Part shown: positions 1-64,000 of the stretch, piece by piece | How positions within the stretch are numbered: the first letter of the stretch is position 1 | How the letters are laid out: each line of letters begins with the position of its first letter | IMG/VR virus record: IMGVR_UViG_3300022868_000009 | Coordinates: 1 to 64,000 of that record | DNA: 64,000 nucleotides | Reading direction: 5' to 3' (one strand) | Notes under the pieces: generated by a model | Database searches by the model: none | The model's input: only the letters and a program-made list of their open reading frames with translations | Told to the model about the DNA's origin: nothing | Translations under genes and position numbers: made by a program

Positions 1-236
1 AATTCTTCAGGTAATTTAGGTAATTCAGTTAATTGGTTATAATAACAATATAATCTTTTTAATCCTTTAGGTAATTCAGGTAATTTAGTTAATTGGTTAT
101 TACCACAATATAATCCTTCTAACCCTTTAGGTAATTCAGGTAATTTTTTTAAGAAAAAACCATCTAAATCTAATATTTTACCATCATCATAATCTTTAAT
201 TAATTTATTTTCATTGTATGTCTTTAAATACTTCAT
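1..236 (-). CDS. Leucine-rich repeat protein (bacterial 20-aa LRR, IpaH/SspH/YopM-like), partial; runs off the window start
   Basis: Manual translation from ATG at 236: MKYLKTYNENKLIKDYDDGKILDLDGFFLKKLPELPKGLEGLYCGNNQLTKLPELPKGLKRLYCYYNQLTELPKLPEE; paralog of the LRR gene at 20714-21253. Not in the ORF track. Confidence 0.85.
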   Translation of the reverse strand, partial: MKYLKTYNENKLIKDYDDGKILDLDGFFLKKLPELPKGLEGLYCGNNQLTKLPELPKGLKRLYCYYNQLTELPKLPEE

Positions 237-580
237 TAAATTATATTCATTTTACCAGCTTCTAAAAAAGCATTCATATCTAAATCTTCCAATTCAATAA
301 ACTCTTCAAATGAAAATTCATGAAAAATACCATTAAATCTAACTCTACTTTGATGTGATATTTCATCTTTTGTAGTATTAACAATCATCTTTTTAGGATT
401 AAAATTAACATATTTTGATTTTAAATGCTTGTATCCTATAATATCACTTGGCCAAACATAACCGTTATCAAAAAGTCTTTTTTGAACATATCTAGATTCT
501 TCTTCATTATTAACTCTAACAGCAAAAAAACATAAAATATCTGAACCAATTTCTTCTAAATATGTCTTTAAATATTTCAA
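236..580 (-). CDS. Hypothetical protein, MKYLKTY-family with C-terminal EAGKMNII motif
   Basis: 114-aa ORF (TTG start); its stop overlaps the next ATG (TAATG). Confidence 0.75.
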   Translation of the reverse strand: MKYLKTYLEEIGSDILCFFAVRVNNEEESRYVQKRLFDNGYVWPSDIIGYKHLKSKYVNFNPKKMIVNTTKDEISHQSRVRFNGIFHEFSFEEFIELEDLDMNAFLEAGKMNII

Positions 581-674
581 CTTTGTTTAATATTGTATTT
601 TACTTATATCAACTTATATATTTAATTTTCAAACTTAAATTTTTTAAATTCATATAAAAAGAAAAAGAATTAAT

Positions 675-983
675 ATGTCTACTTCAATTCCACATGGATG
701 GTATACAGATTCAACCGGAATATCTATATCAACTGGAACAACATTTACAAGTACTTACACAGATATTTATGAATCACCACCTACAACACTACAACAATTA
801 ATAGATTATTGTAATGATAGAAAATTAACTGAAAAAGATTTAGAATGGTTAGAATATAACGTACCTTTCACTATTAATATATATGAACAATTACAAAAAA
901 TTGAAAATAAATTAGATAAACCTTTTTCTGCGGTAGTTAAGCAAAAATTAAGAAAAATGAAATTGGATAGAGTTAAAGTTTAA
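675..983 (+). CDS. Hypothetical protein (S/T-rich N-terminus, RKMKLDRV C-terminus)
   Basis: 102-aa ORF with A-rich upstream region, opposite strand to its neighbours. Confidence 0.65.
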   Translation: MSTSIPHGWYTDSTGISISTGTTFTSTYTDIYESPPTTLQQLIDYCNDRKLTEKDLEWLEYNVPFTINIYEQLQKIENKLDKPFSAVVKQKLRKMKLDRVKV

Positions 984-988
984 ATATT

Positions 989-1477
989 TCATAATAACCC
1001 CAATTTTTCTCCTTCTATTTTATGTGCGTATTTTATAATAAATTTATCATAACTTAAATATTTCGCCACGTCATATATTAATTTTATAAAATCTTTTGAG
1101 TATATTTGTCCAGTATAATCTGTATAATCATTATAACTATTTATAATATTATTATAATCTGATTGATTAATTTGATTTTTATGTGTTATTAATTTACTTA
1201 ATGAAAAACCATAACCATGTTCAGCTATTCTAGACATAATTTTAATTTGTTCCAATTTTAATCTATCATCTATACTCCATGTAAATGTTTTAACATCACC
1301 AATACTGGTAATTAATTCATAATAATCTTCGAAAAGTTCTTCTTTTAATTCACGATCATGTATGTACTCTATATCTTGTTTTATGTGTTTAAAATGATGA
1401 TCATTTAAATCGTTTAATAAACCACTCAATTTTACAACTTCAGAATTTCTATCTTCATATGTCTTTAAATATTTCAT
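989..1477 (-). CDS. Hypothetical protein, MKYLKTYE / EGEKLGLL family
   Basis: 162-aa ORF carrying both terminal motifs. Confidence 0.8.
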   Translation of the reverse strand: MKYLKTYEDRNSEVVKLSGLLNDLNDHHFKHIKQDIEYIHDRELKEELFEDYYELITSIGDVKTFTWSIDDRLKLEQIKIMSRIAEHGYGFSLSKLITHKNQINQSDYNNIINSYNDYTDYTGQIYSKDFIKLIYDVAKYLSYDKFIIKYAHKIEGEKLGLL

Positions 1478-1761
1478 TACATTAAACCTAATTTACCACC
1501 CTCAACAATTGATTCAATATCACTAATATGTTCTGGGAATTTATAATTAAAATCATAATCATAATAATCTAAATTAATAAAATGAGATATGTTATAACCT
1601 AAAGATTTAACTGTCTCTTGTGCTGTACTTAGACTAAAATCATCTGAATATTGGTAATGTAATTTTCCGTTTATGTACATTGCTGCTTGATTAAAATCAT
1701 ACATAACAACAAAAATCACATCTTTATTCTCTTTATTTTCATATGTCTTTAAATATTTCAT
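1477..1761 (-). CDS. Hypothetical protein, MKYLKTYE / EGGKLGLM family
   Basis: 94-aa ORF carrying both terminal motifs; TAATG coupling to the next gene. Confidence 0.8.
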   Translation of the reverse strand: MKYLKTYENKENKDVIFVVMYDFNQAAMYINGKLHYQYSDDFSLSTAQETVKSLGYNISHFINLDYYDYDFNYKFPEHISDIESIVEGGKLGLM

Positions 1762-1787
1762 TATAATATTTTTAATATTTCACAATG

Positions 1788-3440
1788 TTATATATTAAAA
1801 TTAAATTTTAAATTACCACTATCATATATTCTATATATTTCTCTTTCTATCATTATTTCATGTTCACTCTTATTTGAATCATATCCTTCACTAACCAAAA
1901 TATCTTTTCTAAAATTAAATCTGTATCTTCTAATACCATCTATTACATAGTGATAGTTTGGTTTAGTTTCATCAACAAAATCAAATCCTAATTTATAATA
2001 TAAATTACCCTTACTCCATGATCTATCAGCATAACTTATTATCTCTTTGAATTTATAATTTTTAATAAAATATTTAAATAATTTACTAGCACCACCAACA
2101 ACACTGACATTTAATTTATTGCAAAATCTCAATAACTCATAAATACCATTTTTACTTTTACCACCCAATGGCTTTCTAGTTTTACCAAAAGTCATTAAAC
2201 TTACCAATTCATTTTCATAATATAAACCAACTTTAACAGAAGAACCAACAAATCCTTGAATATGATTTTCTTTTAAAAATTGTCTAGATTCATTAATATT
2301 AACTTCTTTCAATTCACATTTCCTAGCATATATAATATTAGATTTACTTAGCAAGTTTAATATTCTAGATTTTATTATATCTTGTTTATATTTCCAATCA
2401 TCTTCATAAATATGAATAAGTTGTATATTTTTTTCTAGACATTTAATAGTTTTTTGATAATGATAATCATTTGATTTATTTAATTCATTATGCCAATATA
2501 CACCATTAAATTCAAAAGCTAATTTTAATTCTGGTAAATAAATATCTAATTCATAAGGTTTTAAAATTGTTCTATCGGAAATTATAATTTTATTATCATA
2601 GTTTTCTTTAATAAAATCTTGCAATTGTAATTGCATACCAGAAATATTATAACTATTTACTGGATTGCATTTTGTACATAGAATAGTTTCATATTTTATC
2701 CTATTATAAAGTAATACTGAAGATATCTCAAAATCATGCCCTTTTTCACAATTGAAAATATAAATCCCATTCTTTTTTATTTCTTTAATACCAAATTCTT
2801 TATATTTTTCTAATATATTCTTATTTTTAGTAGTTTTTATTTTTTCTTTAACATTTTCTAATTGAGAAGTATGTTCAACACCATATTTTTCCAAATTATT
2901 TTTAATTGTATTTTCTTTAACTTTATCACTTTTAGAAGAAATATCTGTGCCATATTTTTCAAGACATGTTTCTCTACTCTTTCCTCTTATTTCTTCTGAT
3001 TGCATTAAATATTCAACACCGTATTTTTGTTTATTTGTCTTCTTTTGTATTTCTTGTATTTCTTTATTTTTTAAGTGATGTGTTACACCATATTTTTCAA
3101 GACATGTTTCTTTGATCTTTTCTTTAATTTCCTCTAATTGAAAAACATTGTCAACACCATATTTTTTTTGTAATGTATTTTTTGTTTTATGTTGTTTACA
3201 TTTACTACAGTAATAATTTGTTTCTCCATTCGAAGTTATCTTATTATAATCACTATAAACAATATCTTTTTCAATTTTACAATGAAAACATCTAACTTTA
3301 ATTTTTTGCCTAGATTGTAAAGGTAATTCTGAAATAAATATTTCAATTATATCACCAGATTCACAATCATAGCCTAATTCTTTGTACCTACCCACATTTT
3401 TATTTGATAATTTTATTTTAATTTTCCTGTTGACAATCAT
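1788..3440 (-). CDS. Hef-like putative homing endonuclease (Zn-ribbons, EKYGV repeats, DUF559/Vsr-like nuclease domain)
   Basis: CxxC motifs, repeated KYGV units, ELDIYLPELKLAFEFNGVYWH nuclease motif, C-terminal GGASKLFKYF...ISYADR domain; paralog of 8010-9752. Confidence 0.75.
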   Translation of the reverse strand: MIVNRKIKIKLSNKNVGRYKELGYDCESGDIIEIFISELPLQSRQKIKVRCFHCKIEKDIVYSDYNKITSNGETNYYCSKCKQHKTKNTLQKKYGVDNVFQLEEIKEKIKETCLEKYGVTHHLKNKEIQEIQKKTNKQKYGVEYLMQSEEIRGKSRETCLEKYGTDISSKSDKVKENTIKNNLEKYGVEHTSQLENVKEKIKTTKNKNILEKYKEFGIKEIKKNGIYIFNCEKGHDFEISSVLLYNRIKYETILCTKCNPVNSYNISGMQLQLQDFIKENYDNKIIISDRTILKPYELDIYLPELKLAFEFNGVYWHNELNKSNDYHYQKTIKCLEKNIQLIHIYEDDWKYKQDIIKSRILNLLSKSNIIYARKCELKEVNINESRQFLKENHIQGFVGSSVKVGLYYENELVSLMTFGKTRKPLGGKSKNGIYELLRFCNKLNVSVVGGASKLFKYFIKNYKFKEIISYADRSWSKGNLYYKLGFDFVDETKPNYHYVIDGIRRYRFNFRKDILVSEGYDSNKSEHEIMIEREIYRIYDSGNLKFNFNI

Positions 3441-3515
3441 TTTTTTATTTTTATATATTAAATTTTAATGTTAGAAATTGGATTTTTTACATAAAGATGT
3501 TATTAATATATATAC

Positions 3516-3545
3516 AAAAAAAAGAGGAGATAAACTCCTCTTTTT
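3516..3545. terminator. Intrinsic terminator downstream of the major capsid gene
   Basis: aaaaaaaagaggag-ataaa-ctcctctttttt inverted repeat with A/T tracts on both sides. Confidence 0.75.
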
Positions 3546-3565
3546 CTTTGTGGTTAAAGTATTTA

Positions 3566-5329
3566 TTAAATAAGTACTCCATTTGTGTCTGTAACCTGTA
3601 TTTCCATGAATTGTTTCCAAGGAAAAAAGCCTATGTCAGCTATGGCATATCTTGAACGAATTAACATTCTTGGTGCCCAAGTTGCCTCTGAAATTAAACT
3701 AATAGACTGAGCCATTAGATAAGGAATGAAAATCAAACCTGGTTGATCAACTGAATTCTTTCTTCCTAAAAAGACTCTGTTATCGTCCCATCTCATATAA
3801 GGATCTACATAGATAGCTATGTTACCAATATTACCCATTGGGTATAATTGACCATTTGTATTCAATTTACCTGCGTTAACTGGATTGATAGTATAACCTG
3901 CAATATCTTGAATAACTGATGCAACGTTTCCGTTAGTTACTAAATATTGAGCTGGTCCTACTCTACCATCTGTTGCGATAAAGTTTGAAGCATTATTGAT
4001 TTTAGCAATAAGTTTTCTTTGGATTGAATGAGTAGTTTCTCCTCCTGGTGCAGGACCGAATCCTGTAGCACCAATATAAGTGTCTACGTCAAAATCAAAC
4101 TTAGGAGTACCTGTTGAATCAACTGGAGTTGTTGCTGAAGCTCTGTTTTGAGCAGCTAATTCTCTAATCTTAGCAACAATTTGTTTAGAAATTGTTTGTG
4201 TAAGTTCGTTAATTAATACTGACTCAAGTTTCTGAACAATGTCCATACCTGTTGAAGCTTTAATATCTTCAATTTGAGTTCTCTTAAGAGCTGATGTAAT
4301 CTCGATATCACCTACTTGTACTGACTTAGTAAATACGTCAGGACCGATAACACCTGGATATGTGTTTTCATCTACTTCTCTTAACATTGGGTTTTTATCA
4401 TCCCATCCTGCTACGAAACCAGGAATATGATCTTCCATTAATGAAACTAGTTCAATAGATGTTGTACCAGTAAAATCATAATTTGTAGTTGTTAATAATT
4501 CAGCACCTTGTAACAATGTTGTTACTGAATCAGTACTAGAAACATCAAATGTGTTTCTTTTAGCTACAGTTGGATAAGCACCTGAAACAGGAGCACCAAT
4601 TTGTTTAAATGTACGGAACATTGGTTTACCATCTATTCTTGAAAAACCTAAAAATTCTAACCAACCTTGACGACCTTCAGTAACTGTAGGTTCAATCAAA
4701 CTTGTTGTAGCATCGAAAGTTCTGGTTTTATCTGTATCATCATAATATGTGTCAACAGTTGTTGTACCTGATATTGAGAAGAACATTCTTGATGTTAATC
4801 CACCAATTGTTTCAGTTACACTTGCTGTTGCCATATCAGCTGCAAGATCAGCTCTTAACAATGTATGTTGAGCTGCGATGTTAGTGTCTATTTTAAACAC
4901 CAATGGTCTTTCGTCTCTATCAGTACCATCTGCATTATTGTCATATTTAAAATCGACGAATAATAATTCGATACGTGGAGAAGAAGAAGGTTTAACTGCT
5001 AATAGGTCAAGACCAATTGTTTGAGCAGCAATCTTCATTGATACTGGAAGTAAGTTTTGTGCGATATCACCTGATCCATCAACTGATTGTTTCACGCCAC
5101 TGTCAGCACCATTCCATACAGCACCTGGAGTTCCCCATGGTGTTGGAGGAGCAACTGCGCCCATACCATTTAAGTTACCAAGTGTTGAATAAGAAATATT
5201 CTCATTCATTTGGTGCATTTCGGCATATTCTGCCATCCATGTTCTCTTGTCTTCATCTTCTACTCTTAGAGTATCTAGAACAGGAGCCCATTTTTTTAAC
5301 GCTTTTGATTTGTCTACTATAAAATTCAT
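3566..5329 (-). CDS. gp23: Major capsid protein (T4 gp23-like)
   Basis: KKWAPVL N-terminus, AAQTIGLDLLAVKP, FIPY, PRMLIRSRYA C-terminal motif; directly downstream of the protease/scaffold gene. Confidence 0.9.
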   Translation of the reverse strand: MNFIVDKSKALKKWAPVLDTLRVEDEDKRTWMAEYAEMHQMNENISYSTLGNLNGMGAVAPPTPWGTPGAVWNGADSGVKQSVDGSGDIAQNLLPVSMKIAAQTIGLDLLAVKPSSSPRIELLFVDFKYDNNADGTDRDERPLVFKIDTNIAAQHTLLRADLAADMATASVTETIGGLTSRMFFSISGTTTVDTYYDDTDKTRTFDATTSLIEPTVTEGRQGWLEFLGFSRIDGKPMFRTFKQIGAPVSGAYPTVAKRNTFDVSSTDSVTTLLQGAELLTTTNYDFTGTTSIELVSLMEDHIPGFVAGWDDKNPMLREVDENTYPGVIGPDVFTKSVQVGDIEITSALKRTQIEDIKASTGMDIVQKLESVLINELTQTISKQIVAKIRELAAQNRASATTPVDSTGTPKFDFDVDTYIGATGFGPAPGGETTHSIQRKLIAKINNASNFIATDGRVGPAQYLVTNGNVASVIQDIAGYTINPVNAGKLNTNGQLYPMGNIGNIAIYVDPYMRWDDNRVFLGRKNSVDQPGLIFIPYLMAQSISLISEATWAPRMLIRSRYAIADIGFFPWKQFMEIQVTDTNGVLI

Positions 5330-5351
5330 TTTTATAATTCTTTTTTTTTAT

Positions 5352-5359
5352 TATATATT
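5352..5359 (-). promoter_or_regulatory. Putative late promoter AATATATA upstream of the capsid gene
   Basis: The same octamer recurs within about 70 nt upstream of many structural and CTS-bearing genes. Confidence 0.6.
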
Positions 5360-5466
5360 TCCCTTTAAAAGTCTATTTTTTCCATTTTTGACTGTTTTTC
5401 AAGCCTTTTTTATCTGAAACCTTTGTCTTTATGAGGTTATATAAATATTATTTTTTAACGACCTAA

Positions 5467-7902
5467 TTATATATTTTTAAGTCTGTTATAGAATCTGTCT
5501 AATTGATCTTCTGATAATGTCGTATTATCAACTAGTTGGTTCTTTTGTAGAACTTGTTTAGATTCTTTAATTAATGAATAGTTTTCCATTTTTCTACTAT
5601 TCCAAAAAGCTTCCATTTTTGCAGGAGTATCTAAATTAGGATACAATTTAGCAGTTAATAGTATGCTTTTCTTTTGGTCATTTTCTAGACCTTCATATAT
5701 TGGTTGTAAATCACTAGGGATATTTTCTACCAATACATCTTCAAAAGTTTTCTTAACACTTAGAGCATCAGTCATAGCTTTAAGGACTTGATTTTCTGAA
5801 TAATACGTGCTTTCGTTTAATGCAAGTTTTACTTTTTCTCTATCTTCGTCAGTTAAAGAATGATAAGATTTTTTATTTCTCTCTGTTAAGAATTGTAAAA
5901 AATGAGGCTCGCTATTTGCAGCTACTTTACGTTTTTTAGTTTCAGTAATAAGTTTGCCAATTTGAGATTTCAATGAATCTTCATTTTCTAATATTTTATC
6001 ACCAATAATGATGATTTTACTTTCGTGTATTTGTAATTCTTCTTGATTGTCTGTTAATTTTAAAAGTACCATACCATCGTTAGGCATGTAAGCCATAACT
6101 TCACCTGGTCTATCATTAAATGTTGCAGTCATTCCAGGAACAATTTGATCACTAACTACTTCTTGTCCTTGTACACTCACAGGTGCAACACCTATACTAG
6201 TATCAACTACTGGTGGTTGTGCTTGTACATCAATTTGAGTCTGTGCTTGAACTGGTTGTCCAAATTCATCAACTTCAGCTTGAGCTTGAGCATCTTGTTG
6301 AACAAATTCTTGTCCTTGTTGAGCTTGAGCTTGAACATCTTGTACTTGTGCATCAGCGTCTAATTGTATTGGACTTTGAATTGCATCAGTTGTTTGTGCT
6401 TGAGTTTGATTTTGATTTTGAACAAAATCAGTATCAGTATCATTATCATAAAATCTTTCTACATTTTGAACTTTCATATTAGGCATTTGAGCACCTTGAT
6501 TTTCGTTCAGTTCACCACTATTTAAATGTTCAACAGTTTGGTCTAAAGATTCTGCAAGATAATTTTGATATGCTTGAGTATCAGCAACATTTTCTGCAAT
6601 ATATTCACTATAAGCGATATTGTTATCTACATGTTCTGCAATATATTCACTATAAGCGATATTGTTATCTACATGTTCTGCTACATACTCAGTATAAGCG
6701 ATATTGTTATCTACATGTTCTGCAATATATTCTGCATATTCAATATTGTTATCTACATGTTCTGCAATATATTCTGCATAAGCAATATTTTTATCAAGAT
6801 TTTCTGCTACATATTCTGAATAGTCGATAGATTTTTCAATTGATTCAGCTAAATAATCTGAAAATTGAATATTCTTATCAACGTTCTCAGCGATATACTC
6901 AGAAAAGTCGATATTTTTGTCTAATGTTTCAGCGATGTATTCACTGTAATCAATAGTTTTGTCTAATTCTTCAGCAATGTATTCTGAATAGTTGATAGAC
7001 TTTTCTAATTCTTCTGCTAAATAGTCATTGTGTTTAACAAGACCTTCTGTTTTAGCTTTCAATGTTGAGTTTTCATTAACTACATGTTGAATCTGATCAG
7101 CTAAATAATCTAAATAGCCTGTTACAGAAATTTGTTGTTCGTTTAAATTTTCTAGAAGTTCAGCCATTTTCATCATTCTCTCAGGTTCTACTCCACCTTT
7201 GGCATTTTCTTCAAAGAAACGTTGAACTGATTCAATTTGTTCAGTTAAATAATTTGAATACTCAATCATTTGATTTTTTGTTACAAATTCGTTGTTGTTA
7301 TTCATTTCTAAGAAATCATTAAATTTTGACGAATCTGATAAGTCATAAATACGAAAGTTTGAACTTTCATTAAAACCTAAAGACTCGTTGAGTGATTTTA
7401 ATTCCATTTTTGCAGAACTAAAACCTGGATCTGCAACGGCATCATATGTAAAAAGTTTCTTTATAGCCACCGTACCATTACTTTCAGTAATACCAGCCGC
7501 TCTAGAGCTAACAAAAATAGGGCAATTGTCATCGACTAATGCTTTAGCCTCTTTGCCCCAATGTGTATTAAGTAACCTAATTGTACCTTCTACTCTATTC
7601 GCTTGTGGATTATGAAAAATTGATTCCAATGTATGTGAAACTCTTGCAAGTGATGTATCGAACACGTCAGGATGATCGAATTCACCATATATGACACCTA
7701 AGTTTTTTTTACGTTCATTAAGTTCGCCTAAATGCGGTAAAAACTTATCAGAAGTATAAATTCTTTCATTACGATTAACTACATCAAATTCGGTAAAAAT
7801 ACCTCCTAAAATATATTCTTTCTTTTGAGAACTTTGCTCCTGAATGAGTTTTAAACCATCAGTCGAATTTTCAATGATCAAAACCGGTTTGTTTCCATTC
7901 AT
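5467..7902 (-). CDS. gp21: Prohead core protease (gp21-like) fused to a scaffold/core domain
   Basis: N-terminal GEFDHPD and FVSSRAAG catalytic motifs, YDAVADPGFSSA; followed by acidic 14-aa repeats, a Q-rich linker and a helical C-terminus. Confidence 0.9.
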   Translation of the reverse strand: MNGNKPVLIIENSTDGLKLIQEQSSQKKEYILGGIFTEFDVVNRNERIYTSDKFLPHLGELNERKKNLGVIYGEFDHPDVFDTSLARVSHTLESIFHNPQANRVEGTIRLLNTHWGKEAKALVDDNCPIFVSSRAAGITESNGTVAIKKLFTYDAVADPGFSSAKMELKSLNESLGFNESSNFRIYDLSDSSKFNDFLEMNNNNEFVTKNQMIEYSNYLTEQIESVQRFFEENAKGGVEPERMMKMAELLENLNEQQISVTGYLDYLADQIQHVVNENSTLKAKTEGLVKHNDYLAEELEKSINYSEYIAEELDKTIDYSEYIAETLDKNIDFSEYIAENVDKNIQFSDYLAESIEKSIDYSEYVAENLDKNIAYAEYIAEHVDNNIEYAEYIAEHVDNNIAYTEYVAEHVDNNIAYSEYIAEHVDNNIAYSEYIAENVADTQAYQNYLAESLDQTVEHLNSGELNENQGAQMPNMKVQNVERFYDNDTDTDFVQNQNQTQAQTTDAIQSPIQLDADAQVQDVQAQAQQGQEFVQQDAQAQAEVDEFGQPVQAQTQIDVQAQPPVVDTSIGVAPVSVQGQEVVSDQIVPGMTATFNDRPGEVMAYMPNDGMVLLKLTDNQEELQIHESKIIIIGDKILENEDSLKSQIGKLITETKKRKVAANSEPHFLQFLTERNKKSYHSLTDEDREKVKLALNESTYYSENQVLKAMTDALSVKKTFEDVLVENIPSDLQPIYEGLENDQKKSILLTAKLYPNLDTPAKMEAFWNSRKMENYSLIKESKQVLQKNQLVDNTTLSEDQLDRFYNRLKNI
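6541..7032 (-). repeat. About 12 tandem 42-bp (14-aa) repeats, consensus EYIAEHVDNNIAYS
   Basis: Visible directly in protein and DNA (e.g. gcaatatattcactataagcgatattgttatctacatgttct repeated). Confidence 0.9.
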
Positions 7903-7921
7903 AAGATTTTTCTTTTTTTAC

Positions 7922-7929
7922 TATATATT
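7922..7929 (-). promoter_or_regulatory. Putative late promoter AATATATA upstream of the protease-scaffold gene
   Basis: Recurrent octamer about 20 nt upstream of the start codon. Confidence 0.6.
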
Positions 7930-8009
7930 CAATCAAAATAACCTGTTTTTTCCATTTTTGGTGTCATTTATGGTCACATTTTTAAATATATAAATTAAAA
8001 ATATAATTC

Positions 8010-9752
8010 ATGTTTTTGACAAAAAAATTAGCAGTTACAATAAACCCTTCAAATATCAAACATTTTAAAAAATATTTTGATAATATAGAAGTTAAAGATG
8101 AAATCGTTGTCAACATTGATCAATTAAATAAAGGTAGTCAGTTCATAATTAATGTTCAATGTGATCAATGTGGTCTTAAAAAAGAACTCAAATACAAAAA
8201 TTATTTAGGTTATGGTTACATTAATGGTGATTATTTATGTAGATCATGTAAATTAAAGAAAAATAATCAAGAAAAATATGGGGTTGACAACGTTTTTCAG
8301 CTTGAGGAGACAAAAGAAAAATCTAGAAAAACATGCATGAAAAAATATGGTGTTGAATACATTTCCCAATCAAATAAAACAAAAGATAAAATAAAACAAA
8401 TAAGCATAGAAAAATATGGTGTTAATCATTTTACACAAAATGATAATATTAAAAACAAACAAAAGCAAACAAATTTAGAAAAATATGGTGTAGAAAATCC
8501 ATCACAATCCATTGAAATTAAGAAAAAGAAAGAAAATAATTGGTTAATTAAAAATGATGAAGAGAAGGAATCAATTCTTAAAAAAAGAATTAAAACGAAT
8601 CAAATTAAATATAATTCTGATCATATTTTCACAAATGATTTTTTTAAAGAAAGAATAAAACAAACGAATTTAGAAAAATATGGTGTAGAAAACCCATCAT
8701 TAAACAAGAAAGTATCACAAAAAATAATATCTTCTTTAAAAGAAACACTTTTATCTAAACAATTTGAAAACATTGATAATTTAATAAATGTTCAAGGAGA
8801 TATTTTTTTAATTAAATGTGATGCATGTGGTGATGAATTTAAAATATTAAATAGTCTTTTTTATAAAAGAAGAGAATCAAACACATTAATTTGTACAAAT
8901 TGTAACCCTGTGTCTAAAAATGTATCTGGCAAAGAAATACAATTGTTGAATTTTATTAAAGACAATTACAATGGGACAATTATTGAAAACAGCAAAAAAA
9001 TAATATCACCACTAGAATTAGATATTTATCTTCCAGATTTAAATTTAGCATTTGAATTCAATGGTATCTATTGGCATTGTGAATTATACAAAGATAATAA
9101 CTATCATTCAAACAAGACTAAAATGTGCAATAATAAAAATATAAATCTTTTTCACATCTTTGAAGATGATTGGGTTTATAAACAAGATATAGTAAAATCT
9201 ATGATTATTAACAAAATAAATAGAACAACAAATAGAATATATGCACGAAAAACAACATTAAAAATAATAACAAATAATACATTAATTAAAGAATTTTTAA
9301 ATAGTAATCATATACAAGGTTATGTTGGTTCTTTTATTAAACTGGGATTATTTTATAATGATGATATTGTAAGTTTAATGACATTTAAAAATGTTAAAGA
9401 TGGTTATGAATTAAACAGGTTTTGTAATAAATTAAACACAAATGTAATTGGTGGTGCAAGTAAATTATTTAAATATTTTACAAAAAATTACTCATTTGAT
9501 AAGATAATATCATTCTCGAATAATGATTACTCAGAAGGAAATCTATATAAAACACTAAATTTTAGATTAGATAAAAAAATAAAACCGGATTATTCTTACA
9601 TTAAGAATGATAAAAGGGAACATAAATTTAATTTCAGGAAGAAAAAATTATCTCAAAATTTCAACATTTTAAATAAAACAGAACATGAAATATGTTTTGA
9701 AAATAATATTTATAGAATATATGACAGCGGCAAATTAAAATGGGTTTATTAA
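8010..9752 (+). CDS. Hef-like putative homing endonuclease
   Basis: Same architecture as 1788-3440 (EKYGV repeats, ELDIYLPDLNLAFEFNGIYWH, GGASKLFKYF); lies between the portal and protease genes on the opposite strand. Confidence 0.75.
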   Translation: MFLTKKLAVTINPSNIKHFKKYFDNIEVKDEIVVNIDQLNKGSQFIINVQCDQCGLKKELKYKNYLGYGYINGDYLCRSCKLKKNNQEKYGVDNVFQLEETKEKSRKTCMKKYGVEYISQSNKTKDKIKQISIEKYGVNHFTQNDNIKNKQKQTNLEKYGVENPSQSIEIKKKKENNWLIKNDEEKESILKKRIKTNQIKYNSDHIFTNDFFKERIKQTNLEKYGVENPSLNKKVSQKIISSLKETLLSKQFENIDNLINVQGDIFLIKCDACGDEFKILNSLFYKRRESNTLICTNCNPVSKNVSGKEIQLLNFIKDNYNGTIIENSKKIISPLELDIYLPDLNLAFEFNGIYWHCELYKDNNYHSNKTKMCNNKNINLFHIFEDDWVYKQDIVKSMIINKINRTTNRIYARKTTLKIITNNTLIKEFLNSNHIQGYVGSFIKLGLFYNDDIVSLMTFKNVKDGYELNRFCNKLNTNVIGGASKLFKYFTKNYSFDKIISFSNNDYSEGNLYKTLNFRLDKKIKPDYSYIKNDKREHKFNFRKKKLSQNFNILNKTEHEICFENNIYRIYDSGKLKWVY

Positions 9753-9757
9753 TATAA

Positions 9758-9792
9758 ACAAAAAACTTCGATAAAAATCGAAGTTTTTGTTT
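9758..9792. terminator. Bidirectional terminator between the convergent Hef and portal genes
   Basis: acaaaaaacttcga-taaaaa-tcgaagtttttgt. Confidence 0.7.
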
Positions 9793-9797
9793 CTATA

Positions 9798-11513
9798 TTA
9801 GAATTGAGTCTGTACTCCACCTTCATCACCGCCTTGTACTCCGCCTTCTTGTGAACCACCACCTTCACCAAAGTCACTATCGCCTTCACCACCTTCACCA
9901 AAGTCACTGCCTTCATCACCACCTTCTCCACCTGGAGCACCTCCACTATCTGGAGCACCACCGCCTTGACCTGGAGCCATTCCACCACCAGTCATTTTGT
10001 ATTTGTCGTTTTCAGCTATATCTTCATCTGTTAATTTCATAATATTTCTAACAATCCACTCAATATGTAAATAAGGATCGCCTTTTTCATCTTGTAGGTT
10101 ACCACTTAATGTAGCAGCAATATCAGATCTTTTTGCTAAATTATTTAAATATTTCCATTCTTCAAATAAATGATTTTTATTAAAAATAGATTTCAATGAA
10201 TAATGAAATAAATTATCATCTTTTAATTCAGGAAAATCTAAAATTGTTTGTATTTTTAAAGGTTTAATTATAACTTCTTTAAATAATGTTTGTAGTCTTC
10301 TTATATAATTTCCAAATTTAATTTCTTCTCTTGTCATTTCAGCACTATCACTATAAATATTACCTCCACCACTTTCTTCCTCAAATCTACTAAATGGAAT
10401 ATGAGTAGCTCTTTTAAGGTTTTTATAAAACCAATTTAACATAGAATCTTCATTTAAATCAGTACCTTGTGATTGCATTATTTCAATATCTGGTGTTCCT
10501 TCACCTGACTGTGGAAACCAAAAATCTTTACTATGAGGAATATCTGTAGAACCATTTATACTAACAGTACCCATTCTATCATCCCATTGAACATCTTCAT
10601 GGTATTCAGCCATCAATTGATAAACTTGTTGTTCAGCTTGTTGTCTTGTCAAACCTCCAACTGGAATTACAAATTTCTTATACATAGCAGCTTGATTAAT
10701 ATTATATAGTAATCTTGTTTGTTCAACTAATTTTAATTGATTATAAGGTCTAATTAAATTTTCTACATAAGATGTTTCAGCATACTCATTATTATTTGAA
10801 TAAGAAATATAAATTATTTGTGAATCTAATAAAACTCTTCTTTGTTGTGGGTTATCTGGATATTGAATCCATACAACTGTAGATGTTCCAGGATCAGTAG
10901 CAACTATCAAAGTCATTGGATCTAAGGGAACTAAATCAATTATACTTTTTTGTCTATTATCATACACTAATTCAAATGTAATATATCCATCAATTAATAA
11001 AGATTTAAAATATTGCCATGCAGTAATACCATCATTAAACCCAAAATTTATCATTAATTTTTTATAATTTTCTTGATATTTTTGTTTAATTGTATTATCA
11101 AATTCATCTGGTAAATCTTGCATTTTACAAAATTGATTATCATCATTATAAATAACAGCTTCATTTGCTATATCTTCTAAAAATCCTTTAATTTCATCTT
11201 TAATAGAATATTGTCTAAGAATTTTTCTTTTATCTTCATAAGATCTATCTAAATATGCAATATTCTTCCTATTTAATACCTTAGAGATGACCTTTTTTGT
11301 AAAAATATCATACATATTAGTTCCTGATTCAGCATTAGTTTGATTTGGATCTTCATGTATTCCAACTGCTACAGTATTCTTTAATACCATATCACCATAA
11401 TCCATTCCGAATGTACTAAGATTTCTTAATAATCTATTAAAAAATCCTTTGTTTTCAACTGTTCCACCTAGATCAGATGTAGTATTTTTTTGATAAGGGT
11501 TATATGTTGCCAC
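9798..11513 (-). CDS. gp20: Portal vertex protein (T4 gp20-like)
   Basis: YISY, ENLIRPYNQLKLVEQTRLLY, KKFVIPVGGL, KDFWFP...G..TPDIE, WFYKNLKRATHIPFSRF, ITREEIKF-like motif; G/E-rich tail. Confidence 0.9.
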   Translation of the reverse strand: MATYNPYQKNTTSDLGGTVENKGFFNRLLRNLSTFGMDYGDMVLKNTVAVGIHEDPNQTNAESGTNMYDIFTKKVISKVLNRKNIAYLDRSYEDKRKILRQYSIKDEIKGFLEDIANEAVIYNDDNQFCKMQDLPDEFDNTIKQKYQENYKKLMINFGFNDGITAWQYFKSLLIDGYITFELVYDNRQKSIIDLVPLDPMTLIVATDPGTSTVVWIQYPDNPQQRRVLLDSQIIYISYSNNNEYAETSYVENLIRPYNQLKLVEQTRLLYNINQAAMYKKFVIPVGGLTRQQAEQQVYQLMAEYHEDVQWDDRMGTVSINGSTDIPHSKDFWFPQSGEGTPDIEIMQSQGTDLNEDSMLNWFYKNLKRATHIPFSRFEEESGGGNIYSDSAEMTREEIKFGNYIRRLQTLFKEVIIKPLKIQTILDFPELKDDNLFHYSLKSIFNKNHLFEEWKYLNNLAKRSDIAATLSGNLQDEKGDPYLHIEWIVRNIMKLTDEDIAENDKYKMTGGGMAPGQGGGAPDSGGAPGGEGGDEGSDFGEGGEGDSDFGEGGGSQEGGVQGGDEGGVQTQF

Positions 11514-11534
11514 GAATAAAAAGTTATTTTTGAT

Positions 11535-11542
11535 TATATATT
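11535..11542 (-). promoter_or_regulatory. Putative late promoter AATATATA upstream of the portal gene
   Basis: Recurrent octamer; a second copy at 11601-11608 (+) serves the divergent gene. Confidence 0.55.
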
Positions 11543-11668
11543 AAAATAATAAGTCCTCCTTAAAAACATATTTTTTAGAAAAAAATGACTTTAAAACTTC
11601 AATATATAATTTTGAGTTGTACCATAGAATTTTAAAAGGTGCAACATATAAAAAATAAACTTAAAATT

Positions 11669-12955
11669 ATGAATATTAAGCTTGCACTATTTAACTTTAA
11701 AAATGAGTTAACTATCGACCAATTAGATGAAGCAAAAATTGCTCAATTACATCTAGAAAACTACGAAAATCTTAGTGAAAAAGAAATGTTTGAATCATTA
11801 AGAGGGCAGTTAAACGGTTTCACATATGAATCTAAAGTAGTATCATTCTTAGAATCAGTTAAAGATGAAATAGATTCTAAACCACTTATTTATGAATTAA
11901 AAGACCTTTATAAAAAAGTAGAAAGAAAAAATCTAGGTCTTATTTACAGACAACCTCTTGTAACTCTTCTTGAAATTATTAATAGACAAGATGACGAATC
12001 AAGAATGGATGGTGTTTTAAATGAACTTTCAATTTATGATTGGGTTCCTGAAATTAAAGCTTTTTTATTAAATCAAACTAAAAATCCAATGGAACATCAA
12101 AATCTTCAAAGAAATGGTAACGCTTCTAAGATTTACACATTGGTTGAAAAATGTAATGAAGGTAGTCTAGTATTTATTTCTGATAGATGGTTCTTAATTA
12201 ATGAATCAGAAATCAAACAAGTTTTATTAGATGATTATGTACAAGATATTGAAAAAATGAGAGAAGTTAGATTACTAGAACAAGTACTTGATACTGCAGA
12301 AATTCATGGTGATAGAATTGAATTCAAAATTGATGAACAATTATATATTGGAATTTCAACTAAAGATAAAAACATTATCTATATGAATGGTGAAAAACTT
12401 GATAAAGAAACTACATTAGAAAGCATTTTTAATTCACCAATTGTACCTTACTTAAAAAGAAATCAATACGTTCTTTTAGAAACTACTAGAAATAATTTAG
12501 ACAAATTAATGGATCTTGATATTGCAGTTAGAGTTGAAAACCCACTTAATCCATATTTAGAAGCTTACTGTTTCAATTATAAAGATAAAATGTATTTATA
12601 TTCAAGAGATATGAGAACTGGTTCTGCTTTCTTTCAATATGAAAATGCTTCTGAAATTATCAGAGATATTCAAAAAGAACTTGATTACGATTTAACTAAA
12701 TTTTTCGAAAATAAACTTTCAAAAGAACTTAAACATCTAAGAGCTTTAGAAGATAAAGAAAAATCAATTGAAATGAAACTTAAAGAAATTAGTGAATCTG
12801 TTGAATTACTTAAAGATTCTGATGTTTGGGAAGAAGAAGAAATACAACTAGTTTATAAAAACTTCATGACTCAAAAAAATACACTTCTTAAAAATTTCAA
12901 TTTAATTAAAAACGATAAAATTAAAGCTAGAAAATTAGTTATTAATGGACATTAA
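11669..12955 (+). CDS. Hypothetical protein (about 428 aa, coiled-coil C-terminus), possibly head-associated
   Basis: Long ORF divergent from the portal gene; ATG at 11669 preferred over GTG at 11639. Confidence 0.75.
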   Translation: MNIKLALFNFKNELTIDQLDEAKIAQLHLENYENLSEKEMFESLRGQLNGFTYESKVVSFLESVKDEIDSKPLIYELKDLYKKVERKNLGLIYRQPLVTLLEIINRQDDESRMDGVLNELSIYDWVPEIKAFLLNQTKNPMEHQNLQRNGNASKIYTLVEKCNEGSLVFISDRWFLINESEIKQVLLDDYVQDIEKMREVRLLEQVLDTAEIHGDRIEFKIDEQLYIGISTKDKNIIYMNGEKLDKETTLESIFNSPIVPYLKRNQYVLLETTRNNLDKLMDLDIAVRVENPLNPYLEAYCFNYKDKMYLYSRDMRTGSAFFQYENASEIIRDIQKELDYDLTKFFENKLSKELKHLRALEDKEKSIEMKLKEISESVELLKDSDVWEEEEIQLVYKNFMTQKNTLLKNFNLIKNDKIKARKLVINGH

Positions 12956-12960
12956 TAGAA

Positions 12961-13101
12961 ATGATTAAAGAAATAGGAGAAATGAAAGTTGCTAATATGT
13001 TAGCAAGTAAATTTTTAAAAGATTTTAATCCAGTAATTGATGAATATATAGTTCAATATATCGGAGCGGAAACAGAAGGTGAAAAAATGGGATTAATGTA
13101 A
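12961..13101 (+). CDS. 46-aa protein with C-terminal EGEKMGLM motif
   Basis: Manual translation MIKEIGEMKVANMLASKFLKDFNPVIDEYIVQYIGAETEGEKMGLM*; TAATG overlap with the next gene; below the ORF-track cutoff. Confidence 0.6.
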   Translation: MIKEIGEMKVANMLASKFLKDFNPVIDEYIVQYIGAETEGEKMGLM

Positions 13102-13586
13102 TGAAAAATCTAAAAACTTTTGAATCATATATAATAGACAAATATAAAGAACGGGGAGAAAATAGTGAAAAAGAACGTGAAATTCATGGAGAAATACAAA
13201 AACTTCAAAACAAAATCTACATTTTACAAAAAAAAGAAAGTGAATATGTTAGAAAAAATGATAAATCTAATTTTTTTTTAAATGAAGAATATTTTAAATT
13301 AAAAAATATCTTACCATTCGAAGATAATGGTCGATTTTTAATTTTCACATTCGATAAACTTTGTACAATAGAAAATAAATCATACCAAGATTTAAGAATA
13401 AAGAAAAACAACACAAAACGTCTTTCTAATTTTAGTTTAGGTATTTCTTCAAATAAAAGATCTGATACTCATGACCCAAGTACAGTTGTAACAGATTTCA
13501 AAGTTCAAAAACAATACAAAATATTAGATTGGATACATGTAAATTATCCAGAATATTTTCAAGCAAATAAATTAGGACTGTTATGA
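13101..13586 (+). CDS. Hypothetical protein, MKNLKTFE / QANKLGLL family
   Basis: 161-aa ORF carrying both terminal motifs. Confidence 0.8.
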   Translation: MKNLKTFESYIIDKYKERGENSEKEREIHGEIQKLQNKIYILQKKESEYVRKNDKSNFFLNEEYFKLKNILPFEDNGRFLIFTFDKLCTIENKSYQDLRIKKNNTKRLSNFSLGISSNKRSDTHDPSTVVTDFKVQKQYKILDWIHVNYPEYFQANKLGLL

Positions 13587-14086
13587 AATATTTAATAACA
13601 TATAATGAATTAACAGGTTCAGCTAGTTATCCATACGAATTAGTTAAAACAAAAAATATAATCTTAGATGATGATGAAACAGTAACAATGATAACATATA
13701 AATTTAAATCTAAAGGTGGTAATATATATACAAATATCCTTCAATTTAAAGGAGATGATAATCATATGTTTTCTGTAAATTTTCAAGATGAAGATAGTTA
13801 TTTTAAAGAACTTGATAAAGATGGTATTTATGATATTAATTATTTAAATACAAATAAAGGTGATGCTGTCATGATTATTTCTACTGTTTGTAATATTATT
13901 CAAGATTATTATGAAAAACATAAAGATCATCTATATTTATTTGGGTTTACTGTAACAGAACCTAAAAGATTAAATATATATAAATATTATCTTCAAAACA
14001 TGTTTCCTGAATGGAAATTAGAAGAAGAAGAAATTAAAGATAATATTCATCGTTTAACTTGTACTAAAGATATAATTTTCGATTAA
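13583..14086 (+). CDS. Hypothetical protein with MKYLITYNE N-terminus
   Basis: 167-aa ORF; weak similarity by eye to the C-terminal part of 28712-29359. Confidence 0.75.
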   Translation: MKYLITYNELTGSASYPYELVKTKNIILDDDETVTMITYKFKSKGGNIYTNILQFKGDDNHMFSVNFQDEDSYFKELDKDGIYDINYLNTNKGDAVMIISTVCNIIQDYYEKHKDHLYLFGFTVTEPKRLNIYKYYLQNMFPEWKLEEEEIKDNIHRLTCTKDIIFD

Positions 14087-14228
14087 CCAAAATTAAAATT
14101 ATTCATATTTTTAAACTTTTTAAATACTTAATTATAACTAATGTATAATAATATTTACAGGCTTTAAACTTATCTAATGTAATCTACTGAATCATAGGCT
14201 TTTCAACACCAAAAAATAATAATAAAAT

Positions 14229-14606
14229 ATGGCAAATTATTTAGAAGATGTTGATCTTTTATACGAAATTATTTTAAGTAAAGGAAAAGGAGATCTTACC
14301 AAAAAAGCAGAAATATATTTCATGCTTATAGCAGAACGAACAATACTAAAATTTCATAACAGATATAAAAACGAAGATGAAGAAATGGAATGTCTTCAGA
14401 CAGGATTACTTCAAATGTTTTCAAATTGGAGTAATTTCAATGAGAAAAAATTCTCAGTATCACTACCATATATGACAGAAATCTTCAAAAGAGGTGCAGC
14501 AGATGCATATAATACTATACGTAAAAAGAAATCGTATCATGACAGTGCTCCGAAGATGATTAGTATTGACTCTTCTAACGAAGGAAAAGGTTTACATAAT
14601 ATGTAA
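14229..14606 (+). CDS. gp55: Late-transcription sigma factor (T4 gp55-like)
   Basis: YLEDVDLLYEI...LIAE...EMECLQTGLLQMFSNWSNFNEKK...PYMTEIFKR matches the gp55 pattern (YV.N..L / IAE / EMI..G......NFD.EK...F.Y.T.I). Confidence 0.75.
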   Translation: MANYLEDVDLLYEIILSKGKGDLTKKAEIYFMLIAERTILKFHNRYKNEDEEMECLQTGLLQMFSNWSNFNEKKFSVSLPYMTEIFKRGAADAYNTIRKKKSYHDSAPKMISIDSSNEGKGLHNM

Positions 14607-14607
14607 T

Positions 14608-15156
14608 CTATTTAATATAACCTTTTTTAATCATATCATGTATATATTGTGAATGTTGTATATTTTTATTATTGGCATAACCAATAGTCATATGCATCCC
14701 CCAATAAGGTCTATCTAAATCAACTTCTGATCTAATTTCATCAAAAGTTGTTCTTTGTTCTGGAGTAACTCTTAACCACCAATGTTCACCATCAGTTTTT
14801 AAACCTAAATCTAAATAAACATCAACTTTTTTACCATTCCATTTTTTCTTTACCTCTTGCCATTTAGCCTCTTTTTGAACTTCAGTTCCTTTCCCCATAT
14901 CTTTGTAAGAATCATTTATAAAAGTAACATGAGCATTTCTCATTGGTTTATTTAATTCTAAATTATATCTTTTCTTTACAAACCACGAATAATATTCACA
15001 TAATTCACCCTCTAACATTACCATAGCAACTTTCTTCCAAATAGATTGTTGTTTTTGTTTTTCAGTTTTATCAACTGGATCAAACACAATTGTTCCTTGT
15101 ATTTTAATTTGTTCATTCATGTTTTCATTGATATAATCACTAAATAATGTAATCAT
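14608..15156 (-). CDS. 2H phosphoesterase (gp57B/Acb1-like fold)
   Basis: Two HxT motifs (AHVTF and MHMTI) about 80 aa apart. Confidence 0.7.
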   Translation of the reverse strand: MITLFSDYINENMNEQIKIQGTIVFDPVDKTEKQKQQSIWKKVAMVMLEGELCEYYSWFVKKRYNLELNKPMRNAHVTFINDSYKDMGKGTEVQKEAKWQEVKKKWNGKKVDVYLDLGLKTDGEHWWLRVTPEQRTTFDEIRSEVDLDRPYWGMHMTIGYANNKNIQHSQYIHDMIKKGYIK

Positions 15157-15210
15157 TGTTTATTTAATATTATTTTAATTATATATAAATTTTGTGAGTT
15201 GTAGTTTGTT

Positions 15211-15218
15211 AATATATA
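15211..15218 (+). promoter_or_regulatory. Putative late promoter AATATATA upstream of gp4
   Basis: Recurrent octamer about 20 nt upstream of the ATG. Confidence 0.55.
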
Positions 15219-15239
15219 AAATCACAACAAGAAAAAATT

Positions 15240-15764
15240 ATGGCAAAACCTAAATTCAATAAAACAAAGACAAATTATAGTAAAGGTTTATTCATTCCAG
15301 AAAATCCTTTAAAATATGTTGGAAATCCAGATGAAATTCTATATAGAAGTTCTTGGGAATTAAAATTTATGATCTATTGTGATAAAACTCCAAGAATTAA
15401 AAAATGGGCAAGTGAAAATGTTGGTATTCCTTATTATGATGAATTTGGAAAAATACATAGATATTTTCCTGATTTTTATATAGAAATAACATATAGTGAT
15501 GATTTAGAAAGAGAAGAGAGAGTTTTCATAGAAATAAAACCAGATAAAGAAATAATACCGGATTTTATAGATCCAGTAACTGGTCAACTTAAACCAATTA
15601 AAAGAAAAAAAACATTAAAATCAAATGAAACATACGAATATCAATTAAGAACATATGCTAAAAATAGAATGAAATGGGAATCTGCAAAAGAATGGTGTGA
15701 AAAAAGACATATGAAATTTTTTGTTATCGGTGAAAGTAAATTAAAAGAAAGTAAAATATTATAA
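15240..15764 (+). CDS. gp4: Head completion protein (T4 gp4-like, TnsA-type nuclease fold)
   Basis: YRSSWELKFM..CD....I.KWASE...IPY...G..HRYFPDFY, IEIKP, NRMKWESAKEWC. Confidence 0.85.
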   Translation: MAKPKFNKTKTNYSKGLFIPENPLKYVGNPDEILYRSSWELKFMIYCDKTPRIKKWASENVGIPYYDEFGKIHRYFPDFYIEITYSDDLEREERVFIEIKPDKEIIPDFIDPVTGQLKPIKRKKTLKSNETYEYQLRTYAKNRMKWESAKEWCEKRHMKFFVIGESKLKESKIL

Positions 15765-16474
15765 TGGAATTAAAAACTCATATCGCAAATAGAGTTAATA
15801 TGGATGGTGGTTCAGTAGATACGTACATTAAAAACTCAACCAATATTATTTTTGATTTAGTTAAAAATCCAGATAAAGAACTCGCGCTAATGAGTATTAA
15901 AACATTAAAACTCGGTAAATTTTATCTTATTAAATATAATTATAATGGTAATAAAATATGGTGTCCTATATTTACTCTAGAATATAAAGTAAATAAAAAT
16001 AAAAATTTATTATTCGCAATTAATATAGATTATTTACCATACAAATTTAGGATTTTATTTTTTAATATGTTGTTTAAACAATTCTCATTTTATATAGAAG
16101 AAAATGAAAAAATTCAAGATGTAAAGAATGAAAAACGATTCAAAGAAATTAAATTTGAGTATGTATATAAATTACTTGAAAGAGCAGGCGAACATCAATA
16201 TTGTATAACTGCATATGATATATTAAAAATAGATAATTTATATGCTGTATCTACAAACATTGCTCATAGATTTATAGTAATAAATACAAGTCTTGTAAAT
16301 CTTCAAAATATGTATAAAATGCATGATAAAATGGATAATAACAATTATAAGAAAGAAATTCTTAATATAATGAAAGAATACCAAAAATTACTTGAAGATT
16401 ATCAACAAGATTCTAAAGAATATTATCAGAGATTAAGGTCATTTGAAGATAAATTAAAAATAATTAAAAATTAA
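15764..16474 (+). CDS. gp2: DNA end protector protein (T4 gp2-like)
   Basis: LGKFYLIKY...FAINIDYLPYKFR motif; adjacent to gp4 as in T4. Confidence 0.6.
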   Translation: MELKTHIANRVNMDGGSVDTYIKNSTNIIFDLVKNPDKELALMSIKTLKLGKFYLIKYNYNGNKIWCPIFTLEYKVNKNKNLLFAINIDYLPYKFRILFFNMLFKQFSFYIEENEKIQDVKNEKRFKEIKFEYVYKLLERAGEHQYCITAYDILKIDNLYAVSTNIAHRFIVINTSLVNLQNMYKMHDKMDNNNYKKEILNIMKEYQKLLEDYQQDSKEYYQRLRSFEDKLKIIKN

Positions 16475-17376
16475 AAATTATACTTATTCCAAGTTCTTGG
16501 AGATGGATCTCCTGGTTTATACTTAGCAGCTTGACTATCTTTTTCATCAGTACTTAATTTATAAAAATACGTTTTCCAAAATACTTTCTGAATACCAGCT
16601 GAATCAACTTGTCCATAATTTTTAAGATATTTTTTTAATGTATCAAAATAATCTGTTGTAGGTTTCGGAACACCAAATCTATTCCAATCAAATTCATCAT
16701 CATTATCACAAACCTCTAAATCATCAACATTTATTTTAAATATTGGATAATAAGATTTAACATTAATACTAAACTTCATTACTTTTCTAGTATCACTACC
16801 CATATCTATTTCTCTAGGTATTTCAATACTTTGATCATCTGGTAATAATAATACTGCATCAATTTGCAAACCATAATAATCCATTCTAAAAAACATATAA
16901 TTAAATAATGTATCTAAGGTTCTTTGCCATGCCATATAAGCATCTCTTTCACTTGCAACACTAATTTCTATTTGATAATTAAGTTGTATTGGAACTGCTT
17001 TTACTTTTGAAATAATATTCCTAACTTCATCATTTATTTTTGTTTGTTGAGATAAATATTGATTTGGATTTGCAAATTCATTACTTATAGGTGTAGCAGA
17101 ATTAAAAGTCACCACTGCTCTTGGTATTTGATCAGTATTTAATTCAATTCTTTCACCTCTTATATCATCAACCCATGTATCTAAAACGAACCTTTCGTCA
17201 CCTGGTATTGTAAGATAGAAAGGACAAACCACTCGTCTTTTAAGTCCATTACCTTCAGGACCACCTTCAGCAAATCTGTTAATCCAACGTATATTTCTAG
17301 TTAATGTTCTACATAAAGAAACACCAATACCTCTAATCCAAACATCATCAAAATTATAAACATTATCTAATTCCAT
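16471..17376 (-). CDS. gp15: Tail sheath stabilizer / tail completion protein (T4 gp15-like)
   Basis: CPFY, IPRAVV, AVPIQLNYQIEI...DAYMAWQRTLDTLF pattern; AATATATA at 17399-17406. Confidence 0.6.
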   Translation of the reverse strand: MELDNVYNFDDVWIRGIGVSLCRTLTRNIRWINRFAEGGPEGNGLKRRVVCPFYLTIPGDERFVLDTWVDDIRGERIELNTDQIPRAVVTFNSATPISNEFANPNQYLSQQTKINDEVRNIISKVKAVPIQLNYQIEISVASERDAYMAWQRTLDTLFNYMFFRMDYYGLQIDAVLLLPDDQSIEIPREIDMGSDTRKVMKFSINVKSYYPIFKINVDDLEVCDNDDEFDWNRFGVPKPTTDYFDTLKKYLKNYGQVDSAGIQKVFWKTYFYKLSTDEKDSQAAKYKPGDPSPRTWNKYNF

Positions 17377-17561
17377 AAAAAATATTATTTTTCAATATTA
17401 TATATTAAAATCAACATTACTTAATTCAATTTTTATTTTCAAGATAAATTTTGTATATTTAACAAACTTTAAAACTAAAAATTACTATATATGATAGACA
17501 ATAAAAATTTCTTAATGGAAGACGAACCCGATTCGCATAAACAAATAGGAGGTAACGCATA

Positions 17562-18569
17562 ATGACCTACCTCATAATTACAGTATTAATACTATTTTCT
17601 GGACTTTTTTCCGGACTTACCCTTGGATTACTAAAACTCTCTAAATCAGAATTACAAAGAAAAATAAATATTGGTGATAAAAGAGCCAAAAATGTTTACT
17701 CAATTAGAAAAAATGGTAGCCTTTTACTAACAACATTACTACTTGGTAATGTATTAGTAAATTCTATATTATCTGTATTTTTAAGCTCAGTTGGAACTGG
17801 TATAATGGCTGTTATATTATCAACTGTATTAATTACAATTTTTGGAGAAATATTACCACAAGCCACAATATCTAGATACGCTCTTGGATTCGGTTCAAGG
17901 ACAGTTTGGCTCGTAAAATTTTTTATAGGTTTATTTTATATAGTTGCAAAACCAATTTCACTTGGTATTGATTTATTACTTGGTGAAGAAGGAAAACATA
18001 CCTTAAAAAAGAGAGAATTAGCTGAAATAGTAAAAGAACAAGAAGACAATCTTGAAAGCCCTATTGATGAAGATGAAGAAAGGATCATGTTAGGAGCATT
18101 ATCATTCTCAGATAAATGTGCAAAAAATATCATGACACCTAAATCAGTAGTATTCTCTTTAAAAGATGATAAAATATTAGATAAAAAAACACTTTTAAAA
18201 ATTAAAAATAAAGGATTTTCTAGAGTACCAATTTATTCTAATAATAATGACCACGTAACATCAGTATTATACGCTAAAAATTTAATTGATATTGATAATA
18301 ATTCAAAAAAGAAAATTAATGATTTATCTACTAATTCATTACTTAGAGTTGACGAATCAATAAAATTAGACAAACTTTTTAATGTTTTTATTAAAAGAAA
18401 AAAACATATCGCAATAATATATGATGAATATGGTACGTATAGTGGTATTGTAACATTGGAAGATATTGTAGAAGAAATATTGTGTGTTGAAATTGTTGAT
18501 GAACAAGATACAATAGAAAATATGCAAAAACACGCCAAAGATAAAATTGGTGCAGAACTCATTAAATAA
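17562..18569 (+). CDS. CNNM (DUF21) plus CBS-domain membrane protein (CorC/HlyC-like)
   Basis: SGLFSGLTLGLL, LLTTLLLGNVLVN, IFGEILPQ, IMTP, FSRVPIY, DEYG...GIVTLEDIVEEI. Confidence 0.9.
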   Translation: MTYLIITVLILFSGLFSGLTLGLLKLSKSELQRKINIGDKRAKNVYSIRKNGSLLLTTLLLGNVLVNSILSVFLSSVGTGIMAVILSTVLITIFGEILPQATISRYALGFGSRTVWLVKFFIGLFYIVAKPISLGIDLLLGEEGKHTLKKRELAEIVKEQEDNLESPIDEDEERIMLGALSFSDKCAKNIMTPKSVVFSLKDDKILDKKTLLKIKNKGFSRVPIYSNNNDHVTSVLYAKNLIDIDNNSKKKINDLSTNSLLRVDESIKLDKLFNVFIKRKKHIAIIYDEYGTYSGIVTLEDIVEEILCVEIVDEQDTIENMQKHAKDKIGAELIK

Positions 18570-18587
18570 TAAAATATTTTAAAAATG

Positions 18588-18615
18588 AAAAACCCCGTTT
18601 TAAACGGGGTTTTTT
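18588..18615. terminator. Bidirectional terminator
   Basis: aaaaaccccgttt-t-aaacggggttttt between convergent genes. Confidence 0.8.
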
Positions 18616-18616
18616 G

Positions 18617-19012
18617 TTACTTAATTTCAATTAATTTTGGTTTCTTTTCAGGTAATTGTAATTTAGATAATTCAATTTTAAGAATACCATCTTCACATTT
18701 TGCTATTATTTTTTCTTCATCTATTTCATCTGGTATAGTAAATGATCTAACAAATGATTTTTGTGAAAATTCTTTTCTAGTGAATTTTCTATTTTCTAAA
18801 GAATCTTCTACTTTACCTTTTATTGTTAAAATACCATCTTGAATATCAATTTTAATATCTTCTTTTTTAAATCCTGGTAACATAACTTCTATTAAATAAC
18901 CATCTTCTTTTTCTTCAATATTTGTTGAAGCTAATGGATCTCTTTGATATCCACCAATTCCAAAAAATTCTTTTGCAAATTCGTCAAAAGGACTTCTACA
19001 TTGTATTAACAT
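18617..19012 (-). CDS. Hsp20/alpha-crystallin small heat shock protein
   Basis: TNIEEKEDGYLIEVMLPGFKKEDIKI, FVRSFTIP, AKCEDGILKIEL. Confidence 0.9.
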   Translation of the reverse strand: MLIQCRSPFDEFAKEFFGIGGYQRDPLASTNIEEKEDGYLIEVMLPGFKKEDIKIDIQDGILTIKGKVEDSLENRKFTRKEFSQKSFVRSFTIPDEIDEEKIIAKCEDGILKIELSKLQLPEKKPKLIEIK

Positions 19013-19277
19013 AATTTTATAATTTATTTTTGAATGTCTATGACATTATAAATAATTTATATTCAATATCTATACCAAAAAAATATATCGGACATTTTGT
19101 CAGGTTTTTGTAAGGTTTTTGTAAGGTAAATTCTGATAGAAGATGTTAGATTTATTTTCAAGTTTATAAACAAATATTGTAATAAATTCAATAAACGAAA
19201 AGTCTATCTAAATAAAACTAGAGGCACACAACAACCATTCCTGACTAGTCCAGCAGGTATATACGCTACTACAATGT

Positions 19278-19823
19278 TTATCTGAATGTTTTTTTATAAA
19301 CATTTTTAATTGCAGATATTCCATTCTCATTTATTTTACGAGTTCCAATACCAGCAAAATCAGTTGTCAATACAGGAGTTACAGAATACTCAAAAATACC
19401 CTTATCAAAATTAAAATAAAACCACTTATTCTTATTTTGATCAAATACATAAACAGGTTTATTACAATCTATAGCCATCTGAACAGCCCATCCTGTCCCA
19501 CCATTGACTTCACATTTTGTTTTCAAAATACCAATAGCAAAAATACATTCAGAATTTTTAACTTGTAACCAATTACGAGATAACAAATACATATATCTTT
19601 CTGGTTGTCTTTTAAATGTTTTGTTTGCTAAATATACTTTTTCTTTACCTTCTTCGAATTCATCTTCAGTTAATTCATCTTCAGGTTTAGAAGCAGGATT
19701 AGGTGATTGATACCAGTAATGATGACTAATTACTCCATACTCTTCACCCAAAGAACCCCAATATGTGTCAGCACCAATAGCGCCACCACTATGGTTATTG
19801 TATATTAATTTTTCGTTTTTCAT
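19278..19823 (-). CDS. SLOG-superfamily protein
   Basis: HSGGAIGAD, RN..QV, GGTGWAVQMA, KPVYVF, FAGIGTR. Confidence 0.7.
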   Translation of the reverse strand: MKNEKLIYNNHSGGAIGADTYWGSLGEEYGVISHHYWYQSPNPASKPEDELTEDEFEEGKEKVYLANKTFKRQPERYMYLLSRNWLQVKNSECIFAIGILKTKCEVNGGTGWAVQMAIDCNKPVYVFDQNKNKWFYFNFDKGIFEYSVTPVLTTDFAGIGTRKINENGISAIKNVYKKTFR

Positions 19824-20340
19824 CCGTTTTTATCTTTGATTTAGGCATAGATATACTTAAGATACCATTTTCATGTTTTGCAGTAATTTTACTAATCTTA
19901 ACATCCTTATTGATTTTAAATGTTCTTGAAAAAGAACGAGGTTTCAATTCTGATCTTAACCAATCAATTGCACCAAATTTCTTTGATTGTTTAAATTTAC
20001 CATCTTTAACAAATAAATGTGATACATTAATAATATTACTACCTTGTGCATCTTTATCAATGTCAAGTTTTATTTCGTCTTTTGGTGTATATGGTGCAAT
20101 AACATCCATAACATAACCTGTTTCATCACTATAAAAATTAACTAAAGGATATTTAACAGAAATACAACCAGATGTCATTGGTGCGGTATAATCGGTGATT
20201 TCTTCTTTAACATGTTTATTACAACATTCTTTTTCTTTTTCTCTCTTTGATTCTTTCTCTAAATTGTCTTCTAGTTCATTAAACATATCATTGACCCAAT
20301 CAGATACTTTACCAAAGTTTATTTCAAATTCTTTTTTCAT
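19795..20340 (-). CDS. Second Hsp20-family protein
   Basis: VNFYSDETGYVMDVIAP, FSRTFKI, AKHENGILSISMPK. Confidence 0.8.
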   Translation of the reverse strand: MKKEFEINFGKVSDWVNDMFNELEDNLEKESKREKEKECCNKHVKEEITDYTAPMTSGCISVKYPLVNFYSDETGYVMDVIAPYTPKDEIKLDIDKDAQGSNIINVSHLFVKDGKFKQSKKFGAIDWLRSELKPRSFSRTFKINKDVKISKITAKHENGILSISMPKSKIKTDEKRKINIQ

Positions 20341-20393
20341 ATTTTTAAATTTTTAAGTTTAATATATAGTATTAGTAAAAAAATAAAAAGTTT

Positions 20394-20726
20394 ATGATAG
20401 TTTCATTTAATGAATTTCTTAATGAAAATTTTATTTCTGGAAGATTTCTCACCAATATTAATGGCAGAGAAATTGTACTTAAACTTCAAGTAGAATATAT
20501 AAATTTATTAACAAAAGTTTATCTTATAAAAGATAATAAAGTTTATGATAATTTATCTATTAATTTACCTGATTCACGTAAACTTAGAGAAGGTGAATTC
20601 TTTTTAAATCCTGATATTAATTCTAATATTGTAAAAGAATTAACAAAACAAAACTTTATAACAAAACAAAAAACAGAATCGATTGCAGGTGATAAAAAAA
20701 CAACAGCATACAAATTAAATATTTAA
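20394..20726 (+). CDS. Hypothetical protein with CTS-like N-terminus (MIVSFNEFLNE)
   Basis: 110-aa ORF; AATATATA at 20361-20368. Confidence 0.7.
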   Translation: MIVSFNEFLNENFISGRFLTNINGREIVLKLQVEYINLLTKVYLIKDNKVYDNLSINLPDSRKLREGEFFLNPDINSNIVKELTKQNFITKQKTESIAGDKKTTAYKLNI

Positions 20727-21253
20727 AGACATATAGTGAAAATCAATTAATTAATGACCATTTAAGTGATGATGGTAAAACATTAGATTTAACTGGTTTA
20801 AATCTAACTGAATTACCTGAATTACCTAAAGGGTTAAAAACATTATATTGTTATAATAACTATTTAACTGAATTACCTGAATTACCAAAAGGGTTAAAAG
20901 AATTATTTTGTAATAATAACCAATTAACTAAATTACCTGAATTGCCTAAAGGCTTATTAAAATTAGATTGTGAAGATAACAAATTAACTAAATTACCCGA
21001 ATTACCTAAAAATTTAGAAGAGTTATATTGTGAAAATAACCAATTACCTGAATTACCTGAATTACCTAAAGGATTAAAAAGTTTATATTGTAATCATAAC
21101 CAATTAACTAAATTACCTGAATTACCAAAAGGGTTAGAATATTTATTTTGTAATTATAATGAATTACCTTATGATGATTTAGATGGTTATTGGGAATGGT
21201 TTTGGAAAGAAAACCCAGACCTTCATAATGCAAATAAAATGGGATTATATTAA
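20714..21253 (+). CDS. LRR protein (about 8 x 20-aa LPELPKGL repeats) with IKYLKTYSE start and NANKMGLY end
   Basis: The frame of ORF 20942-21253 is open back to 20696; at 20714 ATT AAA TAT TTA AAG ACA TAT gives IKYLKTY, matching the paralog at 1-236; implies a non-ATG start (ATT/ATA) or a mutated ATG. Confidence 0.8.
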   Translation: MKYLKTYSENQLINDHLSDDGKTLDLTGLNLTELPELPKGLKTLYCYNNYLTELPELPKGLKELFCNNNQLTKLPELPKGLLKLDCEDNKLTKLPELPKNLEELYCENNQLPELPELPKGLKSLYCNHNQLTKLPELPKGLEYLFCNYNELPYDDLDGYWEWFWKENPDLHNANKMGLY

Positions 21254-22795
21254 ATGAAATATTTAAAAACATACAAATTATTTGAAAACCCTAACCATAT
21301 TTATAAAAATATTAAAGGAGAATGGATTGATTTATCATTCGAAGATGATGATGCAATTCCATTTTTTTATGATATTGAATTAAATACTATATTTTTAGGT
21401 CAATCAAAAATTGATGGTATATACTATATACACCCCGAATTAATACAAATTGTCAATAAACATAGATCACAAAAAGGGTACGCACCATTAAGCATTTATG
21501 ATACAAATCTATTATACTCTGGTAGAATTTGGAAAGGTAGAAAAGTAATATCTTTTTGGTCATATCCAGATAAAGAAATGTTTGACATTATAATAAATAA
21601 ATTAGAAGATAAATCTTCTGTAAGAATATGGGGTAATGATTGGTTAATTGAAGTAGTTATAGGTGATGATAATATATCAATTAAAAATTTACCTTACAAT
21701 TGGAAAGATAACAACGCAATGGAAAAAGGTATAATTAAAATGGTACCTGTTGATGAATATGATAAAAGTGAAAACTTTGATAGAGAAGATCATATTAAAT
21801 CACCATTAAATAAATCTAAAAAACCGACATACTATAAAACATCTAAACACAAACCAAAAAATATCACTAATATTGAATATAAAGGAATGATGAAAAATAT
21901 ATATCAAGAAAGTATATTATCATTTGGAGAATATATTAAAGAAACTCCTGATTATATTTATAATAGAAATACTGAGTGGGAAATGGAATGGTCTGATGAT
22001 GATGCAAGACCTTTTCAATATTTAACTAATGATCTTTTTTCCGGTGAAAAAAGTGGTGAATTTCATTTAGGTAATTATGGCGACAATCATCCAGATATGT
22101 TTCCTTCAGGTGGATTATATTCAGGTAGAATATGGGATGACCCATCAAAACAAATAATATCATTTTGGGATTATCCACCAAATAAAGAAGAATTCAAAAA
22201 AATTATAGATCAATTAGAAAGAAAAACTGGGCATAAGATTTGGAATAAAGATTGGAAAATAGAAGTTTTAGTCGATAAAAACATTAATAGATGGGATATT
22301 GAAGCCGGTGATGATATGACTTCAGATTTAGAATCAATAATAATACCTGTTGTAGATTATACTGGTAGTGAAGACACTCCTAAAGAATTATTAAATATGC
22401 ATTTAAAAGATAAATCTAAACTCAAAGTTCCAACTGGTTTTGGTTCTAAACATAAACATAAATATCAAACAAATCTTGAACCGATTCGTTATAAAAATAT
22501 GATGAAAAATGTATTTACTGAAAATGTAGACACAAAACCAAAAAGAAAGAAGAAAAAAGTAATATACGAAGCAATTATCAATGATATTAAAGGAAATATT
22601 ATATCATATATAACTAATTTTAAAATGACTAAATTAGAAGAAAAGTGGATGACTTGTAATGTAAAAGGATACAAGAAAAAGAAAGTTGAAGGATACAAAA
22701 CTAAAGTTTGGGTTTATTTTGAAGATAAACTTAAATTAAATACAAAATGTTTTAAAAATGGTAAAATAGAATTACTAGTAATAGATGATAAATAA
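21254..22795 (+). CDS. Hypothetical protein with an internal tandem duplication and MKYLKTY N-terminus
   Basis: Two copies of YSGRIW...ISFW.YP..E.F..II..LE......IW..DW.IEV. Confidence 0.8.
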   Translation: MKYLKTYKLFENPNHIYKNIKGEWIDLSFEDDDAIPFFYDIELNTIFLGQSKIDGIYYIHPELIQIVNKHRSQKGYAPLSIYDTNLLYSGRIWKGRKVISFWSYPDKEMFDIIINKLEDKSSVRIWGNDWLIEVVIGDDNISIKNLPYNWKDNNAMEKGIIKMVPVDEYDKSENFDREDHIKSPLNKSKKPTYYKTSKHKPKNITNIEYKGMMKNIYQESILSFGEYIKETPDYIYNRNTEWEMEWSDDDARPFQYLTNDLFSGEKSGEFHLGNYGDNHPDMFPSGGLYSGRIWDDPSKQIISFWDYPPNKEEFKKIIDQLERKTGHKIWNKDWKIEVLVDKNINRWDIEAGDDMTSDLESIIIPVVDYTGSEDTPKELLNMHLKDKSKLKVPTGFGSKHKHKYQTNLEPIRYKNMMKNVFTENVDTKPKRKKKKVIYEAIINDIKGNIISYITNFKMTKLEEKWMTCNVKGYKKKKVEGYKTKVWVYFEDKLKLNTKCFKNGKIELLVIDDK

Positions 22796-23156
22796 ATACG
22801 AAAAATTCATATATGAACGTTTAGGACAGAATGAAGGTGATATTAATATCGTTGGTATTCATGTTAATGATAAAAATCTAGATGTAATACTTGAAGAAAT
22901 ATCAAATTATTTTAACTTGAAAAGCTTTTTAAATGCTGATTTTGTAAGAAAAAGTGCATCTAGAGAATTGTTTTATGTTAATATATATCCAGTCAATAGT
23001 AATTATAATTACTTTTGGAATAGTATAAATGAATATGATAATATCTTTAATGATTTGGATGAACCTAATACATATAAACTAGAAGATTGGTTTGAAAAAT
23101 ACTTAAATGTTACATTAGAAGAATTTGTAGAAGCTAAAAAATTAGGACTATTATAA
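22785..23156 (+). CDS. Hypothetical protein, CTS-like start / EAKKLGLL end
   Basis: 123-aa ORF. Confidence 0.75.
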   Translation: MINKYEKFIYERLGQNEGDINIVGIHVNDKNLDVILEEISNYFNLKSFLNADFVRKSASRELFYVNIYPVNSNYNYFWNSINEYDNIFNDLDEPNTYKLEDWFEKYLNVTLEEFVEAKKLGLL

Positions 23157-24824
23157 TTATTTAGTATTTAACAAATAAACATTTTCTCCATCATTACACA
23201 CAATGCCTGCATTAGTTACAAATATTTGGCTGTCTTCACTTACTAAATCACATTTGAAATTTGAAATTTCACTAAAATCATCAGGTCTTAATATTAAAAT
23301 TGCATCATCTTCTGGTTTAACTACATAACTTCCTTCTTTATATCCAATATGACTCATATTATTAATTTTATCAGCGTCATATAACATATTCATACCTTTT
23401 ATTTTAAACATATTATATTTAATTTTTTCATCATCTAAATATTGTACAACTCCAATATCACCAATTTGATAAATATCTTTCACTATTTGTGGCATTTTAA
23501 TATGATTTAAAGTATCATTATTATTATAATAGATATAAGAAAAACCACCAATATTTTGAATTAAACCTTCATATTTTCTAAAACTTCTACCATAAACATT
23601 TCTGTTCTCAACTTTAACATTAACTCCATCTTTATTACTTATAACATTATCTAAATATATTCTATACATTAATTCTTTTTCAACTACCACTAAAATATTA
23701 TTATATCTATGAATTGATAATGGTTTATTAAAAGATACATTAAGTACTTTTTTCATTGTAAAATCTTTATTTACATAGAAAAGTTCATTGTTTTTAGAAA
23801 CATAAAAATGCTTATCTGTTGGATAAGTTTCATAAGATGAATCTAATTCACCTAAAGTTTTATGATATCCTTTAGTTGCAACATCAAATATAACAGTTTT
23901 ATCTTTTAAATGTATACACAACTTATTATTACTAGTATTTATATACTTTACAATTCCATTTTCAATTAATTCACTCACAGCTAGTTGATTTGTTTTTTGA
24001 ATTGTTTTAACCTTCTTCTTGATAATTGTCTTTGCGGATGGCTTTAAATCTATGATAAATCTTTCGCCTTCACGAAAAATTCTTTCAAATTGTGATTGTA
24101 AACCTGGATTTTGTATTGGTTCATAACATTTTGGAATTTTCAAATTATTATCATTTAAAAATACAGGTATTTTATAAATCATTCTATCAGCCATTGAAGG
24201 ATAATTTTTATGTATACCTTTAAATGGATGTAAATTAGTTAACATATTAAAAATTAATACAGCTAAAGAAAAATAATCACTTTCTTTATTTATTCTACCA
24301 TGATATAAATAATCTCTAATATCATCTAATAATCTACCAGAATGTGGGTTTCCTGGTGTTTGATATGAATCTACATCAATAAAAGACATAGAACCTTTAT
24401 CATTTATTAATATATTAAATGGATTTAAGTCACCAATTATAATATCTTGTTTATGTATATACTGTACTGCTTCAATTAATTTTTGTGCGATTTTAAATTT
24501 CAAATTATCATCAATATTATTACGCTTACAAAAATTAGAATTATATACAGAAAATAAAGGGAAATGATCATCTGAAACCATACTCATAACATATCCTACA
24601 ATTTTCTTTTTATCATATAATATATTTTCTGGTTTTACGAATAAATTAGATTTGATATCTGATAAACTTCTAAATTTACTTTCTGACATAGGTTCTATAC
24701 CAGGTAAATATAATTTTGCAACTTTATTTCCACTCAATTCGATAATTCTGCCTTCACCACCTCTGGTTATTTCTTTATTATCATCAACATTAAATACATT
24801 TCCTCTGCTATCATATAATTTCAT
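23157..24824 (-). CDS. Ser/Thr protein kinase (YegI/TerY-P-associated type)
   Basis: TRGGEGRI Gly-loop, VAKLY, IGDLNPFNILI catalytic loop, IDVDSY, SDYFSLAVLIF. Confidence 0.85.
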   Translation of the reverse strand: MKLYDSRGNVFNVDDNKEITRGGEGRIIELSGNKVAKLYLPGIEPMSESKFRSLSDIKSNLFVKPENILYDKKKIVGYVMSMVSDDHFPLFSVYNSNFCKRNNIDDNLKFKIAQKLIEAVQYIHKQDIIIGDLNPFNILINDKGSMSFIDVDSYQTPGNPHSGRLLDDIRDYLYHGRINKESDYFSLAVLIFNMLTNLHPFKGIHKNYPSMADRMIYKIPVFLNDNNLKIPKCYEPIQNPGLQSQFERIFREGERFIIDLKPSAKTIIKKKVKTIQKTNQLAVSELIENGIVKYINTSNNKLCIHLKDKTVIFDVATKGYHKTLGELDSSYETYPTDKHFYVSKNNELFYVNKDFTMKKVLNVSFNKPLSIHRYNNILVVVEKELMYRIYLDNVISNKDGVNVKVENRNVYGRSFRKYEGLIQNIGGFSYIYYNNNDTLNHIKMPQIVKDIYQIGDIGVVQYLDDEKIKYNMFKIKGMNMLYDADKINNMSHIGYKEGSYVVKPEDDAILILRPDDFSEISNFKCDLVSEDSQIFVTNAGIVCNDGENVYLLNTK

Positions 24825-24835
24825 ATCAGTAATAT

Positions 24836-25576
24836 TTAAGTTTTGTCAATTATTATTGCCTTTGGTTCTATATTATCTTCAATAAAAATTAATCTTACAA
24901 TAGATAAATCATCATAATGATAATATCCTTTTTTATCAAGTATGTTACAAAGTCTTGGTAACATAGCTTTACTCTTTAATATTTTTTGTTCTCTCAATAA
25001 AGAGTTCATTGGTTCTTCTAATGATATTAATCCTTCATTTTTAAATGTAAATATACCATCACTCATCACTGAAATATCTTCAACATTTTCATGGTTCATT
25101 ATATAAAAAGTATTCCAAACTTTTTCAAATGTTTCATTTAAATGATAGGCTATATAATCAGGTTGGTTATTTTGATCAACTTCATATAATTCATCATTTA
25201 CCATATAAGCACCATCACCTGATATTACTACGAATGACATTCTAGTTGAAAAATCGGTAATTGAAAAAACAATTGTAGATAGAATTTCATCCAAATTTAG
25301 AGTTAAAATATTCTTAATTGCGATTAGAGAGATAAAAAATTTATTTAAGACAATCTTACATATCTCCTCTGGCGACCCCTTAAAAACTAAAGATTCTTCT
25401 ATGACTTTCCTTAATATTTTCTTAAATAAACTTGAAGCAAAATGAGAATCTACTCCTCCAGAACAACCATCAAAAATAGCCATAAATACATAATCATCTA
25501 AAACCATTCGAAAAGTAGAGTCTTCACACTGTTTGTGATCAGACCCTATTCTCAATATTTCTCTTATATAATACAT
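24836..25576 (-). CDS. PP2C-family protein phosphatase (YegK-like)
   Basis: QCEDS, AIFDGCSGG, SGDG, VMSDGI, YDDLSIV motifs; ATG at 25576 preferred to GTG at 25696. Confidence 0.85.
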   Translation of the reverse strand: MYYIREILRIGSDHKQCEDSTFRMVLDDYVFMAIFDGCSGGVDSHFASSLFKKILRKVIEESLVFKGSPEEICKIVLNKFFISLIAIKNILTLNLDEILSTIVFSITDFSTRMSFVVISGDGAYMVNDELYEVDQNNQPDYIAYHLNETFEKVWNTFYIMNHENVEDISVMSDGIFTFKNEGLISLEEPMNSLLREQKILKSKAMLPRLCNILDKKGYYHYDDLSIVRLIFIEDNIEPKAIIIDKT

Positions 25577-25577
25577 T

Positions 25578-25863
25578 TTAATTATTAAATTTTGGTTTAT
25601 ATTTGACAGGTTCAATCTTATATGTGTATTCTTTTTTACCACATATTTTACATTTTCTACTCCATCTATCTTTTTGTTTATCAATATAGTAACCATCGGG
25701 ATGGGGGGTCACTACCATGTCCCTCATAGTGAGTGAACACCCATTTCTGGTAAGTTTCTGAATCATATTTAGTATCTTCGAACTTGTGACTACAATTACT
25801 AATCAATCGTTCTTGTGTTTCAATTTGTTTCTTTAACTCTTTTATTTTGTCTATTGATTTCAT
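25578..25863 (-). pseudogene. Small Zn-ribbon-like gene split by a frameshift in a C6 run
   Basis: ORFs 25681-25863 and 25578-25766 join into one roughly 94-aa protein (CSH...RKCKICGK) if one C is removed from GAC CCC CCA T (G6 at 25703-25708 on +). Confidence 0.55.
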
Positions 25864-25864
25864 A

Positions 25865-26077
25865 TTAATTAATTATTTCATTTTCATCGTTAGGTGTTTC
25901 TAAATATGCGTCTAATACTTTAAAATTAAGCAAACTACTATGAATTTTATTAAACTCTTTCTTTGCATCATCAATGTTTAATGCCCAGAGGTATTTATGA
26001 TTATTTAAAGGTTCCTCTGGTTGATGTGGAGAATATGATTCATACTCAACTTTAAAAACTTTTTGTGTTCTTTTCAT
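25865..26077 (-). CDS. Hypothetical protein
   Basis: 70-aa ORF tightly packed in the operon. Confidence 0.6.
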   Translation of the reverse strand: MKRTQKVFKVEYESYSPHQPEEPLNNHKYLWALNIDDAKKEFNKIHSSLLNFKVLDAYLETPNDENEIIN

Positions 26078-26078
26078 A

Positions 26079-26783
26079 TTAAAAACTTACATTTGTAATA
26101 GCTTTACCACTTGATGTTGTAGAAATTGAAGATGAAATAAAATCAATCATTTTTCTGATTTCTTTTGATGATAGTCCAACATAAGCTAAATGTTGTACTC
26201 CCATGTCTTCTTTTGCTTCTTCATAGTACTGTTTGTTAGTGTCTCCAATACCAAACATAATTGATGTGAAACTAAAGGTATTTTTTTCATTATTTGTGAA
26301 ATCTTGGATTTTCTTTTTAACATCATCACTAGCTCCATATCTTGATGAATTATCCATTCCATCTGTTAAAATGAAAACTAATGTTTTTGTATTAATACCA
26401 CTATCTTCAAGATTTTTTCTATAATCTAAGGCATTATCTAAGGCTTTGTCTACTGCATCATAAAGTGCAGTTCCACCACCTTTAGGAGTGAAATCCATTT
26501 GAGGTACGTTAACAACTGGTTGAAAACCTGTTTTAACTTCTACTCTCTCACAGAATTCTATAGTAGATACAAACAATCTATCTGCAATATGAGATTTTTG
26601 CATTTCTTGTGTGAACTCATTGAATGCAACATTCAATTCATTATTATACCTACTAATTGAGGGTGATACATCAACAACAAACACCGCGTTTATTGTTTCT
26701 TCGACTTGGATTTCTTCAGGGTCAAAATTATTGAATGATACTCCAAAGTCCATTCCGTTTCCTATTGTGCTAATATTTTTCAT
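26079..26783 (-). CDS. vWA domain protein (TerY/YegL-like)
   Basis: MIDAS DVSPS, GGGTALYDAV, VFILTDGMDNSS. Confidence 0.85.
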   Translation of the reverse strand: MKNISTIGNGMDFGVSFNNFDPEEIQVEETINAVFVVDVSPSISRYNNELNVAFNEFTQEMQKSHIADRLFVSTIEFCERVEVKTGFQPVVNVPQMDFTPKGGGTALYDAVDKALDNALDYRKNLEDSGINTKTLVFILTDGMDNSSRYGASDDVKKKIQDFTNNEKNTFSFTSIMFGIGDTNKQYYEEAKEDMGVQHLAYVGLSSKEIRKMIDFISSSISTTSSGKAITNVSF

Positions 26784-26794
26784 AACTTTATTTT

Positions 26795-27586
26795 TTATTT
26801 TTTATTAATGATTTTTATTGTGGAGACTCCAAATCTCATACCGAGTTTTTTAGCGTCTTCAAAAATATTAATTGAATTATCTTCAAATCCTGGTACATCT
26901 GATGTTGTATCTTCCAATAAAATAACTTTCTTCAAAAGATCGGGTGAAATTTCTATCATTTGATTTATTGTACTACATAAACAATGTGATTTTGCTTCAC
27001 CAGAAATATATATATTATCATATTTTTCAAGTGTCTCGATTAAACTTTGGTTAATTTGTGTTTCTGGTCTATTCATTACTGGAATATTTGCTCTAAAAGC
27101 TCCAAAATGTTCAGTCATTGGATAAGTACCTTTAGTAAATACTCCATAAAAGTTACCTTCTTTTGTCCAATCTATTACAGCATCCATAACTGAATTAATA
27201 ATAGCGGCTCCTGATGTACCAATAACACAATGTTCTGGCCATATACAATGTGGAAATTCACCTTGAGATTCTAATTCATGAATGTACTTGATTGCTTCAT
27301 TTGGATAAAATCTTGGTGTCCAAACTCCATCATCTACATCTTTCGATGTAATTAATGTAAAAGGATTAGGGAAGTTACCATCTTTGTCTTGCCAAAATGA
27401 TGGATGACTAATATCAATTGGATGATGACTGTCTTGTGTCATACCAATATAGTCAATTTTTTCTTTATTAGCTTTGATAAACTCAGCTAATCTTTCTGTG
27501 TCTTTGTCTGCACCTGGCACAGATAACGATCCTGTTGGCAAACAGAAATCGTTTTGAGCGTCGATAATTAATAATGCGTTTTTCAT
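26795..27586 (-). CDS. pncA: Nicotinamidase / isochorismatase-family cysteine hydrolase
   Basis: ALLIIDAQNDFC, TQDSHH, WPEHCVIGTSGA, KG, GEAKSHC. Confidence 0.85.
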   Translation of the reverse strand: MKNALLIIDAQNDFCLPTGSLSVPGADKDTERLAEFIKANKEKIDYIGMTQDSHHPIDISHPSFWQDKDGNFPNPFTLITSKDVDDGVWTPRFYPNEAIKYIHELESQGEFPHCIWPEHCVIGTSGAAIINSVMDAVIDWTKEGNFYGVFTKGTYPMTEHFGAFRANIPVMNRPETQINQSLIETLEKYDNIYISGEAKSHCLCSTINQMIEISPDLLKKVILLEDTTSDVPGFEDNSINIFEDAKKLGMRFGVSTIKIINKK

Positions 27587-27730
27587 AATTTTAAAATTTA
27601 TTTTTTTTTGTAATTAATCTTTATTTTATATATTTATAAAAATGTATAAAAGGTACAATTAACAATATGTTGTAAAACATAATTAAAATTTTCATAATTT
27701 TAAAAATAAAATGAAACCACTATAAATAAA

Positions 27731-27760
27731 GAAAACCAATCAAAATTTGATTGGTTTTTT
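27731..27760. terminator. Intrinsic terminator after dam
   Basis: aaaaccaatcaaa-a-tttgattggtttttt. Confidence 0.65.
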
Positions 27761-27787
27761 AATTTTATGTTTTTTAACATATTAAAA

Positions 27788-28702
27788 TTAAAAGTTCATT
27801 ATTAAAACCTCATGTCCACCTTTATCCTTATCTTTCTTTTGGATAGATGTAGAAGCTTTATTAAAAGTTCTTTCTTCCCATCTATATTCATATTTAGGGA
27901 AAAACTTTTGCAAAGGTTCAAAATCATAATAAGATAATATGAATTTACCTTTAATCTTATGTAAGATTTTTGCTAATCGAGCATGACCTGCTTCACCAAA
28001 ATGTTCTAATCCTCTATAATAGTTCTTTTCAGTTGAAAAATATGGGGGATCGAGATAAAATAATGATTCTTCATCATCGTATTTTTCTATAAGATCTTGG
28101 AAATCTAAACATTCAAACTTATTTATTTTATCAAGTTTTTCTAAATTTTCTTCTTTTTGTAATTTACGAAGTAATATTTGCATTTTAGGTTCTGGACATG
28201 GTTTTTCTGGTTTGTAAGAACTAGCTGAATAAGAAAATCCAATTTTTTCATGAGATATACTTGAAAATGCATGTCTTAAAAGAAAAGCATATTTAAATCC
28301 TAATTCAAAATCTGGCATCTGAATTATTATTTCTTTACCAACATTATCAGTGTAAAGTTCTTTTTTAAATGATTGAAATATAGATTTGAATCTATTATAT
28401 TGTTCTTCATAGACATAACTCTCATCATTTTTAATAAAATGTATTAAACCATTAGGTTCATTCATTTCTAATAAATATTCTCTAAATTCTGGAATGGAAC
28501 AACAATGATAGAAATTTGTTAAAAAAGGATTTAAATCATTGTAGATTATTTTATCACAGAAAGAAAAATCGTTTTTGAAGTAAGGCCACATAGCACCTGC
28601 AAAAACTTCAACGTAAGTTTTTGTTTTATCTTTTAATTCTTTGGTAATTTGATCAAATAACCAAAAACTTTGTCTCGATTTTCCCCCGTAGAAGCTTATC
28701 AC
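27788..28702 (-). CDS. dam: DNA adenine methyltransferase (Dam/D12 class)
   Basis: YGGKS, YVEVFAGA, IIYNDLN, FYLDPPY, KFILSY, EVLIMNF. Confidence 0.9.
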   Translation of the reverse strand: MISFYGGKSRQSFWLFDQITKELKDKTKTYVEVFAGAMWPYFKNDFSFCDKIIYNDLNPFLTNFYHCCSIPEFREYLLEMNEPNGLIHFIKNDESYVYEEQYNRFKSIFQSFKKELYTDNVGKEIIIQMPDFELGFKYAFLLRHAFSSISHEKIGFSYSASSYKPEKPCPEPKMQILLRKLQKEENLEKLDKINKFECLDFQDLIEKYDDEESLFYLDPPYFSTEKNYYRGLEHFGEAGHARLAKILHKIKGKFILSYYDFEPLQKFFPKYEYRWEERTFNKASTSIQKKDKDKGGHEVLIMNF

Positions 28703-28711
28703 GTTGTAGTA

Positions 28712-29359
28712 TTATTTTTTCACTTTTTTAAAGTAATAAGATTTCAAACCATTTGTAAATGAGGAAACATCTTCTATTTCTTCATATTCTGGTAATGAAT
28801 CTTTAATTATGTTTCTGTAAAATTTTATTTTTGTTGGATGTTCTGTTTCACCAATTAATAATACAATTTTATTATAATTTAAACTAATGAAACCAATAGA
28901 TTTTTCTATTACATAAATCAATCTTTTAGTTAATTCTATAATTTCATTTTTATCAGTTTCAGTTTCATATTTTTTATGATTAATTAAATCTCTATTTTCT
29001 TTTGTAGTAAAAGACAAATTAAACACATTATCATTTTTAAATTGGTTTTCTTCTTTTACATATATAAAATCAATGATATATTCTTGTCCAGAATCAGTTT
29101 TAAATGGACTATAATAATTTATTTCATTTGTATAATATTTCGATTTTTCTTGTTTAATAGAAAATATTGTTTCTTTAGGTCTTGCAAAAATCTCATTTAA
29201 TATGAATTCATTAAATTTACCAACATATTTCTTTTTTGGATTCATTCTTAATTTTTCATACCCGATAATTTCGATAATTTCTGTACTTGATCGACCTTCT
29301 TTAATCAAAGATCTTAAATAGTCATTGTCTTTTTTAGTCCAATTTTCCGTAAATTCCAT
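28712..29359 (-). CDS. Hypothetical protein
   Basis: 215-aa ORF; internal KFNEFILNE CTS-like segment. Confidence 0.7.
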   Translation of the reverse strand: MEFTENWTKKDNDYLRSLIKEGRSSTEIIEIIGYEKLRMNPKKKYVGKFNEFILNEIFARPKETIFSIKQEKSKYYTNEINYYSPFKTDSGQEYIIDFIYVKEENQFKNDNVFNLSFTTKENRDLINHKKYETETDKNEIIELTKRLIYVIEKSIGFISLNYNKIVLLIGETEHPTKIKFYRNIIKDSLPEYEEIEDVSSFTNGLKSYYFKKVKK

Positions 29360-29426
29360 AATTTAATTATTTTTATATAGTACAAAATTAAAAAATTGTT
29401 GATTTTTTATTGGCAAGAAAAAAGAG

Positions 29427-29789
29427 TTAAACACTCTCTATTTTTTTGAGTTTTAATGTTTCTATTAGATGCTCAATTTTCGGTTTTGGTAAAAAACCAT
29501 TATAAATTTTAACTTCCCCCTTCATATTAATCATAATCAATGTTGGTAAACTTTTAACACCAAACATTTCAACAAGTTCATATTCATTTTCAGCATCTAC
29601 TTTAAAAAAATCAATTTCAGAGTATTTTATTTCCAATTGTTGTAAAACAACTTGAGTAATTTTACAGGGAGCACACCATTCAGCGTAAAAATCAATAATA
29701 CATGGTTTTGAACCTATAAATTTATAATCTTCATTTTTGCTAATTTCCAAAATTTTTTCTTTTAATTCTATTGCCGTTAAGTTTTTCAT
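29427..29789 (-). CDS. trxA: Thioredoxin
   Basis: IIDFYAEWCAPCK, FFKVD, FGVKSLPTLI. Confidence 0.9.
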   Translation of the reverse strand: MKNLTAIELKEKILEISKNEDYKFIGSKPCIIDFYAEWCAPCKITQVVLQQLEIKYSEIDFFKVDAENEYELVEMFGVKSLPTLIMINMKGEVKIYNGFLPKPKIEHLIETLKLKKIESV

Positions 29790-29863
29790 ATACCCTTACA
29801 TTTGTTTTTAGTTATATATCCCTTAAATTATACGAAATAGATAAAGATTGAAGTAAACTTACT

Positions 29864-29906
29864 AAATTCAAAGAACACGTAGAAATTTTACGTGTTCTTT
29901 GAATTT
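29864..29906. terminator. 18-bp perfect inverted repeat closing the secreted-protein block
   Basis: aaattcaaagaacacgta-gaaattt-tacgtgttctttgaattt. Confidence 0.7.
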
Positions 29907-29937
29907 GTTATATTTGGTAACTTTTTCTAAATTATTT

Positions 29938-30327
29938 TTATTTTTTTATTATTCTCATAACACCTGGTAACCTTATATCAGTATTCAAATACCCTCTTTG
30001 ATTTTTATTTTGTGTAAAAAATATTGTAGCATGTGATTTATATGTTATTAATTCACCATCCATGTTTTTAACTGTTAATTCGTCTTTGCCTTTAGCTATA
30101 TAAATTGGAAAATTAGAAAATCCCCATTTTTTAAATTTCCACATACAATCCCAAGCCTTATATTCTTCTTTATTTTTTGTTTTATAAACTATTATTGAAG
30201 CATCAAATGGATCATCAACTTCTAATAATATAATTGTAGCATCACCTGGATCCATCATATTAATTACAGTTTGACTACAACAAACTAAACTTGTTAATAT
30301 TAATATTAATGTTAATATTTTTTTCAT
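29938..30327 (-). CDS. Signal-peptide protein, DUF6150-like (Bacteroidota type)
   Basis: MKKILTLILILTSLVCCSQ signal; DASIIVYK...W.F..WG repeats; family call is from memory. Confidence 0.55.
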   Translation of the reverse strand: MKKILTLILILTSLVCCSQTVINMMDPGDATIILLEVDDPFDASIIVYKTKNKEEYKAWDCMWKFKKWGFSNFPIYIAKGKDELTVKNMDGELITYKSHATIFFTQNKNQRGYLNTDIRLPGVMRIIKK

Positions 30328-30794
30328 CTTATAATAAGTTTCTTTTTATATATTTCGTTCATTGAAGTAGCAATAATAATATATGTACCAGAATTTAATC
30401 TATTCATACAATCACAATCAATTGGTTCTTTTGATTGGAATATTGAATTTAATTCAAAACTACCAGTTATAAATATATTATCATTGTGTATAACTAAACA
30501 CTTCGGATCATCAATATTTGCATCTCCAATTTGATTACACCATATAAACTCTCCATTTTCAGATAACTTTATTAAGGCAATATCCTTATTTCCAAATGAT
30601 GTAAAATTGTTTCCTAATATATTTATTGTGCCATAAAATTCAACAAGAACATATATCGAATTTTCAGAATCAGTGTAAATCGATTCCGATTCAATATTAT
30701 TTGTTCCATTTATTGGTATAGACCATACCCATCTTTGTTGAGAAAAAGATGATATGGATAAGAAAAGTAATAATATGATTAATAAATTTCTCAT
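30324..30794 (-). CDS. Truncated SBBP/beta-propeller secreted protein ending in a T9SS-CTD-like tail
   Basis: Signal peptide; DSENSIYV...FYGT...G.KDI.LIKL...G..IW; ends LNSGTYII...KKKLIIR. Confidence 0.6.
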   Translation of the reverse strand: MRNLLIILLLFLSISSFSQQRWVWSIPINGTNNIESESIYTDSENSIYVLVEFYGTINILGNNFTSFGNKDIALIKLSENGEFIWCNQIGDANIDDPKCLVIHNDNIFITGSFELNSIFQSKEPIDCDCMNRLNSGTYIIIATSMNEIYKKKLIIR

Positions 30795-32122
30795 TCAACT
30801 ATTAATTTAGTTTTATAATAACCATCAATAATAACAATATAAACACCACAAGGTAGTCCATATATTTGATTATCAACAATATTTGCTTTTATGTCTCTAC
30901 CTAATATATCAGTAATTTGAATATTTTGATAAGTACCAGATATATTAATTGATTCATTAGACGAAGCAGGATTAGGATAAAGGTTTAATGAATTATTTTC
31001 ACAATTAACATAAATTGTATTATATGTATTTGTTTTTCCATCATAATCAATTTGTTTTAACCTATAATATCCACCATTAGAATAATCTATATATTTATAG
31101 TTTATAGTTTGGTTACTATTACCATTTCCAGAAACAGTTCCTATTGATGTAAATGATATACCATCAAAACTTTTTTCAATAACAAAATAATCATTGTTAA
31201 TTTCTGATAGTGTTTCCCATTCGATTAAAACGTTATTATTTTTTGTATTACAAATTCCATTAAAAGTTATTAATTCTACAGGTAAAGGCATTATTTCACT
31301 ACCCAAAGTAACTTTTGTCCATGTTAAAGTTGAACCAAATAAATTTTTAGTGATTGGAACATTTGATCCTGTATAATCAATTACTGGTGTCCAATAATCA
31401 GGTCCTCCACCATTCACCCATTGAAACATAATTAATTCAACAGGATTATGTACATTTAATTCTTGAGGATAACAATCATGAAAAGTAACATTTGTTCCTG
31501 CGAATATTGCAGGTGCGTCTATCTGAAAATAACGAAAAACACTGTTATTTCCTGCAAAAGTACCTGTACCAGGTTGAACTAAATGTCCCCGAATAATATT
31601 TACACCTATTCCTGTCAAATTAACTGTTAAACCCAAATTGGAAATATTTCCAACAGGATTATCTCTAATTGCACGAATAGTTCCGGTTCCTAATCCATCA
31701 CTTCCTCCTGCATCTGTTGCTTTAACTCTTCTTGTAGATGCCTCATTGTTAAGTATTCCTGAATAGTTTAAATCAACCAAAGCATCTTTTAAATCAAAAT
31801 CTCCCTGTGTCATTTGTAATATATTGGAAATACTAATATCTCTACCAACATTAACACTAACACCACCTCCTATATTATTTACAGTAACATTATAAAATGC
31901 TGTTGTGTTAGCTCCTAAAATTGATTGATTAACATTACCAATAAAGTGTACTGTGCTGTTTCCAGCTATTACTATACCATTATTAGTCCAATTGCCATTA
32001 CCATCAATTAAAACTTGTACAGTGCTATTCATTACAATTTGCGCACTATTGTTTAATAATCCTTGCGAAAAAAAATTATATGATAATATCAATAATAAGA
32101 CTATAATTTGTATTTTTTTCAT
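30791..32122 (-). CDS. T9SS type A sorting-domain secreted protein
   Basis: Signal peptide; PLPVELITF, WETLSEINNDYFVIEKS.DG, YYRLKQIDYDG, LYPNPAS, ITDILGR, GVYIVII. Confidence 0.85.
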   Translation of the reverse strand: MKKIQIIVLLLILSYNFFSQGLLNNSAQIVMNSTVQVLIDGNGNWTNNGIVIAGNSTVHFIGNVNQSILGANTTAFYNVTVNNIGGGVSVNVGRDISISNILQMTQGDFDLKDALVDLNYSGILNNEASTRRVKATDAGGSDGLGTGTIRAIRDNPVGNISNLGLTVNLTGIGVNIIRGHLVQPGTGTFAGNNSVFRYFQIDAPAIFAGTNVTFHDCYPQELNVHNPVELIMFQWVNGGGPDYWTPVIDYTGSNVPITKNLFGSTLTWTKVTLGSEIMPLPVELITFNGICNTKNNNVLIEWETLSEINNDYFVIEKSFDGISFTSIGTVSGNGNSNQTINYKYIDYSNGGYYRLKQIDYDGKTNTYNTIYVNCENNSLNLYPNPASSNESINISGTYQNIQITDILGRDIKANIVDNQIYGLPCGVYIVIIDGYYKTKLIVE

Positions 32123-33768
32123 TTTCGTATTGGTTTTTTAGTCCCATATTTCCCATTTACAAGTTTATATTTTCCATGATTTGGACCTGCTGGTATTATT
32201 TCTCCAACTCTCACATGGTCTTCTATATTATAATTATATACATCCCAATCTTTTGCCCACCTAAAAATGTCTCTGCGACTAGGTTGATTTTTAGCATTAG
32301 CAGCATCAATATTATATTTTAACCAAGCTGGTCCAGGAGCTTGAACAAATCTTCCTTCACCATAGTTTGTTTTTGGTTTAGCAATAATCTGATAATCAAT
32401 TTCACCACTATTTATGCCTCCATTACGTTCAACAAGATCAAAACCTGTGGCTGATTTGTTAATAACTGCAACACCATTACATTCAAGAATATTAACTTGT
32501 AAAATTACTTTTAATGGATTGTCTGCATCTACAAAAATAATATCTACAAGTATTGGATCAAGTTCTACATGTGATTTGCCATTTACAAGTTGTACTGTTC
32601 CATAATCAACATACCAGTATTCAGGAGATTCAGGACAAGTAAGTGTTATTCTTCCATGATCTTTTGTCGAGATAATTTCACTTACAGCACCAATTCCATA
32701 TATTTTTCTGTTAGTTACTCCGTCATATGCTGTATATGCCCAATATCCGTTTCCTTGTGAATAAGCTCCCGCAGAGTATCCATAACCAGTAGCATAACCG
32801 GCATTTGGATCACTTCCTGCACCAGGACCTGAAGCAGATGTATAAACCCCAATTGCATCTTCATCGCTAGTTGCATATAGCTTAGCTCCTGTAGCACTTG
32901 TATACCATGCAGGTGTAACTCCGCCTGAATATGTGCAATTCCCATGAATTGCTGTATGTATAAATCCACCTTCATTAAGATTTACATTCATTTGCGAGTA
33001 TATTCCAGGCACATCACCATCTAAAACATCATTATCATCGCCATAAAAATATCCAGGAATCCAACAATCAGAATAACCAACAATAGCTGCTATGTTAGCA
33101 TTAAGAGTAGTTTTTCCATATACTGCAATTCTGTTAGGGTCGTTAACTAACCCATGAACAGCGGCACCCCCTACAGTTGAACCTCCAACAGTAATTGACC
33201 CGTTAAATCCTAGATAACCATAAGTTTGATTTCCTGATACATTTGAAAATCCCTGTACTGCACAAGCACCATTAACAGCACTTGTTGTTTCAAAATATCC
33301 TGCAACAGTATTAGTTGAACCAATATATTCAATACCATGTACTTCTCCATCGTCATGAACTTTAATTGCAGTATTATATTCAGGGCGGATATAGTTCATA
33401 CCAGTAGGTCTAATCCAATATTCAACATTTCCTGGAATGTTAGGTAAATTTCCTGAAAACAGCCATTTCCATTTTCCTGAAGCAGTATTCCAATAATAGT
33501 ATCCAGGGATAACATTATTTGGAGCAACTCCAGCCGTAGCAGTATTATAAATAAGTAAAGCATCTGCAGGTGCAGTTATTGGTGATATTGAATTATTTGC
33601 AGTAAGTGTTACACGAGGGATTAAGATCCCTTTGTCTGTTGAACTAATATCTAACATTGCAGATGCATTTGGAGCAACTCCTGTTGAATTTATTGCTACA
33701 TTTTGTGTAAATAACCAAACTGGTAATAAACATAATAATACTATTAAAAAATTTTTTATTTTTTTCAT
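32119..33768 (-). CDS. Bacteroidota-type secreted fibre/adhesin-like protein
   Basis: Signal peptide; NVAIN...PNASAMLDISSTDKGILIPRV.L, LLIYNT, PGYYYWN; C-terminal CPESPE...DYG...L.NG...VELD domain seen in fibre proteins. Confidence 0.75.
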   Translation of the reverse strand: MKKIKNFLIVLLCLLPVWLFTQNVAINSTGVAPNASAMLDISSTDKGILIPRVTLTANNSISPITAPADALLIYNTATAGVAPNNVIPGYYYWNTASGKWKWLFSGNLPNIPGNVEYWIRPTGMNYIRPEYNTAIKVHDDGEVHGIEYIGSTNTVAGYFETTSAVNGACAVQGFSNVSGNQTYGYLGFNGSITVGGSTVGGAAVHGLVNDPNRIAVYGKTTLNANIAAIVGYSDCWIPGYFYGDDNDVLDGDVPGIYSQMNVNLNEGGFIHTAIHGNCTYSGGVTPAWYTSATGAKLYATSDEDAIGVYTSASGPGAGSDPNAGYATGYGYSAGAYSQGNGYWAYTAYDGVTNRKIYGIGAVSEIISTKDHGRITLTCPESPEYWYVDYGTVQLVNGKSHVELDPILVDIIFVDADNPLKVILQVNILECNGVAVINKSATGFDLVERNGGINSGEIDYQIIAKPKTNYGEGRFVQAPGPAWLKYNIDAANAKNQPSRRDIFRWAKDWDVYNYNIEDHVRVGEIIPAGPNHGKYKLVNGKYGTKKPIRK

Positions 33769-33772
33769 ATTT

Positions 33773-33859
33773 TTATTTTACAATTAATTTTATTTTATAA
33801 TATCCATCAATAATAACAATATAAATTCCACTATTTAAACCTTCTATTTGATTATCCAT
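33773..33859 (-). pseudogene. Orphan T9SS-CTD tail remnant (28 aa)
   Basis: MDNQIEGLNSGIYIVIIDGYYKIKLIVK* is near-identical to the end of 30791-32122 (VDNQIYGLPCGVYIVIIDGYYKTKLIVE). Confidence 0.65.
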
Positions 33860-33879
33860 ATTTTGTTTTATAAATTTTT

Positions 33880-34224
33880 TCATTCTTTTTTGTTTTTCAT
33901 TTTTTCTTTAATATACATATCTTTACAATTTTTATAATTTATTATATTATCTATATTAGATTTATAATAACATTTACCATAAAAACGCATTTCAATTTTT
34001 TTAAATAATACATTGTAATCTTTGTGATTTTTTGTTAATTTTACAAAAATTAAATATTCTGCTTCACAGGTTGATATTACTTTACAACCCAAAGATTTTA
34101 CATATATTATAACTTCTTGGAAATCATTATCATCGGATACATATCCAAATAGGCAATGATTTTCTTTTTGACTAAATGCCAAAGTTGAAATCATCATAAA
34201 TAAGTAAATTAGGAATTTTTTCAT
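33880..34224 (-). CDS. Signal-peptide hypothetical protein
   Basis: MKKFLIYLFMMISTLAFSQ. Confidence 0.7.
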   Translation of the reverse strand: MKKFLIYLFMMISTLAFSQKENHCLFGYVSDDNDFQEVIIYVKSLGCKVISTCEAEYLIFVKLTKNHKDYNVLFKKIEMRFYGKCYYKSNIDNIINYKNCKDMYIKEKMKNKKE

Positions 34225-34332
34225 TTTTTATATCATTCTTTTTATTTATAGACGTAAAATTTGATTTAAGGTTGCCTTAAATTTGATCTTTTACCTCATT
34301 ATTTATATATTAAAATTTTAAAAAAAATTATA

Positions 34333-34361
34333 AAAAAAAGTGATGTTTAAATCACTTTTTT
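34333..34361. terminator. Intrinsic terminator downstream of the release factor region
   Basis: aaaaaaaagtgat-gtttaa-atcactttttt. Confidence 0.55.
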
Positions 34362-34553
34362 TATTTTTTCTTTTTGGGAAAGAATTTTTTGATAGGATGA
34401 TTTTTCTTTTTCTGCTCATCATCATACTCCTTTTTAAGTTTCTCTACTATTCTATCAAAATTTTTATCATCCATAATATTTATCCTCTACTTTAGTATAC
34501 TTATAATATATGTTTTTGTTTTAAATTTTTGACTAATCGACCAAAATCTTACA

Positions 34554-35232
34554 TTAATGTAAAAGTTCAATCTTACCCTTAATTATATTTTTATAACTCG
34601 ATTTACTATTAGTAATATGATCAACAATTATACCAGTTTTTAAATTATAAGTCCTTCTTCTATTTGACCTAGATCTTAAACCTATTTGTTCATTTCTACC
34701 ATTAGAATAAGACTCATTATATTCTTTATTAAATTTATCTTGTAATCTTTTCTTTAATTCTTTCCACGCACCAGATTCATTTTTATGTTGATTTCTACCA
34801 TCAACTCTTACTTGAATATTAGTAGGGATATGTTTTAAAATAACACAACTCATAGTTCTATTTCTATGTTGACCGCCCGGTCCAGAACCCATAGTATATA
34901 TTACTTCTACATCATTTTTATCAATATTAACTGAAATATCTTGTTTTTCATCTAAAACTGCAACAGAAACTGTTGATGTGTGCATTCTACCTTTTGATTC
35001 TGTTGGTGGTACACGTTGCCATTTATGATTACCTATTTCATTTGAGAAGAATTCTTTTACACCATCACCGCTAAAGACATAAATCAACTAAACCTTCTCT
35101 TTCATTAAGAGAAATTAGTTTAAATCCCTTTAACTTTAATGTTTTTAAGTAAATGTTTTTCATATCTTGTACTAGAAGTTTAGCATCCTCGCCACCTTCT
35201 TGATCTCTGATTTCTATAATAATTTTTTCCAT
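34554..35232 (-). CDS. prfA: Class I peptide chain release factor, RF1-type (PxT), lacking domain 1; two frames joined by a +1 frameshift at CTT TAG C (35076-35070); about 225 aa
   Basis: Frame 0 from ATG 35232: MEKIIIEIRDQEGGEDAKLLVQDMKNIY...LVDLCL*; +1 frame: SGDG...QRVPPTESKGRMHTS...GSGPGGQHRN...RRRTYN...DH. Together they match RF1 domains 2-4 continuously. Confidence 0.85.
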
Positions 35233-35247
35233 AACTTTGTTTTATTT

Positions 35248-35637
35248 TTATAATTCTGCTTTTTCAAAAAATTTCTGCATAGTTAAATATGCAAAAGAAT
35301 GTGCGTCTAATAAAGTATATTGTTTCCAACAAAAAAGTACAGATAATATAAATAATGCACCACTTATTATTGTAAATAATACAGGTAATTTAATTAGACA
35401 GATTAATGTAAGAATTAACAAAGCTATAGAAATATGCTTGCTATGTTTGAATCGGTAAAAATATTTAATAATGTTTTTAACATTGTGTTTAATTTGTATT
35501 TGTTTTAGTACTTTTAATGGAACTGATTTTTTATCATCCATTGTCATTTTTTGATAACCATCATAAGTTATATGTTCATATTCATTATCTACATGACAAT
35601 CTTTGTTTAATAAATCTTCAATTATAATTTTTTCCAT
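35248..35637 (-). CDS. Hypothetical membrane protein
   Basis: 129-aa ORF with two hydrophobic segments. Confidence 0.65.
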   Translation of the reverse strand: MEKIIIEDLLNKDCHVDNEYEHITYDGYQKMTMDDKKSVPLKVLKQIQIKHNVKNIIKYFYRFKHSKHISIALLILTLICLIKLPVLFTIISGALFILSVLFCWKQYTLLDAHSFAYLTMQKFFEKAEL

Positions 35638-35672
35638 AATATTAATATACGAAAATTCTTCTAAGAAAAAAA

Positions 35673-35921
35673 CTATAAAACTTTATATTTTAAGATATTA
35701 TTTAAACTATTCTTAGGATCTTTTTCTACTACGAATCCGCCTTTCCAATTAGATTTTTCAGCTTGTTTGAATAACTCATCATAAGTACCTTTATCAAGTT
35801 GTAGATGCATTTCTTCTTTTCGTTTAATATGGTCATCTAATTGCTTGAGTAAAATATTCTTTCTTTGTTGAACACCTTCGTTCATTTCGTTAAATTCGTT
35901 AAATTCATCATAACTTTTCAT
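35673..35921 (-). CDS. Hypothetical protein with CTS-like N-terminus (MKSYDEFNE)
   Basis: 82-aa ORF; AATATATA at 35943-35950. Confidence 0.7.
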   Translation of the reverse strand: MKSYDEFNEFNEMNEGVQQRKNILLKQLDDHIKRKEEMHLQLDKGTYDELFKQAEKSNWKGGFVVEKDPKNSLNNILKYKVL

Positions 35922-35981
35922 TATAATAATTATATTTTCTTCTATATATTAAAATACATATTGATAAATTTTATAATTATG

Positions 35982-36054
35982 TAACGCAGATCAGAATCGA
36001 ACTGACAGCCTTTGGGATATGATTCCAATGCTCTACCTATTGAGCTACTGCGTT
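35982..36054 (-). tRNA. tRNA-Met/Ile2 (CAT)
   Basis: Cloverleaf AACGCAG / GCTC-GAGC D stem / TTGGA-ATCATAT-CCCAA / GTCAG TTCGATT CTGAT. Confidence 0.75.
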
Positions 36055-36385
36055 ATTTATTTTTAATTCTATCTAATTTAATCTTTCGATCAATTCTTAT
36101 AATTTTCTTTTTAACTTCTTCATCTTTAAAATTTGGATGTAAATATAAATTACACATAACATGGAAAACATCTGGATTTATATCACCATTTTCATCTAAA
36201 CATGGTTTTAATATATCCATCATTATATATGTTCTAATAGATGTATAATTATTTTGAAATTCATAACGTTTACAAATAAAATCTATATAACTATCAACAT
36301 CAACAGGTATTATTTTATTCTCAAATTCGTCAATTAAAACATCAATTATATATTCATCATTAAAACCATTACTATCATCCGTCAT
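36053..36385 (-). CDS. Hypothetical protein (RKIKLDRI C-terminus)
   Basis: 110-aa ORF. Confidence 0.6.
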   Translation of the reverse strand: MTDDSNGFNDEYIIDVLIDEFENKIIPVDVDSYIDFICKRYEFQNNYTSIRTYIMMDILKPCLDENGDINPDVFHVMCNLYLHPNFKDEEVKKKIIRIDRKIKLDRIKNK

Positions 36386-36567
36386 CCTTTACTCTACTAA
36401 TTTAACTTTTCTTTGATACTGGTATTAAAATTCTACTATTTTCCATATAACTTATATTTCAAATAATATAATATGTTTAAAAATTTTGTATTTAAAAAGA
36501 ACCGTATCAATAATAAATTAATACGGTTTCAGTAGAGGGTAACTAATATAATTGGTAAGATAAAAAA

Positions 36568-36759
36568 CTATTCTTGTTCCTTTTTAGCTTTAAGGTTACC
36601 CTTAGTTTTTCCTTTTACTTCTTTTTCTTTCTTGTCTGGTCTAACTAATTCTTTCCAGATGTTTTTAGGACAATAATTATATCCGTTTGCTAACTTTTCA
36701 TAAACTTCCTTTTCTTTTACTCTAATTGGAAGGTCGTCTCCGAGTCTCATTGTTTTCAT
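36568..36759 (-). CDS. Small basic hypothetical protein
   Basis: 63-aa ORF. Confidence 0.55.
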   Translation of the reverse strand: MKTMRLGDDLPIRVKEKEVYEKLANGYNYCPKNIWKELVRPDKKEKEVKGKTKGNLKAKKEQE

Positions 36760-36767
36760 AAGCTAAT

Positions 36768-37277
36768 TTAATTAATTTTTATAATATTTGATTTTTCTAT
36801 TTTTATTGATTTTTCTATTTTTAATTTTTCTATTGGTTTTTCTTTTTTAATATTATTAAAATCTATAACCTTCAATGTTATAGTATCTGTTTTTTGTTTA
36901 AATGTAAATTCATGCTCACCTTTACCATAATGGTTTATTTTTACAAATAAATTAAAAACTGTATTTTCATTAATTTGTCTAGATTCATTTACTTTAAAAA
37001 TATATTTAATTTGTTTACCATCAAACTCATATTCAGCATAAAAATCTTTGTTTTTAGAATCAAGATAAACTACAGGTTTAATTTCACCATCATATGCAAC
37101 AAATTCATTTATATCTGCAAATGGACCAACAATTGCAAAACCAACAATAAATATAACTATTGATGCAAATACACACCATGCTTTCGTTAAAGATTTTTTA
37201 GAAAATATTGATAATAAAATAAATATCATTAATAATCCAGGACTAATTATCCATGCAAGTGTTAATAGTAAACTCAT
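36768..37277 (-). CDS. Hypothetical membrane protein
   Basis: 169-aa ORF with two N-terminal TM-like helices. Confidence 0.65.
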   Translation of the reverse strand: MSLLLTLAWIISPGLLMIFILLSIFSKKSLTKAWCVFASIVIFIVGFAIVGPFADINEFVAYDGEIKPVVYLDSKNKDFYAEYEFDGKQIKYIFKVNESRQINENTVFNLFVKINHYGKGEHEFTFKQKTDTITLKVIDFNNIKKEKPIEKLKIEKSIKIEKSNIIKIN

Positions 37278-37354
37278 TTTTTATATTTTTTTAATTTGTA
37301 TAAATATACAAAAATTTCAACTTAAAAAAAATTTTCGATTCTAAATTTTAATTG

Positions 37355-37427
37355 TAGGTATAGATGGATTTGAACCACCGACTTCTACTGTATAAGAGTA
37401 GCACTCTGACCCCTGAGTTATATACCC
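37355..37427 (-). tRNA. tRNA-Ile (TAT)
   Basis: GGGTATA / ACTC-GAGT / CTACT-CTTATAC-AGTAG / GGTGG TTCAAAT CCATC; close paralog of tRNA-Ile(GAT) at 39044. Confidence 0.85.
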
Positions 37428-37804
37428 ATGTCTAATCGTTTAAAAATTTTCCTTTCAATTGTTTCTATCATATAATTAGAATAAAAAAACAAATCGTACA
37501 TATTCTTTACCTCTTTTACATTATAATAATCACTATATTCATATATTTGATAAGTGATGCCTGTACCTGTTTTATAGGATGATGTATAACATATATATTC
37601 TTTATTTTTGTATTTTTTATATCTTACACTATGCAACGTGTTTATTATATAACCATTTTTAATATTTTTATAAACACTTTTAACATTTTTAATATTTTTA
37701 AAATCAAACTCATTAAATATACGTTGAAAAGCATGCTTAGGACTTAAAACCTTATTTTTTTCAAAATAATGTTCAAAACCAATTTGATATTTGTTTTTTC
37801 TCAT
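37418..37804 (-). CDS. Hypothetical protein
   Basis: 128-aa ORF; its 3' end overlaps the tRNA 5' end by 10 nt. Confidence 0.5.
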   Translation of the reverse strand: MRKNKYQIGFEHYFEKNKVLSPKHAFQRIFNEFDFKNIKNVKSVYKNIKNGYIINTLHSVRYKKYKNKEYICYTSSYKTGTGITYQIYEYSDYYNVKEVKNMYDLFFYSNYMIETIERKIFKRLDMGI

Positions 37805-37842
37805 ATTATTTTTGTATGTTTACGACAAAGTTTTCAATACTT

Positions 37843-37924
37843 AATATCTGATTCGAACCTACGTTGGGGCGTTTACCTCATCAGATTAACAGTCTGACAC
37901 CTTCGACCACTCGGACACAGATCA
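37843..37924 (-). tRNA. Degenerate tRNA (GTT anticodon, long variable arm, 3' T-stem strand missing)
   Basis: CCGAGTGGTCGAAGG D arm, TCAGA-CTGTTAA-TCTGA, GTAGG TTCGAAT then directly CAGAT with no CCTAC. Confidence 0.55.
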
Positions 37925-37932
37925 ATTTATTA

Positions 37933-38646
37933 TTACACAATTTCCGATTTTATTGCATTTGGTGGAATATTATCATAAGTATAATATGCTTCAGAATCTT
38001 CGTTAAACTTTGGATCTTTATGTAATTTAATATTATTAATCATCACTTTCATATCTATTTCTAGAATAATATATTCTTCCTTAGAATGAAATTCTTTTTC
38101 TTCTAAGTAATTTTTAGATATTTTTTCATTTCCAAATAAATAAATTCTTTCTGGATGTTGTTCAATAACGTTTTTAGTTTTAGGAACTATACCTTGTTTT
38201 TTAATTTTATCTAAATTTTTTTTATTTGTAACATGATATAATTTTTCTGGTACACCAACTTCAGAATCAAATCTTTTATTTAAATAAACTATGAAATCTT
38301 CATCTTTTTTCCAAACATGTGTTGAAATACTTGTTTTTTTACCATCCATATACTGGTTTGAAATATTATAACCTAAATTATTTACCAAAATCAATAAATC
38401 AGAATAAAATTCTTTTAATCTTTCTCCATAAAAATTAAGTTCAATTCTATCTTTAAGAATATATAATTTGACACTACCTTTTACTTTATGTTTTTTAAGC
38501 AAATCGTCGATTTTTTGAACTGATATATCATAATCAATACTTTTAATAAGACCCTCTTTAATTAAATTATAATTGAAAGACTCTAACATTTTATTATTAA
38601 AGTCATGATGATATCCACAAAATTCAAAATATTTTTTCATATTCAT
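37933..38646 (-). CDS. ADP-ribosyltransferase-fold protein (Tpt1/KptA-like H-motif) with CTS-like start
   Basis: KLYHVT...I.KQGI.PK...RIYLF...ILEI....YTYDNIPPNAI; paralog of 54608-55393. Confidence 0.6.
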   Translation of the reverse strand: MNMKKYFEFCGYHHDFNNKMLESFNYNLIKEGLIKSIDYDISVQKIDDLLKKHKVKGSVKLYILKDRIELNFYGERLKEFYSDLLILVNNLGYNISNQYMDGKKTSISTHVWKKDEDFIVYLNKRFDSEVGVPEKLYHVTNKKNLDKIKKQGIVPKTKNVIEQHPERIYLFGNEKISKNYLEEKEFHSKEEYIILEIDMKVMINNIKLHKDPKFNEDSEAYYTYDNIPPNAIKSEIV

Positions 38647-38677
38647 TATATATTAAATTCATTTTTTTGTTTATTTG

Positions 38678-38750
38678 AGGGGAAACTAGGACTCGAACCT
38701 AGGACACCTTGATTAACAATCAAGTACTCTACCAACTGAGTTATATCCCC
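38678..38750 (-). tRNA. tRNA-Asn (GTT)
   Basis: GGGGATA / ACTC-GAGT / CTTGA-TTGTTAA-TCAAG / CTAGG TTCGAGT CCTAG. Confidence 0.85.
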
Positions 38751-38831
38751 TGGTATAGGGCTAAAACCACTACCCTATCTTTGAAAGTTTACAAATCTAC
38801 CTGTGGTTAGGTCATAGAACTGCTCCTACAG

Positions 38832-38903
38832 TAGTCCGTAGGGGAATCGAACCCCTCTCTCTGGGCTGAAAACCCAACGTCCTGCGCAATAGACGAACGG
38901 ACC
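38832..38903 (-). tRNA. tRNA-Glu (TTC)
   Basis: GGTCCGT / TTGGG-TTTTCAG-CCCAG / AGGGG TTCGATT CCCCT. Confidence 0.85.
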
Positions 38904-38915
38904 ATAAATTACATG

Positions 38916-38997
38916 TAGCGGGTCTAGGAGTCGAACCTAGTATCTCGTGGGTTATGAGCCCAGAATGATTTATAATTATCCATTTCACTCCCCCGCA
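38916..38997 (-). tRNA. tRNA-fMet (CAT), initiator-like, enlarged D loop
   Basis: 1:72 T-T mismatch, GGG/CCC at the base of the anticodon stem, CTCATAA loop, CTAGG TTCGACT CCTAG. Confidence 0.75.
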
Positions 38998-39043
38998 ATA
39001 TAATTTCAATCTTTAAAAATTTATCAATATGTCAAAGAACTTG

Positions 39044-39117
39044 TGGGTATAGATGGATTCGAACCATCGACCTCTACCGTATCAGAGTAGCACTCTAACC
39101 AACTGAGCTATACACCC
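39044..39117 (-). tRNA. tRNA-Ile (GAT)
   Basis: GGGTGTA / GCTC-GAGT / CTACT-CTGATAC-GGTAG / GATGG TTCGAAT CCATC. Confidence 0.9.
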
Positions 39118-39118
39118 G

Positions 39119-39836
39119 TTATAATTTCAACCATTTTCTTATTGAATTATCACTAACACCATATTTTTTACCTACCTGTACATAATTACTTTCTTGAATT
39201 TCTTTCAATAAAATTTCTTTATTAGGTCTTTCTACTTTTCTGCTTTTTTCATGATAACATTCTACACATTGTTTTGATTGTCTTCATTTCATTACCACAT
39301 TCACAATAGTATTTTTTCTTTTCTTTTTTTTGATATTTTTGATATTTCTCTTTTTTTAAATCAGATTTATTAGATTTTGTTTTACTTTTACCACAATATG
39401 TGCTTGTCTGGCTATGACAATTTGGACATAATAATCTAAGATTTTCTAATCTATTATCTAAGTTATCACCATTTATATGGTCCAAATGTAAAGATATAGA
39501 TTTTCTTTTCCATTCATTTATTCCACATTCATCACATTTATATTCTAAAATATCTTCTTCAATAAGACGTTTTTTCAAAGAACCATTATTAGTATAAGTT
39601 GAATTTTCAACTAATATTTCATCCAACGAATAAGTTTTTGAAAAATTCTTAAAATTTTCACCTGTATTCCAACCTTGTCCTGTAAAATGTGATTTATCAA
39701 TATTATATAATTTAACATATTTTTTAATTGTTTTATAATTTCCACCTACTGGTCTTATGTCTAATTTTCTACAAACATCAGCAATTGAAAATGATTCTTT
39801 TACTATTTTCTCTAAATTATCTTTTTCATATTTCAT
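39119..39836 (-). pseudogene. HNH homing endonuclease, frameshifted before its C-terminal Zn/HTH domain
   Basis: LHLDHINGDNLDNRLENLRLLCPNCH in ORF 39249-39836; a shifted frame continues SKQCVECYHEKSRKVERP...KYGVSDNSIRKWLKL* to 39119, matching the C-termini of the other two HNH genes. Confidence 0.75.
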
Positions 39837-39931
39837 ATTAATATTTATTTTATATTATATATTAAAACTTAAAAGCTATATTTTTTAATGTAAATATACG
39901 TTTGATATATTTATATTAACTAAAAATAGTG

Positions 39932-40016
39932 TACCTGGAATGGGACTCGAACCCATACGACCATAAAGATCAATAGATTTTAAGTCTATCTCGGCTACCA
40001 ATTACGACACCCAGGC
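39932..40016 (-). tRNA. tRNA-Leu (TAA)
   Basis: GCCTGGG / ATAGA-CTTAAAA-TCTAT / long variable arm / ATGGG TTCGAGT CCCAT. Confidence 0.9.
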
Positions 40017-40235
40017 ATTTGTGTCTTATTTTATCATTATTAACGAATCCTTTTATAATTCATTCTTTCTTTTTTACCTTTTCTTTCTCTAATCAAATCG
40101 TGTTCAATTTCAATAGCGAATTTTAAGTATAACCACATATCTGAATTAGGTCTTTGTTTACTCATACCTAATCTATATTTAATTATTTTATTTCTAGTTT
40201 TTTTATTCATTTCTTTCCTTTCTTATATTTATTTG

Positions 40236-40315
40236 TACCTCTGGAGAGACTCGAACTCTCACACCTTTCGGCACTGGTGCCTAAAACCAGCGTGTCTACA
40301 TTCCACCACAGAGGC
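40236..40315 (-). tRNA. tRNA-Leu (TAG)
   Basis: GCCTCTG / CTGGT-TTTAGGC-ACCAG / GCCGAAAGGT variable arm / GAGAG TTCGAGT CTCTC. Confidence 0.9.
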
Positions 40316-40324
40316 ATATTTAAT

Positions 40325-40354
40325 AAAAAAGCCAGTTCTTTATTTTGAACTGGC
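40325..40354 (-). terminator. Intrinsic terminator of putative attenuator 1
   Basis: GCCAGTTC-AAAATAAA-GAACTGGC-TTTTTT, ending 10 nt upstream of tRNA-Leu(TAG). Confidence 0.75.
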
Positions 40355-40376
40355 TCTATAATTTAACAATAGTATA

Positions 40377-40442
40377 TTAGAGCCAGTCCCAGATTTCCTC
40401 TAGTAATAAATTAATAATCATATTTATATTTATATTCAACAT
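40377..40442 (-). CDS. Putative leader peptide 1 (MLNININMIINLLLEEIWDWL)
   Basis: 21-aa ORF with an A-rich upstream region; its last codons form the 5' strand of a 10-bp antiterminator. Confidence 0.6.
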   Translation of the reverse strand: MLNININMIINLLLEEIWDWL

Positions 40443-40474
40443 TTTTGTACTTTTTATTTTATTTTATTTTTTAG

Positions 40475-40546
40475 AGGCTCCGACTGAATTCGAATCAGTG
40501 TATCTAGTTTTGCAGACTAGTGCCTTAACCACTCGGCCACGGAGCC
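40475..40546 (-). tRNA. tRNA-Cys (GCA)
   Basis: GGCTCCG / CTAGT-CTGCAAA-ACTAG / U73 discriminator. Confidence 0.9.
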
Positions 40547-40557
40547 ATTATTTTTTG

Positions 40558-40652
40558 TGGGAGCCGAGGGACTCGAACCCCCCTACCGCAAAGTCCATTA
40601 CGACAATTTGTTGACGCGGATCGGTTTTACAGACCGATGCCGTTAGACTCCC
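40558..40652 (-). tRNA. Atypical tRNA-Tyr (GTA): no D arm, about 38-nt variable region
   Basis: Acceptor GGGAGTC/GGCTCCC plus A73; 8-nt linker TAACGGCA; TCGGT-CTGTAAA-ACCGA; GGGGG TTCGAGT CCCTC. Confidence 0.65.
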
Positions 40653-40658
40653 AAACTT

Positions 40659-41354
40659 TTACGACTTATTTTTTATTGTATTTTCATAAGTTTTTAACCA
40701 TTTTCTTATAGCATTATCACTAACACCATATTTTCTTCCAGTAGCAGAATAACCTACTCTTTTTATTTCTATTTTTAATTTTTCATAAGAAGGTCTTTCA
40801 ACTTTCCTGTTGTTTTTTGCTGAACATTTCACACACATTTTTGAATTTTTATGTATTTCATTACCACATTCACAATAATTTTTTTCTTTTTTCTTTTTTC
40901 TATTTTTACCAGCATGTGTATCTAATGTTGCATTACAATTAGGACATACAATCCTCAAATTTTCTATTTTATTATCATCATAAACACCATTCTTGTGATC
41001 CAAAATTAAACTCATTTTTTTACCATTCCATATTTCATCTTGTCCACATATTTCACATTTTCTTTCTTTTAAACCTTCATCATATAATCTTTCTTTTAAA
41101 TGTGTTCTACTAAATGTAGAATTTTCAACTAATATTTTTTCTAATGGTGTCTTATTTTTAGTTGATAAATATTTAATTTTATCATAACATTTAGTAAAAT
41201 GTGTTATATCCAAATCATACAACTCAATATATTTTTTCAATGTTTTAGGGTTACCACCAGCATTTCTTATTCCTAATTTTTCTAAACACTCTTTTTGTGT
41301 TTTAGATGTCTTAACTATTTCTTCAAGATTTTCTTTTGTCCATTTTAATTTCAT
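40659..41354 (-). CDS. HNH homing endonuclease with C-terminal Zn-ribbon/HTH
   Basis: LILDHKNGVYDDNKIENLRIVCPNCN, YCECG, KYGVSDNAIRKW. Confidence 0.85.
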   Translation of the reverse strand: MKLKWTKENLEEIVKTSKTQKECLEKLGIRNAGGNPKTLKKYIELYDLDITHFTKCYDKIKYLSTKNKTPLEKILVENSTFSRTHLKERLYDEGLKERKCEICGQDEIWNGKKMSLILDHKNGVYDDNKIENLRIVCPNCNATLDTHAGKNRKKKKEKNYCECGNEIHKNSKMCVKCSAKNNRKVERPSYEKLKIEIKRVGYSATGRKYGVSDNAIRKWLKTYENTIKNKS

Positions 41355-41414
41355 AAAAAAAAGTTTTCTTTTATATATTAAATCTCGAACCTCGTTTTTT
41401 CATTTTTTCATTTG

Positions 41415-41485
41415 TTGTCCCCAAAGGATTTAAACCCTTACCACAACCTTCAAAAGGTTATGTGCTATCATTACACCAGAGGACA
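41415..41485 (-). tRNA. tRNA-Gln (TTG)
   Basis: TGTCCTC / GTGT-GCAC / TAACC-TTTTGAA-GGTTG / AAGGG TTTAAAT CCTTT. Confidence 0.8.
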
Positions 41486-41512
41486 AAATATAATCTAAAA
41501 CTTATTTTCTAG

Positions 41513-41584
41513 CAGTCCATGGGAGATTCGAACTCCAACCTTTGCCGTGAAAAGCTGTAGTGCTACCATTACACCATGGGGCTA
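41513..41584 (-). tRNA. Degenerate tRNA (TTC loop, unpaired anticodon stem)
   Basis: GGTGTAATGGTAGCAC D arm and GGAG TTCGAAT CTCC T arm are present, but the anticodon and acceptor stems are mismatched. Confidence 0.5.
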
Positions 41585-41590
41585 ATTATT

Positions 41591-42286
41591 CTAAATCTTT
41601 TCGTATTGTTTTTTCCATTTCCTAATAGCATTATCACTAACACCATACTTTCTTCCTACACCACAATAACCTAATTCAACTATTTCTTTTATCAATTCTT
41701 TATATGTTGGTCTTTCTATTTTTCTCTGACTCTTAGATACACATTCTCTACATTTAATAGCAGATTTAGTAATCTCATTTCCACATTCACAATAATATTT
41801 CTTTTTCTCCGTAACGTAATTATATTTACTATTTCCAATATTCTTACCACCGTGTGTTTCTAAACCAGCATTACAATTTGGACAAACAATTCTAAGATTT
41901 TCTATTCTATTATCATTATTTACACCGTTTTTATGATCTAATATTAAACTGATTTTTACATCATTCCATTCTTCACCTTGATTACACAACTCACATTTTC
42001 TTTCTTTTAACCCTTCTTTGTATAATCTATCTTTTAAATTAGTTGTATAAGTATACGTCGAATTTTCTACTAATATTTCTTTTGTTTTTATTTTAGTAAA
42101 ATTACCACCATTACTATGAAACTTAAAATGTGTTATATCTAAATTATAAGTTTTAATATATTTTTTAATAGTTTGCCTATTTCCATAATATGGTTTTAAT
42201 CCTAAATTTCTAGCAACATCTGATAAATTACCAGATTCAGAAACTATTTTACTAAAATACTCTTTTTCATATCTATTTGTTTTCAT
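41591..42286 (-). CDS. HNH homing endonuclease with C-terminal Zn-ribbon/HTH
   Basis: LILDHKNGVNNDNRIENLRIVCPNCN, YYCECG, KYGVSDNAIRKW. Confidence 0.85.
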   Translation of the reverse strand: MKTNRYEKEYFSKIVSESGNLSDVARNLGLKPYYGNRQTIKKYIKTYNLDITHFKFHSNGGNFTKIKTKEILVENSTYTYTTNLKDRLYKEGLKERKCELCNQGEEWNDVKISLILDHKNGVNNDNRIENLRIVCPNCNAGLETHGGKNIGNSKYNYVTEKKKYYCECGNEITKSAIKCRECVSKSQRKIERPTYKELIKEIVELGYCGVGRKYGVSDNAIRKWKKQYEKI

Positions 42287-42365
42287 AAGATTTTATTTTT
42301 ATATATTAAAATCTTCGAACCCAAATTCAAATTAACCAACATTTCAATGAACCTTTATTTTCTTG

Positions 42366-42442
42366 CGGTCCCTACGGGATTCGAACCCGTCTGTTTTTCC
42401 TGAGTGACAGTCAGGTGGCCACGCCAAGCAACCCCAGAGACC
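42366..42442 (-). tRNA. tRNA-Asp (GTC)
   Basis: GGTCTCT / CCTGA-CTGTCAC-TCAGG / ACGGG TTCGAAT CCCGT / G73. Confidence 0.9.
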
Positions 42443-42590
42443 TTTCTATTATTTCTCAATTCTCTTTAATTTACTCGCTATTCTACGATTATCTCTTTTT
42501 AAATCTCTTAATTCTCTTGAAAGAAGAGCTTTTAATATTCTTATTTTTATATTTCTTGTTCTCATTTTATTTTCATTTTTTATATTAATC

Positions 42591-42618
42591 AAAAAAACCA
42601 GTCATAATTGACTGGTTT
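42591..42618 (-). terminator. Intrinsic terminator of putative attenuator 2
   Basis: AAACCAGTC-AATTAT-GACTGG-TTTTTTT. Confidence 0.7.
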
Positions 42619-42640
42619 AGCATATCATACGGATATAACC

Positions 42641-42730
42641 TTACCAGTCGAAGATTTGATCCTCCTGTAAATAATTATCAAGACATATAATGTCAAGATT
42701 TTCTATTTGATATGTTAAATTGTTTATCAT
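42641..42730 (-). CDS. Putative leader peptide 2 (MINNLTYQIENLDIICLDNYLQEDQIFDW)
   Basis: 29-aa ORF downstream of AATATATA (42797-42804); its terminal GACTGGT is complementary to the terminator 5' arm. Confidence 0.55.
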   Translation of the reverse strand: MINNLTYQIENLDIICLDNYLQEDQIFDW

Positions 42731-42900
42731 CGAATTTATTTATTTAATTCTTTTATTAATTTAATACTCAAAAGTTTTAAATTTTTATATCATTTTTATA
42801 TATTTAACTCAATAAGTCAAATTTTACCATTTTTGAACTTTTGTTATACAAATATAAGGAAATTTCCGAATAAATTAAAATTTTAGAACAAATTTTAAAA

Positions 42901-43164
42901 TTAAACTAGCCCTCTAATTAATATTTCTATTTCTTCATTATTTGTACAATCATTAATAAAATCTTGAATTAATGGTATATTAGTTATCATTTTTTTATTT
43001 TCAGAATTGTATACATCCCATAAATCATCACTTGTTACTTTTGCCCATTTAAAGAAAAATTTGAGAATTACTTTTAATTCACCAAATGAAACCTTCTCAT
43101 CTATATAATCCATATTGTTAGAATGTGCAAATTCATCAATATAAATCTCAAGTAAATTATTCAT
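42901..43164 (-). CDS. Hypothetical protein
   Basis: 87-aa ORF. Confidence 0.6.
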   Translation of the reverse strand: MNNLLEIYIDEFAHSNNMDYIDEKVSFGELKVILKFFFKWAKVTSDDLWDVYNSENKKMITNIPLIQDFINDCTNNEEIEILIRGLV

Positions 43165-43167
43165 AAT

Positions 43168-43743
43168 TTATTCTTCTTCCTCTTTTACTTCAATTTCAGT
43201 TTGTGTAGATCTCCAAGATTTAAGATAATCTATAGTTTCATCAATAATATTATCCATTTCTTGTTCAGATTCTTCTATAATTTTATTCTTTATTTCAATC
43301 ATTACCAAAAACTGTTTATTTTTCTCATTAATTAAAGAAACTTCTCTTTCTAAATCTTCAATTTTTTTCTCTTTTTGAATATTTATATTTTTTGCATATT
43401 CTTTTTGATGTTCAAGTTCTTCAGTTAATAAATCAATATCAGTACTTAATGAATCAGTTTGAACAATCAACGTTTTATTCTGCACATTTAAAACAGTGTT
43501 CTCAATTTCTGATTTTATTTTAAGATTATTATCAATAAAAACCTTTTTAACCCCTAATTGAGCAGTCAATCTCATTTTAGTATTTTTTATTTCATCTTCC
43601 TGATTTCTAAACAATCCTTTTTTAACATAATCAAATAATTCTCGACCATTTTCTGTTAACATCTTAACAATTAACCTATTCTCGCTTGTTTTGTATACTG
43701 TAAATTTTACTTTCATATTTTTATTTTTTAAGTTTAATATCAT
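43168..43743 (-). CDS. Hypothetical coiled-coil protein
   Basis: 191-aa ORF (start possibly the second Met). Confidence 0.65.
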   Translation of the reverse strand: MILNLKNKNMKVKFTVYKTSENRLIVKMLTENGRELFDYVKKGLFRNQEDEIKNTKMRLTAQLGVKKVFIDNNLKIKSEIENTVLNVQNKTLIVQTDSLSTDIDLLTEELEHQKEYAKNINIQKEKKIEDLEREVSLINEKNKQFLVMIEIKNKIIEESEQEMDNIIDETIDYLKSWRSTQTEIEVKEEEE

Positions 43744-43942
43744 ATTTATTCATTAATTCGCTGGCATATTCTGAAATATCTAATGTATCAGAATTAAGAA
43801 ATTCATCTACAATTTCTGTAACTATATCAATATATGGTTTCTTTTTTTGTATATCATCTTTCTTTGCAGCTTTTTCCATAATTTCTTTTTCAATTACTCT
43901 ATATTCTTTACTAACTCGGTGTTCTTTATCTTTAAATGGCAT
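43721..43942 (-). CDS. Hypothetical protein
   Basis: 73-aa ORF. Confidence 0.55.
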   Translation of the reverse strand: MPFKDKEHRVSKEYRVIEKEIMEKAAKKDDIQKKKPYIDIVTEIVDEFLNSDTLDISEYASELMNKYDIKLKK

Positions 43943-43961
43943 AATTTTATATTTTATAAGT

Positions 43962-44588
43962 TTATAATTCTTTAATTCTTTTTACATAATCAAACCAGAA
44001 TAAATAGTTTTTAACAAACTCTAAACTAGATTCATCATAATTGTTTTTAAATATTTTATATTTTATTTTATCTAAAAATAAGATTTCCTTAATTTTACTA
44101 ATAGACATTTGATTAGAAACTCTATTATCAAAATCTTCCTCGATCATATTTCTATTCTTGATTACAAGTTCTTTTCTCTTTTTATAATTTGCATCAATAA
44201 TTATAATTTCATCGAACATCTTATGAAGACCACCTTTCATCATGGTTGCGCTTTCAGATATAAATAAATCTTTTTTCAATGTGTATTCTGCGGTGTATCT
44301 TCTGTAATAAAACTTACGTATTAAAAAAGGTTTTAATAAACTTTCAAGTTGATTCAATTTTTGTTTATCATTGAATATAATACTTGATAACTTTTGTTTG
44401 TTTATTTCATCATCATTGTAAATATCTTTACCAAATATTTCAATAACGTGTTTTTTTACAGATTTATCATAATATAAAGCCTTTGCTTCATCATCAAAAT
44501 AGAAAACTTCTACATTTTCTATTTCAAATAACTCACAAATATGAGATTTACCGGAACCTATACCACCGGTTATACCAACTGTTTTCAT
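43962..44588 (-). CDS. coaE: Dephospho-CoA kinase
   Basis: MKTVGITGGIGSGKS, YFDDEAK, INKQKLSSIIFND, R...QM; ATG at 44588. Confidence 0.85.
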   Translation of the reverse strand: MKTVGITGGIGSGKSHICELFEIENVEVFYFDDEAKALYYDKSVKKHVIEIFGKDIYNDDEINKQKLSSIIFNDKQKLNQLESLLKPFLIRKFYYRRYTAEYTLKKDLFISESATMMKGGLHKMFDEIIIIDANYKKRKELVIKNRNMIEEDFDNRVSNQMSISKIKEILFLDKIKYKIFKNNYDESSLEFVKNYLFWFDYVKRIKEL

Positions 44589-44589
44589 A

Positions 44590-45627
44590 TTAAGGTAAAA
44601 ATTGATCTGAAAAATCACCATACTTCTTAATGGCTCTTATATCTGTTGAACTTATATATTCATACTCCTTGTCACAAGGAATATAAATTACTTTTAATTG
44701 TGGATACATCTTAGTCATATAAAACATCAATTTATTTTCTGCTTCTAAATCATATCCGTTTCTTAATCCTCTAATTAATGTTATATCACCTGTTTGTGAT
44801 TTTAAGAAATCAGTTAATAATCCATCATAATTTGTTACTTCTCTATACTTTAAAGTATATTTAAGATTATTTAATTCTTTATCAAACTGTTCTAAATTAA
44901 CATTTTTAGAATCATTTTTTCCTTTAGCCACAATAACTTTATCAAAGATTTTTTCTCCTTTTTCTAATATATTTAAATGACCTTTATGAAAAGGATTAAA
45001 TGAACCTCCATATACAGCAATTTTAGGTACTCTATTTTTGATAACTTCTATCAAAGAAGGTATATTATTAGATATAGCTAGACCACCAAGTTCTATATTA
45101 TTAGAAAGAAACTCTATTCTTTTCTCTTTATAAATTGAATAATTTGCAAATTGATATTCTTTCATTATCAATTTTTCTATTCTAATCATCTCTGCCAAAT
45201 TAGTTCTTAATGAAGATGTATCAATATTTGAAAATAATTCTTCTAATTTTGTTTCTGGTTTCATTGTTTCTGTAGCTCTAATTAAAGCAAAAACTTTATC
45301 TTTAAATATAGACATTTCTAATATTGATTTATTCCATATAGAATCTAAATAATTTAAAGATGATTCTTCCATTGAGAGACCATTATCTTTATTTTTACCA
45401 TCAACTAAATTCCAAGGTCTATAATCCCAGTCATGGAATATAGCCGCAATAGTCAAAATATCAAAATCTTTTTCATCTAATTCAAGTTCTTCAATTTTTA
45501 ATAACATTGGTTCCAGGTGATTTTCTAAATTATGGTAAAATCTCCATGGTTGAGTCCAAACTTCAATGACAGTTTTAGTATTTATTTCAATACCATATTT
45601 TTTAAATAATTTATCTACTGATATCAT
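44590..45627 (-). CDS. coaD: HD-domain protein fused to phosphopantetheine adenylyltransferase
   Basis: N-terminal RFYHNLENH...AAIFHD; C-terminal AVYGGSFNPFHKGH, LIRGLRNGYD..E, YISSTDIR. Confidence 0.85.
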   Translation of the reverse strand: MISVDKLFKKYGIEINTKTVIEVWTQPWRFYHNLENHLEPMLLKIEELELDEKDFDILTIAAIFHDWDYRPWNLVDGKNKDNGLSMEESSLNYLDSIWNKSILEMSIFKDKVFALIRATETMKPETKLEELFSNIDTSSLRTNLAEMIRIEKLIMKEYQFANYSIYKEKRIEFLSNNIELGGLAISNNIPSLIEVIKNRVPKIAVYGGSFNPFHKGHLNILEKGEKIFDKVIVAKGKNDSKNVNLEQFDKELNNLKYTLKYREVTNYDGLLTDFLKSQTGDITLIRGLRNGYDLEAENKLMFYMTKMYPQLKVIYIPCDKEYEYISSTDIRAIKKYGDFSDQFLP

Positions 45628-45965
45628 TTTTCTATGTAATTAAGTTTTTTTTCTTTGGGTTCTAATATATCTTCTGTAAATTGAAGTTCCTTTTCTGAAA
45701 AATATTCAGATTCTGTACTATTTGTAATAGTATCACCAGTATATAAATAATTATATACCTGTTTATCAACCATAAATATTCTAATAGTAGTTGGTGTTTT
45801 AATTGTTACTTGATATACTAATGAATCTTTTGAAATATCATGATAATTATATTCATAATCTATAATAACACCAGCTGGTAATTCATCTATACAAACTTTT
45901 CTAATATCTCTTACACATGACATTAATAAAAAGACTGATAATATTAATATTATATATTTTTTCAT
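45624..45965 (-). CDS. Putative lipoprotein
   Basis: MKKYIILILSVFLLMSC lipobox-type signal. Confidence 0.65.
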   Translation of the reverse strand: MKKYIILILSVFLLMSCVRDIRKVCIDELPAGVIIDYEYNYHDISKDSLVYQVTIKTPTTIRIFMVDKQVYNYLYTGDTITNSTESEYFSEKELQFTEDILEPKEKKLNYIEK

Positions 45966-46195
45966 AATTCTAATTTTTGTTTACGTGTTAATTGTTTAAT
46001 CCTGTATTCTTCTTTAGCCGCTTCTGATTTTGTTTCAAACTCCCAAAACTTATAGATTTTTACTGGTAATTTAGAACCTCTTAATAATTTTGATCCCTTA
46101 CCATTATTATGTGTTTCAATTCTTTTCTCTAAATTATTGGTAATTCCACAATATAAACTATCATCTGAGCAAGTAAGTAAATAAGTAAACCACAT
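45962..46195 (-). CDS. Small GIY-YIG nuclease (UPF0213/YhbQ-like)
   Basis: FTYLLTCSDDSLYCGITNNLEKRIETHNNGKG, EAAKEEYRIKQL. Confidence 0.85.
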   Translation of the reverse strand: MWFTYLLTCSDDSLYCGITNNLEKRIETHNNGKGSKLLRGSKLPVKIYKFWEFETKSEAAKEEYRIKQLTRKQKLEL

Positions 46196-46386
46196 TAATT
46201 TACTTCTATTTCATCACCAGTTATTGTAATTGTACAAGGAATTCCTAATCCTCTTACACCTTTTTCAACTTCTGCTTCATATTTTTCACCATTATATTCA
46301 AATTCTACAATATAACCAGACCAAATTCCAGAATACGTTCCATCAGGAACTTCTGTTTCTACTTTTACCATTTTTTTAATTTTCAT
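46195..46386 (-). CDS. Hypothetical protein
   Basis: 63-aa ORF coupled to its neighbour. Confidence 0.55.
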   Translation of the reverse strand: MKIKKMVKVETEVPDGTYSGIWSGYIVEFEYNGEKYEAEVEKGVRGLGIPCTITITGDEIEVN

Positions 46387-46520
46387 ATTTAAGTTCTTTT
46401 ATATATTCTTCTGTATTTTTAACTAATCTCTGATAAAATGTACTTTCAGGATTCTTTTCTAATTCTAATTTATATCTTTTTAAAGATTTTTCATAAATCT
46501 TAATCATCATACTATTGTTT

Positions 46521-47771
46521 CTATTTTTCATTTAAAAAATCTTCATATTGTTTAAGATATTCATCTGCATTTGGTGAAACCTCTAAGATATCAACTATCT
46601 GCGGGATAATTTCCCCTTTTTTCGCAATTGATACTCTAGCACCAGGAAATACTTTATTTTTAATTATATATCCAAGATTATGTAGACTAGCTCTTGAAAC
46701 AATAGTACCATCTAACTCAACTGGTTTTAACATTGCAACACCTGTAAATTCTCCGTCTTTTCCTAAAGTCCAATCAATATCTAATATAACTGTTTCGGTA
46801 TTGTTTGGTGGAAATTTAATTGCTACCATACTTTTAGGATGGTGTGATGTAACACCCATTTTATTTCTTAAAGATTCGGGATATTTTAAAACTATGCCAT
46901 CTAACCAAAATGGACATCTTTTTCTATATTTTTTAAACTCTTTATAGATTTTATCAAAATCATCAATTGATTTAAGCGTCATTATAAATGGTTTATATTT
47001 ATTATTAAATCCATTTTCTTCTAAAATATTCATAGTTTCAATAACTGGATAATTTCCATCATCTGTCACAGCTACCATATCATAAGCTACAAATGTTAAA
47101 TCTTGTATTTGCTTTAAACTATATTCTTCACCACTAATCAAACCACCAATATAATTTCTTGGATTTGATATACAACCTTCTTCTGATTCATCATATTTTT
47201 CAACCCATAAATCTTCTTCAATAACTAACTCACCCCTAATCTGATATTTATGTTCTTTTAAAGATATTTCAGCAGGTACGATATGTCTTACTTTTTCGGT
47301 TCTATCTTTACCATTCTTAGTATCATTGCCTCTAGTTAATGCTTGAACAAACTTACCATTTTCATAAATCAATTCAAAACCATTACCATCATATTTTCCA
47401 CTACATTCTATATATTCTGCCTTTCTTCTAGACAAGAATAAATTTAAAGTATGTAAAGGATAATTATTTTCATCTTCTACTTGTATTTTCTCTAATGATA
47501 ACATTGATGTTGGGTGTGGATATTTAGCTTCATCTTTTTCGTCAATATCAATAATATTAGCAGGTTCTAATCCTAATTTTTTAATTTGTTTAATACTAGG
47601 AAAATCAACTAATTTAGTTACTTCCAAAATTAAACTATGTTTTGTATCTTTAAGTTTTTGTTCAAATTTATCAAATTGTGCATCATTAATGGTAGGTTTA
47701 AATAAAATATAATATTCATACTTATATCTTAAATATTGTTCACACATTTGTTTAATTGTCTTTAAATCCAT
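46521..47771 (-). CDS. ligA: NAD+-dependent DNA ligase (adenylation plus OB domains only)
   Basis: YY...P.I.DAQFD (Ia), MLSLEK, KYDG, TRG, RGE, NPRN, DGIV, AIKF, RASLHN, GEIIPQI; ends at 416 aa without Zn/HhH/BRCT. Confidence 0.85.
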   Translation of the reverse strand: MDLKTIKQMCEQYLRYKYEYYILFKPTINDAQFDKFEQKLKDTKHSLILEVTKLVDFPSIKQIKKLGLEPANIIDIDEKDEAKYPHPTSMLSLEKIQVEDENNYPLHTLNLFLSRRKAEYIECSGKYDGNGFELIYENGKFVQALTRGNDTKNGKDRTEKVRHIVPAEISLKEHKYQIRGELVIEEDLWVEKYDESEEGCISNPRNYIGGLISGEEYSLKQIQDLTFVAYDMVAVTDDGNYPVIETMNILEENGFNNKYKPFIMTLKSIDDFDKIYKEFKKYRKRCPFWLDGIVLKYPESLRNKMGVTSHHPKSMVAIKFPPNNTETVILDIDWTLGKDGEFTGVAMLKPVELDGTIVSRASLHNLGYIIKNKVFPGARVSIAKKGEIIPQIVDILEVSPNADEYLKQYEDFLNEK

Positions 47772-47938
47772 CTAATATTTCTTTTAGTACTTTAATATTT
47801 TTAATTTCTTTATCATAAAGGTCAACACTAAGTCTTCTCATTAATGGTAACAATTCTTCTTTTTCCTTTATAATTCTTGATATTTTTTCTTTATAATCCA
47901 TAATATAATCATTTTATTCAAAAATAAAAAATTACAAG

Positions 47939-48565
47939 TTAATTTAATTCTTGAATATTTGTTTTTTGTTCATTGAACAATTCATCACCTTTTTTTATCT
48001 TTACATCTTTTATAAAAGAATTTTTTCTTATTTTTGCCGCATTAACTCTATAATCCATAAGTACTTTTGTTATTTTTTCATCTACTTCTTTTGATGTTTG
48101 TTTTTCAGTATTATAATTATAAACTGGCCCATCAGCCCATAATCTATAATATTTCTCTGTTTCACTTATTTCTATAATATGTCCCTTGTTAATATTAGTA
48201 ATCTCAATAAAACTAATTTTTGGATAATCTAATAATTTTTTAGAAACTAATTTAGTTTTAGTATTTTCAATAATTTCAACAATGCCATCATCAATATTTA
48301 TTGATTCATGTGACATTTCATGCCTATAAATCAAGCTATTTAATCTATCAATAGAACGTTCAGAATCCATAAATAATGACTCACCGCCTGGATACTCACA
48401 CCATTTATTAACTGTGCCATAATATTGATCTCCATTTTCTAATATTACTAAATAATAATTTTCACATTCTGTTTGTTTAATCAATTCTATTCTTGAATTA
48501 TCTGTATTCATACAACTTACAAATAGAAATAAAAGTGATGTTAAAATTAATAGTATTCTTTTCAT
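47939..48565 (-). CDS. Putative lipoprotein, paralog family A
   Basis: FVSC lipobox; YLVILENGDQY...WCEYPGG. Confidence 0.7.
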   Translation of the reverse strand: MKRILLILTSLLFLFVSCMNTDNSRIELIKQTECENYYLVILENGDQYYGTVNKWCEYPGGESLFMDSERSIDRLNSLIYRHEMSHESINIDDGIVEIIENTKTKLVSKKLLDYPKISFIEITNINKGHIIEISETEKYYRLWADGPVYNYNTEKQTSKEVDEKITKVLMDYRVNAAKIRKNSFIKDVKIKKGDELFNEQKTNIQELN

Positions 48566-48570
48566 ATTTA

Positions 48571-48816
48571 TTATTTTTTTAAATTTTCTATTTCTGTATT
48601 TTTTATTAAATCGTTTAAATTATTAGTAAGACTTGGACTAACATAATCACCATCAGGATAAGTACACCAAATACATGTATCATCACTAAAATATTGATCT
48701 CCATTTTCTAGAGTAACAAAATATTTACCATCATATATTTTAATATCTGCATTATTTGTTGTTCCACAACTTATCATTAAAAACAAAAATGATAAAATTA
48801 ATAATATTCTTTTCAT
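48571..48816 (-). CDS. Putative lipoprotein, paralog family A
   Basis: MISC lipobox; YFVTLENGDQY...WCTYPDG. Confidence 0.7.
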   Translation of the reverse strand: MKRILLILSFLFLMISCGTTNNADIKIYDGKYFVTLENGDQYFSDDTCIWCTYPDGDYVSPSLTNNLNDLIKNTEIENLKK

Positions 48817-48820
48817 GTTT

Positions 48821-49198
48821 TTAATTTAATGGGTTGATATTACTTTTAATTTCTCTTTCTTCTAAATCCTTTTCTCTTTTATTGAGTTCCTTCTCTTTAT
48901 TTTCTAGATTTTTTAATTTTTCTAATTGAGGCTCAATTTCATTTTTCATTTCATAACCCCTAATCAAAGTATTAATCTCTCCTCTGTTTATAGAACCACA
49001 ATTACAAACAGAAACCATATCACCACTTGGGTAATAATACCAATCATCAACATTACCAGTAATTTCAATTTCTTCTGAAGGTAGTGTAATAAAATATTTA
49101 TCGTTTTCTAATTTTTGTATTTCTGCATCATCTAAATTAGATGAGCAACCGGTAAGCATTAATACTAATAGTATTAAGGGGTAAAATAATTTTTTCAT
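48821..49198 (-). CDS. Putative lipoprotein, paralog family A (diverged)
   Basis: LTGC lipobox; YFITLP...WYYYPSG. Confidence 0.65.
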   Translation of the reverse strand: MKKLFYPLILLVLMLTGCSSNLDDAEIQKLENDKYFITLPSEEIEITGNVDDWYYYPSGDMVSVCNCGSINRGEINTLIRGYEMKNEIEPQLEKLKNLENKEKELNKREKDLEEREIKSNINPLN

Positions 49199-49262
49199 AC
49201 ATTTCTTTTTAAATTAATATTGTAGATAATATATGAAAATTTATTTAAATAAAAAATAATTT

Positions 49263-49475
49263 TTAGAGTTTGTTTAATCGTTCAATAACACGATTTTCAA
49301 TATCAGGTATCACCAATCTTTCTAAGGTTTTTAATATCTCTTTATCAATTTCTTCAGTAACAGATTCAGAGAATTGTGTTTCCCATTCATTAACAGCATC
49401 ACTACCATAAATTTCTGATAAATCTTGTGCGGTTTCTCTTCCCCAAATAGCTCTTGCGCCTCTCTTTTTTCTCAT
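49263..49475 (-). CDS. 70-aa protein resembling an isolated segment of gp23-type capsid proteins
   Basis: ARAIWGRETAQDLSEIYGSDAVNEWETQFSESVTEEIDKEIL resembles gp23 LKA.W..ELAQDL.A.H..DAE.EL...LS..I..EIDREI. Confidence 0.55.
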   Translation of the reverse strand: MRKKRGARAIWGRETAQDLSEIYGSDAVNEWETQFSESVTEEIDKEILKTLERLVIPDIENRVIERLNKL

Positions 49476-50173
49476 CTTAATAAATTTGATAACATATAAA
49501 ATTGTGGTGCTAACATTTCTTCGGCTTTTTCTTTACCAACAAAACCTGCCCAATCAACTTCTTCTGCTTGTAGATTTTCTTTTGGTATAGTCAAAACACT
49601 AAAATAATTCTTAAATTCTTGTGAATCTAAATATATAACAGTATAATAATAAGTTTTAAATTTACTATTTTTAAATACACCACAAGTTTTAAATTCTTTT
49701 TCTTTTACTTTTTCTAGTGGATAACCAACACCTATTTCTTCTGCAACTTCTCGAATTGCAGCTTGTGGTTTTGTTTCACCTTCTTCTAAATGACCTTTTG
49801 GATAAGAACATGTTTTTTCCCAATTCAAATTAACATCATGTACTAATAACATTTTATTATTATAAATAAACACAATTCCTGCTGAAAATGATTCATTTAA
49901 TTTCTTAAATTGATATTGAAATTCACTTTTAGTAATCTTAAATAAACCATCTGTTTCATCAAAACCACCAAACTCATCCATTTTCTGGACCATCATGTTA
50001 TCAACACCAGGTATCATAGGATCCGTATTCATCATTTCACGAACCTTAAAATTACCTAATTCTTTACCATCTCTCCAAATTCTGATATAATTATCAACAT
50101 TAAGTTGTTCAAATGATATAAATTCATTAATTTCTTCAACATTTTCTTTTAAAAATTTATAGTAATTTTTCAT
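49472..50173 (-). CDS. NUDIX hydrolase with CTS-like N-terminus
   Basis: Nudix box PKGHLEEGETKPQAAIREVAEEIG. Confidence 0.85.
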   Translation of the reverse strand: MKNYYKFLKENVEEINEFISFEQLNVDNYIRIWRDGKELGNFKVREMMNTDPMIPGVDNMMVQKMDEFGGFDETDGLFKITKSEFQYQFKKLNESFSAGIVFIYNNKMLLVHDVNLNWEKTCSYPKGHLEEGETKPQAAIREVAEEIGVGYPLEKVKEKEFKTCGVFKNSKFKTYYYTVIYLDSQEFKNYFSVLTIPKENLQAEEVDWAGFVGKEKAEEMLAPQFYMLSNLLR

Positions 50174-50520
50174 ATTCCTAAATCAATATCGTGTTTTTCT
50201 GGGTTATATGGTTCTACATAATAGTCAAGCCAATTTTCCATTTCTTCATACCTTATTTCTTCAGCTTCTCCTGCGTCTACTTCATCTTCCTCCATTATAT
50301 TATCCACATCTCTCAATCCATACATACCTTCATAATTTTCATATTCTTCTATTGCTAATTGATATGATAATTTTTCAGCATCATCTTTACTTATATCTTT
50401 TTCTAATCTTAATGGTATAGCACCACCAAAACCGCCACTTAAACCAGCAAAAAGTACCCAATCACCATTTCCTGACAAATGAATATTATTTCCTTCAAAC
50501 ATTTTAAATTTTGTTTTCAT
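50170..50520 (-). CDS. Acidic hypothetical protein with CTS-like start (MKTKFKMFE)
   Basis: 116-aa ORF. Confidence 0.65.
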   Translation of the reverse strand: MKTKFKMFEGNNIHLSGNGDWVLFAGLSGGFGGAIPLRLEKDISKDDAEKLSYQLAIEEYENYEGMYGLRDVDNIMEEDEVDAGEAEEIRYEEMENWLDYYVEPYNPEKHDIDLGI

Positions 50521-51086
50521 TTTTTTACAACTGCTATTTTTAGTATTTTTTCATTTCTCACATATTCATAATGATCAAAATGACCATCTTCATAAATATC
50601 TACTGGTGCTGCTTTATTCCAATCACTAAATAAACCTAAAAAATAATTATAAATAAATGCTACCCATTCACCACAGATAAATTTCTTACCTGATTTACTT
50701 TTACTTCTACCAATCCATATTTCTTTACCAAATAATTTTTTCCAAATATATCTTACTGGTTGATAAAATAATAAATTAATAAATTCGTAAGGCGTGTGGC
50801 CTGTATATTCTAAAACAAAATTAATGATATCACTTTTCATTTTATCATCAATATTTTTCTTAGGTTTCAAAATCATTAACCCTTTATCTGATTCTATATA
50901 ATCTTCAAATTTTGTTAATGCTATTCCATGTTTATCTGCTTCAATGACATATAATATACCATTTAACCATAAAAAAAATGCTGAATGGTTAAATTCACAA
51001 TCTTCGAACCATTGTATCGCCTCTGGTAAAATACCTTTAGAACTAACTAATAAATTATCACCTGTTTCAATTTGAATATTTCCCAT
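50517..51086 (-). CDS. Permuted papain-like amidase (YiiX/YaeF, C92-like)
   Basis: GDNLL, FNHSA (His) before ICGEWV (Cys), PY. Confidence 0.7.
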   Translation of the reverse strand: MGNIQIETGDNLLVSSKGILPEAIQWFEDCEFNHSAFFLWLNGILYVIEADKHGIALTKFEDYIESDKGLMILKPKKNIDDKMKSDIINFVLEYTGHTPYEFINLLFYQPVRYIWKKLFGKEIWIGRSKSKSGKKFICGEWVAFIYNYFLGLFSDWNKAAPVDIYEDGHFDHYEYVRNEKILKIAVVKK

Positions 51087-51115
51087 ATTTAATTTTTTAT
51101 TTTATATATTAATTT

Positions 51116-52291
51116 TCAATTTTGACTTTGAAATCCAATTCTTTTCTTTTCTTGTATACTAATAATCTGATTATGACCTTCATAAATCTCTGATAAAGTT
51201 GTTGGATTATCAAAAGTTTTTCCATTATCTAAATGTTTACATAACTTATTAGCTTGTTTAGGTTTCAAAGCTTTAAATTCATAATTAACTTTTAATCTAC
51301 CAGCTCTTAATAAAGCAGGATCTATCTCTTTATTAGATGTATTAAATGTTGAAATTATTTGAACCTCCAAATGATCATTTAATAAACCATCTGTCATATT
51401 TAATATATTTGCAATAGCTTGTGTTCTTTGCATAAATGTATTAGATATAATATTCTCCGAATCTTCTAATATTAAAATAGATTTCTTAAATTTAGAAATA
51501 AAAGACATGAAACCTGGTTCTGCTATACTTTCCATCATATAAGGTGGAACATAAATTACAGTTTTTTCTTCTGAAAGGTCTGCAATTAGTTTACGAACAT
51601 ATGAAGTTTTACCAACCCCAGGCTGGCCGTGTAATAAAAACAATCCAAATTTATCATTTTTTAATGAATCAACAATTTTCTTATCTATTTCGATGAAATC
51701 CTTACCATAATTTAATTCAAGATTAAAATCCATTTCTTTGATATATGAACCTAGTAATTGATACCCATTATCACCAACTCCAATCGTAAAAAATTGATTC
51801 TTTTTACGTGGAATATACATACATTTTTCAATATCTTTCAACATTTCATCTTCAATCCATTTTGAAGTTATAATATCTGGATCATAATATATCATTAAAT
51901 GTTGAACTTTATCAGTTTTATCTTCACTGGTTGCAAAATCATGATAATCATCATCATCTAAATTCCTAAACTCATCAAAAAATGTAAAGTAAAACATCAA
52001 ATCACCTCTATTATTTAAAATTTTAACATAATACTTATAATCTTTAAAAGATCTATTCTTTTCATCAATAGATACTTCTGTGTTTCTCATAATAACATCA
52101 CCTTCCATGTTTTTAGTAATTTGCCATTTTTCTTCAAGATATTGCCACCAAAGATCAGAATGTATTTCTTGATTAACATAATATTTACCGACATATTTGT
52201 TAAATTGTAGACACATAAGATTAAAGTCAACTTCAATTTGTGCCATTGAGTATAAGGTATTTTCACCAAATTTAATGTCAAATGTATTCAT
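51116..52291 (-). CDS. AAA-family ATPase
   Basis: LLHGQPGVGKT, ILILEDSE, ILNMTDGLL, DPALLRAGRL. Confidence 0.85.
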   Translation of the reverse strand: MNTFDIKFGENTLYSMAQIEVDFNLMCLQFNKYVGKYYVNQEIHSDLWWQYLEEKWQITKNMEGDVIMRNTEVSIDEKNRSFKDYKYYVKILNNRGDLMFYFTFFDEFRNLDDDDYHDFATSEDKTDKVQHLMIYYDPDIITSKWIEDEMLKDIEKCMYIPRKKNQFFTIGVGDNGYQLLGSYIKEMDFNLELNYGKDFIEIDKKIVDSLKNDKFGLFLLHGQPGVGKTSYVRKLIADLSEEKTVIYVPPYMMESIAEPGFMSFISKFKKSILILEDSENIISNTFMQRTQAIANILNMTDGLLNDHLEVQIISTFNTSNKEIDPALLRAGRLKVNYEFKALKPKQANKLCKHLDNGKTFDNPTTLSEIYEGHNQIISIQEKKRIGFQSQN

Positions 52292-52376
52292 TTCTTAATA
52301 TTTAATTTTGTAATTTGATTTTAAATTATACATTATTTTAATGGAAAAGTTATATTTTTATTTAAGGTTGGGAAGA

Positions 52377-53423
52377 TTACATTATTCCTAATTTCTGTGC
52401 GTTATATATTGATTGTATATTATTAATTATGTTGTTTAATTCTTTATCATCTAAATTTTTAATTTTATTAGAAAAATCTCTAGAAGCAAACCATTTATAA
52501 CATTTGCTTTTTGGTTTTGCAAATTCCACTAAATATTTAAGTCTAGAATAACTTTTCATTTTATATTGCCATAAAATATCATCAAAATGTTCTTTTAGTA
52601 TATCAACATTATCTTTATAAACAACATTAACCCAAAAGAAATCTTCTGGTAATTTAGATTCATTATCCCAATATCTATCAATTTCAAATTCTAAATCATT
52701 CTGGAGTTGTTGGTAATCTTTTTTAGATTCATATTCTTGCGATTGATATTCAATATCATATGTATAAGGTAAATTATTACCAACTAATCTAAAAAAATCA
52801 CCTATACTATTAATATCTTTATCTTTTATATATTTTAAAAGTGCATCATATTCTACTGTGACACTTACACCATTTTGATATTTACCTGTATAAATAAAAT
52901 CATAATAAAATGGTTGTTCATTTGAGATTTCTTTCTCAATTAATATGGATAATGCTTTTTCTTTCACAATAGATAGTGAATATTTAAACGAATCTTTAAT
53001 TTCTTCAAGGTCAAAATTTTCAAAGAAAACTGCAAATTCTCCCTCATCAACATTATTATTTACATAATCAATCTTATTATCAAGATATTTTGCGAAATTT
53101 AAAACTTTTTGTATTTGTTGTGTAGTCATATAATGATGAATATAATTTACCTCATCATCATCAATATAAAATTCATAACCATATGAATTTGCAAATCTTA
53201 ACCATTCAATAACACCTCTTTCAATTTCCAATAAATCTTCAAAATCATCTATTTTAATATCAAATGATAATTCATCTTTTTCAACTTCTAAATAACCGTG
53301 ATTTTCTTGAATATCTAAATAATTTGAGATTTCTTCTGGTTTCTCTTCACCAGACATAATTTTCTCAACTACTTCTTTTAGGATAGAATTTTTAATATCT
53401 TCAAAATATTTAATATATTTCAT
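52377..53423 (-). CDS. Hypothetical acidic protein, MKYIKYFE / NAQKLGIM family
   Basis: 348-aa ORF with both terminal motifs; AATATATA at 53429-53436. Confidence 0.8.
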   Translation of the reverse strand: MKYIKYFEDIKNSILKEVVEKIMSGEEKPEEISNYLDIQENHGYLEVEKDELSFDIKIDDFEDLLEIERGVIEWLRFANSYGYEFYIDDDEVNYIHHYMTTQQIQKVLNFAKYLDNKIDYVNNNVDEGEFAVFFENFDLEEIKDSFKYSLSIVKEKALSILIEKEISNEQPFYYDFIYTGKYQNGVSVTVEYDALLKYIKDKDINSIGDFFRLVGNNLPYTYDIEYQSQEYESKKDYQQLQNDLEFEIDRYWDNESKLPEDFFWVNVVYKDNVDILKEHFDDILWQYKMKSYSRLKYLVEFAKPKSKCYKWFASRDFSNKIKNLDDKELNNIINNIQSIYNAQKLGIM

Positions 53424-53434
53424 CTAATTATATA

Positions 53435-53680
53435 TTAATATTTAATTTTAAAATATAAAATTGTAGATTGTATTAAGATTGCAAATGAATTTGCTATTAT
53501 AAGTGGTAAATCTACGATACATATACCATAAATCAACCATAATAAAATACCAATAACAAACATCAAAACCATTGTTAATGATAAATCATCACTCTTTTTT
53601 GTTTTTATAAGTTTAATTAATTGAGGCAACCCTGCTAAGGTTGTTAAAATTGCTGCTAAAATACCAATTATCATAACCAT
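53435..53680 (-). CDS. SemiSWEET (PQ-loop) sugar transporter
   Basis: GILAAILTTLAGLPQLIK...DLSLTM...G..LWLIYG...LPLIIAN; three TM helices. Confidence 0.85.
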   Translation of the reverse strand: MVMIIGILAAILTTLAGLPQLIKLIKTKKSDDLSLTMVLMFVIGILLWLIYGICIVDLPLIIANSFAILIQSTILYFKIKY

Positions 53681-53681
53681 A

Positions 53682-54611
53682 TTAAATACCTAGATTTTTA
53701 TATATCTCATATGTTGTTTTAATTCCTTCGTCTAATTCTATTTTATATTTCCAACCAATTTCATTTATTTTAGAAACATCTAATATTTTTCTCATTGTTC
53801 CGTTTGGTTTTGTAATATCCCATGTTATATTACCTTTGAATCCAATAACTTTTGATATTTTCTCAGCTAGTTCTTTAATTGTAATATCAGAGCCTGTGCC
53901 AATATTAAGTATTTCATTTTTTTCATAATTATTCATTAAAAATACTAATGATTCTGCTAAGTCTTGTACATGTAAAAATTCTCTTTTAGGTGTTCCATCA
54001 CCCCACAAATTAACATCAGTATTATTTACCTTAGCTTCATGTATTTTTCTTATCATAGCTGCAAAAACATGACTCTTTTCTAAATCATAATTATCAGCAT
54101 CACTACCATATAAATTTGTTGGCATCACTGCAATATATTTTGTTCCATATTGATTATTATAATTCTCTATCATTTTCAGACCGGAAATCTTTGCAACTGC
54201 ATATGGCTCATTTGTTTGTTCTAATTTAGATGTCAATAAATATTCTTCTTTAATAGGTTGTGGACAATTCTTAGGGTATACGCAACTTGAAGCTAAAAAC
54301 AACACCTTTTTAACATCATTTAAATATGAATTATGTATGATATTATTTTGAATCATCATATTTTCATATAAAAATTCTGCTCTTCTTACATTATTATCAT
54401 ATATACCTCCTACTTTTGCAGCACACATAAATACATATTCTGGTTTTTGTTCTTCAAAAAAGATTTTAGTATCATTTTGATTAATTAAATTTAACTCTTT
54501 ACTTGTTCTAGTTATTAAATTAGTATAACCTTGATCTTGTAATGTTTTTAAAACTGAAGAGCCAACTAATCCTGTGTGACCAGCTACATATATTTTATCA
54601 TTTTTATTCAT
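53682..54611 (-). CDS. fcl: GDP-L-fucose synthase
   Basis: AGHTGLVGS, CAAKVGGI, SSCVYPK, EPYAVAK, PTNLYG, WGDGTPKREFLHV. Confidence 0.95.
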   Translation of the reverse strand: MNKNDKIYVAGHTGLVGSSVLKTLQDQGYTNLITRTSKELNLINQNDTKIFFEEQKPEYVFMCAAKVGGIYDNNVRRAEFLYENMMIQNNIIHNSYLNDVKKVLFLASSCVYPKNCPQPIKEEYLLTSKLEQTNEPYAVAKISGLKMIENYNNQYGTKYIAVMPTNLYGSDADNYDLEKSHVFAAMIRKIHEAKVNNTDVNLWGDGTPKREFLHVQDLAESLVFLMNNYEKNEILNIGTGSDITIKELAEKISKVIGFKGNITWDITKPNGTMRKILDVSKINEIGWKYKIELDEGIKTTYEIYKNLGI

Positions 54612-55393
54612 AAATCTTCTTTTACAATTTTTATCTTTTTAGGTGATAGAGAATCATATGTAAAAAAACCAGATAATTCCATTGAATCTACATCAGTGTG
54701 TAATATATTTTTGTTTTTATCTAATTCTATCTCATATAAATCATATTTAAGTTCAATATTTTTATCTAAAAGATCATTTAATTTTAATGATTTTAAAATA
54801 TTTACATAATTGTCTATTTCTGTAAAAACATATATTCTTTCTCGATGATTTATTTTTCTTGAAAATGATTTAGGATATAAACCATTTCTTTTTATTGAGT
54901 TTCTATTTTTTACTGGTGATAAATGATAAACAATATCTGGAATATCAACATCATTTTTATATAAAGAATCATCATATTTAGCATCAAACAAAATAACAAT
55001 TTCTTTATTATTTTTCTTTATTTCAACATCAAAATTATTTATTATTACTTGTTTAACTTTTTGTTTCTTTTTATTGTCGGTTTCTTCTACTAACTTTGTA
55101 GTGAAAAAATTCAACGTATTTTGTTTATTATTTTCTCTTAATATTTTAAAATTAATTGGATAATAACCTAGATTTTCATTATATTTAAAAAACAACTCAT
55201 ACATATCTTCATCCAAAAATGATAAAGGATTATTAATAGTAATCTCATATCTAAATTTATCAAGTATATTTAATTCAATATCAAAACCAATTCCTCTTAA
55301 ATTGATTTCTAGTGATGAATATATATTGTATATGTTATGTGTCGTTATTAAACCTTCTTTTATCAAAGATAAAAATTGTTCATATGTTTTCAT
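54608..55393 (-). CDS. ADP-ribosyltransferase-fold protein with MKTYEQF CTS-like start
   Basis: VYHLSP..N..SI..NGLYPK...RIYVF...YEI...YDSLSPKKI; paralog of 37933-38646. Confidence 0.6.
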   Translation of the reverse strand: MKTYEQFLSLIKEGLITTHNIYNIYSSLEINLRGIGFDIELNILDKFRYEITINNPLSFLDEDMYELFFKYNENLGYYPINFKILRENNKQNTLNFFTTKLVEETDNKKKQKVKQVIINNFDVEIKKNNKEIVILFDAKYDDSLYKNDVDIPDIVYHLSPVKNRNSIKRNGLYPKSFSRKINHRERIYVFTEIDNYVNILKSLKLNDLLDKNIELKYDLYEIELDKNKNILHTDVDSMELSGFFTYDSLSPKKIKIVKEDL

Positions 55394-55396
55394 CTA

Positions 55397-56419
55397 TTAA
55401 TATTTTTTTAAATCATGTTCCATCATTATTTTAACCAATTCTTTAAATTTAACGGTTGGTTCCCAATCTAATTCTTCTATAGCTTTTGAATAATCACCTC
55501 TTAACAATTCTACTTCAGCAGGTCTGTAATATTTTGGATCTATACCAATTACTTTTCTATTTGTGTTTTTATCAATAGCATATTCATTTTCATTTTCTCC
55601 AAACCATTCTAATTCAATATCTGTATATTTTATTGATTCATCTATAAATTCTCTAATAGAATGTGTTTCATTGGTTGCTAAAACAAAATCGTCTGCTTTA
55701 GTATGTTCAAACATTTTTATTATTCCATCTGCGTAATCTGGACAATATCCCCAATCTCTTTTAGCATTAAGATTTCCTAATGTTAATACTTCAAATTCCT
55801 CGCCATTTTTTAGCGCACTATCAATTTTAGATAAAGCTATTGTTATTTTTTTTGTAACAAATGTTTCACCCCTTCTTGGTGATTCCATATTAAAACATAT
55901 CACATTACAAGCAAACATGTCATATGCATTTCTATATAATTTAGTCATATGATATCCATATAATTTAGCAACTGAATATGGTGACTGGCAATTCATAGGT
56001 GTTTCTTCATTTTGGGGTTGTTCTACAACTTTTCCAAATAATTCAGATGTTGACATTTGTATTATTTTACAATTTGGTACATGTTTTCTAGCTGCTTCTA
56101 AAACAGATAAAGTTCCAAGTGCATCAACTTGACTTGTATACATTGGTATCTCAAATGATACATGAACATGTGATTGCGCCGCCGCATTTAAAATATAATC
56201 TGGTTTGACTTTATGAACTATACTATCTATTGAAAGATGATCAGTTAAATCTCCATAATAGAGATTTAATTCATTAAAAATATGATCTATTCTTTTGGTA
56301 TTAAAACTTGAACTTTTTCTTATTATACCATGAACTTCATAGTCTAATTTTAGAAATTTTTCTGCTAAGTATGAACCCAATTGACCAGTCACACCGGTTA
56401 AGAGTATTTTCTTTTTCAT
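55397..56419 (-). CDS. gmd: GDP-mannose 4,6-dehydratase
   Basis: LLTGVTGQLGSYL, AAQSHV.VSF, STSELFG, SPYSVAK, FNMESPRRGETFVTKKI, LGNL.AKRDWG. Confidence 0.95.
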   Translation of the reverse strand: MKKKILLTGVTGQLGSYLAEKFLKLDYEVHGIIRKSSSFNTKRIDHIFNELNLYYGDLTDHLSIDSIVHKVKPDYILNAAAQSHVHVSFEIPMYTSQVDALGTLSVLEAARKHVPNCKIIQMSTSELFGKVVEQPQNEETPMNCQSPYSVAKLYGYHMTKLYRNAYDMFACNVICFNMESPRRGETFVTKKITIALSKIDSALKNGEEFEVLTLGNLNAKRDWGYCPDYADGIIKMFEHTKADDFVLATNETHSIREFIDESIKYTDIELEWFGENENEYAIDKNTNRKVIGIDPKYYRPAEVELLRGDYSKAIEELDWEPTVKFKELVKIMMEHDLKKY

Positions 56420-56438
56420 TTTTTCTTTTCTTTTCTTT

Positions 56439-57308
56439 TTATATCTCAATTTGAGATTTTTTCCATTTATATAAATATTCTTGTTGTATTTTTACATCTT
56501 GCGAAATCCATTTCAAAAATTTTATACTATCAGCTTTATAGAATCTAATTCTATTTCTTGTTGTTACATTTGTTCTAAACCCGAGTTTTTTGAATTTTTC
56601 AACCATTATAATTAAATCATCTTTTGTAAAACTATCTGTACATAAATAAACCACATCCCTACTAATATAACCATCACAAACATACCACCAATAGGATGAT
56701 ATCGATGTTAGTATATAATCTTTTGGTATTATTTTTTCACCATTTGGATACCATCGTTCATATTCAAAATATAAATTTCTATATGAATTACTTTTTGTGA
56801 AAAAATGTAAAGAATCACAATTCGTTTTTTTATTCTTTGTTAAATATTTCCAAGGTTCTAAAAAAGACATAGATGGTAAATCTTCAATAATTCTTTCTAA
56901 TGTCTGTAAATATTTAAATCCTAATGTAAATCTTGCTGATATAGTTGATTGTGATAATGAACCATCAGAAATCATAATACCATCAAATATTTCTTTTTCT
57001 TTGTCTGTAAAAGAAACATATTTATATCTACTTTCATCCCACTTAGAAGATTCTGACATCTGTTTTTTTGATTCATTTGTATGTGATTTACCATAAAAAG
57101 GATTATTTTCTCCGGAATTTTTAATAGACATTTTATTTTTCCACTCTTCTGTGTGTTTTTTGCCTTTATTATTCAGACCGTTTTGTGTCTTAGCACATTT
57201 ACCACCACAAAAACGTTTTTTTGATTCTCTTTTAAGATTTAAATTGACTTTAAATTCCTTTTCACAATATTCACATTTTTTTATTACAATGTTTTTTATT
57301 TTTGACAT
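56439..57308 (-). CDS. LAGLIDADG homing endonuclease with NUMOD3 repeats
   Basis: KGKKHTEEWK and FYGKSHTNESK NUMOD3; IFDGIMISDGSL and WWYVCDG LAGLIDADG-like helices. Confidence 0.8.
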   Translation of the reverse strand: MSKIKNIVIKKCEYCEKEFKVNLNLKRESKKRFCGGKCAKTQNGLNNKGKKHTEEWKNKMSIKNSGENNPFYGKSHTNESKKQMSESSKWDESRYKYVSFTDKEKEIFDGIMISDGSLSQSTISARFTLGFKYLQTLERIIEDLPSMSFLEPWKYLTKNKKTNCDSLHFFTKSNSYRNLYFEYERWYPNGEKIIPKDYILTSISSYWWYVCDGYISRDVVYLCTDSFTKDDLIIMVEKFKKLGFRTNVTTRNRIRFYKADSIKFLKWISQDVKIQQEYLYKWKKSQIEI

Positions 57309-57371
57309 ATTATTATATATAAAATTATCAACCCAATGATGCCAATTATTAATGATTTTTTAAATATTTTT

Positions 57372-58214
57372 TTAAATGTTTTCATTTATTATTTCTATTA
57401 TCTGTTGGGCTCTATTAAAATATGTATGATTTTCTTTTACATATTTATATCCTTCTTCAGATATTTTCTTTCTTATTTCTTCATTTTCGATATAGTAAGT
57501 AATTTTATCAAATAAATCTTCCTTGGAAGTATAAATGTCGAGATGTTTACCTATATCAAAAAGGTTTTCAAGATTTTCAGTTTTATTTGTCAATAAGAAA
57601 GTATTGCAACCTAGTGTTTCAAATGTTCTATAATTTAAATCATCTGACATATTACGGTTGAAATGTATTTTATAAGAGTTTATAGCATTGACCATATCAT
57701 CACCAATAACAAAGATATCATTTTTGATATTTGGTATAGAATCAATCCAATCTTTTCTGTTGACATAATTACCACAGAAACCAACATTGTGTATTTTTTC
57801 AATTTCTGGTTTATAATCTATAAGATCAGAAGGATATGCATTTGGTAGATAATAACATTTTTGTTTTTTGAAAAATCTTGAATGTGATTCAATTGCGTTT
57901 AAAACCACCTCAAAATTATTATTAGAACAAATTAAAGCATGTTGTTGAGGTACGACATGTGAATCAATAGACCAAAATAATTTTAGACCTTTGAAATCTT
58001 TCATGTTTGGTAACCAACCACTATTATAATTTTCTATACATAATAATGCATCACAATCTTCTGATATTTCTTCAAAAGGTATATTTGAATAATTTAAACC
58101 CCAAACAACTGAATCTATATTTAGTTTATCGAAAGCTCTTTTAAAGTTTAGAGATTCTCTAAATTTCCTGTTTTTTTCGTGTCGTCCTTGTTCTTGTATT
58201 ATTAATATTTTCAT
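57372..58214 (-). CDS. Glycosyltransferase (GT-B, CgeB/Glyco_trans_1_2-like)
   Basis: VGFCGN, KIHFN, NYRTFETLGCNTFLLT, GYKYVKENHTY.NR. Confidence 0.8.
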   Translation of the reverse strand: MKILIIQEQGRHEKNRKFRESLNFKRAFDKLNIDSVVWGLNYSNIPFEEISEDCDALLCIENYNSGWLPNMKDFKGLKLFWSIDSHVVPQQHALICSNNNFEVVLNAIESHSRFFKKQKCYYLPNAYPSDLIDYKPEIEKIHNVGFCGNYVNRKDWIDSIPNIKNDIFVIGDDMVNAINSYKIHFNRNMSDDLNYRTFETLGCNTFLLTNKTENLENLFDIGKHLDIYTSKEDLFDKITYYIENEEIRKKISEEGYKYVKENHTYFNRAQQIIEIINENI

Positions 58215-58225
58215 ATTACTTCAGT

Positions 58226-59014
58226 TTATTTTAATATCCAATTATGTTTAGATTTTGATACATTTTTCGTTCTTATTGTATAAAGGTACAATTTATTATC
58301 TAAATTTAATGAATCTGCTAAAGATTTAAAAGATGAATCCATACAATGTACTTCTTTAGCATTTTCAATTATATAACAATAATCAAGTATATTATCTGTT
58401 AAACCTAATTCAGGTTTTATTATTTTTAAATCTGTATCTATATTTATTTTTAAACCTCTACTTACATCATCATGTAAAAAACAATAATTATTTTCTTCAA
58501 TATTGAAGTGTTTGAATAATTCTTTTTCTTTTGAAATATCTCTATTTATTTTAAATTTTGACCATCTATAATCAAATGGAATATTTAAAGAATCATAGAA
58601 ATTCACGTCAAAATCCATACTTGAATCGTTAATATTTGTTACTCTAATTACTTCTTTGTTTGTTGGACCAATAAATGGACAATATGCATTAATAAAACCT
58701 TTTTTGTGTATATATTTATCAGCGTTAGGTGTTTCATTATACCATTTATAAAAATTGGAATTTTCTTCAGTAAAATAACCTTCAAATTTTATTGGTTCAT
58801 CAACAGATACTTGTTTTATTGATGTTTTTGCATCTTTACCCCAACACCAAATAATTAAATTGAGATTTTTAATATCTTTAAACATACTTTTCACTGATAT
58901 TTCATTATTTTTAGCTACTATCAAATTTATATAATTGTATTCTTCACATAAATTTCTTATTAGACCATTACATATTATCATGTCTCCTAATCCTTGATGT
59001 ACCATTAAATCCAT
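58226..59014 (-). CDS. Putative glycosyltransferase-like protein
   Basis: HQGLGDMIICNG start, IIENAKEVHCMDSSF; context. Confidence 0.5.
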   Translation of the reverse strand: MDLMVHQGLGDMIICNGLIRNLCEEYNYINLIVAKNNEISVKSMFKDIKNLNLIIWCWGKDAKTSIKQVSVDEPIKFEGYFTEENSNFYKWYNETPNADKYIHKKGFINAYCPFIGPTNKEVIRVTNINDSSMDFDVNFYDSLNIPFDYRWSKFKINRDISKEKELFKHFNIEENNYCFLHDDVSRGLKINIDTDLKIIKPELGLTDNILDYCYIIENAKEVHCMDSSFKSLADSLNLDNKLYLYTIRTKNVSKSKHNWILK

Positions 59015-59028
59015 TTGTTTCCTTATTT

Positions 59029-59448
59029 TTAATATTCTATTATTGAATCGCTACACACACCTAGAATATTTCCTAGGTTTTGTTTTTCTGGCATTACACA
59101 AATCGAACTTGTTGTCAATTCTTTACCAGGAAATGTCCATAATATATTTTTACTTGTTAATGTAATATCATCTTCTTGATGAAAAAAACAATGTATATTT
59201 TCTTCAAGTAACATTTGATATAAAGTTTGTATATCCTTAGCATGACACCAAAATTTTTCATTTTTAAGAAATTCAACATTAATAATATATTGTGGTTCAT
59301 CATGACCTAAATAATAAACATCATCAATAAACCATACATCTATTTCAACATCATATCCTAATTCTAATGCTTCTTTTATATAATCTGGTGAATTTTCTCT
59401 TTCTGGTATTCTACCATTTAAATTACCTCTATGTGATATTAATTTCAT
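59029..59448 (-). CDS. GDPD/PLC-like phosphodiesterase
   Basis: ISHRGN, EN, DVEIDVW, LGHD, WCHAK. Confidence 0.75.
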   Translation of the reverse strand: MKLISHRGNLNGRIPERENSPDYIKEALELGYDVEIDVWFIDDVYYLGHDEPQYIINVEFLKNEKFWCHAKDIQTLYQMLLEENIHCFFHQEDDITLTSKNILWTFPGKELTTSSICVMPEKQNLGNILGVCSDSIIEY

Positions 59449-59765
59449 TTTAAATATTTATCGTTTTTAGAACTTGGTGTTTTCACACAACAAGTTACAA
59501 CATCTGTAAGACACTCAAAATCGGTGTATTCACCTGGTTCTATTACTATTATATCATCATCAGTGTATTTTTTACCATTCATTATAACAGTACCAGTAAT
59601 TATTATTGTATATTCTGTTGATATTTTGTGTACATGTGATTCTTCATAATCAGCTTTTTTATACCGCTTTATAGCAACTTCAAAATCATCAGTATTATCT
59701 AAAGTTGGTTCAAAGTTTCCAATAAACCAACCTTTGAAGAAATTATTTAAATTAGATTTTATCAT
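59445..59765 (-). CDS. Cupin-fold protein
   Basis: GWFIGNF, HVHK..TEY, IEPGE. Confidence 0.7.
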   Translation of the reverse strand: MIKSNLNNFFKGWFIGNFEPTLDNTDDFEVAIKRYKKADYEESHVHKISTEYTIIITGTVIMNGKKYTDDDIIVIEPGEYTDFECLTDVVTCCVKTPSSKNDKYLK

Positions 59766-60669
59766 ATAACTCTTCTATTATTTTTTGTTTATCTTGTCCT
59801 ATTGTATTATAAGCCATATGAATACAAAAACCATTTTTAATAAATACCATATTTAAGTTGTATCTATCTTTATAGATATTTAATGGCACTTCATCAAAAG
59901 GATCTCTAAACAATGATGCATCTTCAATAATCTTTTTCCACACATTAGTTTTAATAAAATAAAAACTATTACAAAAATATGGTCTTTTAACTATTTCCAA
60001 ATCATATTCTTGTTTACTGAAAAATTTATCTTTATTATTAATTATTATTTCTGCAAGTTTAATCTGTCCTTCATAAGATATTCTTATAGGATGAACACCT
60101 TTATAATAGTGTTTTAATTTAGAAACCATATCATAATATGTGTCTGGTGACCATTCATCCTCATATCTTAATGAATTTAATTCTGTATAATTTGCTCCCC
60201 ACATGTTTGGAATATGTGTATTTTTAAATAAATCATAGAAATAATTTTTTTCTTCACTCGAGCAAAAATCTCTAATAAACATTTCAACACTTGGTATACC
60301 ATTTGATATTAATGGTGCAACAAATAAATTATTTTCGTCTTGCAAAATATCTATATTTTCTATAATATAATCCCACAAATATTCATTTATCATAATATCA
60401 TCATCCATAGAACATGAGTATTCACAATCAGATGTTATGAATTTTTTTATTTTACTCATATAATCACCAGATTTCGTATATACTATTTCTGTGTTTATTC
60501 CATCAGATATAAAGTCTGATTTTAATTGTTGCCAAATATCTACATCATTAGAATAGTTAATTAGTAATTTTATTTTATCTTTATTTTTTATCTTTTTTAA
60601 GAAAGATAAAGATTTTTTAGAAAATTCTAATCTACTACTACTATGTGCTAAATAATTAATTTGTATCAT
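59752..60669 (-). CDS. Putative GT-A glycosyltransferase
   Basis: MDDDI DxD-like motif; context. Confidence 0.55.
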   Translation of the reverse strand: MIQINYLAHSSSRLEFSKKSLSFLKKIKNKDKIKLLINYSNDVDIWQQLKSDFISDGINTEIVYTKSGDYMSKIKKFITSDCEYSCSMDDDIMINEYLWDYIIENIDILQDENNLFVAPLISNGIPSVEMFIRDFCSSEEKNYFYDLFKNTHIPNMWGANYTELNSLRYEDEWSPDTYYDMVSKLKHYYKGVHPIRISYEGQIKLAEIIINNKDKFFSKQEYDLEIVKRPYFCNSFYFIKTNVWKKIIEDASLFRDPFDEVPLNIYKDRYNLNMVFIKNGFCIHMAYNTIGQDKQKIIEELYDKI

Positions 60670-61348
60670 TTTTTTTTGTTTTTTTTGATAAATTTATTAT
60701 TTGGTATGGTTCTATAAAAATATTTTCTATCACATCATAACCACAATATTCGAACATTTTCTTCACTGTATGTTCTGTGAATGTGTGATGGTGCATAACT
60801 CGGGTATCAATATTATTTAAACATAATTCTTTCCAATTTGGATTATTTCTCCAAGGATGGTTTTTATTATTTAAATTATCATAAAAATGGTTATCATCTT
60901 TTTCATCCACAGAATTCATGAAATCCTCTATCAAATGATCAATGGTTGTTTCTTCCCTATCCTTATCAAAACAATACCTATAATCTGGAATAATACAAAA
61001 AATATAACCATCATCGTTCAATAGATTACTCCATTTTTTAATGACCTTTATAGGATTTGCAATGTGTTCTATTACATGAGAAGTTAATATAAAATCATAT
61101 TTTTTTTCTATTTTATCAACATTAACACAGTCGATATTGTATTGCGTACCCACTTTATTATTATAAATAAATTTATTGTTTAAATTTTTTTGAAATACAT
61201 TATTATCAAAAATATTACCACCATCCAAAGTAACATAATCGTAAAAACTTTTACCATTAACTTTGAGTAATCTATCATTAAATAAATCACTCGGACCACC
61301 AAATTCTATGCCAAATTTTCCATCCAATTCTTCAACAACTACTTTCAT
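60656..61348 (-). CDS. Class I SAM-dependent methyltransferase
   Basis: GIEFGG, YDFILTSHVIEHIANP, IIPD. Confidence 0.8.
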   Translation of the reverse strand: MKVVVEELDGKFGIEFGGPSDLFNDRLLKVNGKSFYDYVTLDGGNIFDNNVFQKNLNNKFIYNNKVGTQYNIDCVNVDKIEKKYDFILTSHVIEHIANPIKVIKKWSNLLNDDGYIFCIIPDYRYCFDKDREETTIDHLIEDFMNSVDEKDDNHFYDNLNNKNHPWRNNPNWKELCLNNIDTRVMHHHTFTEHTVKKMFEYCGYDVIENIFIEPYQIINLSKKTKKNDTN

Positions 61349-62183
61349 ATATAAATATTTTATTTTTTAATTCAATCACATTTGAATTTTTCTTTGCGAT
61401 AGATAGACTAGGGTAGTATATTAAATTATTAAATGATTCAATATCTATACAAACATTTTGTTCATTTATGTGTTTATATGGCGACACAATAACATCATTA
61501 AAACCAGAATCATATAATGATCTGAAAAAATCATATTCATCTGAAACATATTTACCATTTGGCGATAATTTAGGAAAATATTTTTTTTCTAAAAGTTGAG
61601 TAATATGGTTCTTTTCAGATGCATCAAAACCTAAACTTAATTTGTTTCCAATTTGAATACCGAAATAACCCGTTTCTGTTAGTTGATCACCAATCTTCAT
61701 TTCACCATCATGGTCATTTTTAAATATCCAATCATTTTTTCTTAAGCACTCCGACTTCGCCCACCAAAAAGGTGCCCTCAGGTGAGATTCATGTGGATAT
61801 CCTTTACCACCATTAAATATCTGACTTGCACCAAATCCCAATTTATCATTAGAATACATCACACTTATTATATTATCTAACCAATTATCTCGCTTTAAAT
61901 ATACATCATCCGACAAAAAAATAAAAAAATCATATAATCTTTCATATTTAGAATAAAAATATCTATATGCTCCAAAAGCTCTATATTCTACATCTTTACC
62001 ATTTATAATCTTATTTTCTAAAATAACTTTACCATTTTTGTTTATGATATCAGGTATCAAGCCTCTACCATCTCTATGTACAATTATTAAATCATGTGAA
62101 ATATCCACATCCAATTCACTATACGTTTTATATAAAACCGTTTCGAATGAATCACCTACTAACATTATTATTGCTATTTTCAT
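61332..62183 (-). CDS. Putative GT-A glycosyltransferase
   Basis: FIFLSDDV motif; ATG at 62183 overlaps the upstream stop (ATGA). Confidence 0.55.
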   Translation of the reverse strand: MKIAIIMLVGDSFETVLYKTYSELDVDISHDLIIVHRDGRGLIPDIINKNGKVILENKIINGKDVEYRAFGAYRYFYSKYERLYDFFIFLSDDVYLKRDNWLDNIISVMYSNDKLGFGASQIFNGGKGYPHESHLRAPFWWAKSECLRKNDWIFKNDHDGEMKIGDQLTETGYFGIQIGNKLSLGFDASEKNHITQLLEKKYFPKLSPNGKYVSDEYDFFRSLYDSGFNDVIVSPYKHINEQNVCIDIESFNNLIYYPSLSIAKKNSNVIELKNKIFIYESSC

Positions 62184-63532
62184 CTTTTTAAAAAAACATT
62201 TAAATCTTCTGGTGTGCCTAATCCCCACATTTTTTCAATATTAAATATTTTTATTTTTTTATTTTCTTTTATATATTCATTATAGACGGGTGCAACATAA
62301 AACTCTCCATTTACTCTTATATCTTTTTGTATCATTTGTTCAGCATATTTCACATAATCTGAACCTTTAGACCAATAATATATTCCAACTGTTGCAATAT
62401 CTGATATTGGTTTCTTTTCGGCAACCTCTATAACATTCTCATTTTCGTCCAATTTAGCAAAACTCCACTTTGGATGAGTTGATTTAAACGTCAACATACC
62501 ACCATCAGCCTTAGTTTCTACCATCTTATAATAAAAATCGATTGGATTCCATTCTACAAATTGATCAGAATTAGCAATCAATAATGGTTTATCATTATTA
62601 ATAAATTCTTTTGCCAATAATGTTGTGCAAGCAGCACCTTCAGTAAGACTATCAACTTGAACTATATTACATTTTGGTGTAATCAAATTCAATAAATATG
62701 TTAAATTATATTTTTCATAATGTTCTTTCTGAACTACATAAGTATAATTAGCATCAAAACCTAGATTATCTACAACTACCTGAATCATTGGTTTTCCATT
62801 AACTTCTATTAATGGTTTTGGAAATGTGTAACCTGCCTGTTGGAATCTACTTCCTGCACCAGCCATTGGTATTAAGACATTCAAATCTTTCATTTCAATT
62901 TTTTCTTCTTCTTTATTCATATTTATTTTATTATTCAATTTTTCTAATGTTAAATCTTGTGGATTTTTAACAATTAGTAAATTTGCACCACTATTTCTAG
63001 CTGATTCAATGCCTCTTGGACTATCTTCCACAATAAGTGTCTCTCTAGGATTAATTCCTGCATGAGCCATACACCTCAAATATATTTCAGCATTTGGCTT
63101 TGGAATATTAACATCTTCGTTAGATAAATAATAATCAACATATTCTATTAAACCAGTTTTATATAACAACAATTTAACTGTTTCTCTTATTGCATTCGAT
63201 GCACAATATATTTTATAATCTTTTTCTTTTAAAGTTTTTAATAAATTTACTAATCTTTCATCTCTTTTAATATTACTACGAATTAATTCAAAAGTTAATT
63301 TTTGTTTTTCATCATAGATTTCTTTATGTAATTCTGATGGTAAACCTTTTTCATCTGTAAGCATTTTCAATTTTCTACCAGTCGGCAAACCATCATATCT
63401 ATTATAATGTTCATCTAATGTGATAATATATTTTTCTTGACTTATTTTTTTAATTGCATCGTTTAATGAGTCATAATGTAAATCTTTAGTTTCAACTAAT
63501 ACACCATCTAAATCAAATATTATCAATTTCAT
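62180..63532 (-). CDS. HAD phosphatase fused to an NTP-sugar nucleotidyltransferase-like domain
   Basis: IIFDLDGVL, CASN, KP..EIY, IVEDS; then LIPMAGAGSRF...PKPLI, GAACT, LLIANSDQ, GLGTPEDL. Confidence 0.85.
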   Translation of the reverse strand: MKLIIFDLDGVLVETKDLHYDSLNDAIKKISQEKYIITLDEHYNRYDGLPTGRKLKMLTDEKGLPSELHKEIYDEKQKLTFELIRSNIKRDERLVNLLKTLKEKDYKIYCASNAIRETVKLLLYKTGLIEYVDYYLSNEDVNIPKPNAEIYLRCMAHAGINPRETLIVEDSPRGIESARNSGANLLIVKNPQDLTLEKLNNKINMNKEEEKIEMKDLNVLIPMAGAGSRFQQAGYTFPKPLIEVNGKPMIQVVVDNLGFDANYTYVVQKEHYEKYNLTYLLNLITPKCNIVQVDSLTEGAACTTLLAKEFINNDKPLLIANSDQFVEWNPIDFYYKMVETKADGGMLTFKSTHPKWSFAKLDENENVIEVAEKKPISDIATVGIYYWSKGSDYVKYAEQMIQKDIRVNGEFYVAPVYNEYIKENKKIKIFNIEKMWGLGTPEDLNVFLKR

Positions 63533-64000
63533 TCCATTTTATATTATTTTTTTTAAAAAAATCAAATAATTTTTCTTCACCATTTAAATTTTCTATTTGA
63601 TCCAATGATATAGTATTTAATATTAAATTTTCTTTTTCACTCGAAAAAGTAAAAATCTTATCCTTTTGTTTTAATAATTTAACTGTCGAAAATTTATTCA
63701 TACTAAATTCATTATTTTTTTTAACTCTATAAGACCATTCTACATCTTCACCTTCACCCCAACAAAGATTATCGTTTAATAGATATTTAAACATCATTTC
63801 TTTTTTAGCAACCCAATAAGATCCAGAAAAATACATCAATTTACTTAAATGTTCCATCTCATATGGTATTAACAAACCACTAACTAAATTTTCACAATCA
63901 TAAGACCATAATGTCCAATCCCTGTATCTAGAACCATCTAAATTTTGTATCTTATTCATACAAAATGAAAAATAATCACCGTATTCTAAAAAACCTTCAT
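63513..64000 (-). CDS. Putative glycosyltransferase, partial (likely starts beyond the window end)
   Basis: RYRDW, SGSYWVAKK, WGEGEDVEWS; context. Confidence 0.5.
   Translation of the reverse strand, partial: EGFLEYGDYFSFCMNKIQNLDGSRYRDWTLWSYDCENLVSGLLIPYEMEHLSKLMYFSGSYWVAKKEMMFKYLLNDNLCWGEGEDVEWSYRVKKNNEFSMNKFSTVKLLKQKDKIFTFSSEKENLILNTISLDQIENLNGEEKLFDFFKKNNIKWNEIDNI

What the first reader, a model, noticed from the sequence alone, without database searches (positions are those of the whole stretch)
23157..27586. Phage-encoded nicotinamidase-vWA-PP2C-kinase operon (TerY-P-like triad plus PncA)
Seen: co-oriented and tightly spaced pncA, MIDAS vWA, two small ORFs, PP2C with intact Asp motifs, and a kinase with a long C-terminal extension. 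Established: vWA(TerY)-PP2C-kinase triads (E. coli yegL/K/I type) are known from Ter stress systems and as the TerY-P antiphage system. Inference: a phage-borne phosphorylation switch used for inter-phage exclusion or host takeover, with the amidase linking it to nicotinamide/NAD status.
Basis: partly seen in the sequence, partly recalled or inferred. Interest (0 to 1): 0.63.

Follow-up and report, generated by a model that had tools for sequence, protein, structure and literature searches.

The report
Nicotinamidase with kinase switch in megaphage
A huge gut-type phage carries a nicotinamidase gene joined to a small signalling set (metal-binding adaptor, phosphatase, kinase); this four-gene block recurs in dozens of large phages and some Bacteroidota, inside NAD+-recycling gene clusters, so it most likely serves NAD+ recycling and is probably not a stand-alone defence system.

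Summary
On the minus strand at 27586-23157 lie a nicotinamidase (PncA), a MIDAS vWA protein, a PP2C phosphatase and a Ser/Thr kinase, 1-11 nt apart.

Three corrections apply:
- The PP2C starts at 25576, not 25696.
- One "small ORF" is a zinc-ribbon-like gene split by a frameshift. Both small ORFs are an insert seen only in this phage.
- The kinase's C-terminal extension is a beta-propeller.

- 64 of 65 IMG/VR viral contigs with a relative of this vWA have PncA beside it; 55 carry all four genes.
- 21 of 25 viral contigs found through PncA have the vWA next to it.
- In Bacteroidales chromosomes the triad is a three-gene insertion directly after pncA in pncB-pncA-nadE operons.

This phage also encodes PncB, NadD and NadE, which completes the nicotinamide-to-NAD+ route, and it encodes an NAD-dependent ligase.

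The triad is related to E. coli YegL and YegI (TerY-P type). It lacks the zinc-ribbon or OB kinase tail of TerY-P and any defence-gene context.

Best reading: a phosphorylation switch coupled to phage NAD+ salvage. The mechanism is inferred, not shown. I found no paper describing this coupling.

The parts
27732..27758 (-). Terminator-like hairpin between the upstream Dam-type methyltransferase gene (28702..27788) and pncA. It probably marks the 5' boundary of the transcription unit.
   Evidence: 12-14 bp stem followed by a T run; 2 such sites found against 0.8 expected; sequence.
26795..27586 (-). Long-form nicotinamidase (PncA-like, 263 aa). It has the Asp-Lys-Cys triad (D9, K152, C202) and metal ligands (D52, H54, H119), plus a conserved insertion of about 50 aa between the metal motif and the WPxHC motif.
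   Evidence: pncB and nadE sit next to its orthologues in bacteria and phages.
26079..26783 (-). Stand-alone vWA protein of YegL/TerY type (234 aa) with a complete MIDAS. Its Ser-rich C-terminal tail has invariant S217 and S219 and a terminal Phe.
   Evidence: (JGI names relatives 'YegL').
25865..26077 (-). 70-aa ORF with no family match. It is an insert specific to this phage and is not part of the conserved module.
   Evidence: no hits; no relatives in any fetched locus; absent in L009 and LR756500.1.
25578..25863 (-). Small zinc-ribbon-like gene (CxH...CxxC) split into two frames at a C6 run (25708..25703). This is an assembly error in a homopolymer or a real frameshift. It is an insert specific to this phage.
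   Evidence: In L114 both halves are in one frame (11808-11966 and 11985-12092).
24836..25576 (-). PP2C-type Ser/Thr phosphatase (246 aa from M41). All metal-binding Asp residues are present (D19, D36, D121, D173, D222, D223 in this numbering).
23994..24824 (-). Kinase domain of the 555-aa Ser/Thr kinase (aa 1-277), YegI-like. It has a glycine loop RGGEG, K37, a catalytic loop GDLNxxN (D132, N137) and IDxD (D150) in place of DFG.
23157..23993 (-). C-terminal beta-propeller domain of the kinase (aa 278-555; 28 predicted strands, which I read as about seven blades).
   Evidence: (whole model best matches the LRRK2 kinase-WD40 half).

Best explanation
The block is the nicotinamide-entry step of a phage-encoded NAD+ recycling pathway, carried together with its own signalling switch.

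Shown:
- PncA has every catalytic and metal-binding residue of a nicotinamidase.
- The same phage genome also encodes PncB, NadD and NadE, so nicotinamide can be taken to NAD+ by phage enzymes alone.
- The genome also encodes an NAD-dependent DNA ligase, which consumes NAD+.
- The vWA-PP2C-kinase triad travels with PncA in phages and in Bacteroidota. The PncA-vWA pair is the most constant part.
- All catalytic and MIDAS residues are kept over deep divergence.

Inferred:
- The triad is a reversible phosphorylation switch that tunes or reports nicotinamide-to-nicotinate flux.
- The kinase's beta-propeller docks a partner. The partner may be the vWA's flexible Ser-rich tail ending in Phe.
- The kinase phosphorylates that tail, and the PP2C reverses this.
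- The vWA MIDAS site then binds or releases its ligand, which could be PncA or another salvage component.

Likely role: to keep NAD+ available for phage replication, including when host NADase-type defences release nicotinamide. The module was exchanged between Bacteroidota and their large phages. I do not read it as a stand-alone TerY-P defence system.
For: 1. PncA identity. The D-K-C triad and D/H/H metal site are invariant. The best solved match is yeast Pnc1. pncB lies next to orthologues that lack the triad (L045, L086).

2. A complete pathway in this genome.
- PncB scores 317 bits on TIGR01514 against a cut-off of 269.55.
- NadD scores 117.7 bits on TIGR00482 against a cut-off of 112.45.
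- NadE scores 121.5 bits on TIGR00552 against a cut-off of 63.65.
- An NAD-dependent ligase is at 47771..46521.

3. Linkage seen from the vWA side.
- PncA is directly upstream in 6 of 6 assembly contexts and in 4 of 4 GenBank phage records.
- It is also upstream in the one further hit, G170, among 401 evenly sampled Bacteroidota genomes.
- It is adjacent in 64 of 65 IMG/VR contigs, with identity as low as about 24%. The single exception is cut by the contig end. 55 contigs have all four genes.

4. Linkage seen from the PncA side. 21 of 25 viral contigs have the vWA next door.

5. Rearranged versions keep the pairs. PP2C-kinase | PncA-vWA occurs in L116-118, L150 and L165. vWA-PP2C-kinase-PncA occurs in L156.

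6. Bacteroidales sister operons differ only by the triad. PncB-PncA-NadE-Nudix-MTase (L015, L040, L044, L051) compares with PncB-PncA-[vWA-PP2C-kinase]-NadE/Nudix (L016-L022). One of these lies on a 5.1-Mb contig.

7. Some phage clusters read PncB-PncA-vWA-PP2C-kinase-NadE (L141, L161).

8. A Spirosoma genome that has PncA but no neighbouring vWA has no orthologue of the vWA anywhere.

9. Catalytic residues of all four proteins are essentially invariant in 62-88 relatives.

10. Gut jumbo phages with full NAD+ synthesis sets are documented (PMC11662467).
Against: - No experiment links the triad to PncA activity.
- The one complex prediction (PncA with vWA) gave no answer.
- No residue signature separates triad-linked from unlinked PncA proteins. 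PncA therefore shows no obvious adaptation to a partner.
- In this phage, PncB and NadE lie about 90 kb away from PncA. The pathway is therefore not one unit here.
- The triad could act on targets unrelated to NAD+ and merely be co-expressed with PncA.
- The phage record is only about 48% complete.
- Some bacterial MAG contigs could be mis-binned phage DNA. The 5.1-Mb and 6.0-Mb contigs cannot be.
Confidence: 0.6

Rival explanations
1. A stand-alone TerY-P-type defence system carried by the phage to exclude competing phages. PncA would be a passenger or accessory.
For: The triad is related to E. coli YegL and YegI. TerY-P-like modules were reported as antiphage systems (Gao 2020, as cited in PMC11090510). 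In bacteria the triad is sparse and shows presence/absence among close relatives, as accessory systems do.
Against: The kinase's C-terminal domain is a beta-propeller, not an OB fold or zinc ribbon. The context is NAD salvage, never Ter, restriction-modification or other defence genes, in about 90 loci. The module is much more regular in phages than in bacteria. No effector domain is present. PADLOC gave no system hit, but its models also miss E. coli YegL and PphC, so that blank carries no weight.
Confidence: 0.12
2. The kinase is a host-takeover or counter-defence effector. It would phosphorylate host proteins, for example NAD+-degrading defence enzymes. vWA and PP2C would hold it in check. 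PncA would be co-expressed because both serve to protect NAD+.
For: The kinase is catalytically intact and has a protein-binding beta-propeller. The closest structural clusters are mostly viral kinases. The module is nearly universal beside phage PncA but is a minority beside bacterial PncA.
Against: The same four genes sit in bacterial chromosomal salvage operons, where host takeover makes no sense. The PncA-vWA pair also occurs without an adjacent kinase in Cytophagales.
Confidence: 0.15
3. The vWA protein is a metal-delivery or assembly factor for the metal-dependent PncA, in the way vWA partners serve other metalloenzymes. The kinase and phosphatase would gate it.
For: PncA-vWA adjacency is the most constant feature, and the pair occurs alone in Cytophagales. 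PncA has a conserved metal site. TerY-P triads have been proposed to be metal-sensing switches (PMC11090510).
Against: There is no MoxR-type ATPase partner. Most long-form PncA genes in bacteria work without any vWA. No PncA-vWA interface was predicted, though that result is not evidence either way.
Confidence: 0.08
4. The adjacency is historical only. The four genes were transferred as one block and have no functional tie.
For: No residue signature distinguishes linked from unlinked PncA proteins.
Against: Linkage survives PncA divergence down to about 40% identity and vWA divergence down to about 24%. It also survives gene insertions of up to several kb and permutations of gene order.
Confidence: 0.05

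Closest known systems
TerY-P triad (TerY-like vWA, PP2C, Ser/Thr kinase; E. coli YegL-PphC-YegI; Anantharaman et al. 2012 and Gao et al. 2020, as described in PMC11090510)
   Same: It has the same three components in the same order. The vWA and the kinase domain are detectably homologous to YegL and YegI. MIDAS, PP2C and kinase catalytic residues are intact.
   Different: The kinase ends in a beta-propeller, not a zinc ribbon or OB fold. The triad is fused to a nicotinamidase gene and sits in NAD-salvage clusters, not in Ter, restriction or CoCoNuT contexts. The PP2C shows no specific similarity to E. coli PphC beyond the family motif.
NAD-jumbo phages: gut jumbo phages encoding complete salvage or Preiss-Handler NAD+ synthesis (PMC11662467)
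   Same: This is a huge low-GC phage that encodes PncB, NadD and NadE, plus PncA and NAD+-consuming enzymes. Its relatives are associated with Bacteroidota.
   Different: In text searches that paper does not mention a kinase or a von Willebrand protein. Here the PncA gene is bound to a signalling triad more tightly than to the other pathway genes.
Phage NAD+ reconstitution pathways NARP1, NARP2 and NARP3 (abstract of PMC13464706)
   Same: These are phage-encoded routes that rebuild NAD+ from breakdown products or precursors, and they can offset NAD+-depleting host immunity.
   Different: The chemistry differs: nicotinamide to nicotinate to NaMN to NaAD to NAD+, in four enzymes. None of the described NARP systems is reported with a kinase/phosphatase/vWA module.
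ArnA-ArnB of Sulfolobus (a vWA protein that works in a phosphorylation-dependent way; abstract of PMC6509490)
   Same: It is a stand-alone vWA protein that acts in a phosphorylation-dependent manner. This is a precedent for a vWA protein inside a kinase/phosphatase circuit.
   Different: It is archaeal, has an FHA partner and regulates motility genes. It has no metabolic enzyme partner. This is a resemblance only; I did not test homology.

Membership tests
Nicotinamidase PncA (isochorismatase-like hydrolases) | Catalytic triad Asp-Lys-Cys | tested here: met
   D9, K152 and C202 are invariant in 10 and in 21 aligned sequences. They align with yeast Pnc1 2h0r over residues 4-224.
Nicotinamidase PncA (isochorismatase-like hydrolases) | Metal site Asp/His/His | tested here: met
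   D52, H54 and H119 are invariant.
Nicotinamidase PncA (isochorismatase-like hydrolases) | Score above the curated family cut-off | tested here: not met
   PF00857 scores 22.7 bits against 27. NF008623 scores 50.8 bits against 174. This is a divergent long form with an insertion of about 50 aa.
Nicotinamidase PncA (isochorismatase-like hydrolases) | Genomic association with the Preiss-Handler genes pncB and nadE | tested here: met
   The window's own genome has these genes at 118-121 kb.
Nicotinamidase PncA (isochorismatase-like hydrolases) | Nicotinamide deamidase activity | not testable with these tools
   This needs an enzyme assay.
TerY-P triad | TerY/YegL-type vWA with MIDAS | tested here: met
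   BLASTP against E. coli YegL gives E 5e-10. JGI names relatives YegL. The MIDAS residues are conserved in 88 relatives.
TerY-P triad | PP2C phosphatase with metal-binding Asp residues | tested here: met
   PF13672 scores 31.5 bits against a cut-off of 24. The Asp residues are invariant in 72 relatives. There is no specific match to E. coli PphC.
TerY-P triad | Ser/Thr kinase of the YegI kind | tested here: met
   BLASTP against YegI gives E 2e-11 over 323 aa from residue 1. K37, D132, N137 and D150 are conserved.
TerY-P triad | Kinase fused at its C-terminus to a zinc ribbon (Ter/CoCoNuT type) or an OB fold (defence type) | tested here: not met
   The C-terminal 278 aa fold as a beta-propeller. 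The definition is taken from PMC11090510.
TerY-P triad | Neighbourhood of Ter, restriction or other defence genes | tested here: not met
   The neighbours are pncA, pncB, nadE, Nudix and SpoIIE-type phosphatases.
TerY-P triad | Recognition by defence-system models (PADLOC) | tested here: inconclusive
   There is no hit for the vWA or PP2C. E. coli YegL and PphC also give no hit, so the library does not test this.
TerY-P triad | Protection against phage | not testable with these tools
   This needs phage challenge assays.
NAD-jumbo phage (phage-encoded Preiss-Handler route) | Phage genome over 200 kb with structural genes | tested here: met
   It is a 344,634-bp virus record. Portal, major head protein and protease are present.
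NAD-jumbo phage (phage-encoded Preiss-Handler route) | PncB, NadD and NadE all encoded by the phage | tested here: met
   All three score above the NCBIfam cut-offs.
NARP2 (NAMPT plus NMNAT) | Nicotinamide phosphoribosyltransferase | tested here: inconclusive
   The only PF04095 match in the held 344 kb scores as nicotinate PRTase. The record is about 48% complete.

The most novel reading that the evidence does not exclude
The PncA-vWA pair is a sensor and not just an enzyme with a regulator. Nicotinamide released when a host NADase-type defence fires would be converted by PncA to nicotinate. The vWA MIDAS site would read out this carboxylate, or the state of PncA. The kinase and PP2C would convert that reading into a phosphorylation signal that changes the phage's programme, or the cell's programme in Bacteroidota. 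This would be a previously undescribed NAD-alarm signalling module, shared by large phages and their hosts.
Probability: 0.15. Interest if true: 0.85.

Novelty: new variant of a known kind. Interest (0 to 1): 0.66.

Why it matters
NAD+ depletion is one of the commonest ways bacteria abort phage infection, and phage routes that rebuild NAD+ are a current topic. All routes described so far are plain enzyme sets.

This finding is different. In dozens of large phages the nicotinamide-entry enzyme comes with a conserved kinase, phosphatase and vWA adaptor. This suggests that NAD+ recycling is regulated or sensed during infection.

It also gives the poorly understood YegL/PphC/YegI-type triads their first consistent metabolic partner, and so a concrete handle for finding their substrate and signal.

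Finally, it marks gene exchange between Bacteroidota and their megaphages.

Tried and rejected
- **Alternative genetic code.** ORF totals under code 11 already cover the genome (445 ORFs of at least 100 aa, about 318 kb of 345 kb). No other code was used.
- **Single-protein search of viral contigs with the kinase.** It found nothing. Alignments were needed.
- **PADLOC.** There was no system-level hit, only generic kinase models. The control with E. coli YegL and PphC also gave nothing, so the blank is uninformative.
- **Complex prediction of PncA with vWA.** The verdict was no answer (score 0.05 against a mark of 0.32). This is neither support nor evidence against binding.
- **Residues distinguishing triad-linked from unlinked PncA.** Only two weak positions were found (30 and 53), which are probably phylogenetic.
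- **36-nt match between the pncA/vWA junction and the nadE start region of the same genome.** It is A/T-rich sequence around two similar start regions and occurs only there. I judge it low-complexity.
- **Sigma-70 promoter scan.** It is not above shuffled expectation (49 found against 43.5 expected) and does not suit Bacteroidota-type promoters anyway.
- **PP2C against E. coli PphC by profile comparison.** Only the GDG motif aligned (E 0.052).
- **PncA tree.** This is the quick tree; the careful search did not finish. I use it only for the broad picture.
- **Big representative-protein search.** It was not used, because family scans and word searches settled the identities.

Full report
**What the window is**

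The window is the first 64 kb of a 344,634-bp linear virus record that CheckV rates about 48% complete. GC content is 25%. The standard bacterial code gives dense ORFs. The window holds a portal protein, a major head protein, a prohead protease, homing endonucleases and an NAD-dependent DNA ligase. It also holds ten tRNA genes. It is a very large phage. Its nearest GenBank relatives over this locus are uncultured phages of 462-595 kb.

**The observation**

Six ORFs lie head to tail on the minus strand between 27586 and 23157, with gaps of 1-11 nt.
- **PncA-like protein (263 aa).** It falls below the curated cut-offs. It aligns along its length with yeast nicotinamidase Pnc1. It keeps the Asp-Lys-Cys triad and the Asp/His/His metal site in every relative.
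- **vWA protein (234 aa).** It has a complete MIDAS.
- **PP2C.** It has all its metal-binding aspartates.
- **Kinase.** It keeps the glycine loop, the lysine, the catalytic Asp/Asn and the metal-binding Asp.

Three details need correction.
- Alignment with 13 homologues puts the PP2C start at 25576.
- The second small ORF is the front half of a zinc-ribbon-like gene that shifts frame at a C6 run. It is intact in one relative.
- Both small ORFs are missing from the closest relatives, so they are an insert and not part of the module.

A terminator-like hairpin at 27732-27758 separates the block from the upstream methyltransferase gene.

**The kinase tail**

The full-length model (pLDDT 84.8) shows a kinase domain followed by an all-beta domain. 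Its best whole-chain matches are the kinase-WD40 half of LRRK2. Folded alone, the last 278 residues give a confident beta-propeller (pLDDT 91.8, pTM 0.88). It resembles generic propellers such as Sec12, Vps18, BamB and Fbw7. In the ESM Atlas it is closest to clusters of mostly viral kinases.

**Is the PncA link conserved?**

- Four GenBank phage records carry PncA, vWA, PP2C and kinase in the same order. Two of them have other genes inserted between.
- The vWA has hundreds of relatives at about 55-70% identity. In all six assembly contexts I opened, a 261-263-aa PncA gene sits directly upstream.
- A scan of IMG/VR with the vWA alignment returned 67 contigs. Two are weak giant-virus hits.
  - Of the other 65, 64 have PncA adjacent. 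The exception is cut by the contig end.
  - 55 have all four genes within 6 kb.
- Starting from PncA, 21 of 25 viral contigs have the vWA next door.
- Where gene order is permuted, PncA stays with vWA and PP2C stays with the kinase.
- Across 62-88 relatives the MIDAS residues, the PP2C aspartates and the kinase catalytic residues are essentially invariant.
- The vWA keeps two invariant serines (S217, S219) and a Ser/Gly/Gln-rich tail ending in Phe in 81 of 88 relatives.

**The context is NAD+ salvage**

In bacterial genomes the long-form PncA occurs mainly in Bacteroidota. Many copies have pncB beside them.

Within one Bacteroidales clade the operon exists in two forms.
- Without the triad: PncB-PncA-NadE-Nudix-methyltransferase.
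- With the triad: PncB-PncA-vWA-PP2C-kinase-NadE or -Nudix.

One example of the second form lies on a 5.1-Mb contig. There the triad is a three-gene insertion directly after pncA.

Other bacterial observations:
- In Cytophagales the PncA-vWA pair occurs with SpoIIE-type phosphatases nearby.
- In an even sample of 401 Bacteroidota genomes the vWA orthologue was found in two. Both have the full four-gene block.
- In the same sample the long PncA (E at most 1e-40) was found in six.
- A Spirosoma genome with PncA but no adjacent vWA has no orthologue of the vWA at all.
- The module is therefore rare in bacteria but nearly regular beside phage PncA.

The window's own genome encodes PncB, a Nudix protein and NadE at about 118-121 kb. 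It encodes NadD at about 198.5-199.4 kb. PncB, NadD and NadE all score above the NCBIfam cut-offs. With PncA this makes the full route from nicotinamide to NAD+. Several other phages have PncB and NadE in the same cluster as the block (L141, L161).

**Relation to known systems**

The vWA and the kinase domain are homologous to E. coli YegL and YegI. The triad is therefore of the TerY-P kind.

The published descriptions of TerY-P have the kinase fused to a zinc ribbon or an OB fold. They place the triad with Ter, restriction or CoCoNuT genes (PMC11090510). Neither feature holds here.

PADLOC did not recognise the triad. It does not recognise E. coli YegL or PphC either, so this says nothing.

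Gut jumbo phages with complete NAD+ synthesis sets are documented, including Preiss-Handler clusters and pncA (PMC11662467). The terms kinase and von Willebrand do not occur in that paper. The jumbo-phage overview PMC7824862 mentions vWA only in other contexts. The other searches found no paper linking a nicotinamidase with such a triad. Within the library I could search, the coupling is undescribed.

**How it most likely works**

Shown:
- An intact nicotinamidase.
- An intact MIDAS adaptor.
- An intact phosphatase and kinase.
- Obligate gene linkage.
- An NAD-salvage context.
- A complete pathway in this phage.

Inferred:
- The triad is a reversible phosphorylation switch coupled to the nicotinamide-to-nicotinate step.
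- The vWA tail is the probable substrate or docking peptide for the kinase propeller.
- The MIDAS site is the output.
- The purpose is to secure NAD+ for phage replication, including under NADase-type host defence.

Weaknesses:
- The one complex prediction I could run (PncA with vWA) gave no verdict.
- Linked and unlinked PncA proteins show no distinguishing residues.

The direct-binding version of the model therefore remains open.

The rivals are a true defence system, a host-directed kinase, a metal-delivery role for the vWA, and mere hitch-hiking. All are less well supported, for the reasons given under each.

**Limits**
- No expression data could be obtained.
- The PncA tree is a quick tree.
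- Adjacency counts rest on tblastn with my own query sets at E thresholds of 1e-4 to 1e-6.
- The phage record is incomplete.

**Verdict**

This is a new variant of two known things, the TerY-P-type triad and phage NAD+ salvage, joined in a way not yet described. It is worth experimental follow-up.

Noticed in passing
window 25578-25863 (-), C6 run at 25703-25708: A small zinc-ribbon-like gene is split into two reading frames at a homopolymer run. In the IMG/VR contig L114 (11808-12092) the two halves are in one frame. This is either an assembly error or a real frameshift.
   Followed up: partly
window 44590-45627 (-): A 345-aa protein whose C-terminal half is a pantetheine-phosphate adenylyltransferase-like (CoaD) domain. 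It scores 99.7 bits, just under the cut-off of 103.3. This hints at phage-encoded coenzyme A metabolism. The N-terminal 200 aa are unassigned.
   Followed up: partly
window 46521-47771 (-): An NAD-dependent DNA ligase, which is an NAD+-consuming enzyme in the same phage.
   Followed up: no
window 35981-42442 (-): A cluster of ten tRNA genes (Met, Ile x2, Asn, Glu, Leu x2, Cys, Gln, Asp), all on the minus strand. No suppressor tRNA is among them.
   Followed up: no
window 1788-3440 (-) and 8010-9752 (+): Two large homing/HNH endonuclease genes (550 and 580 aa, same PHROG family). They flank the major head and protease genes and lie next to the portal gene.
   Followed up: no
window 27788-29789 (-) compared with L009 5351-6980: Thioredoxin and a Dam-type methyltransferase lie upstream of pncA in both this phage and its closest relative. 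The relative also has a ribosome hibernation factor (S30AE) gene there.
   Followed up: no
G000 117986-121083 (outside the window; loci L095, L096): A second NAD cluster of this phage: PncB, an 81-aa ORF, a 199-aa Nudix protein and NadE. A 36-nt A/T-rich stretch at the nadE start resembles the pncA/vWA junction (window 26773-26808). This is probably low complexity.
   Followed up: partly
L015-L022, L040, L044, L051 (Bacteroidales loci): A 726-aa protein with an N-terminal methyltransferase domain is conserved at the end of the pncB-pncA-nadE-Nudix operon, with or without the triad. Its role in NAD metabolism is unknown.
   Followed up: no
L019, L023, L025 (after the kinase, opposite strand); L007, L010: A second phosphatase of the SpoIIE type lies next to the module in bacteria. 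It is fused to a 7TM sensor domain in L019 or to TPR repeats in L007 and L010. This hints at extra inputs to the same switch.
   Followed up: partly
whole record G000: CheckV rates the 344.6-kb record as 48% complete, which implies a genome near 700 kb. A 716-kb gut phage is reported in PMC11662467. I did not test whether they are related.
   Followed up: no

What the first reader, a model, noticed from the sequence alone, without database searches (positions are those of the whole stretch)
29864..34361. Block of five Bacteroidota-type secreted proteins with T9SS C-terminal domains in a lytic-type phage
Seen: five co-oriented signal-peptide genes between two strong hairpins; one intact type A T9SS CTD, one truncated SBBP protein ending in a CTD-like tail, an orphan 28-aa CTD remnant (33773-33859) nearly identical to the intact one, and a fibre/adhesin-like protein. 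Established: T9SS is restricted to Bacteroidota and relatives. Inference: it identifies the host phylum, and the phage may use the host T9SS to display or secrete proteins (receptor masking, adhesion); the duplicated CTDs indicate ongoing recombination.
Basis: partly seen in the sequence, partly recalled or inferred. Interest (0 to 1): 0.65.

Follow-up and report, generated by a model that had tools for sequence, protein, structure and literature searches.

The report
Host-like secreted-protein island in a megaphage
A giant salt-lake phage that probably infects Bacteroidota carries a strain-variable island of host-like secreted-protein genes, one with a complete type IX secretion tag, so it may re-dress the surface of the cell it infects; one similar case has been published.

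Summary
Between two strong hairpins (29864-29906 and 34332-34362) lie five co-oriented genes with signal peptides that end in Gln, plus a 36-codon remnant.

- **T9SS tags:** only ph443 (30791-32122) has a complete type A T9SS C-terminal domain (CTD), scoring TIGR04183 29.5 bits against a cut-off of 23. ph156 is two SBBP blades fused to the last 32 residues of a CTD. ph36 is the last 27 residues of a different CTD gene, which is still intact in a co-occurring strain.
- **Captured operon:** ph549 is a fibre-like PTL_trimer protein. The ph549-ph443 pair is a Bacteroidota chromosomal two-gene unit.
- **Not a chimera:** the block sits in the same phage context in at least 10 contigs from several samples, and its GC3 equals the phage background.
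- **The phage:** its portal is 62.5% identical to that of the 735-kb Mahaphage. All five huge relatives tested also carry TIGR04183-positive ORFs.
- **Precedent:** Cryophage (Bellas 2020).

The Bacteroidota host and ongoing recombination are supported. Export through the T9SS and any role at the cell surface remain inference.

Side finding: the neighbouring RF1-like gene has a conserved CUU-UAG-C +1 frameshift site.

The parts
34332..34362 (-). Upstream boundary hairpin: A-tract, 5-bp GUGAU/AUCAC stem, then a U-run. It looks like a bidirectional terminator and lies between the RF1-like gene region and ph114.
   Evidence: I12; z -4.06
33880..34224 (-). ph114: a small secreted protein. Its signal peptide ends ...AFSQ. 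It has conserved cysteines and belongs to a small orphan family.
   Evidence: No Pfam, NCBIfam or PHROG hit. 16 representative clusters among 1.84 billion proteins. The alignment shows a signal peptide followed by Q in most members, and conserved C53, C85 and C100. One homologue lies next to a bacterial Mur-ligase gene.
33773..33883 (-). ph36: remnant of a T9SS CTD gene. Nine start-like codons are fused in frame to the last 27 codons of a CTD. The breakpoint is at 33860/33861.
   Evidence: TIGR04183 scores 9.9-14 bits, end of the model only. 27/27 aa identical to the tail of a full-length CTD gene in variants L010/L011, where that CTD scores 24.1 bits over model positions 1-72.
32119..33768 (-). 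ph549: a fibre-like secreted protein with three parts. The first is a signal peptide followed by Q22. The second is an N-terminal PTL_trimer module, about residues 23-100 (33469-33702). The third is a Gly-rich middle region followed by a conserved C-terminal domain, residues 361-465 (32374-32688), that resembles tail-fibre tips. It has no CTD.
   Evidence: PF26696 is precomputed for this protein and its homologues. It is 54% identical over its full length to Bacteroidota proteins. All 64 invariant columns of the family alignment are kept. The C-domain scores Z 9.1-7.8 against the Pam1 tailspike receptor-binding domain, the R2 pyocin fibre and AP22 gp53. The model is poor overall (pLDDT 44).
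30791..32122 (-). ph443: a T9SS type A cargo protein with four parts: signal peptide followed by Q20; a beta-rich N-domain of unassigned fold (31292-32062); an Fn3-like domain (30989-31285); and a complete CTD (30797-30982).
   Evidence: CTD above both cut-offs; 60% identical full-length homologues in Bacteroidota metagenome-assembled genomes (MAGs), annotated as T9SS type A sorting-domain proteins; AF2 pLDDT 86; Fn3-like domain Z about 10.
30324..30794 (-). ph156: an in-frame deletion chimera. It has a signal peptide, about two SBBP beta-propeller blades (30441-30740), and the last 32 residues of a CTD (30327-30422).
   Evidence: Variant L110 carries the full Fn3+CTD gene, whose tail is 25/32 identical.
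29938..30327 (-). ph129: a small secreted protein of the DUF6150/'Septknot' family (PF19647). It scores just below the Pfam cut-off here.
   Evidence: Homologue P0244 sits on a bacterial chromosome contig with PFOR, GyrA and GSIII genes. dN/dS is 0.32 against the 92%-identical strain variant.
29864..29906 (-). Downstream boundary hairpin: an 18-20 bp perfect stem between ph129 and the thioredoxin gene.
   Evidence: z -8.05, 0 of 200 shuffles

Best explanation
The block is a flexible, moron-like island of Bacteroidota-derived secreted-protein genes. It lies between the RF1-like gene and the thioredoxin gene of a huge, 25%-GC phage of the Mahaphage clade from a salt lake.

**Core (shown).** The core is a bacterial two-gene unit captured whole: a PTL_trimer fibre-like protein (ph549), translationally coupled to a protein with a T9SS type A CTD (ph443). 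Around it lie two small secreted proteins (ph114, ph129) and two in-frame deletion remnants of further CTD cargo genes (ph36, ph156).

**Rearrangement (shown).** Recombination and deletion with breakpoints inside the CTD-coding and N-terminal coding segments keep reshuffling the island between co-occurring strains.

**Mechanism (inferred).**
- During infection the host Sec system and signal peptidase I export all five proteins, with Gln at position +1.
- The host T9SS then carries ph443 across the outer membrane and probably anchors it to the surface. The infected cell surface is thereby remodelled.
- The most likely purpose is superinfection exclusion or receptor masking. Altered adhesion is the alternative.
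- ph36 and ph156 are probably not T9SS substrates.
For: **Real and phage-borne**
- The identical gene order, with the same flanks (RF1, tRNAs, thioredoxin, methyltransferase), occurs in at least 10 contigs from JGI, Logan and ENA assemblies of different samples.
- One Logan contig spans 29000-35000 with 0 differences. A contig from another study bridges thioredoxin, ph129, ph156 and ph443.
- GC3 of the block genes is 0.11-0.16, against a phage background of 0.137 +/- 0.034.
- Major head, protease and portal genes lie in the same window.

**Host-derived**
- ph443 and ph549 have full-length Bacteroidota homologues at 54-61% identity.
- The pair is adjacent in the same order, overlapping or nearly abutting, beside housekeeping genes in L007/L022 and L008/L079. 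It is also adjacent in L032, L046 and L018.
- The ph549 family was found in 127 GTDB Bacteroidota genomes. No relative was found in IMG/VR or INPHARED.

**T9SS tag**.

**Still functional**
- Invariant family residues are retained.
- ph129 has dN/dS 0.32.

**Flexible island**
- Variants L010/L011/L110 carry the intact versions of both remnants and a ph549(1-89)::Fn3::CTD fusion.
- Related phage L101 has RF1 directly next to thioredoxin with no block.

**Clade trait**: 5 of 5 related huge phages have ORFs above the TIGR04183 cut-off, against 0 of 14 control genomes.

**Precedent**: Cryophage has variable T9SS cargo genes (PMC7468147).
Against: - There are no expression data; no RNA run holds the region.
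- No promoter was identified. The sigma-70 scan gave 46 sites against 46.7 expected from shuffles.
- Only one of the five proteins has a complete CTD. How ph549 would cross the outer membrane is unknown.
- Two of the six ORFs are remnants, which also fits decay.
- The host and its T9SS have not been identified. CTDs can be species-specific (PMC11285876), so compatibility is assumed.
- The RF1-thioredoxin adjacency rests on one distant relative, with the thioredoxin gene in the opposite orientation.
- The donor lineage is unresolved.
Confidence: 0.55

Rival explanations
1. Functionless passenger DNA. A piece of host chromosome was picked up by illegitimate recombination and is now decaying, so the intact ORFs are only the parts not yet hit.
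For: ph36 and ph156 are deletion remnants. A second CTD protein elsewhere in the genome (84091-85020) lacks the last part of its CTD, covering model positions 1-56 of 72. Strains differ by deletions.
Against: - ph549 and ph443 keep all invariant family residues and have no stops or frameshifts.
- GC3 is fully ameliorated to the phage value, implying long residence without loss.
- ph129 has dN/dS 0.32.
- Both deletions are in frame.
- The same arrangement persists in many samples.
- CTD-bearing ORFs recur in 5 of 5 related huge phages.
Confidence: 0.2
2. The proteins serve adhesion or aggregation, or act as secreted 'public goods', rather than excluding other phages. For example, the fibre-like trimer could glue infected cells to particles or to susceptible neighbours, helping the host survive or the progeny spread.
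For: - The ph549 C-domain resembles carbohydrate- or receptor-binding tips of tail fibres and tailspikes.
- PTL_trimer co-occurs with C1q, collagen and Peptidase_S74 in Bacteroidota surface proteins.
- Bacterial homologues are chromosomal and therefore have a cellular role.
Against: No ligand is known. The ph549 model is poor (pLDDT 44). Nothing in the data separates this reading from superinfection exclusion.
Confidence: 0.15
3. ph549 and ph443 are virion parts of the phage itself, such as a tail fibre, a receptor-binding protein or an Ig/Fn3 decoration protein.
For: The ph549 C-domain is like a tail-fibre tip. ph443 has an Fn3-like domain, as many virion decoration proteins do.
Against: - Both carry cleavable Sec signal peptides with Q at +1. 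This sends them out of the cytoplasm, where virions assemble.
- Their homologues are bacterial chromosomal genes next to EF-P, LpxD, HflX and RNase E/G.
- No relative was found in 2.9 million IMG/VR contigs or 50,697 phage records.
- A CTD has no known role in a virion.
- There are no PHROG hits.
Confidence: 0.07
4. Assembly chimera: a host fragment was mis-joined into a phage contig.
For: Bacterial-type genes are bounded by hairpin repeats. Overall GC is raised at 32-33 kb. A few short-sided joints (20-24 nt) appear in Logan contigs, including one that would skip 29770-34357.
Against: - The same junctions appear in at least 10 contigs from different samples and three assemblers, including a second 344,577-bp contig.
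- Depth is uniform at 15x in X1, and there is an independent bridging contig in X5.
- GC3 equals the phage background. The higher GC of ph549 comes from its Gly/Ala-rich composition.
Confidence: 0.02

Closest known systems
Cryophage (MT820023): variable T9SS type A cargo genes in a 76-kb Bacteroidetes phage from cryoconite (Bellas et al. 2020, PMC7468147)
   Same: Both are phage-encoded proteins with T9SS type A sorting domains. In both, the genes lie in flexible 'metagenomic islands' that differ between near-identical phage variants. Both come from cold environments. [quoted passage not shown]
   Different: - The Cryophage cargo are an endoglucanase, a GH39 and a PA14 protein. Here the cargo domain is unassigned, and it is paired with a tail-fibre-like PTL_trimer protein.
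- The phage here is a Mahaphage-clade megaphage (at least 345 kb).
- A whole bacterial two-gene unit was captured.
- Deletion remnants and their intact counterparts are both visible.
- No sequence relationship to Cryophage was tested.
T9SS type A CTD cargo of Bacteroidota (TIGR04183 / PF18962; for example P. gingivalis RgpB and F. johnsoniae cargo)
   Same: ph443 has a Sec signal peptide, an Fn3-like linker domain and a C-terminal domain of about 63 aa that scores above both curated cut-offs. It carries the ...YPNP..., G-x-Y and terminal K-L-I-V-type motifs. It has full-length homologues annotated as T9SS type A sorting-domain proteins.
   Different: It is encoded by a phage. Secretion, CTD cleavage and anchoring have not been shown. 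The host T9SS is unidentified, and CTDs can be incompatible between species (PMC11285876).
Phage morons and surface-modifying conversion genes (for example lambda lom/bor, T5 llp, P22 sieA; recalled from general knowledge, not tested here)
   Same: An accessory gene block is bracketed by terminator-like hairpins. It is inserted between genes that are adjacent in a relative, encodes envelope-targeted proteins, and is dispensable for virion formation.
   Different: The block uses a phylum-specific secretion tag and carries a multi-gene operon. It is in a phage with no evidence of lysogeny. No exclusion phenotype has been shown.
Q-rule signal-peptide proteins of Porphyromonas gingivalis phages (Matrishin et al. 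2023, PMC10367356)
   Same: These are phage proteins of unknown function whose signal peptides expose an N-terminal Gln. They are read as adaptation to the Bacteroidota export machinery, with potential to modify the outer membrane.
   Different: Those are temperate phages of an oral pathogen, and the main text of that paper does not mention the T9SS. The proteins are unrelated.

Membership tests
T9SS type A cargo (TIGR04183 / PF18962) | A C-terminal domain at the extreme C-terminus that matches the model above the curated cut-off over its full length | tested here: met
   ph443: TIGR04183 29.5 bits (cut-off 23), model positions 1-71 of 72; PF18962 27.8 bits (cut-off 27). An in-house CTD HMM gives 39.2 bits.
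T9SS type A cargo (TIGR04183 / PF18962) | The same full-length CTD in ph156 and ph36 | tested here: not met
   ph156 scores 13.4-14.9 bits, model positions 47-72 only. ph36 scores 9.9-14 bits, model positions 38/43-72 only. The whole 7-strand sandwich is needed for secretion (PMC11285876).
T9SS type A cargo (TIGR04183 / PF18962) | An N-terminal Sec signal peptide for export to the periplasm | tested here: met
   The n-region, h-region and Q are seen by inspection. Q20 is nearly invariant in the family alignment. No SignalP run was possible.
T9SS type A cargo (TIGR04183 / PF18962) | The host has a T9SS; secretion depends on the CTD; the CTD is cleaved and the protein anchored | not testable with these tools
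   The host is unidentified, and no culture or proteome exists.
PTL_trimer proteins (PF26696) | Match to the PF26696 model | tested here: inconclusive
   The local Pfam copy lacks the model, and ph549 gave 0 hits. Precomputed annotation assigns PF26696 to ph549, to its homologues and to the 215-aa variant that keeps only ph549 residues 1-89. Homology to family members reaches E 1e-173.
SBBP beta-propeller proteins (PF06739 / NF047494) | A complete multi-blade propeller scoring above the cut-off | tested here: not met
   ph156 scores PF06739 16.5 bits (cut-off 20.5) and NF047494 28 bits (cut-off 400). About two blades align to a longer SBBP protein in L052.
DUF6150 / Septknot (PF19647) | Match above the gathering score | tested here: inconclusive
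   ph129 scores 24.8 bits (cut-off 27), E 2.2e-5. Its 56%-identical homologue P0244 carries PF19647.
Phage moron / flexible island | Absent between the same flanking genes in a related phage, and bounded by its own transcription signals | tested here: inconclusive
   L101 has RF1 and thioredoxin 12 bp apart with no block. However, it is a distant relative (61% and 39% identity) and the thioredoxin gene is inverted. There are terminator-like hairpins on both sides. No promoter was identified.
Mahaphage clade of huge phages (Al-Shayeb et al. 2020) | Structural proteins cluster with the 634-735 kb genomes and the Lak phages | tested here: met
   The portal is 62.5% identical to LR756501/LR756503 (735 kb), 50-51% to the 634-642 kb genomes and 31% to Lak phages. 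This is a best-hit result only; no tree was built. The clade and its host prediction come from PMC7162821.

The most novel reading that the evidence does not exclude
T9SS cargo display may be a conserved strategy of the Mahaphage clade. Under this reading, the conserved coding ends of the cargo genes (the 5' signal-peptide segment and the 3' Fn3/CTD segment) act as portable homology arms. The phage population can then shuffle N-terminal 'payload' domains, including a tail-fibre-like trimer. Each strain would dress its infected host in a different surface coat, to exclude competing phages or mask receptors.
Probability: 0.25. Interest if true: 0.7.

Novelty: new member of a known kind. Interest (0 to 1): 0.5.

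Why it matters
**Host marker.** A complete T9SS sorting tag, together with Q-rule signal peptides, ties an uncultured megaphage of roughly 700 kb to Bacteroidota. The marker is sequence-intrinsic and works independently of CRISPR spacers.

**Generality.** This is the second documented case of phage-encoded T9SS cargo in a strain-variable island. All five related huge phages tested also carry such ORFs, so the trait may be general in this clade rather than a curiosity.

**What an experiment could show.** If ph443 is exported by the T9SS, phages can use a phylum-specific secretion system to remodel the surface of infected cells. That would bear on superinfection exclusion, on phage-host arms races in Bacteroidota, and on how bacterial surface-protein operons move through viral gene pools.

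Tried and rejected
- **Whole-cassette homology.** I asked whether the whole five-gene block is homologous to the five-gene cassette around the ph443 homologue in L005. Only ph443 matches, so this was rejected.
- **Relatives in phage collections.**
  - blastn of the block against 50,697 phage records found nothing.
  - ph549 and ph443, as single proteins and as a profile, found no relatives in IMG/VR.
  - An exact CTD-tail DNA pattern found nothing in IMG/VR.
  - The 215-aa flanking protein found nothing in IMG/VR.
- **PHROGs.** No hits for the five proteins.
- **PDB profile search with the ph549 alignment.** No hits.
- **AF2 model of the ph549 monomer.** Poor (pLDDT 44). Only residues about 361-465 could be compared with known folds.
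- **Foldseek and VIA searches with the ph443 model.** Only the Fn3-like domain was assigned.
- **Complex prediction on ph549 with ph443.** 'No answer'. This is not evidence either way, so I make no binding claim.
- **Donor lineage.** Only the quick tree finished. The phage branch falls among Bacteroidota in an unresolved polytomy.
- **Sigma-70 promoter scan.** Equal to the shuffle expectation, so uninformative.
- **Protein Atlas for ph114.** Scores of 0.80, which is noise level.
- **Expression.** No RNA run holds the region.
- **Code check around the RF1 relatives.** Reading TGA or TAG as sense barely changes long-ORF coverage, so this gave no clear evidence of genome-wide recoding.
Full report
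**What the window is**

The window is the first 64 kb of a 344,634-bp IMG/VR virus contig. Its GC content is 25% and CheckV rates it 48% complete. It carries a major head protein, a head protease and a portal gene, two large homing endonucleases, an NAD-dependent ligase and ten tRNAs.

The portal protein is 62.5% identical to that of the 735-kb phage LR756501/LR756503. It is 50-51% identical to the portals of the 634-642 kb genomes and 31% identical to those of the Lak phages. This places the phage, by best hits only, in the Mahaphage clade. Members of that clade above 634 kb are predicted to replicate in Bacteroidetes (PMC7162821).

The contig comes from salt-lake metagenomes and is found in many runs. 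No tyrosine integrase was found in the part held.

**The observation**

Six ORFs on the minus strand lie between a hairpin at 34332-34362 (z -4.06) and an 18-20 bp hairpin at 29864-29906 (z -8.05). In order, they are ph114, ph36, ph549, ph443, ph156 and ph129. Four of the junctions are 4-bp overlaps.

The five larger proteins start with a basic n-region and a hydrophobic h-region, followed by Gln. So do the other signal-peptidase-I-type candidates in the genome. This is the Bacteroidetes Q-rule (PMC5837995). It has been noted before in Porphyromonas gingivalis phages (PMC10367356). The Gln is invariant in the ph549 family and nearly invariant in the ph443 family.

**CTDs (T9SS C-terminal sorting domains)**

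- **ph443.** The full-length protein gave no hit for either CTD model (TIGR04183 or PF18962) in the family scans, probably because of HMMER's composition filters. The six-frame search gave 28.9 bits. The last 84 residues alone gave TIGR04183 29.5 bits (cut-off 23; model 1-71 of 72) and PF18962 27.8 bits (cut-off 27).
- **Rest of the genome.** A CTD HMM that I built from homologues found only four CTD-like stretches in the 344 kb: ph443, ph156, ph36 and a LamG-CTD protein at 84091-85020. That last CTD stops at model position 56 of 72.
- **ph156.** It has two SBBP-like blades, aligning to a longer SBBP protein in L052, joined to the last 32 residues of a CTD.
- **ph36.** It has nine start-like codons joined in frame to the last 27 codons of a CTD.

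**Strain variants explain the remnants**

A DNA pattern from the CTD tail pulled a 1,061-bp JGI contig (L010) out of the metagenome collection. Protein look-ups then added an ENA contig (L011) and L110/L111.

- **L010 and L011.** They are 99.7% identical to the window over only 359 bp (33502-33860).
  - Upstream of that core they hold a gene of at least 302 aa. It has an Fn3-like module and a complete CTD (24.1 bits, model 1-72). Its last 27 residues are identical to ph36.
  - Downstream they hold a 215-aa fusion of ph549 residues 1-89 with another Fn3+CTD, followed by a new signal-peptide gene.
- **L110.** It holds a full Fn3+CTD gene whose tail is 25/32 identical to the end of ph156. A 90%-identical ph129 follows it.

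Each strain therefore carries both ancestral and derived arrangements. The breakpoints lie inside the CTD-coding and N-terminal coding segments.

**Origin**

ph443 has full-length relatives at 55-61% identity in Bacteroidota metagenome-assembled genomes. One more distant relative (46% identity) is named a T9SS type A sorting-domain protein. The two closest whose surroundings I read sit next to greA, HIT and TonB-receptor genes.

ph549 belongs to the PF26696 PTL_trimer family (precomputed annotation) and is 54% identical to Bacteroidota proteins. In GTDB, 127 species representatives encode a relative, and all 80 loci kept are Bacteroidota. No relative was found in IMG/VR or INPHARED.

The ph549-like gene is immediately followed by a ph443-like gene in several places:
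- L007/L022 and L008/L079, beside efp, lpxD, hflX and RNase E/G;
- L032, L046 and L018.

The phage therefore holds a bacterial two-gene unit. A quick tree nests the phage protein among Bacteroidota without resolving a donor.

ph129 is a weak DUF6150/Septknot match. A 56%-identical homologue lies on a 26%-GC bacterial contig with PFOR, gyrA and GSIII genes. ph114 belongs to a family of 16 representative clusters of small Cys-containing proteins, most with a signal peptide followed by Q. One member lies beside a Mur-ligase gene.

**Not an artefact**

- The identical gene order with the same phage flanks is present in at least 10 contigs from JGI, Logan and ENA assemblies, including a second 344,577-bp contig.
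- A Logan contig spans 29000-35000 with no differences, at a uniform 15x depth. A contig from another study bridges thioredoxin to ph443.
- GC3 of the block genes is 0.11-0.16, against a phage background of 0.137 +/- 0.034. The bacterial homologues have GC3 of 0.13-0.31. The higher total GC of ph549 comes from its amino-acid composition.

**Structure**

- **ph443.** It folds well (pLDDT 86). It has a beta-rich N-domain (residues 21-277) of unassigned fold, an Fn3-like domain (280-378, Z about 10) and the CTD.
- **ph549.** It folds poorly as a monomer (pLDDT 44). Residues 361-465 resemble receptor-binding tips: the Pam1 tailspike (Z 9.1, rmsd 1.6 over 71 residues), the R2 pyocin fibre (Z 8.2) and AP22 gp53 (Z 7.8). 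In the Atlas, PTL_trimer co-occurs with Peptidase_S74, C1q and collagen. 'Fibre/adhesin-like' is therefore a fair description. The Z values are at the tool's borderline.

**Context and precedent**

Related phage L101, from the same sample series, has RF1 and thioredoxin 12 bp apart with no block. It is, however, distant, and its thioredoxin gene is inverted.

All five related huge phages (462-735 kb) carry one to three ORFs above the TIGR04183 cut-off, against none in 14 control genomes. One of these, in LR756500, is a 369-aa protein with a Q-rule signal peptide, an Fn3-like module and a CTD, lying among phage genes.

Bellas et al. 2020 described three variable T9SS type A cargo genes in the 76-kb Cryophage. 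[quoted passage not shown] No paper in the library combines 'huge phages' with 'type IX secretion'.

**Interpretation**

- **Shown.** This is a real, long-resident, strain-variable island of Bacteroidota-type secreted-protein genes. It has one complete T9SS tag and two remnants.
- **Inferred.** All five proteins are exported by Sec. ph443 is exported by the T9SS and probably anchored to the surface. The result is surface remodelling, with superinfection exclusion or receptor masking as the most likely role and adhesion as the alternative.
- **Unexplained.** How ph549, which lacks a CTD, would reach the surface. A ph549-ph443 complex prediction gave no answer, so I make no binding claim.
- **Selection.** ph129 has dN/dS 0.32, and ph549 and ph443 retain the invariant family residues. 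Both argue against pure decay.

**Side finding**

The RF1-like gene next to the block (34554-35232) is split at CTT-TAG-C. A +1 shift there restores the RF1 motif ...L-SGDGV.... The 12-nt block TGTCTTTAGCGG is invariant in five phages whose RF proteins are only 51-61% identical. Three further relatives instead read in one frame through two in-frame TGA codons. A 2025 survey found no programmed frameshift in bacterial prfA and no TAG in prfB frameshift sites (PMC12421855).

Noticed in passing
window 34554-35232 (minus strand); junction about 35068-35079: The phage RF1-like gene has GGQ and a PxT-type 'VPPTES' motif and lacks domain 1. It is split into a 53-aa ORF ending CTT-TAG and a 177-aa ORF in the +1 frame. 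A +1 slip at CUU-UAG-C restores the conserved RF1 '...L-SGDGV' motif. This mirrors the prfB CUU-UGA-C autoregulatory site, but with the RF1-specific stop codon. The 12-nt block TGTCTTTAGCGG is invariant in the window and in L101-L104, whose RF proteins are 51-61% identical to the window's. PMC12421855 reports no programmed frameshift in bacterial prfA.
   Followed up: partly
L105:7845-8516, L106:7848-8516, L107:7845-8516: Three more distant phage RF1 homologues have no frameshift. Instead they have two in-frame TGA codons at conserved positions, aligned with Cys (and once Lys) in the frameshifted homologues. Reading TGA as sense barely changes long-ORF coverage of these loci. Whether this is local read-through regulation or recoding is open.
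   Followed up: partly
whole contig G000 (window = 1-64000): The portal (9798-11513) is 62.5% identical to that of the 735-kb LR756501/LR756503, the largest published phage genome, and 50-51% identical to the portals of the 634-642 kb genomes. CheckV calls the 344.6-kb contig 48% complete. This is probably half of a Mahaphage-clade genome of about 700 kb from a salt lake.
   Followed up: partly
W01-W05 (LR756500, LR756501, LR756504, LR745206, LR756502); L112:4449-5558: All five related huge phages carry one to three ORFs with a TIGR04183 match above the cut-off (up to 49 bits). One is a 369-aa protein in LR756500 with a Q-rule signal peptide, an Fn3-like module and a CTD. These records are unannotated, and the main text of the original paper does not mention secretion.
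   Followed up: partly
G000:C1:84091-85020 (outside the window; L001:1477-2406): A second T9SS-type protein in the same phage has a Q-rule signal peptide, Laminin_G_3 (37 bits) and a CTD (PF18962 35 bits, TIGR04183 27 bits). The CTD ends early, at model position 56 of 72, so its last strand or strands are missing.
   Followed up: partly
window 45624-49198 (minus strand): A cluster of four small genes with lipoprotein-type signal peptides (lipobox Cys): 45624-45965, 47939-48565, 48571-48816 and 48821-49198.
   Followed up: no
window 29770 / 34357 and other joints (tables 5 and 5c): Logan contigs of X1, X4 and X5 show joints with short sides (20-24 nt). One of them, 29770->34357, would remove almost exactly the whole block. 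The sides are too short to trust. The joints could be terminator-hairpin look-alikes or a block-less variant.
   Followed up: no
window 1788-3440 and 8010-9752: Two large (550 and 580 aa) paralogous HNH/homing-endonuclease genes bracket the major head, protease and portal module.
   Followed up: no
L108 (ENA contig, 160,997 bp; 26% GC): A bacterial chromosome contig (PFOR, gyrA, GSIII) has a GC content as low as the phage's. It encodes the closest non-phage homologue of ph129 (56% identity). It may be a clue to the host lineage.
   Followed up: no

Follow-up and report, generated by a model that had tools for sequence, protein, structure and literature searches.

The programmed frameshift in the gene for release factor RF2 has served for forty years as a textbook case of translational autoregulation, with RF1 as the stated exception. 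The window analyzed here, which has a GC content of 25.7% and spans bases 1-64000 of a 344,634-bp giant-phage contig from IMG/VR, bears on that exception: on its minus strand lies a gene with the sequence of an RF1-type release factor, and its reading frame is broken at CTT TAG C. Is this break a genuine recoding site, and could the gene respond to RF1 activity in the manner of the frameshifted RF2 gene, prfB? The features on which the answer depends are the following.

35074..35232, minus strand: release-factor ORF1, frame 0; 53 codons, encoding the first part of RF1 domain 2, with the EGGEDA tip of helix alpha-5
35232-35230, minus strand: ATG start codon of the release-factor gene
35068..35079, minus strand: shift site TGT CTT TAG CGG, common to 13 distinct sequences as TGY CTT TAG CGG
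35076-35074, minus strand: putative P-site slippery codon, CTT
35073-35071, minus strand: putative A-site stop, TAG
35070, minus strand: +4 base at the shift site, C
35065..35067, minus strand: second frame-0 stop, TGA, two codons past the TAG
34554..35072, minus strand: ORF2, +1 frame; 172 codons plus TAA (34556-34554), covering the rest of domain 2 and domains 3 and 4
35072-35070, minus strand: first +1-frame codon, AGC (Ser)
35001..35009, minus strand: PPT tripeptide, the RF1-type PxT 'anticodon', from sequence and alignment to E. coli RF1
34869..34877, minus strand: GGQ catalytic motif of domain 3, from sequence and alignment to E. coli RF1

From the ATG at 35232, frame 0 runs for 53 codons and closes with TTA TGT CTT TAG CGG TGA, and the +1 frame picks up the RF1 homology at the AGC at 35072. 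ORF2 contains SGDG, QRVPPTE, GGQ, and RRTYN, and the homology runs on into it gap-free from ORF1, for a conceptual product of 225 aa. Reading through the TAG would be a dead end because the frame-0 TGA at 35067-35065 lies two codons on; in every CTT-TAG relative, frame 0 is shut 1–11 codons past the TAG. The 12 nt before the window's CTT contain no SD-like sequence. A preliminary description of this DNA had claimed as much, namely a 53-codon frame 0, resumption of homology in the +1 frame, a shift at CTT TAG C as the productive route in place of readthrough, and a missing internal SD, and the coordinates, the translation, and matches to the RF1 model bear it out on each point. The 7-mer CTTTAGC occurs eight times in the window, counting two strands, so the motif by itself is unremarkable; what exceeds chance is that it falls on the very point where an RF1 homologue changes frame and that relatives conserve it. 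RNAalifold predicted zero pairs across ten shift-site sequences (-30 to +100 nt), and the window's own 131 nt around the site folded no better than shuffles (z = +1.15). A scan for promoters and terminators around the gene returned fewer sites than shuffles and no terminator.

The two pieces match the Pfam models PF03462 (PCRF) and PF00472 (RF-1), and they cover positions 105-148 and 164-333 of the 347-position RF1 model in the same order. ORF1 aligns to T. thermophilus RF1 residues 107-143 and ORF2 to E. coli RF1 residues 167-340. Residue-by-residue alignment to RF1 from both species recovers the decoding elements: the PxT tripeptide with a Gln three residues ahead of it and a His-Thr pair behind it, as well as the GG-x-x-A tip of alpha-5. 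The tip is held by piece 1, while piece 2 holds the Q-R-V-P-x-T-E...R-x-H-T-S loop, GGQ, and RRTYN. Piece 2 scores 157 bits against RF1, 92 against RF2, 48 against PrfH, and 20.8 against ArfB; piece 1 scores 23 bits against RF1, and each piece stays far below the NCBIfam prfA cut-off of 400. By the definition of the prfA equivalog (full length, domain 1, and a score above cut-off), the window gene therefore falls outside it. Domain 1 is truly absent, because a TAA closes the frame 12 nt ahead of the ATG and the preceding ORF does not resemble release factors. The predicted structure of an uninterrupted natural homologue (pLDDT 93.5) superimposes on ribosome-bound RF1 with a TMq of 0.87–0.89, compared with 0.83 for RF2 and 0.63 for PrfH.

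Judged by its sequence, the window gene is thus a class-I release factor of the RF1 type consisting of domains 2–4, with predicted UAA/UAG specificity, and its product would release peptides at UAA and UAG. This agrees with the earlier assignment to the RF1 type, given the decoding residues shared with E. coli and T. thermophilus RF1 and a homologue that folds onto ribosome-bound RF1, and with the earlier claim that domain 1 is missing, given a match that begins at model position 105 and the TAA before the ATG. The same description had likened the protein to PrfH, and here the likeness extends to the missing domain 1 and fails on the remaining marks of PrfH membership. An identity as PrfH was rejected on the PPT in a full-length loop, the GG tip, and a TIGR03072 (PrfH) score of 47.7, where the cut-off is 166.65; ten ORFs scanned from about 2.4 kb downstream to 7 kb upstream contained no RtcB domain. 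An ArfB or ICT1-type identity was rejected as well, since domains 2 and 4 are present and the ArfB score of 20.8 is below its cut-off of 100.

A single extra T in the three-T run at the CTT/TAG boundary, introduced in sequencing or assembly, would look exactly like this site, and a pseudogene would be conceivable in a family in which one relative carries two nonsense codons and may be decaying. Against both, assemblies made by other pipelines (Logan SRR7528472 and ENA ERZ27315652) match the window at 100% identity over the whole gene, shift site included, which answers the concern over an assembly indel raised in the preliminary description, and an identical 177-aa C-terminal ORF has been recorded from eight contigs. 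The closest relative, at 73% identity and from another JGI sample, reads TTC TGT CTT TAG CGG. In a search covering 5.8 billion proteins, with the site read from the +1-frame signature ...(V/A/I)FSG, CTT TAG C occupied the window's column in all eight of the closest protein clusters (60–74% identity) and in 33 of the 120 best clusters, so that the motif is kept in all close homologues, the point that the preliminary description had put up for checking, and in dozens of diverged homologues from different samples. Around the TGY CTT TAG CGG common to 13 distinct DNA sequences, flanking codons diverge, including at synonymous positions. Both halves of the gene are under purifying selection, with dN/dS against relatives of 0.08–0.34 for ORF1 and 0.07–0.33 for ORF2. 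Hand-curated complete huge-phage genomes have the same recoding features, among them the family's other recoding types. An artefact or a pseudogene is, in our estimate, the least probable of all the explanations considered here, with hardly any chance of being right.

The stop signal itself appears to be constrained. AGC accounts for 29 of the window's 1103 Ser codons, yet it is invariant at the shift site in every member, and TAG C is invariant throughout the CTT-TAG group; the next base after the window's four genuine TAG stops is A or T, and in none is it C. Both the weak +4 C, which never varies, and the use of a rare codon, AGC, suggest that selection acts on this signal.

The window gene belongs to a large family of short RF1-like genes, with at least 1,024 homologues found and represented here by 113 distinct genes with both ends from viral, metagenome, and genome collections, which are located in phage tRNA islands and on Myxococcota chromosomes. 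All 113 begin at the RF1 domain-2 boundary, 106 contain an internal stop, and 71 require a +1 shift. The P-site codon is CTT in each of these 71 and the stop is followed by C in 55; the stop is TGA in 47, TAG in 23, and TAA in 1. The residue after the shift tracks the stop, with Ser or Arg after TAG, Asp or Glu after TGA, and Asn after TAA. The shift sites fall in two columns. Site 2, the window's column just before SG(D)G, is found in low-GC phages, with TAG in 14 of 15 cases and no SD in 14 of 15; its conserved residue is Ser or Thr before Gly, and three clusters with CTT TGA C there have Asp. Site 1, 16 codons upstream of site 2, is found in GC-rich phages and Myxococcota chromosomes, has an SD in 51 of 56 cases, and reads GGAGG-N3-CTT TGA C, which is the prfB arrangement. 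Its carriers (loci L037-L080, e.g., L042:2930-2960; L083; L106-L134) include a minority with CTT TAG and one with CTT TAA. In the model of the uninterrupted homologue, a beta-strand ends at site 2, and site 1 falls in a loop. Myxococcota copies with site 1 occur in Nannocystis exedens, N. punicea, Archangium gephyra, and Pyxidicoccus fallax as RF1-type (PPT) genes; no tRNAs adjoin them, and their neighbors were uninformative.

Many low-GC relatives have an in-frame TGA at the two site columns instead (L005, L007, L008, L010-L012, L014, L015, L017, L018, L024-L036, L081, L082, L182, and L183), and a few have an in-frame TAG. The TGA relatives carry one or two such codons at the site columns and none in the 172-codon C-terminal part. 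Some databases translate this TGA as Trp under code 4; at L182, neighboring genes contain no in-frame TGA, two of them end in TAG, and the conserved Trp is TGG (two relatives checked at the DNA level). A reading of UGA as Cys, for which the evidence was solely positional (TGA aligns with TGY), was set aside, gene callers giving Trp (code 4). No tRNA(UCA) was found in the low-GC (21–42% GC) branch of the family. Coding-density inference of the genetic code from 6.5-kb loci was uninformative for GC-rich DNA and dominated by the factor gene in low-GC loci, and 20-kb loci brought small gains only. In a tree of the C-terminal pieces, the bootstrap of which fell short of full convergence, the CTT-TAG state is interleaved with the in-frame-TGA state, which takes a minimum of four changes on branches with good support. 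Few members have a frame that is truly uninterrupted (L087, L046, and three clusters). The relative with two nonsense codons (L009:2842-3520, 60% identical) is interrupted in frame twice, by a TAG near site 2 and by a TAA at the otherwise invariant Gln of EQIG; either the gene is in decay or TAR is read as Gln there, and its 19.5-kb flank gave no sign of recoding.

The universality of PPT in this set is partly by construction, because the peptide patterns used in the locus search include the PPTE loop. Several members depart from it: in a 485-kb curated phage (L083; LR745208.1), the VPPTE segment is gone and the SD-CTT-TGA shift is kept, while PPN stands for PPT in several Myxococcota and metagenome-assembled-genome copies. 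Decoding-loop variants are found at L083, L106, L109, L111, L117, L121, L130, and L131, and His replaces the conserved Gln at L006, L028, and L038. Since the decoding loop varies, codon specificity may differ within the family.

In 17 low-GC viral loci (L187-L221, e.g., L191:12357-12430; L095:5512-5585; L102:4404-4476), the RF1-like gene is followed 1.4–4 kb downstream by an amber-suppressor tRNA, tRNA(CUA), usually with a tRNA-Cys(GCA) about 0.7 kb beyond it and often with a tmRNA about 2.5 kb upstream. About half of the CTT-TAG relatives have a downstream amber suppressor, the members near tRNA(CUA) being L004, L006, L016, L038, L095, and L096. Alignment of this tRNA with phage tRNA-Gln did not reveal the amino acid carried. 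No suppressor tRNA is present among the ten tRNAs of the window, which covers 64 kb of the 344-kb genome, or in the DNA at hand for the closest relatives (L002 and L085). Other unusual tRNAs occur in the family's surroundings. One with an 8-nt anticodon loop, CCUA, adjoins the factor gene at L196:8337-8413; a tRNA-Leu-like gene with an 8-nt loop (UAAG) lies 2.6 kb from a CTT-TGA shift gene at L241:7353-7430, and in its close relative L042 that position is taken by an unusual tRNA-Leu(AAG). At L220:5958-6027, a tRNA with a 6-nt anticodon loop stands where other loci have tRNA-Cys.

In the window, the release-factor gene is the last member of a tRNA array, an association that recurs in relatives.

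35981..42442, minus strand: array of 10 tRNA genes with HNH endonuclease ORFs scattered among them, adjoining the release-factor gene on its upstream side, same strand
40235..40315, minus strand: tRNA-Leu(UAG), a possible decoder of the slippery CUU

An Rfam scan returned only the ten tRNAs, and Pfam searches of the neighboring ORFs returned HNH endonucleases and a weak Tpt1 match, with no partner gene among them. The window also codes for a major head protein, portal, prohead protease, homing endonucleases, and an NAD-dependent ligase. All real ORFs of the window, including head, portal, and protease, are intact under code 11 with no in-frame TAG or TGA; judged from these 64 kb, the phage appears to use the standard code. 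Its 77 ORFs end in TAA (55), TGA (18), and TAG (4); TAG is a genuine stop here and a rare one, as remarked on in the preliminary description. SD-like 4-mers precede 6 of the 77 genes, against a background of 6.6%, and leaders are A-rich. Window genes without SD fit an SD-independent host such as Bacteroidota, and Bacteroidetes are the predicted hosts of related huge phages, both in keeping with the host type suggested earlier. Among the Leu codons of the window, CTT ranks second in use, and the phage tRNA-Leu(UAG) could possibly decode the slippery CUU. The array also contains a tRNA-Ile(UAU) at 37354-37427 alongside a tRNA-Ile(GAU), which fits the extreme AT-rich codon usage of the phage.

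We place a probability of about 0.6 on the reading that this is one phage RF1-type gene, gated by a +1 frameshift and subject to UAG/RF1 negative feedback as in prfB. A programmed +1 frameshift at CUU-UAG is very likely in its own right, because the site has the prfB architecture: CUU followed by U, a stop read by a single factor, C at +4, and a dead-end frame 0. Peptidyl-tRNA-Leu would sit on CUU in the P site with a poor stop signal, UAG-C, waiting in the A site; the tRNA would then re-pair with UUU, and reading would resume at AGC (Ser). UAG is recognized by RF1 alone, so the shift would compete with termination by RF1. An amber-suppressor tRNA would also compete with the shift, the suppressed product dying at the next stop. 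Output of the factor would be expected to rise when UAG is decoded slowly and to fall when RF1 activity, host and phage together, is high, and if the product is an active RF1, negative feedback would follow. The sequence data establish the identity of the gene, the layout of its frames, its conservation, and the purifying selection on both halves, and from these we infer the occurrence, the efficiency, and the RF1 dependence of the shift; feedback that senses RF1 is plausible on present sequence evidence. The missing SD has precedent, as an SD-less CUU UGA site in Flavobacterium johnsoniae frameshifts as well as the native one, at about 7% (PMC10798248), and SD loss occurs in some prfB genes (PMC10798248).

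The reading given in the preliminary description is supported in part, and the mirror image of RF2 autoregulation that it put forward is plausible. The window gene combines a UAG gating stop with RF1-type sequence, as that proposal has it, whereas its strict version sits poorly with a family that is mostly TGA-gated: most relatives with the same loop use UGA, and the greater frequency of TGA over TAG gates despite an RF1-type loop does not fit self-sensing. The TAG at site 2 may moreover be forced by coding, since only T-AGC keeps the conserved Ser/Thr. These patterns could relate to a +1 frameshift that is real and in which the internal stop is a general gate, its identity set by the +1 residue and by composition; the factor would then be kept low, or tied to any slowdown of termination. 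Consistent with this are the 47 TGA, 23 TAG, and 1 TAA among shift sites in proteins that share the RF1-type loop, the strict dependence of the post-shift residue on the stop, the Ser/Thr at site 2, and the Asp in the rare site-2 members with CTT TGA C. However, a UAG in the A site is cleared by RF1 alone, so that RF1 dependence would follow from established termination biochemistry whatever set the codon, and the invariant weak +4 C and rare AGC suggest that the stop signal is itself selected. We regard a general gate as unlikely, though it is a serious competitor to the RF1-sensing reading.

Alternatively, the factor may work with an amber suppressor as a genetic-code switch, enforcing UAG termination early in infection only and being shut off once suppression is active. 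The tRNA(CUA) downstream of 17 low-GC relatives, CTT-TAG members included, is consistent with such a role, and a phage 'code change module' that combines a suppressor tRNA with a release factor has been described (Borges et al. preprint). In these relatives, the suppressor would drive the ribosome into the frame-0 stop, switching the factor off, and the site may report the balance of suppressor and release factor rather than the RF1 level alone. The window and its closest relatives fit this less well: neither the 64 kb nor the DNA at hand for L002 and L085 contains a suppressor, the window's real genes have no in-frame TAG or TGA, and TAG is a genuine stop there. For the window gene, a code switch is accordingly an improbable explanation. 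Still less probable, to the point of being very hard to credit, is translation of the two ORFs separately, as a split protein or by internal initiation, or decoding of a quadruplet by a tRNA with an expanded anticodon loop. A +1-frame TTG does lie just upstream of the shift site, at 35087, and tRNAs with 8-nt loops adjoin the gene at L196 and L241. However, the internal start codon is not conserved (it is absent in L003, for example), and a C-terminal product alone would be without helix alpha-5, the reader of the first stop-codon base; the window has no expanded-loop tRNA, and the loops at L196 and L241 match neither CUUU nor UAGC.

Returning to the reading of a frameshift-gated, RF1-sensing gene, a broader version can be framed tentatively and with some doubt on our part: a family-wide 'stop-codon gate', in which nearly all of the factors would be made only when decoding of one internal stop fails or is reprogrammed. 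Lineages would repeatedly pass back and forth among three forms of it: UGA or UAG in frame, a CUU-UGA shift stimulated by an SD, and a CUU-UAG shift without one. CUU-UAG would then be the first natural RF1-type autoregulatory frameshift, and a gate beside an amber-suppressor tRNA could act as a controller, balancing suppression against termination during a phage-driven code change.

Comparison with known systems places the window gene closest in design to prfB, from which it differs in detail. In both, CUU is followed by U, the stop is one that a single release factor reads and has a C behind it, frame 0 is a very short dead end, and the site sits in a class-I release-factor gene itself. The window site differs in using UAG in an RF1-type gene at codon 53-54 in domain 2, as opposed to UGA at codon 26 in domain 1 for prfB, in being without an internal SD, and in being carried by a phage. 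A 2025 survey recorded TAG in 0 of 8,164 prfB motifs and a programmed frameshift in prfA in none of 12,753 bacterial genomes (PMC12421855). With bacterial prfA, the window gene shares the fold of domains 2–4, the decoding residues, and GGQ, but it lacks domain 1, has a PPT tripeptide, is interrupted by a shift, and scores 157 bits against the cut-off of 400. The RF1 and RF2 genes of Jade, Lak, and Agate phages (Borges et al.) are similar in belonging to large phages and in lying beside tRNA genes, and the relatives that adjoin an amber suppressor recall the 'code change module' of the same authors. In those modules, RF1 accompanies recoded TGA and RF2 recoded TAG, and the release-factor genes were reported in standard code (Borges et al.). 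Here, in contrast, the RF1-type gene is itself recoded, the phage apparently keeps to the standard code, and in relatives the partner is a TAG suppressor, the reverse of that pairing.

PrfH, from the rtcB2-prfH operon, likewise has no domain 1 and keeps GGQ. Its marks are an SXY motif within a loop shortened by three residues, a GP at the tip of alpha-5, and an RtcB gene upstream (PMC1586002), all of which are absent from the window gene; a reviewer of the PrfH paper described the RF1 family as being without the frameshift (PMC1586002). In giant amoeba viruses, a release-factor gene also needs stop-codon recoding, by readthrough plus frameshifting, for its own synthesis (PMC5009743), although that factor is eukaryotic-type, unrelated in sequence, and from another host domain. 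A 2016 recoding review gave the UAG/RF1 counterpart of a stop-gated release-factor gene as unknown (PMC5009743), and papers on phage release factors, together with a tRNA-array paper that includes an 'RF-1', leave recoding of such genes unmentioned. Our literature search found no published report of a frameshifted RF1-type gene. On its sequence features, the CUU-UAG-gated gene would therefore be an RF1 counterpart of the RF2 frameshift, for which we found no earlier description.

A conserved CUU-UAG-C in an RF1-type gene would supply the missing case and open the question of why RF2 and not RF1 to direct testing. It would also tie control of release-factor dosage to phage tRNA islands and amber-suppressor tRNAs, a tie that bears on the timing of expression in phages with reassigned stop codons. 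Because genes of this family are annotated as truncated 'PCRF domain' ORFs or translated straight through with code 4, phage release factors are undercounted and miscalled. A search of the annotated phage collection for a cultured phage with an annotated copy yielded unannotated huge-phage assemblies and bacterial contaminants only.

Several further observations concern the surroundings of the gene. Two paralogous large homing/HNH endonuclease genes (phrog_3339; 1788-3440 and 8010-9752) flank the block of head-protein, protease, and portal genes, and three further HNH ORFs lie among the tRNA genes (39249-42286). A 23-nt direct repeat with 91% identity (35212-35234 and 35617-35639) covers two start codons, that of the release-factor gene and that of the membrane-protein ORF before it (35248-35637), and both proteins begin with MEKIIIE.
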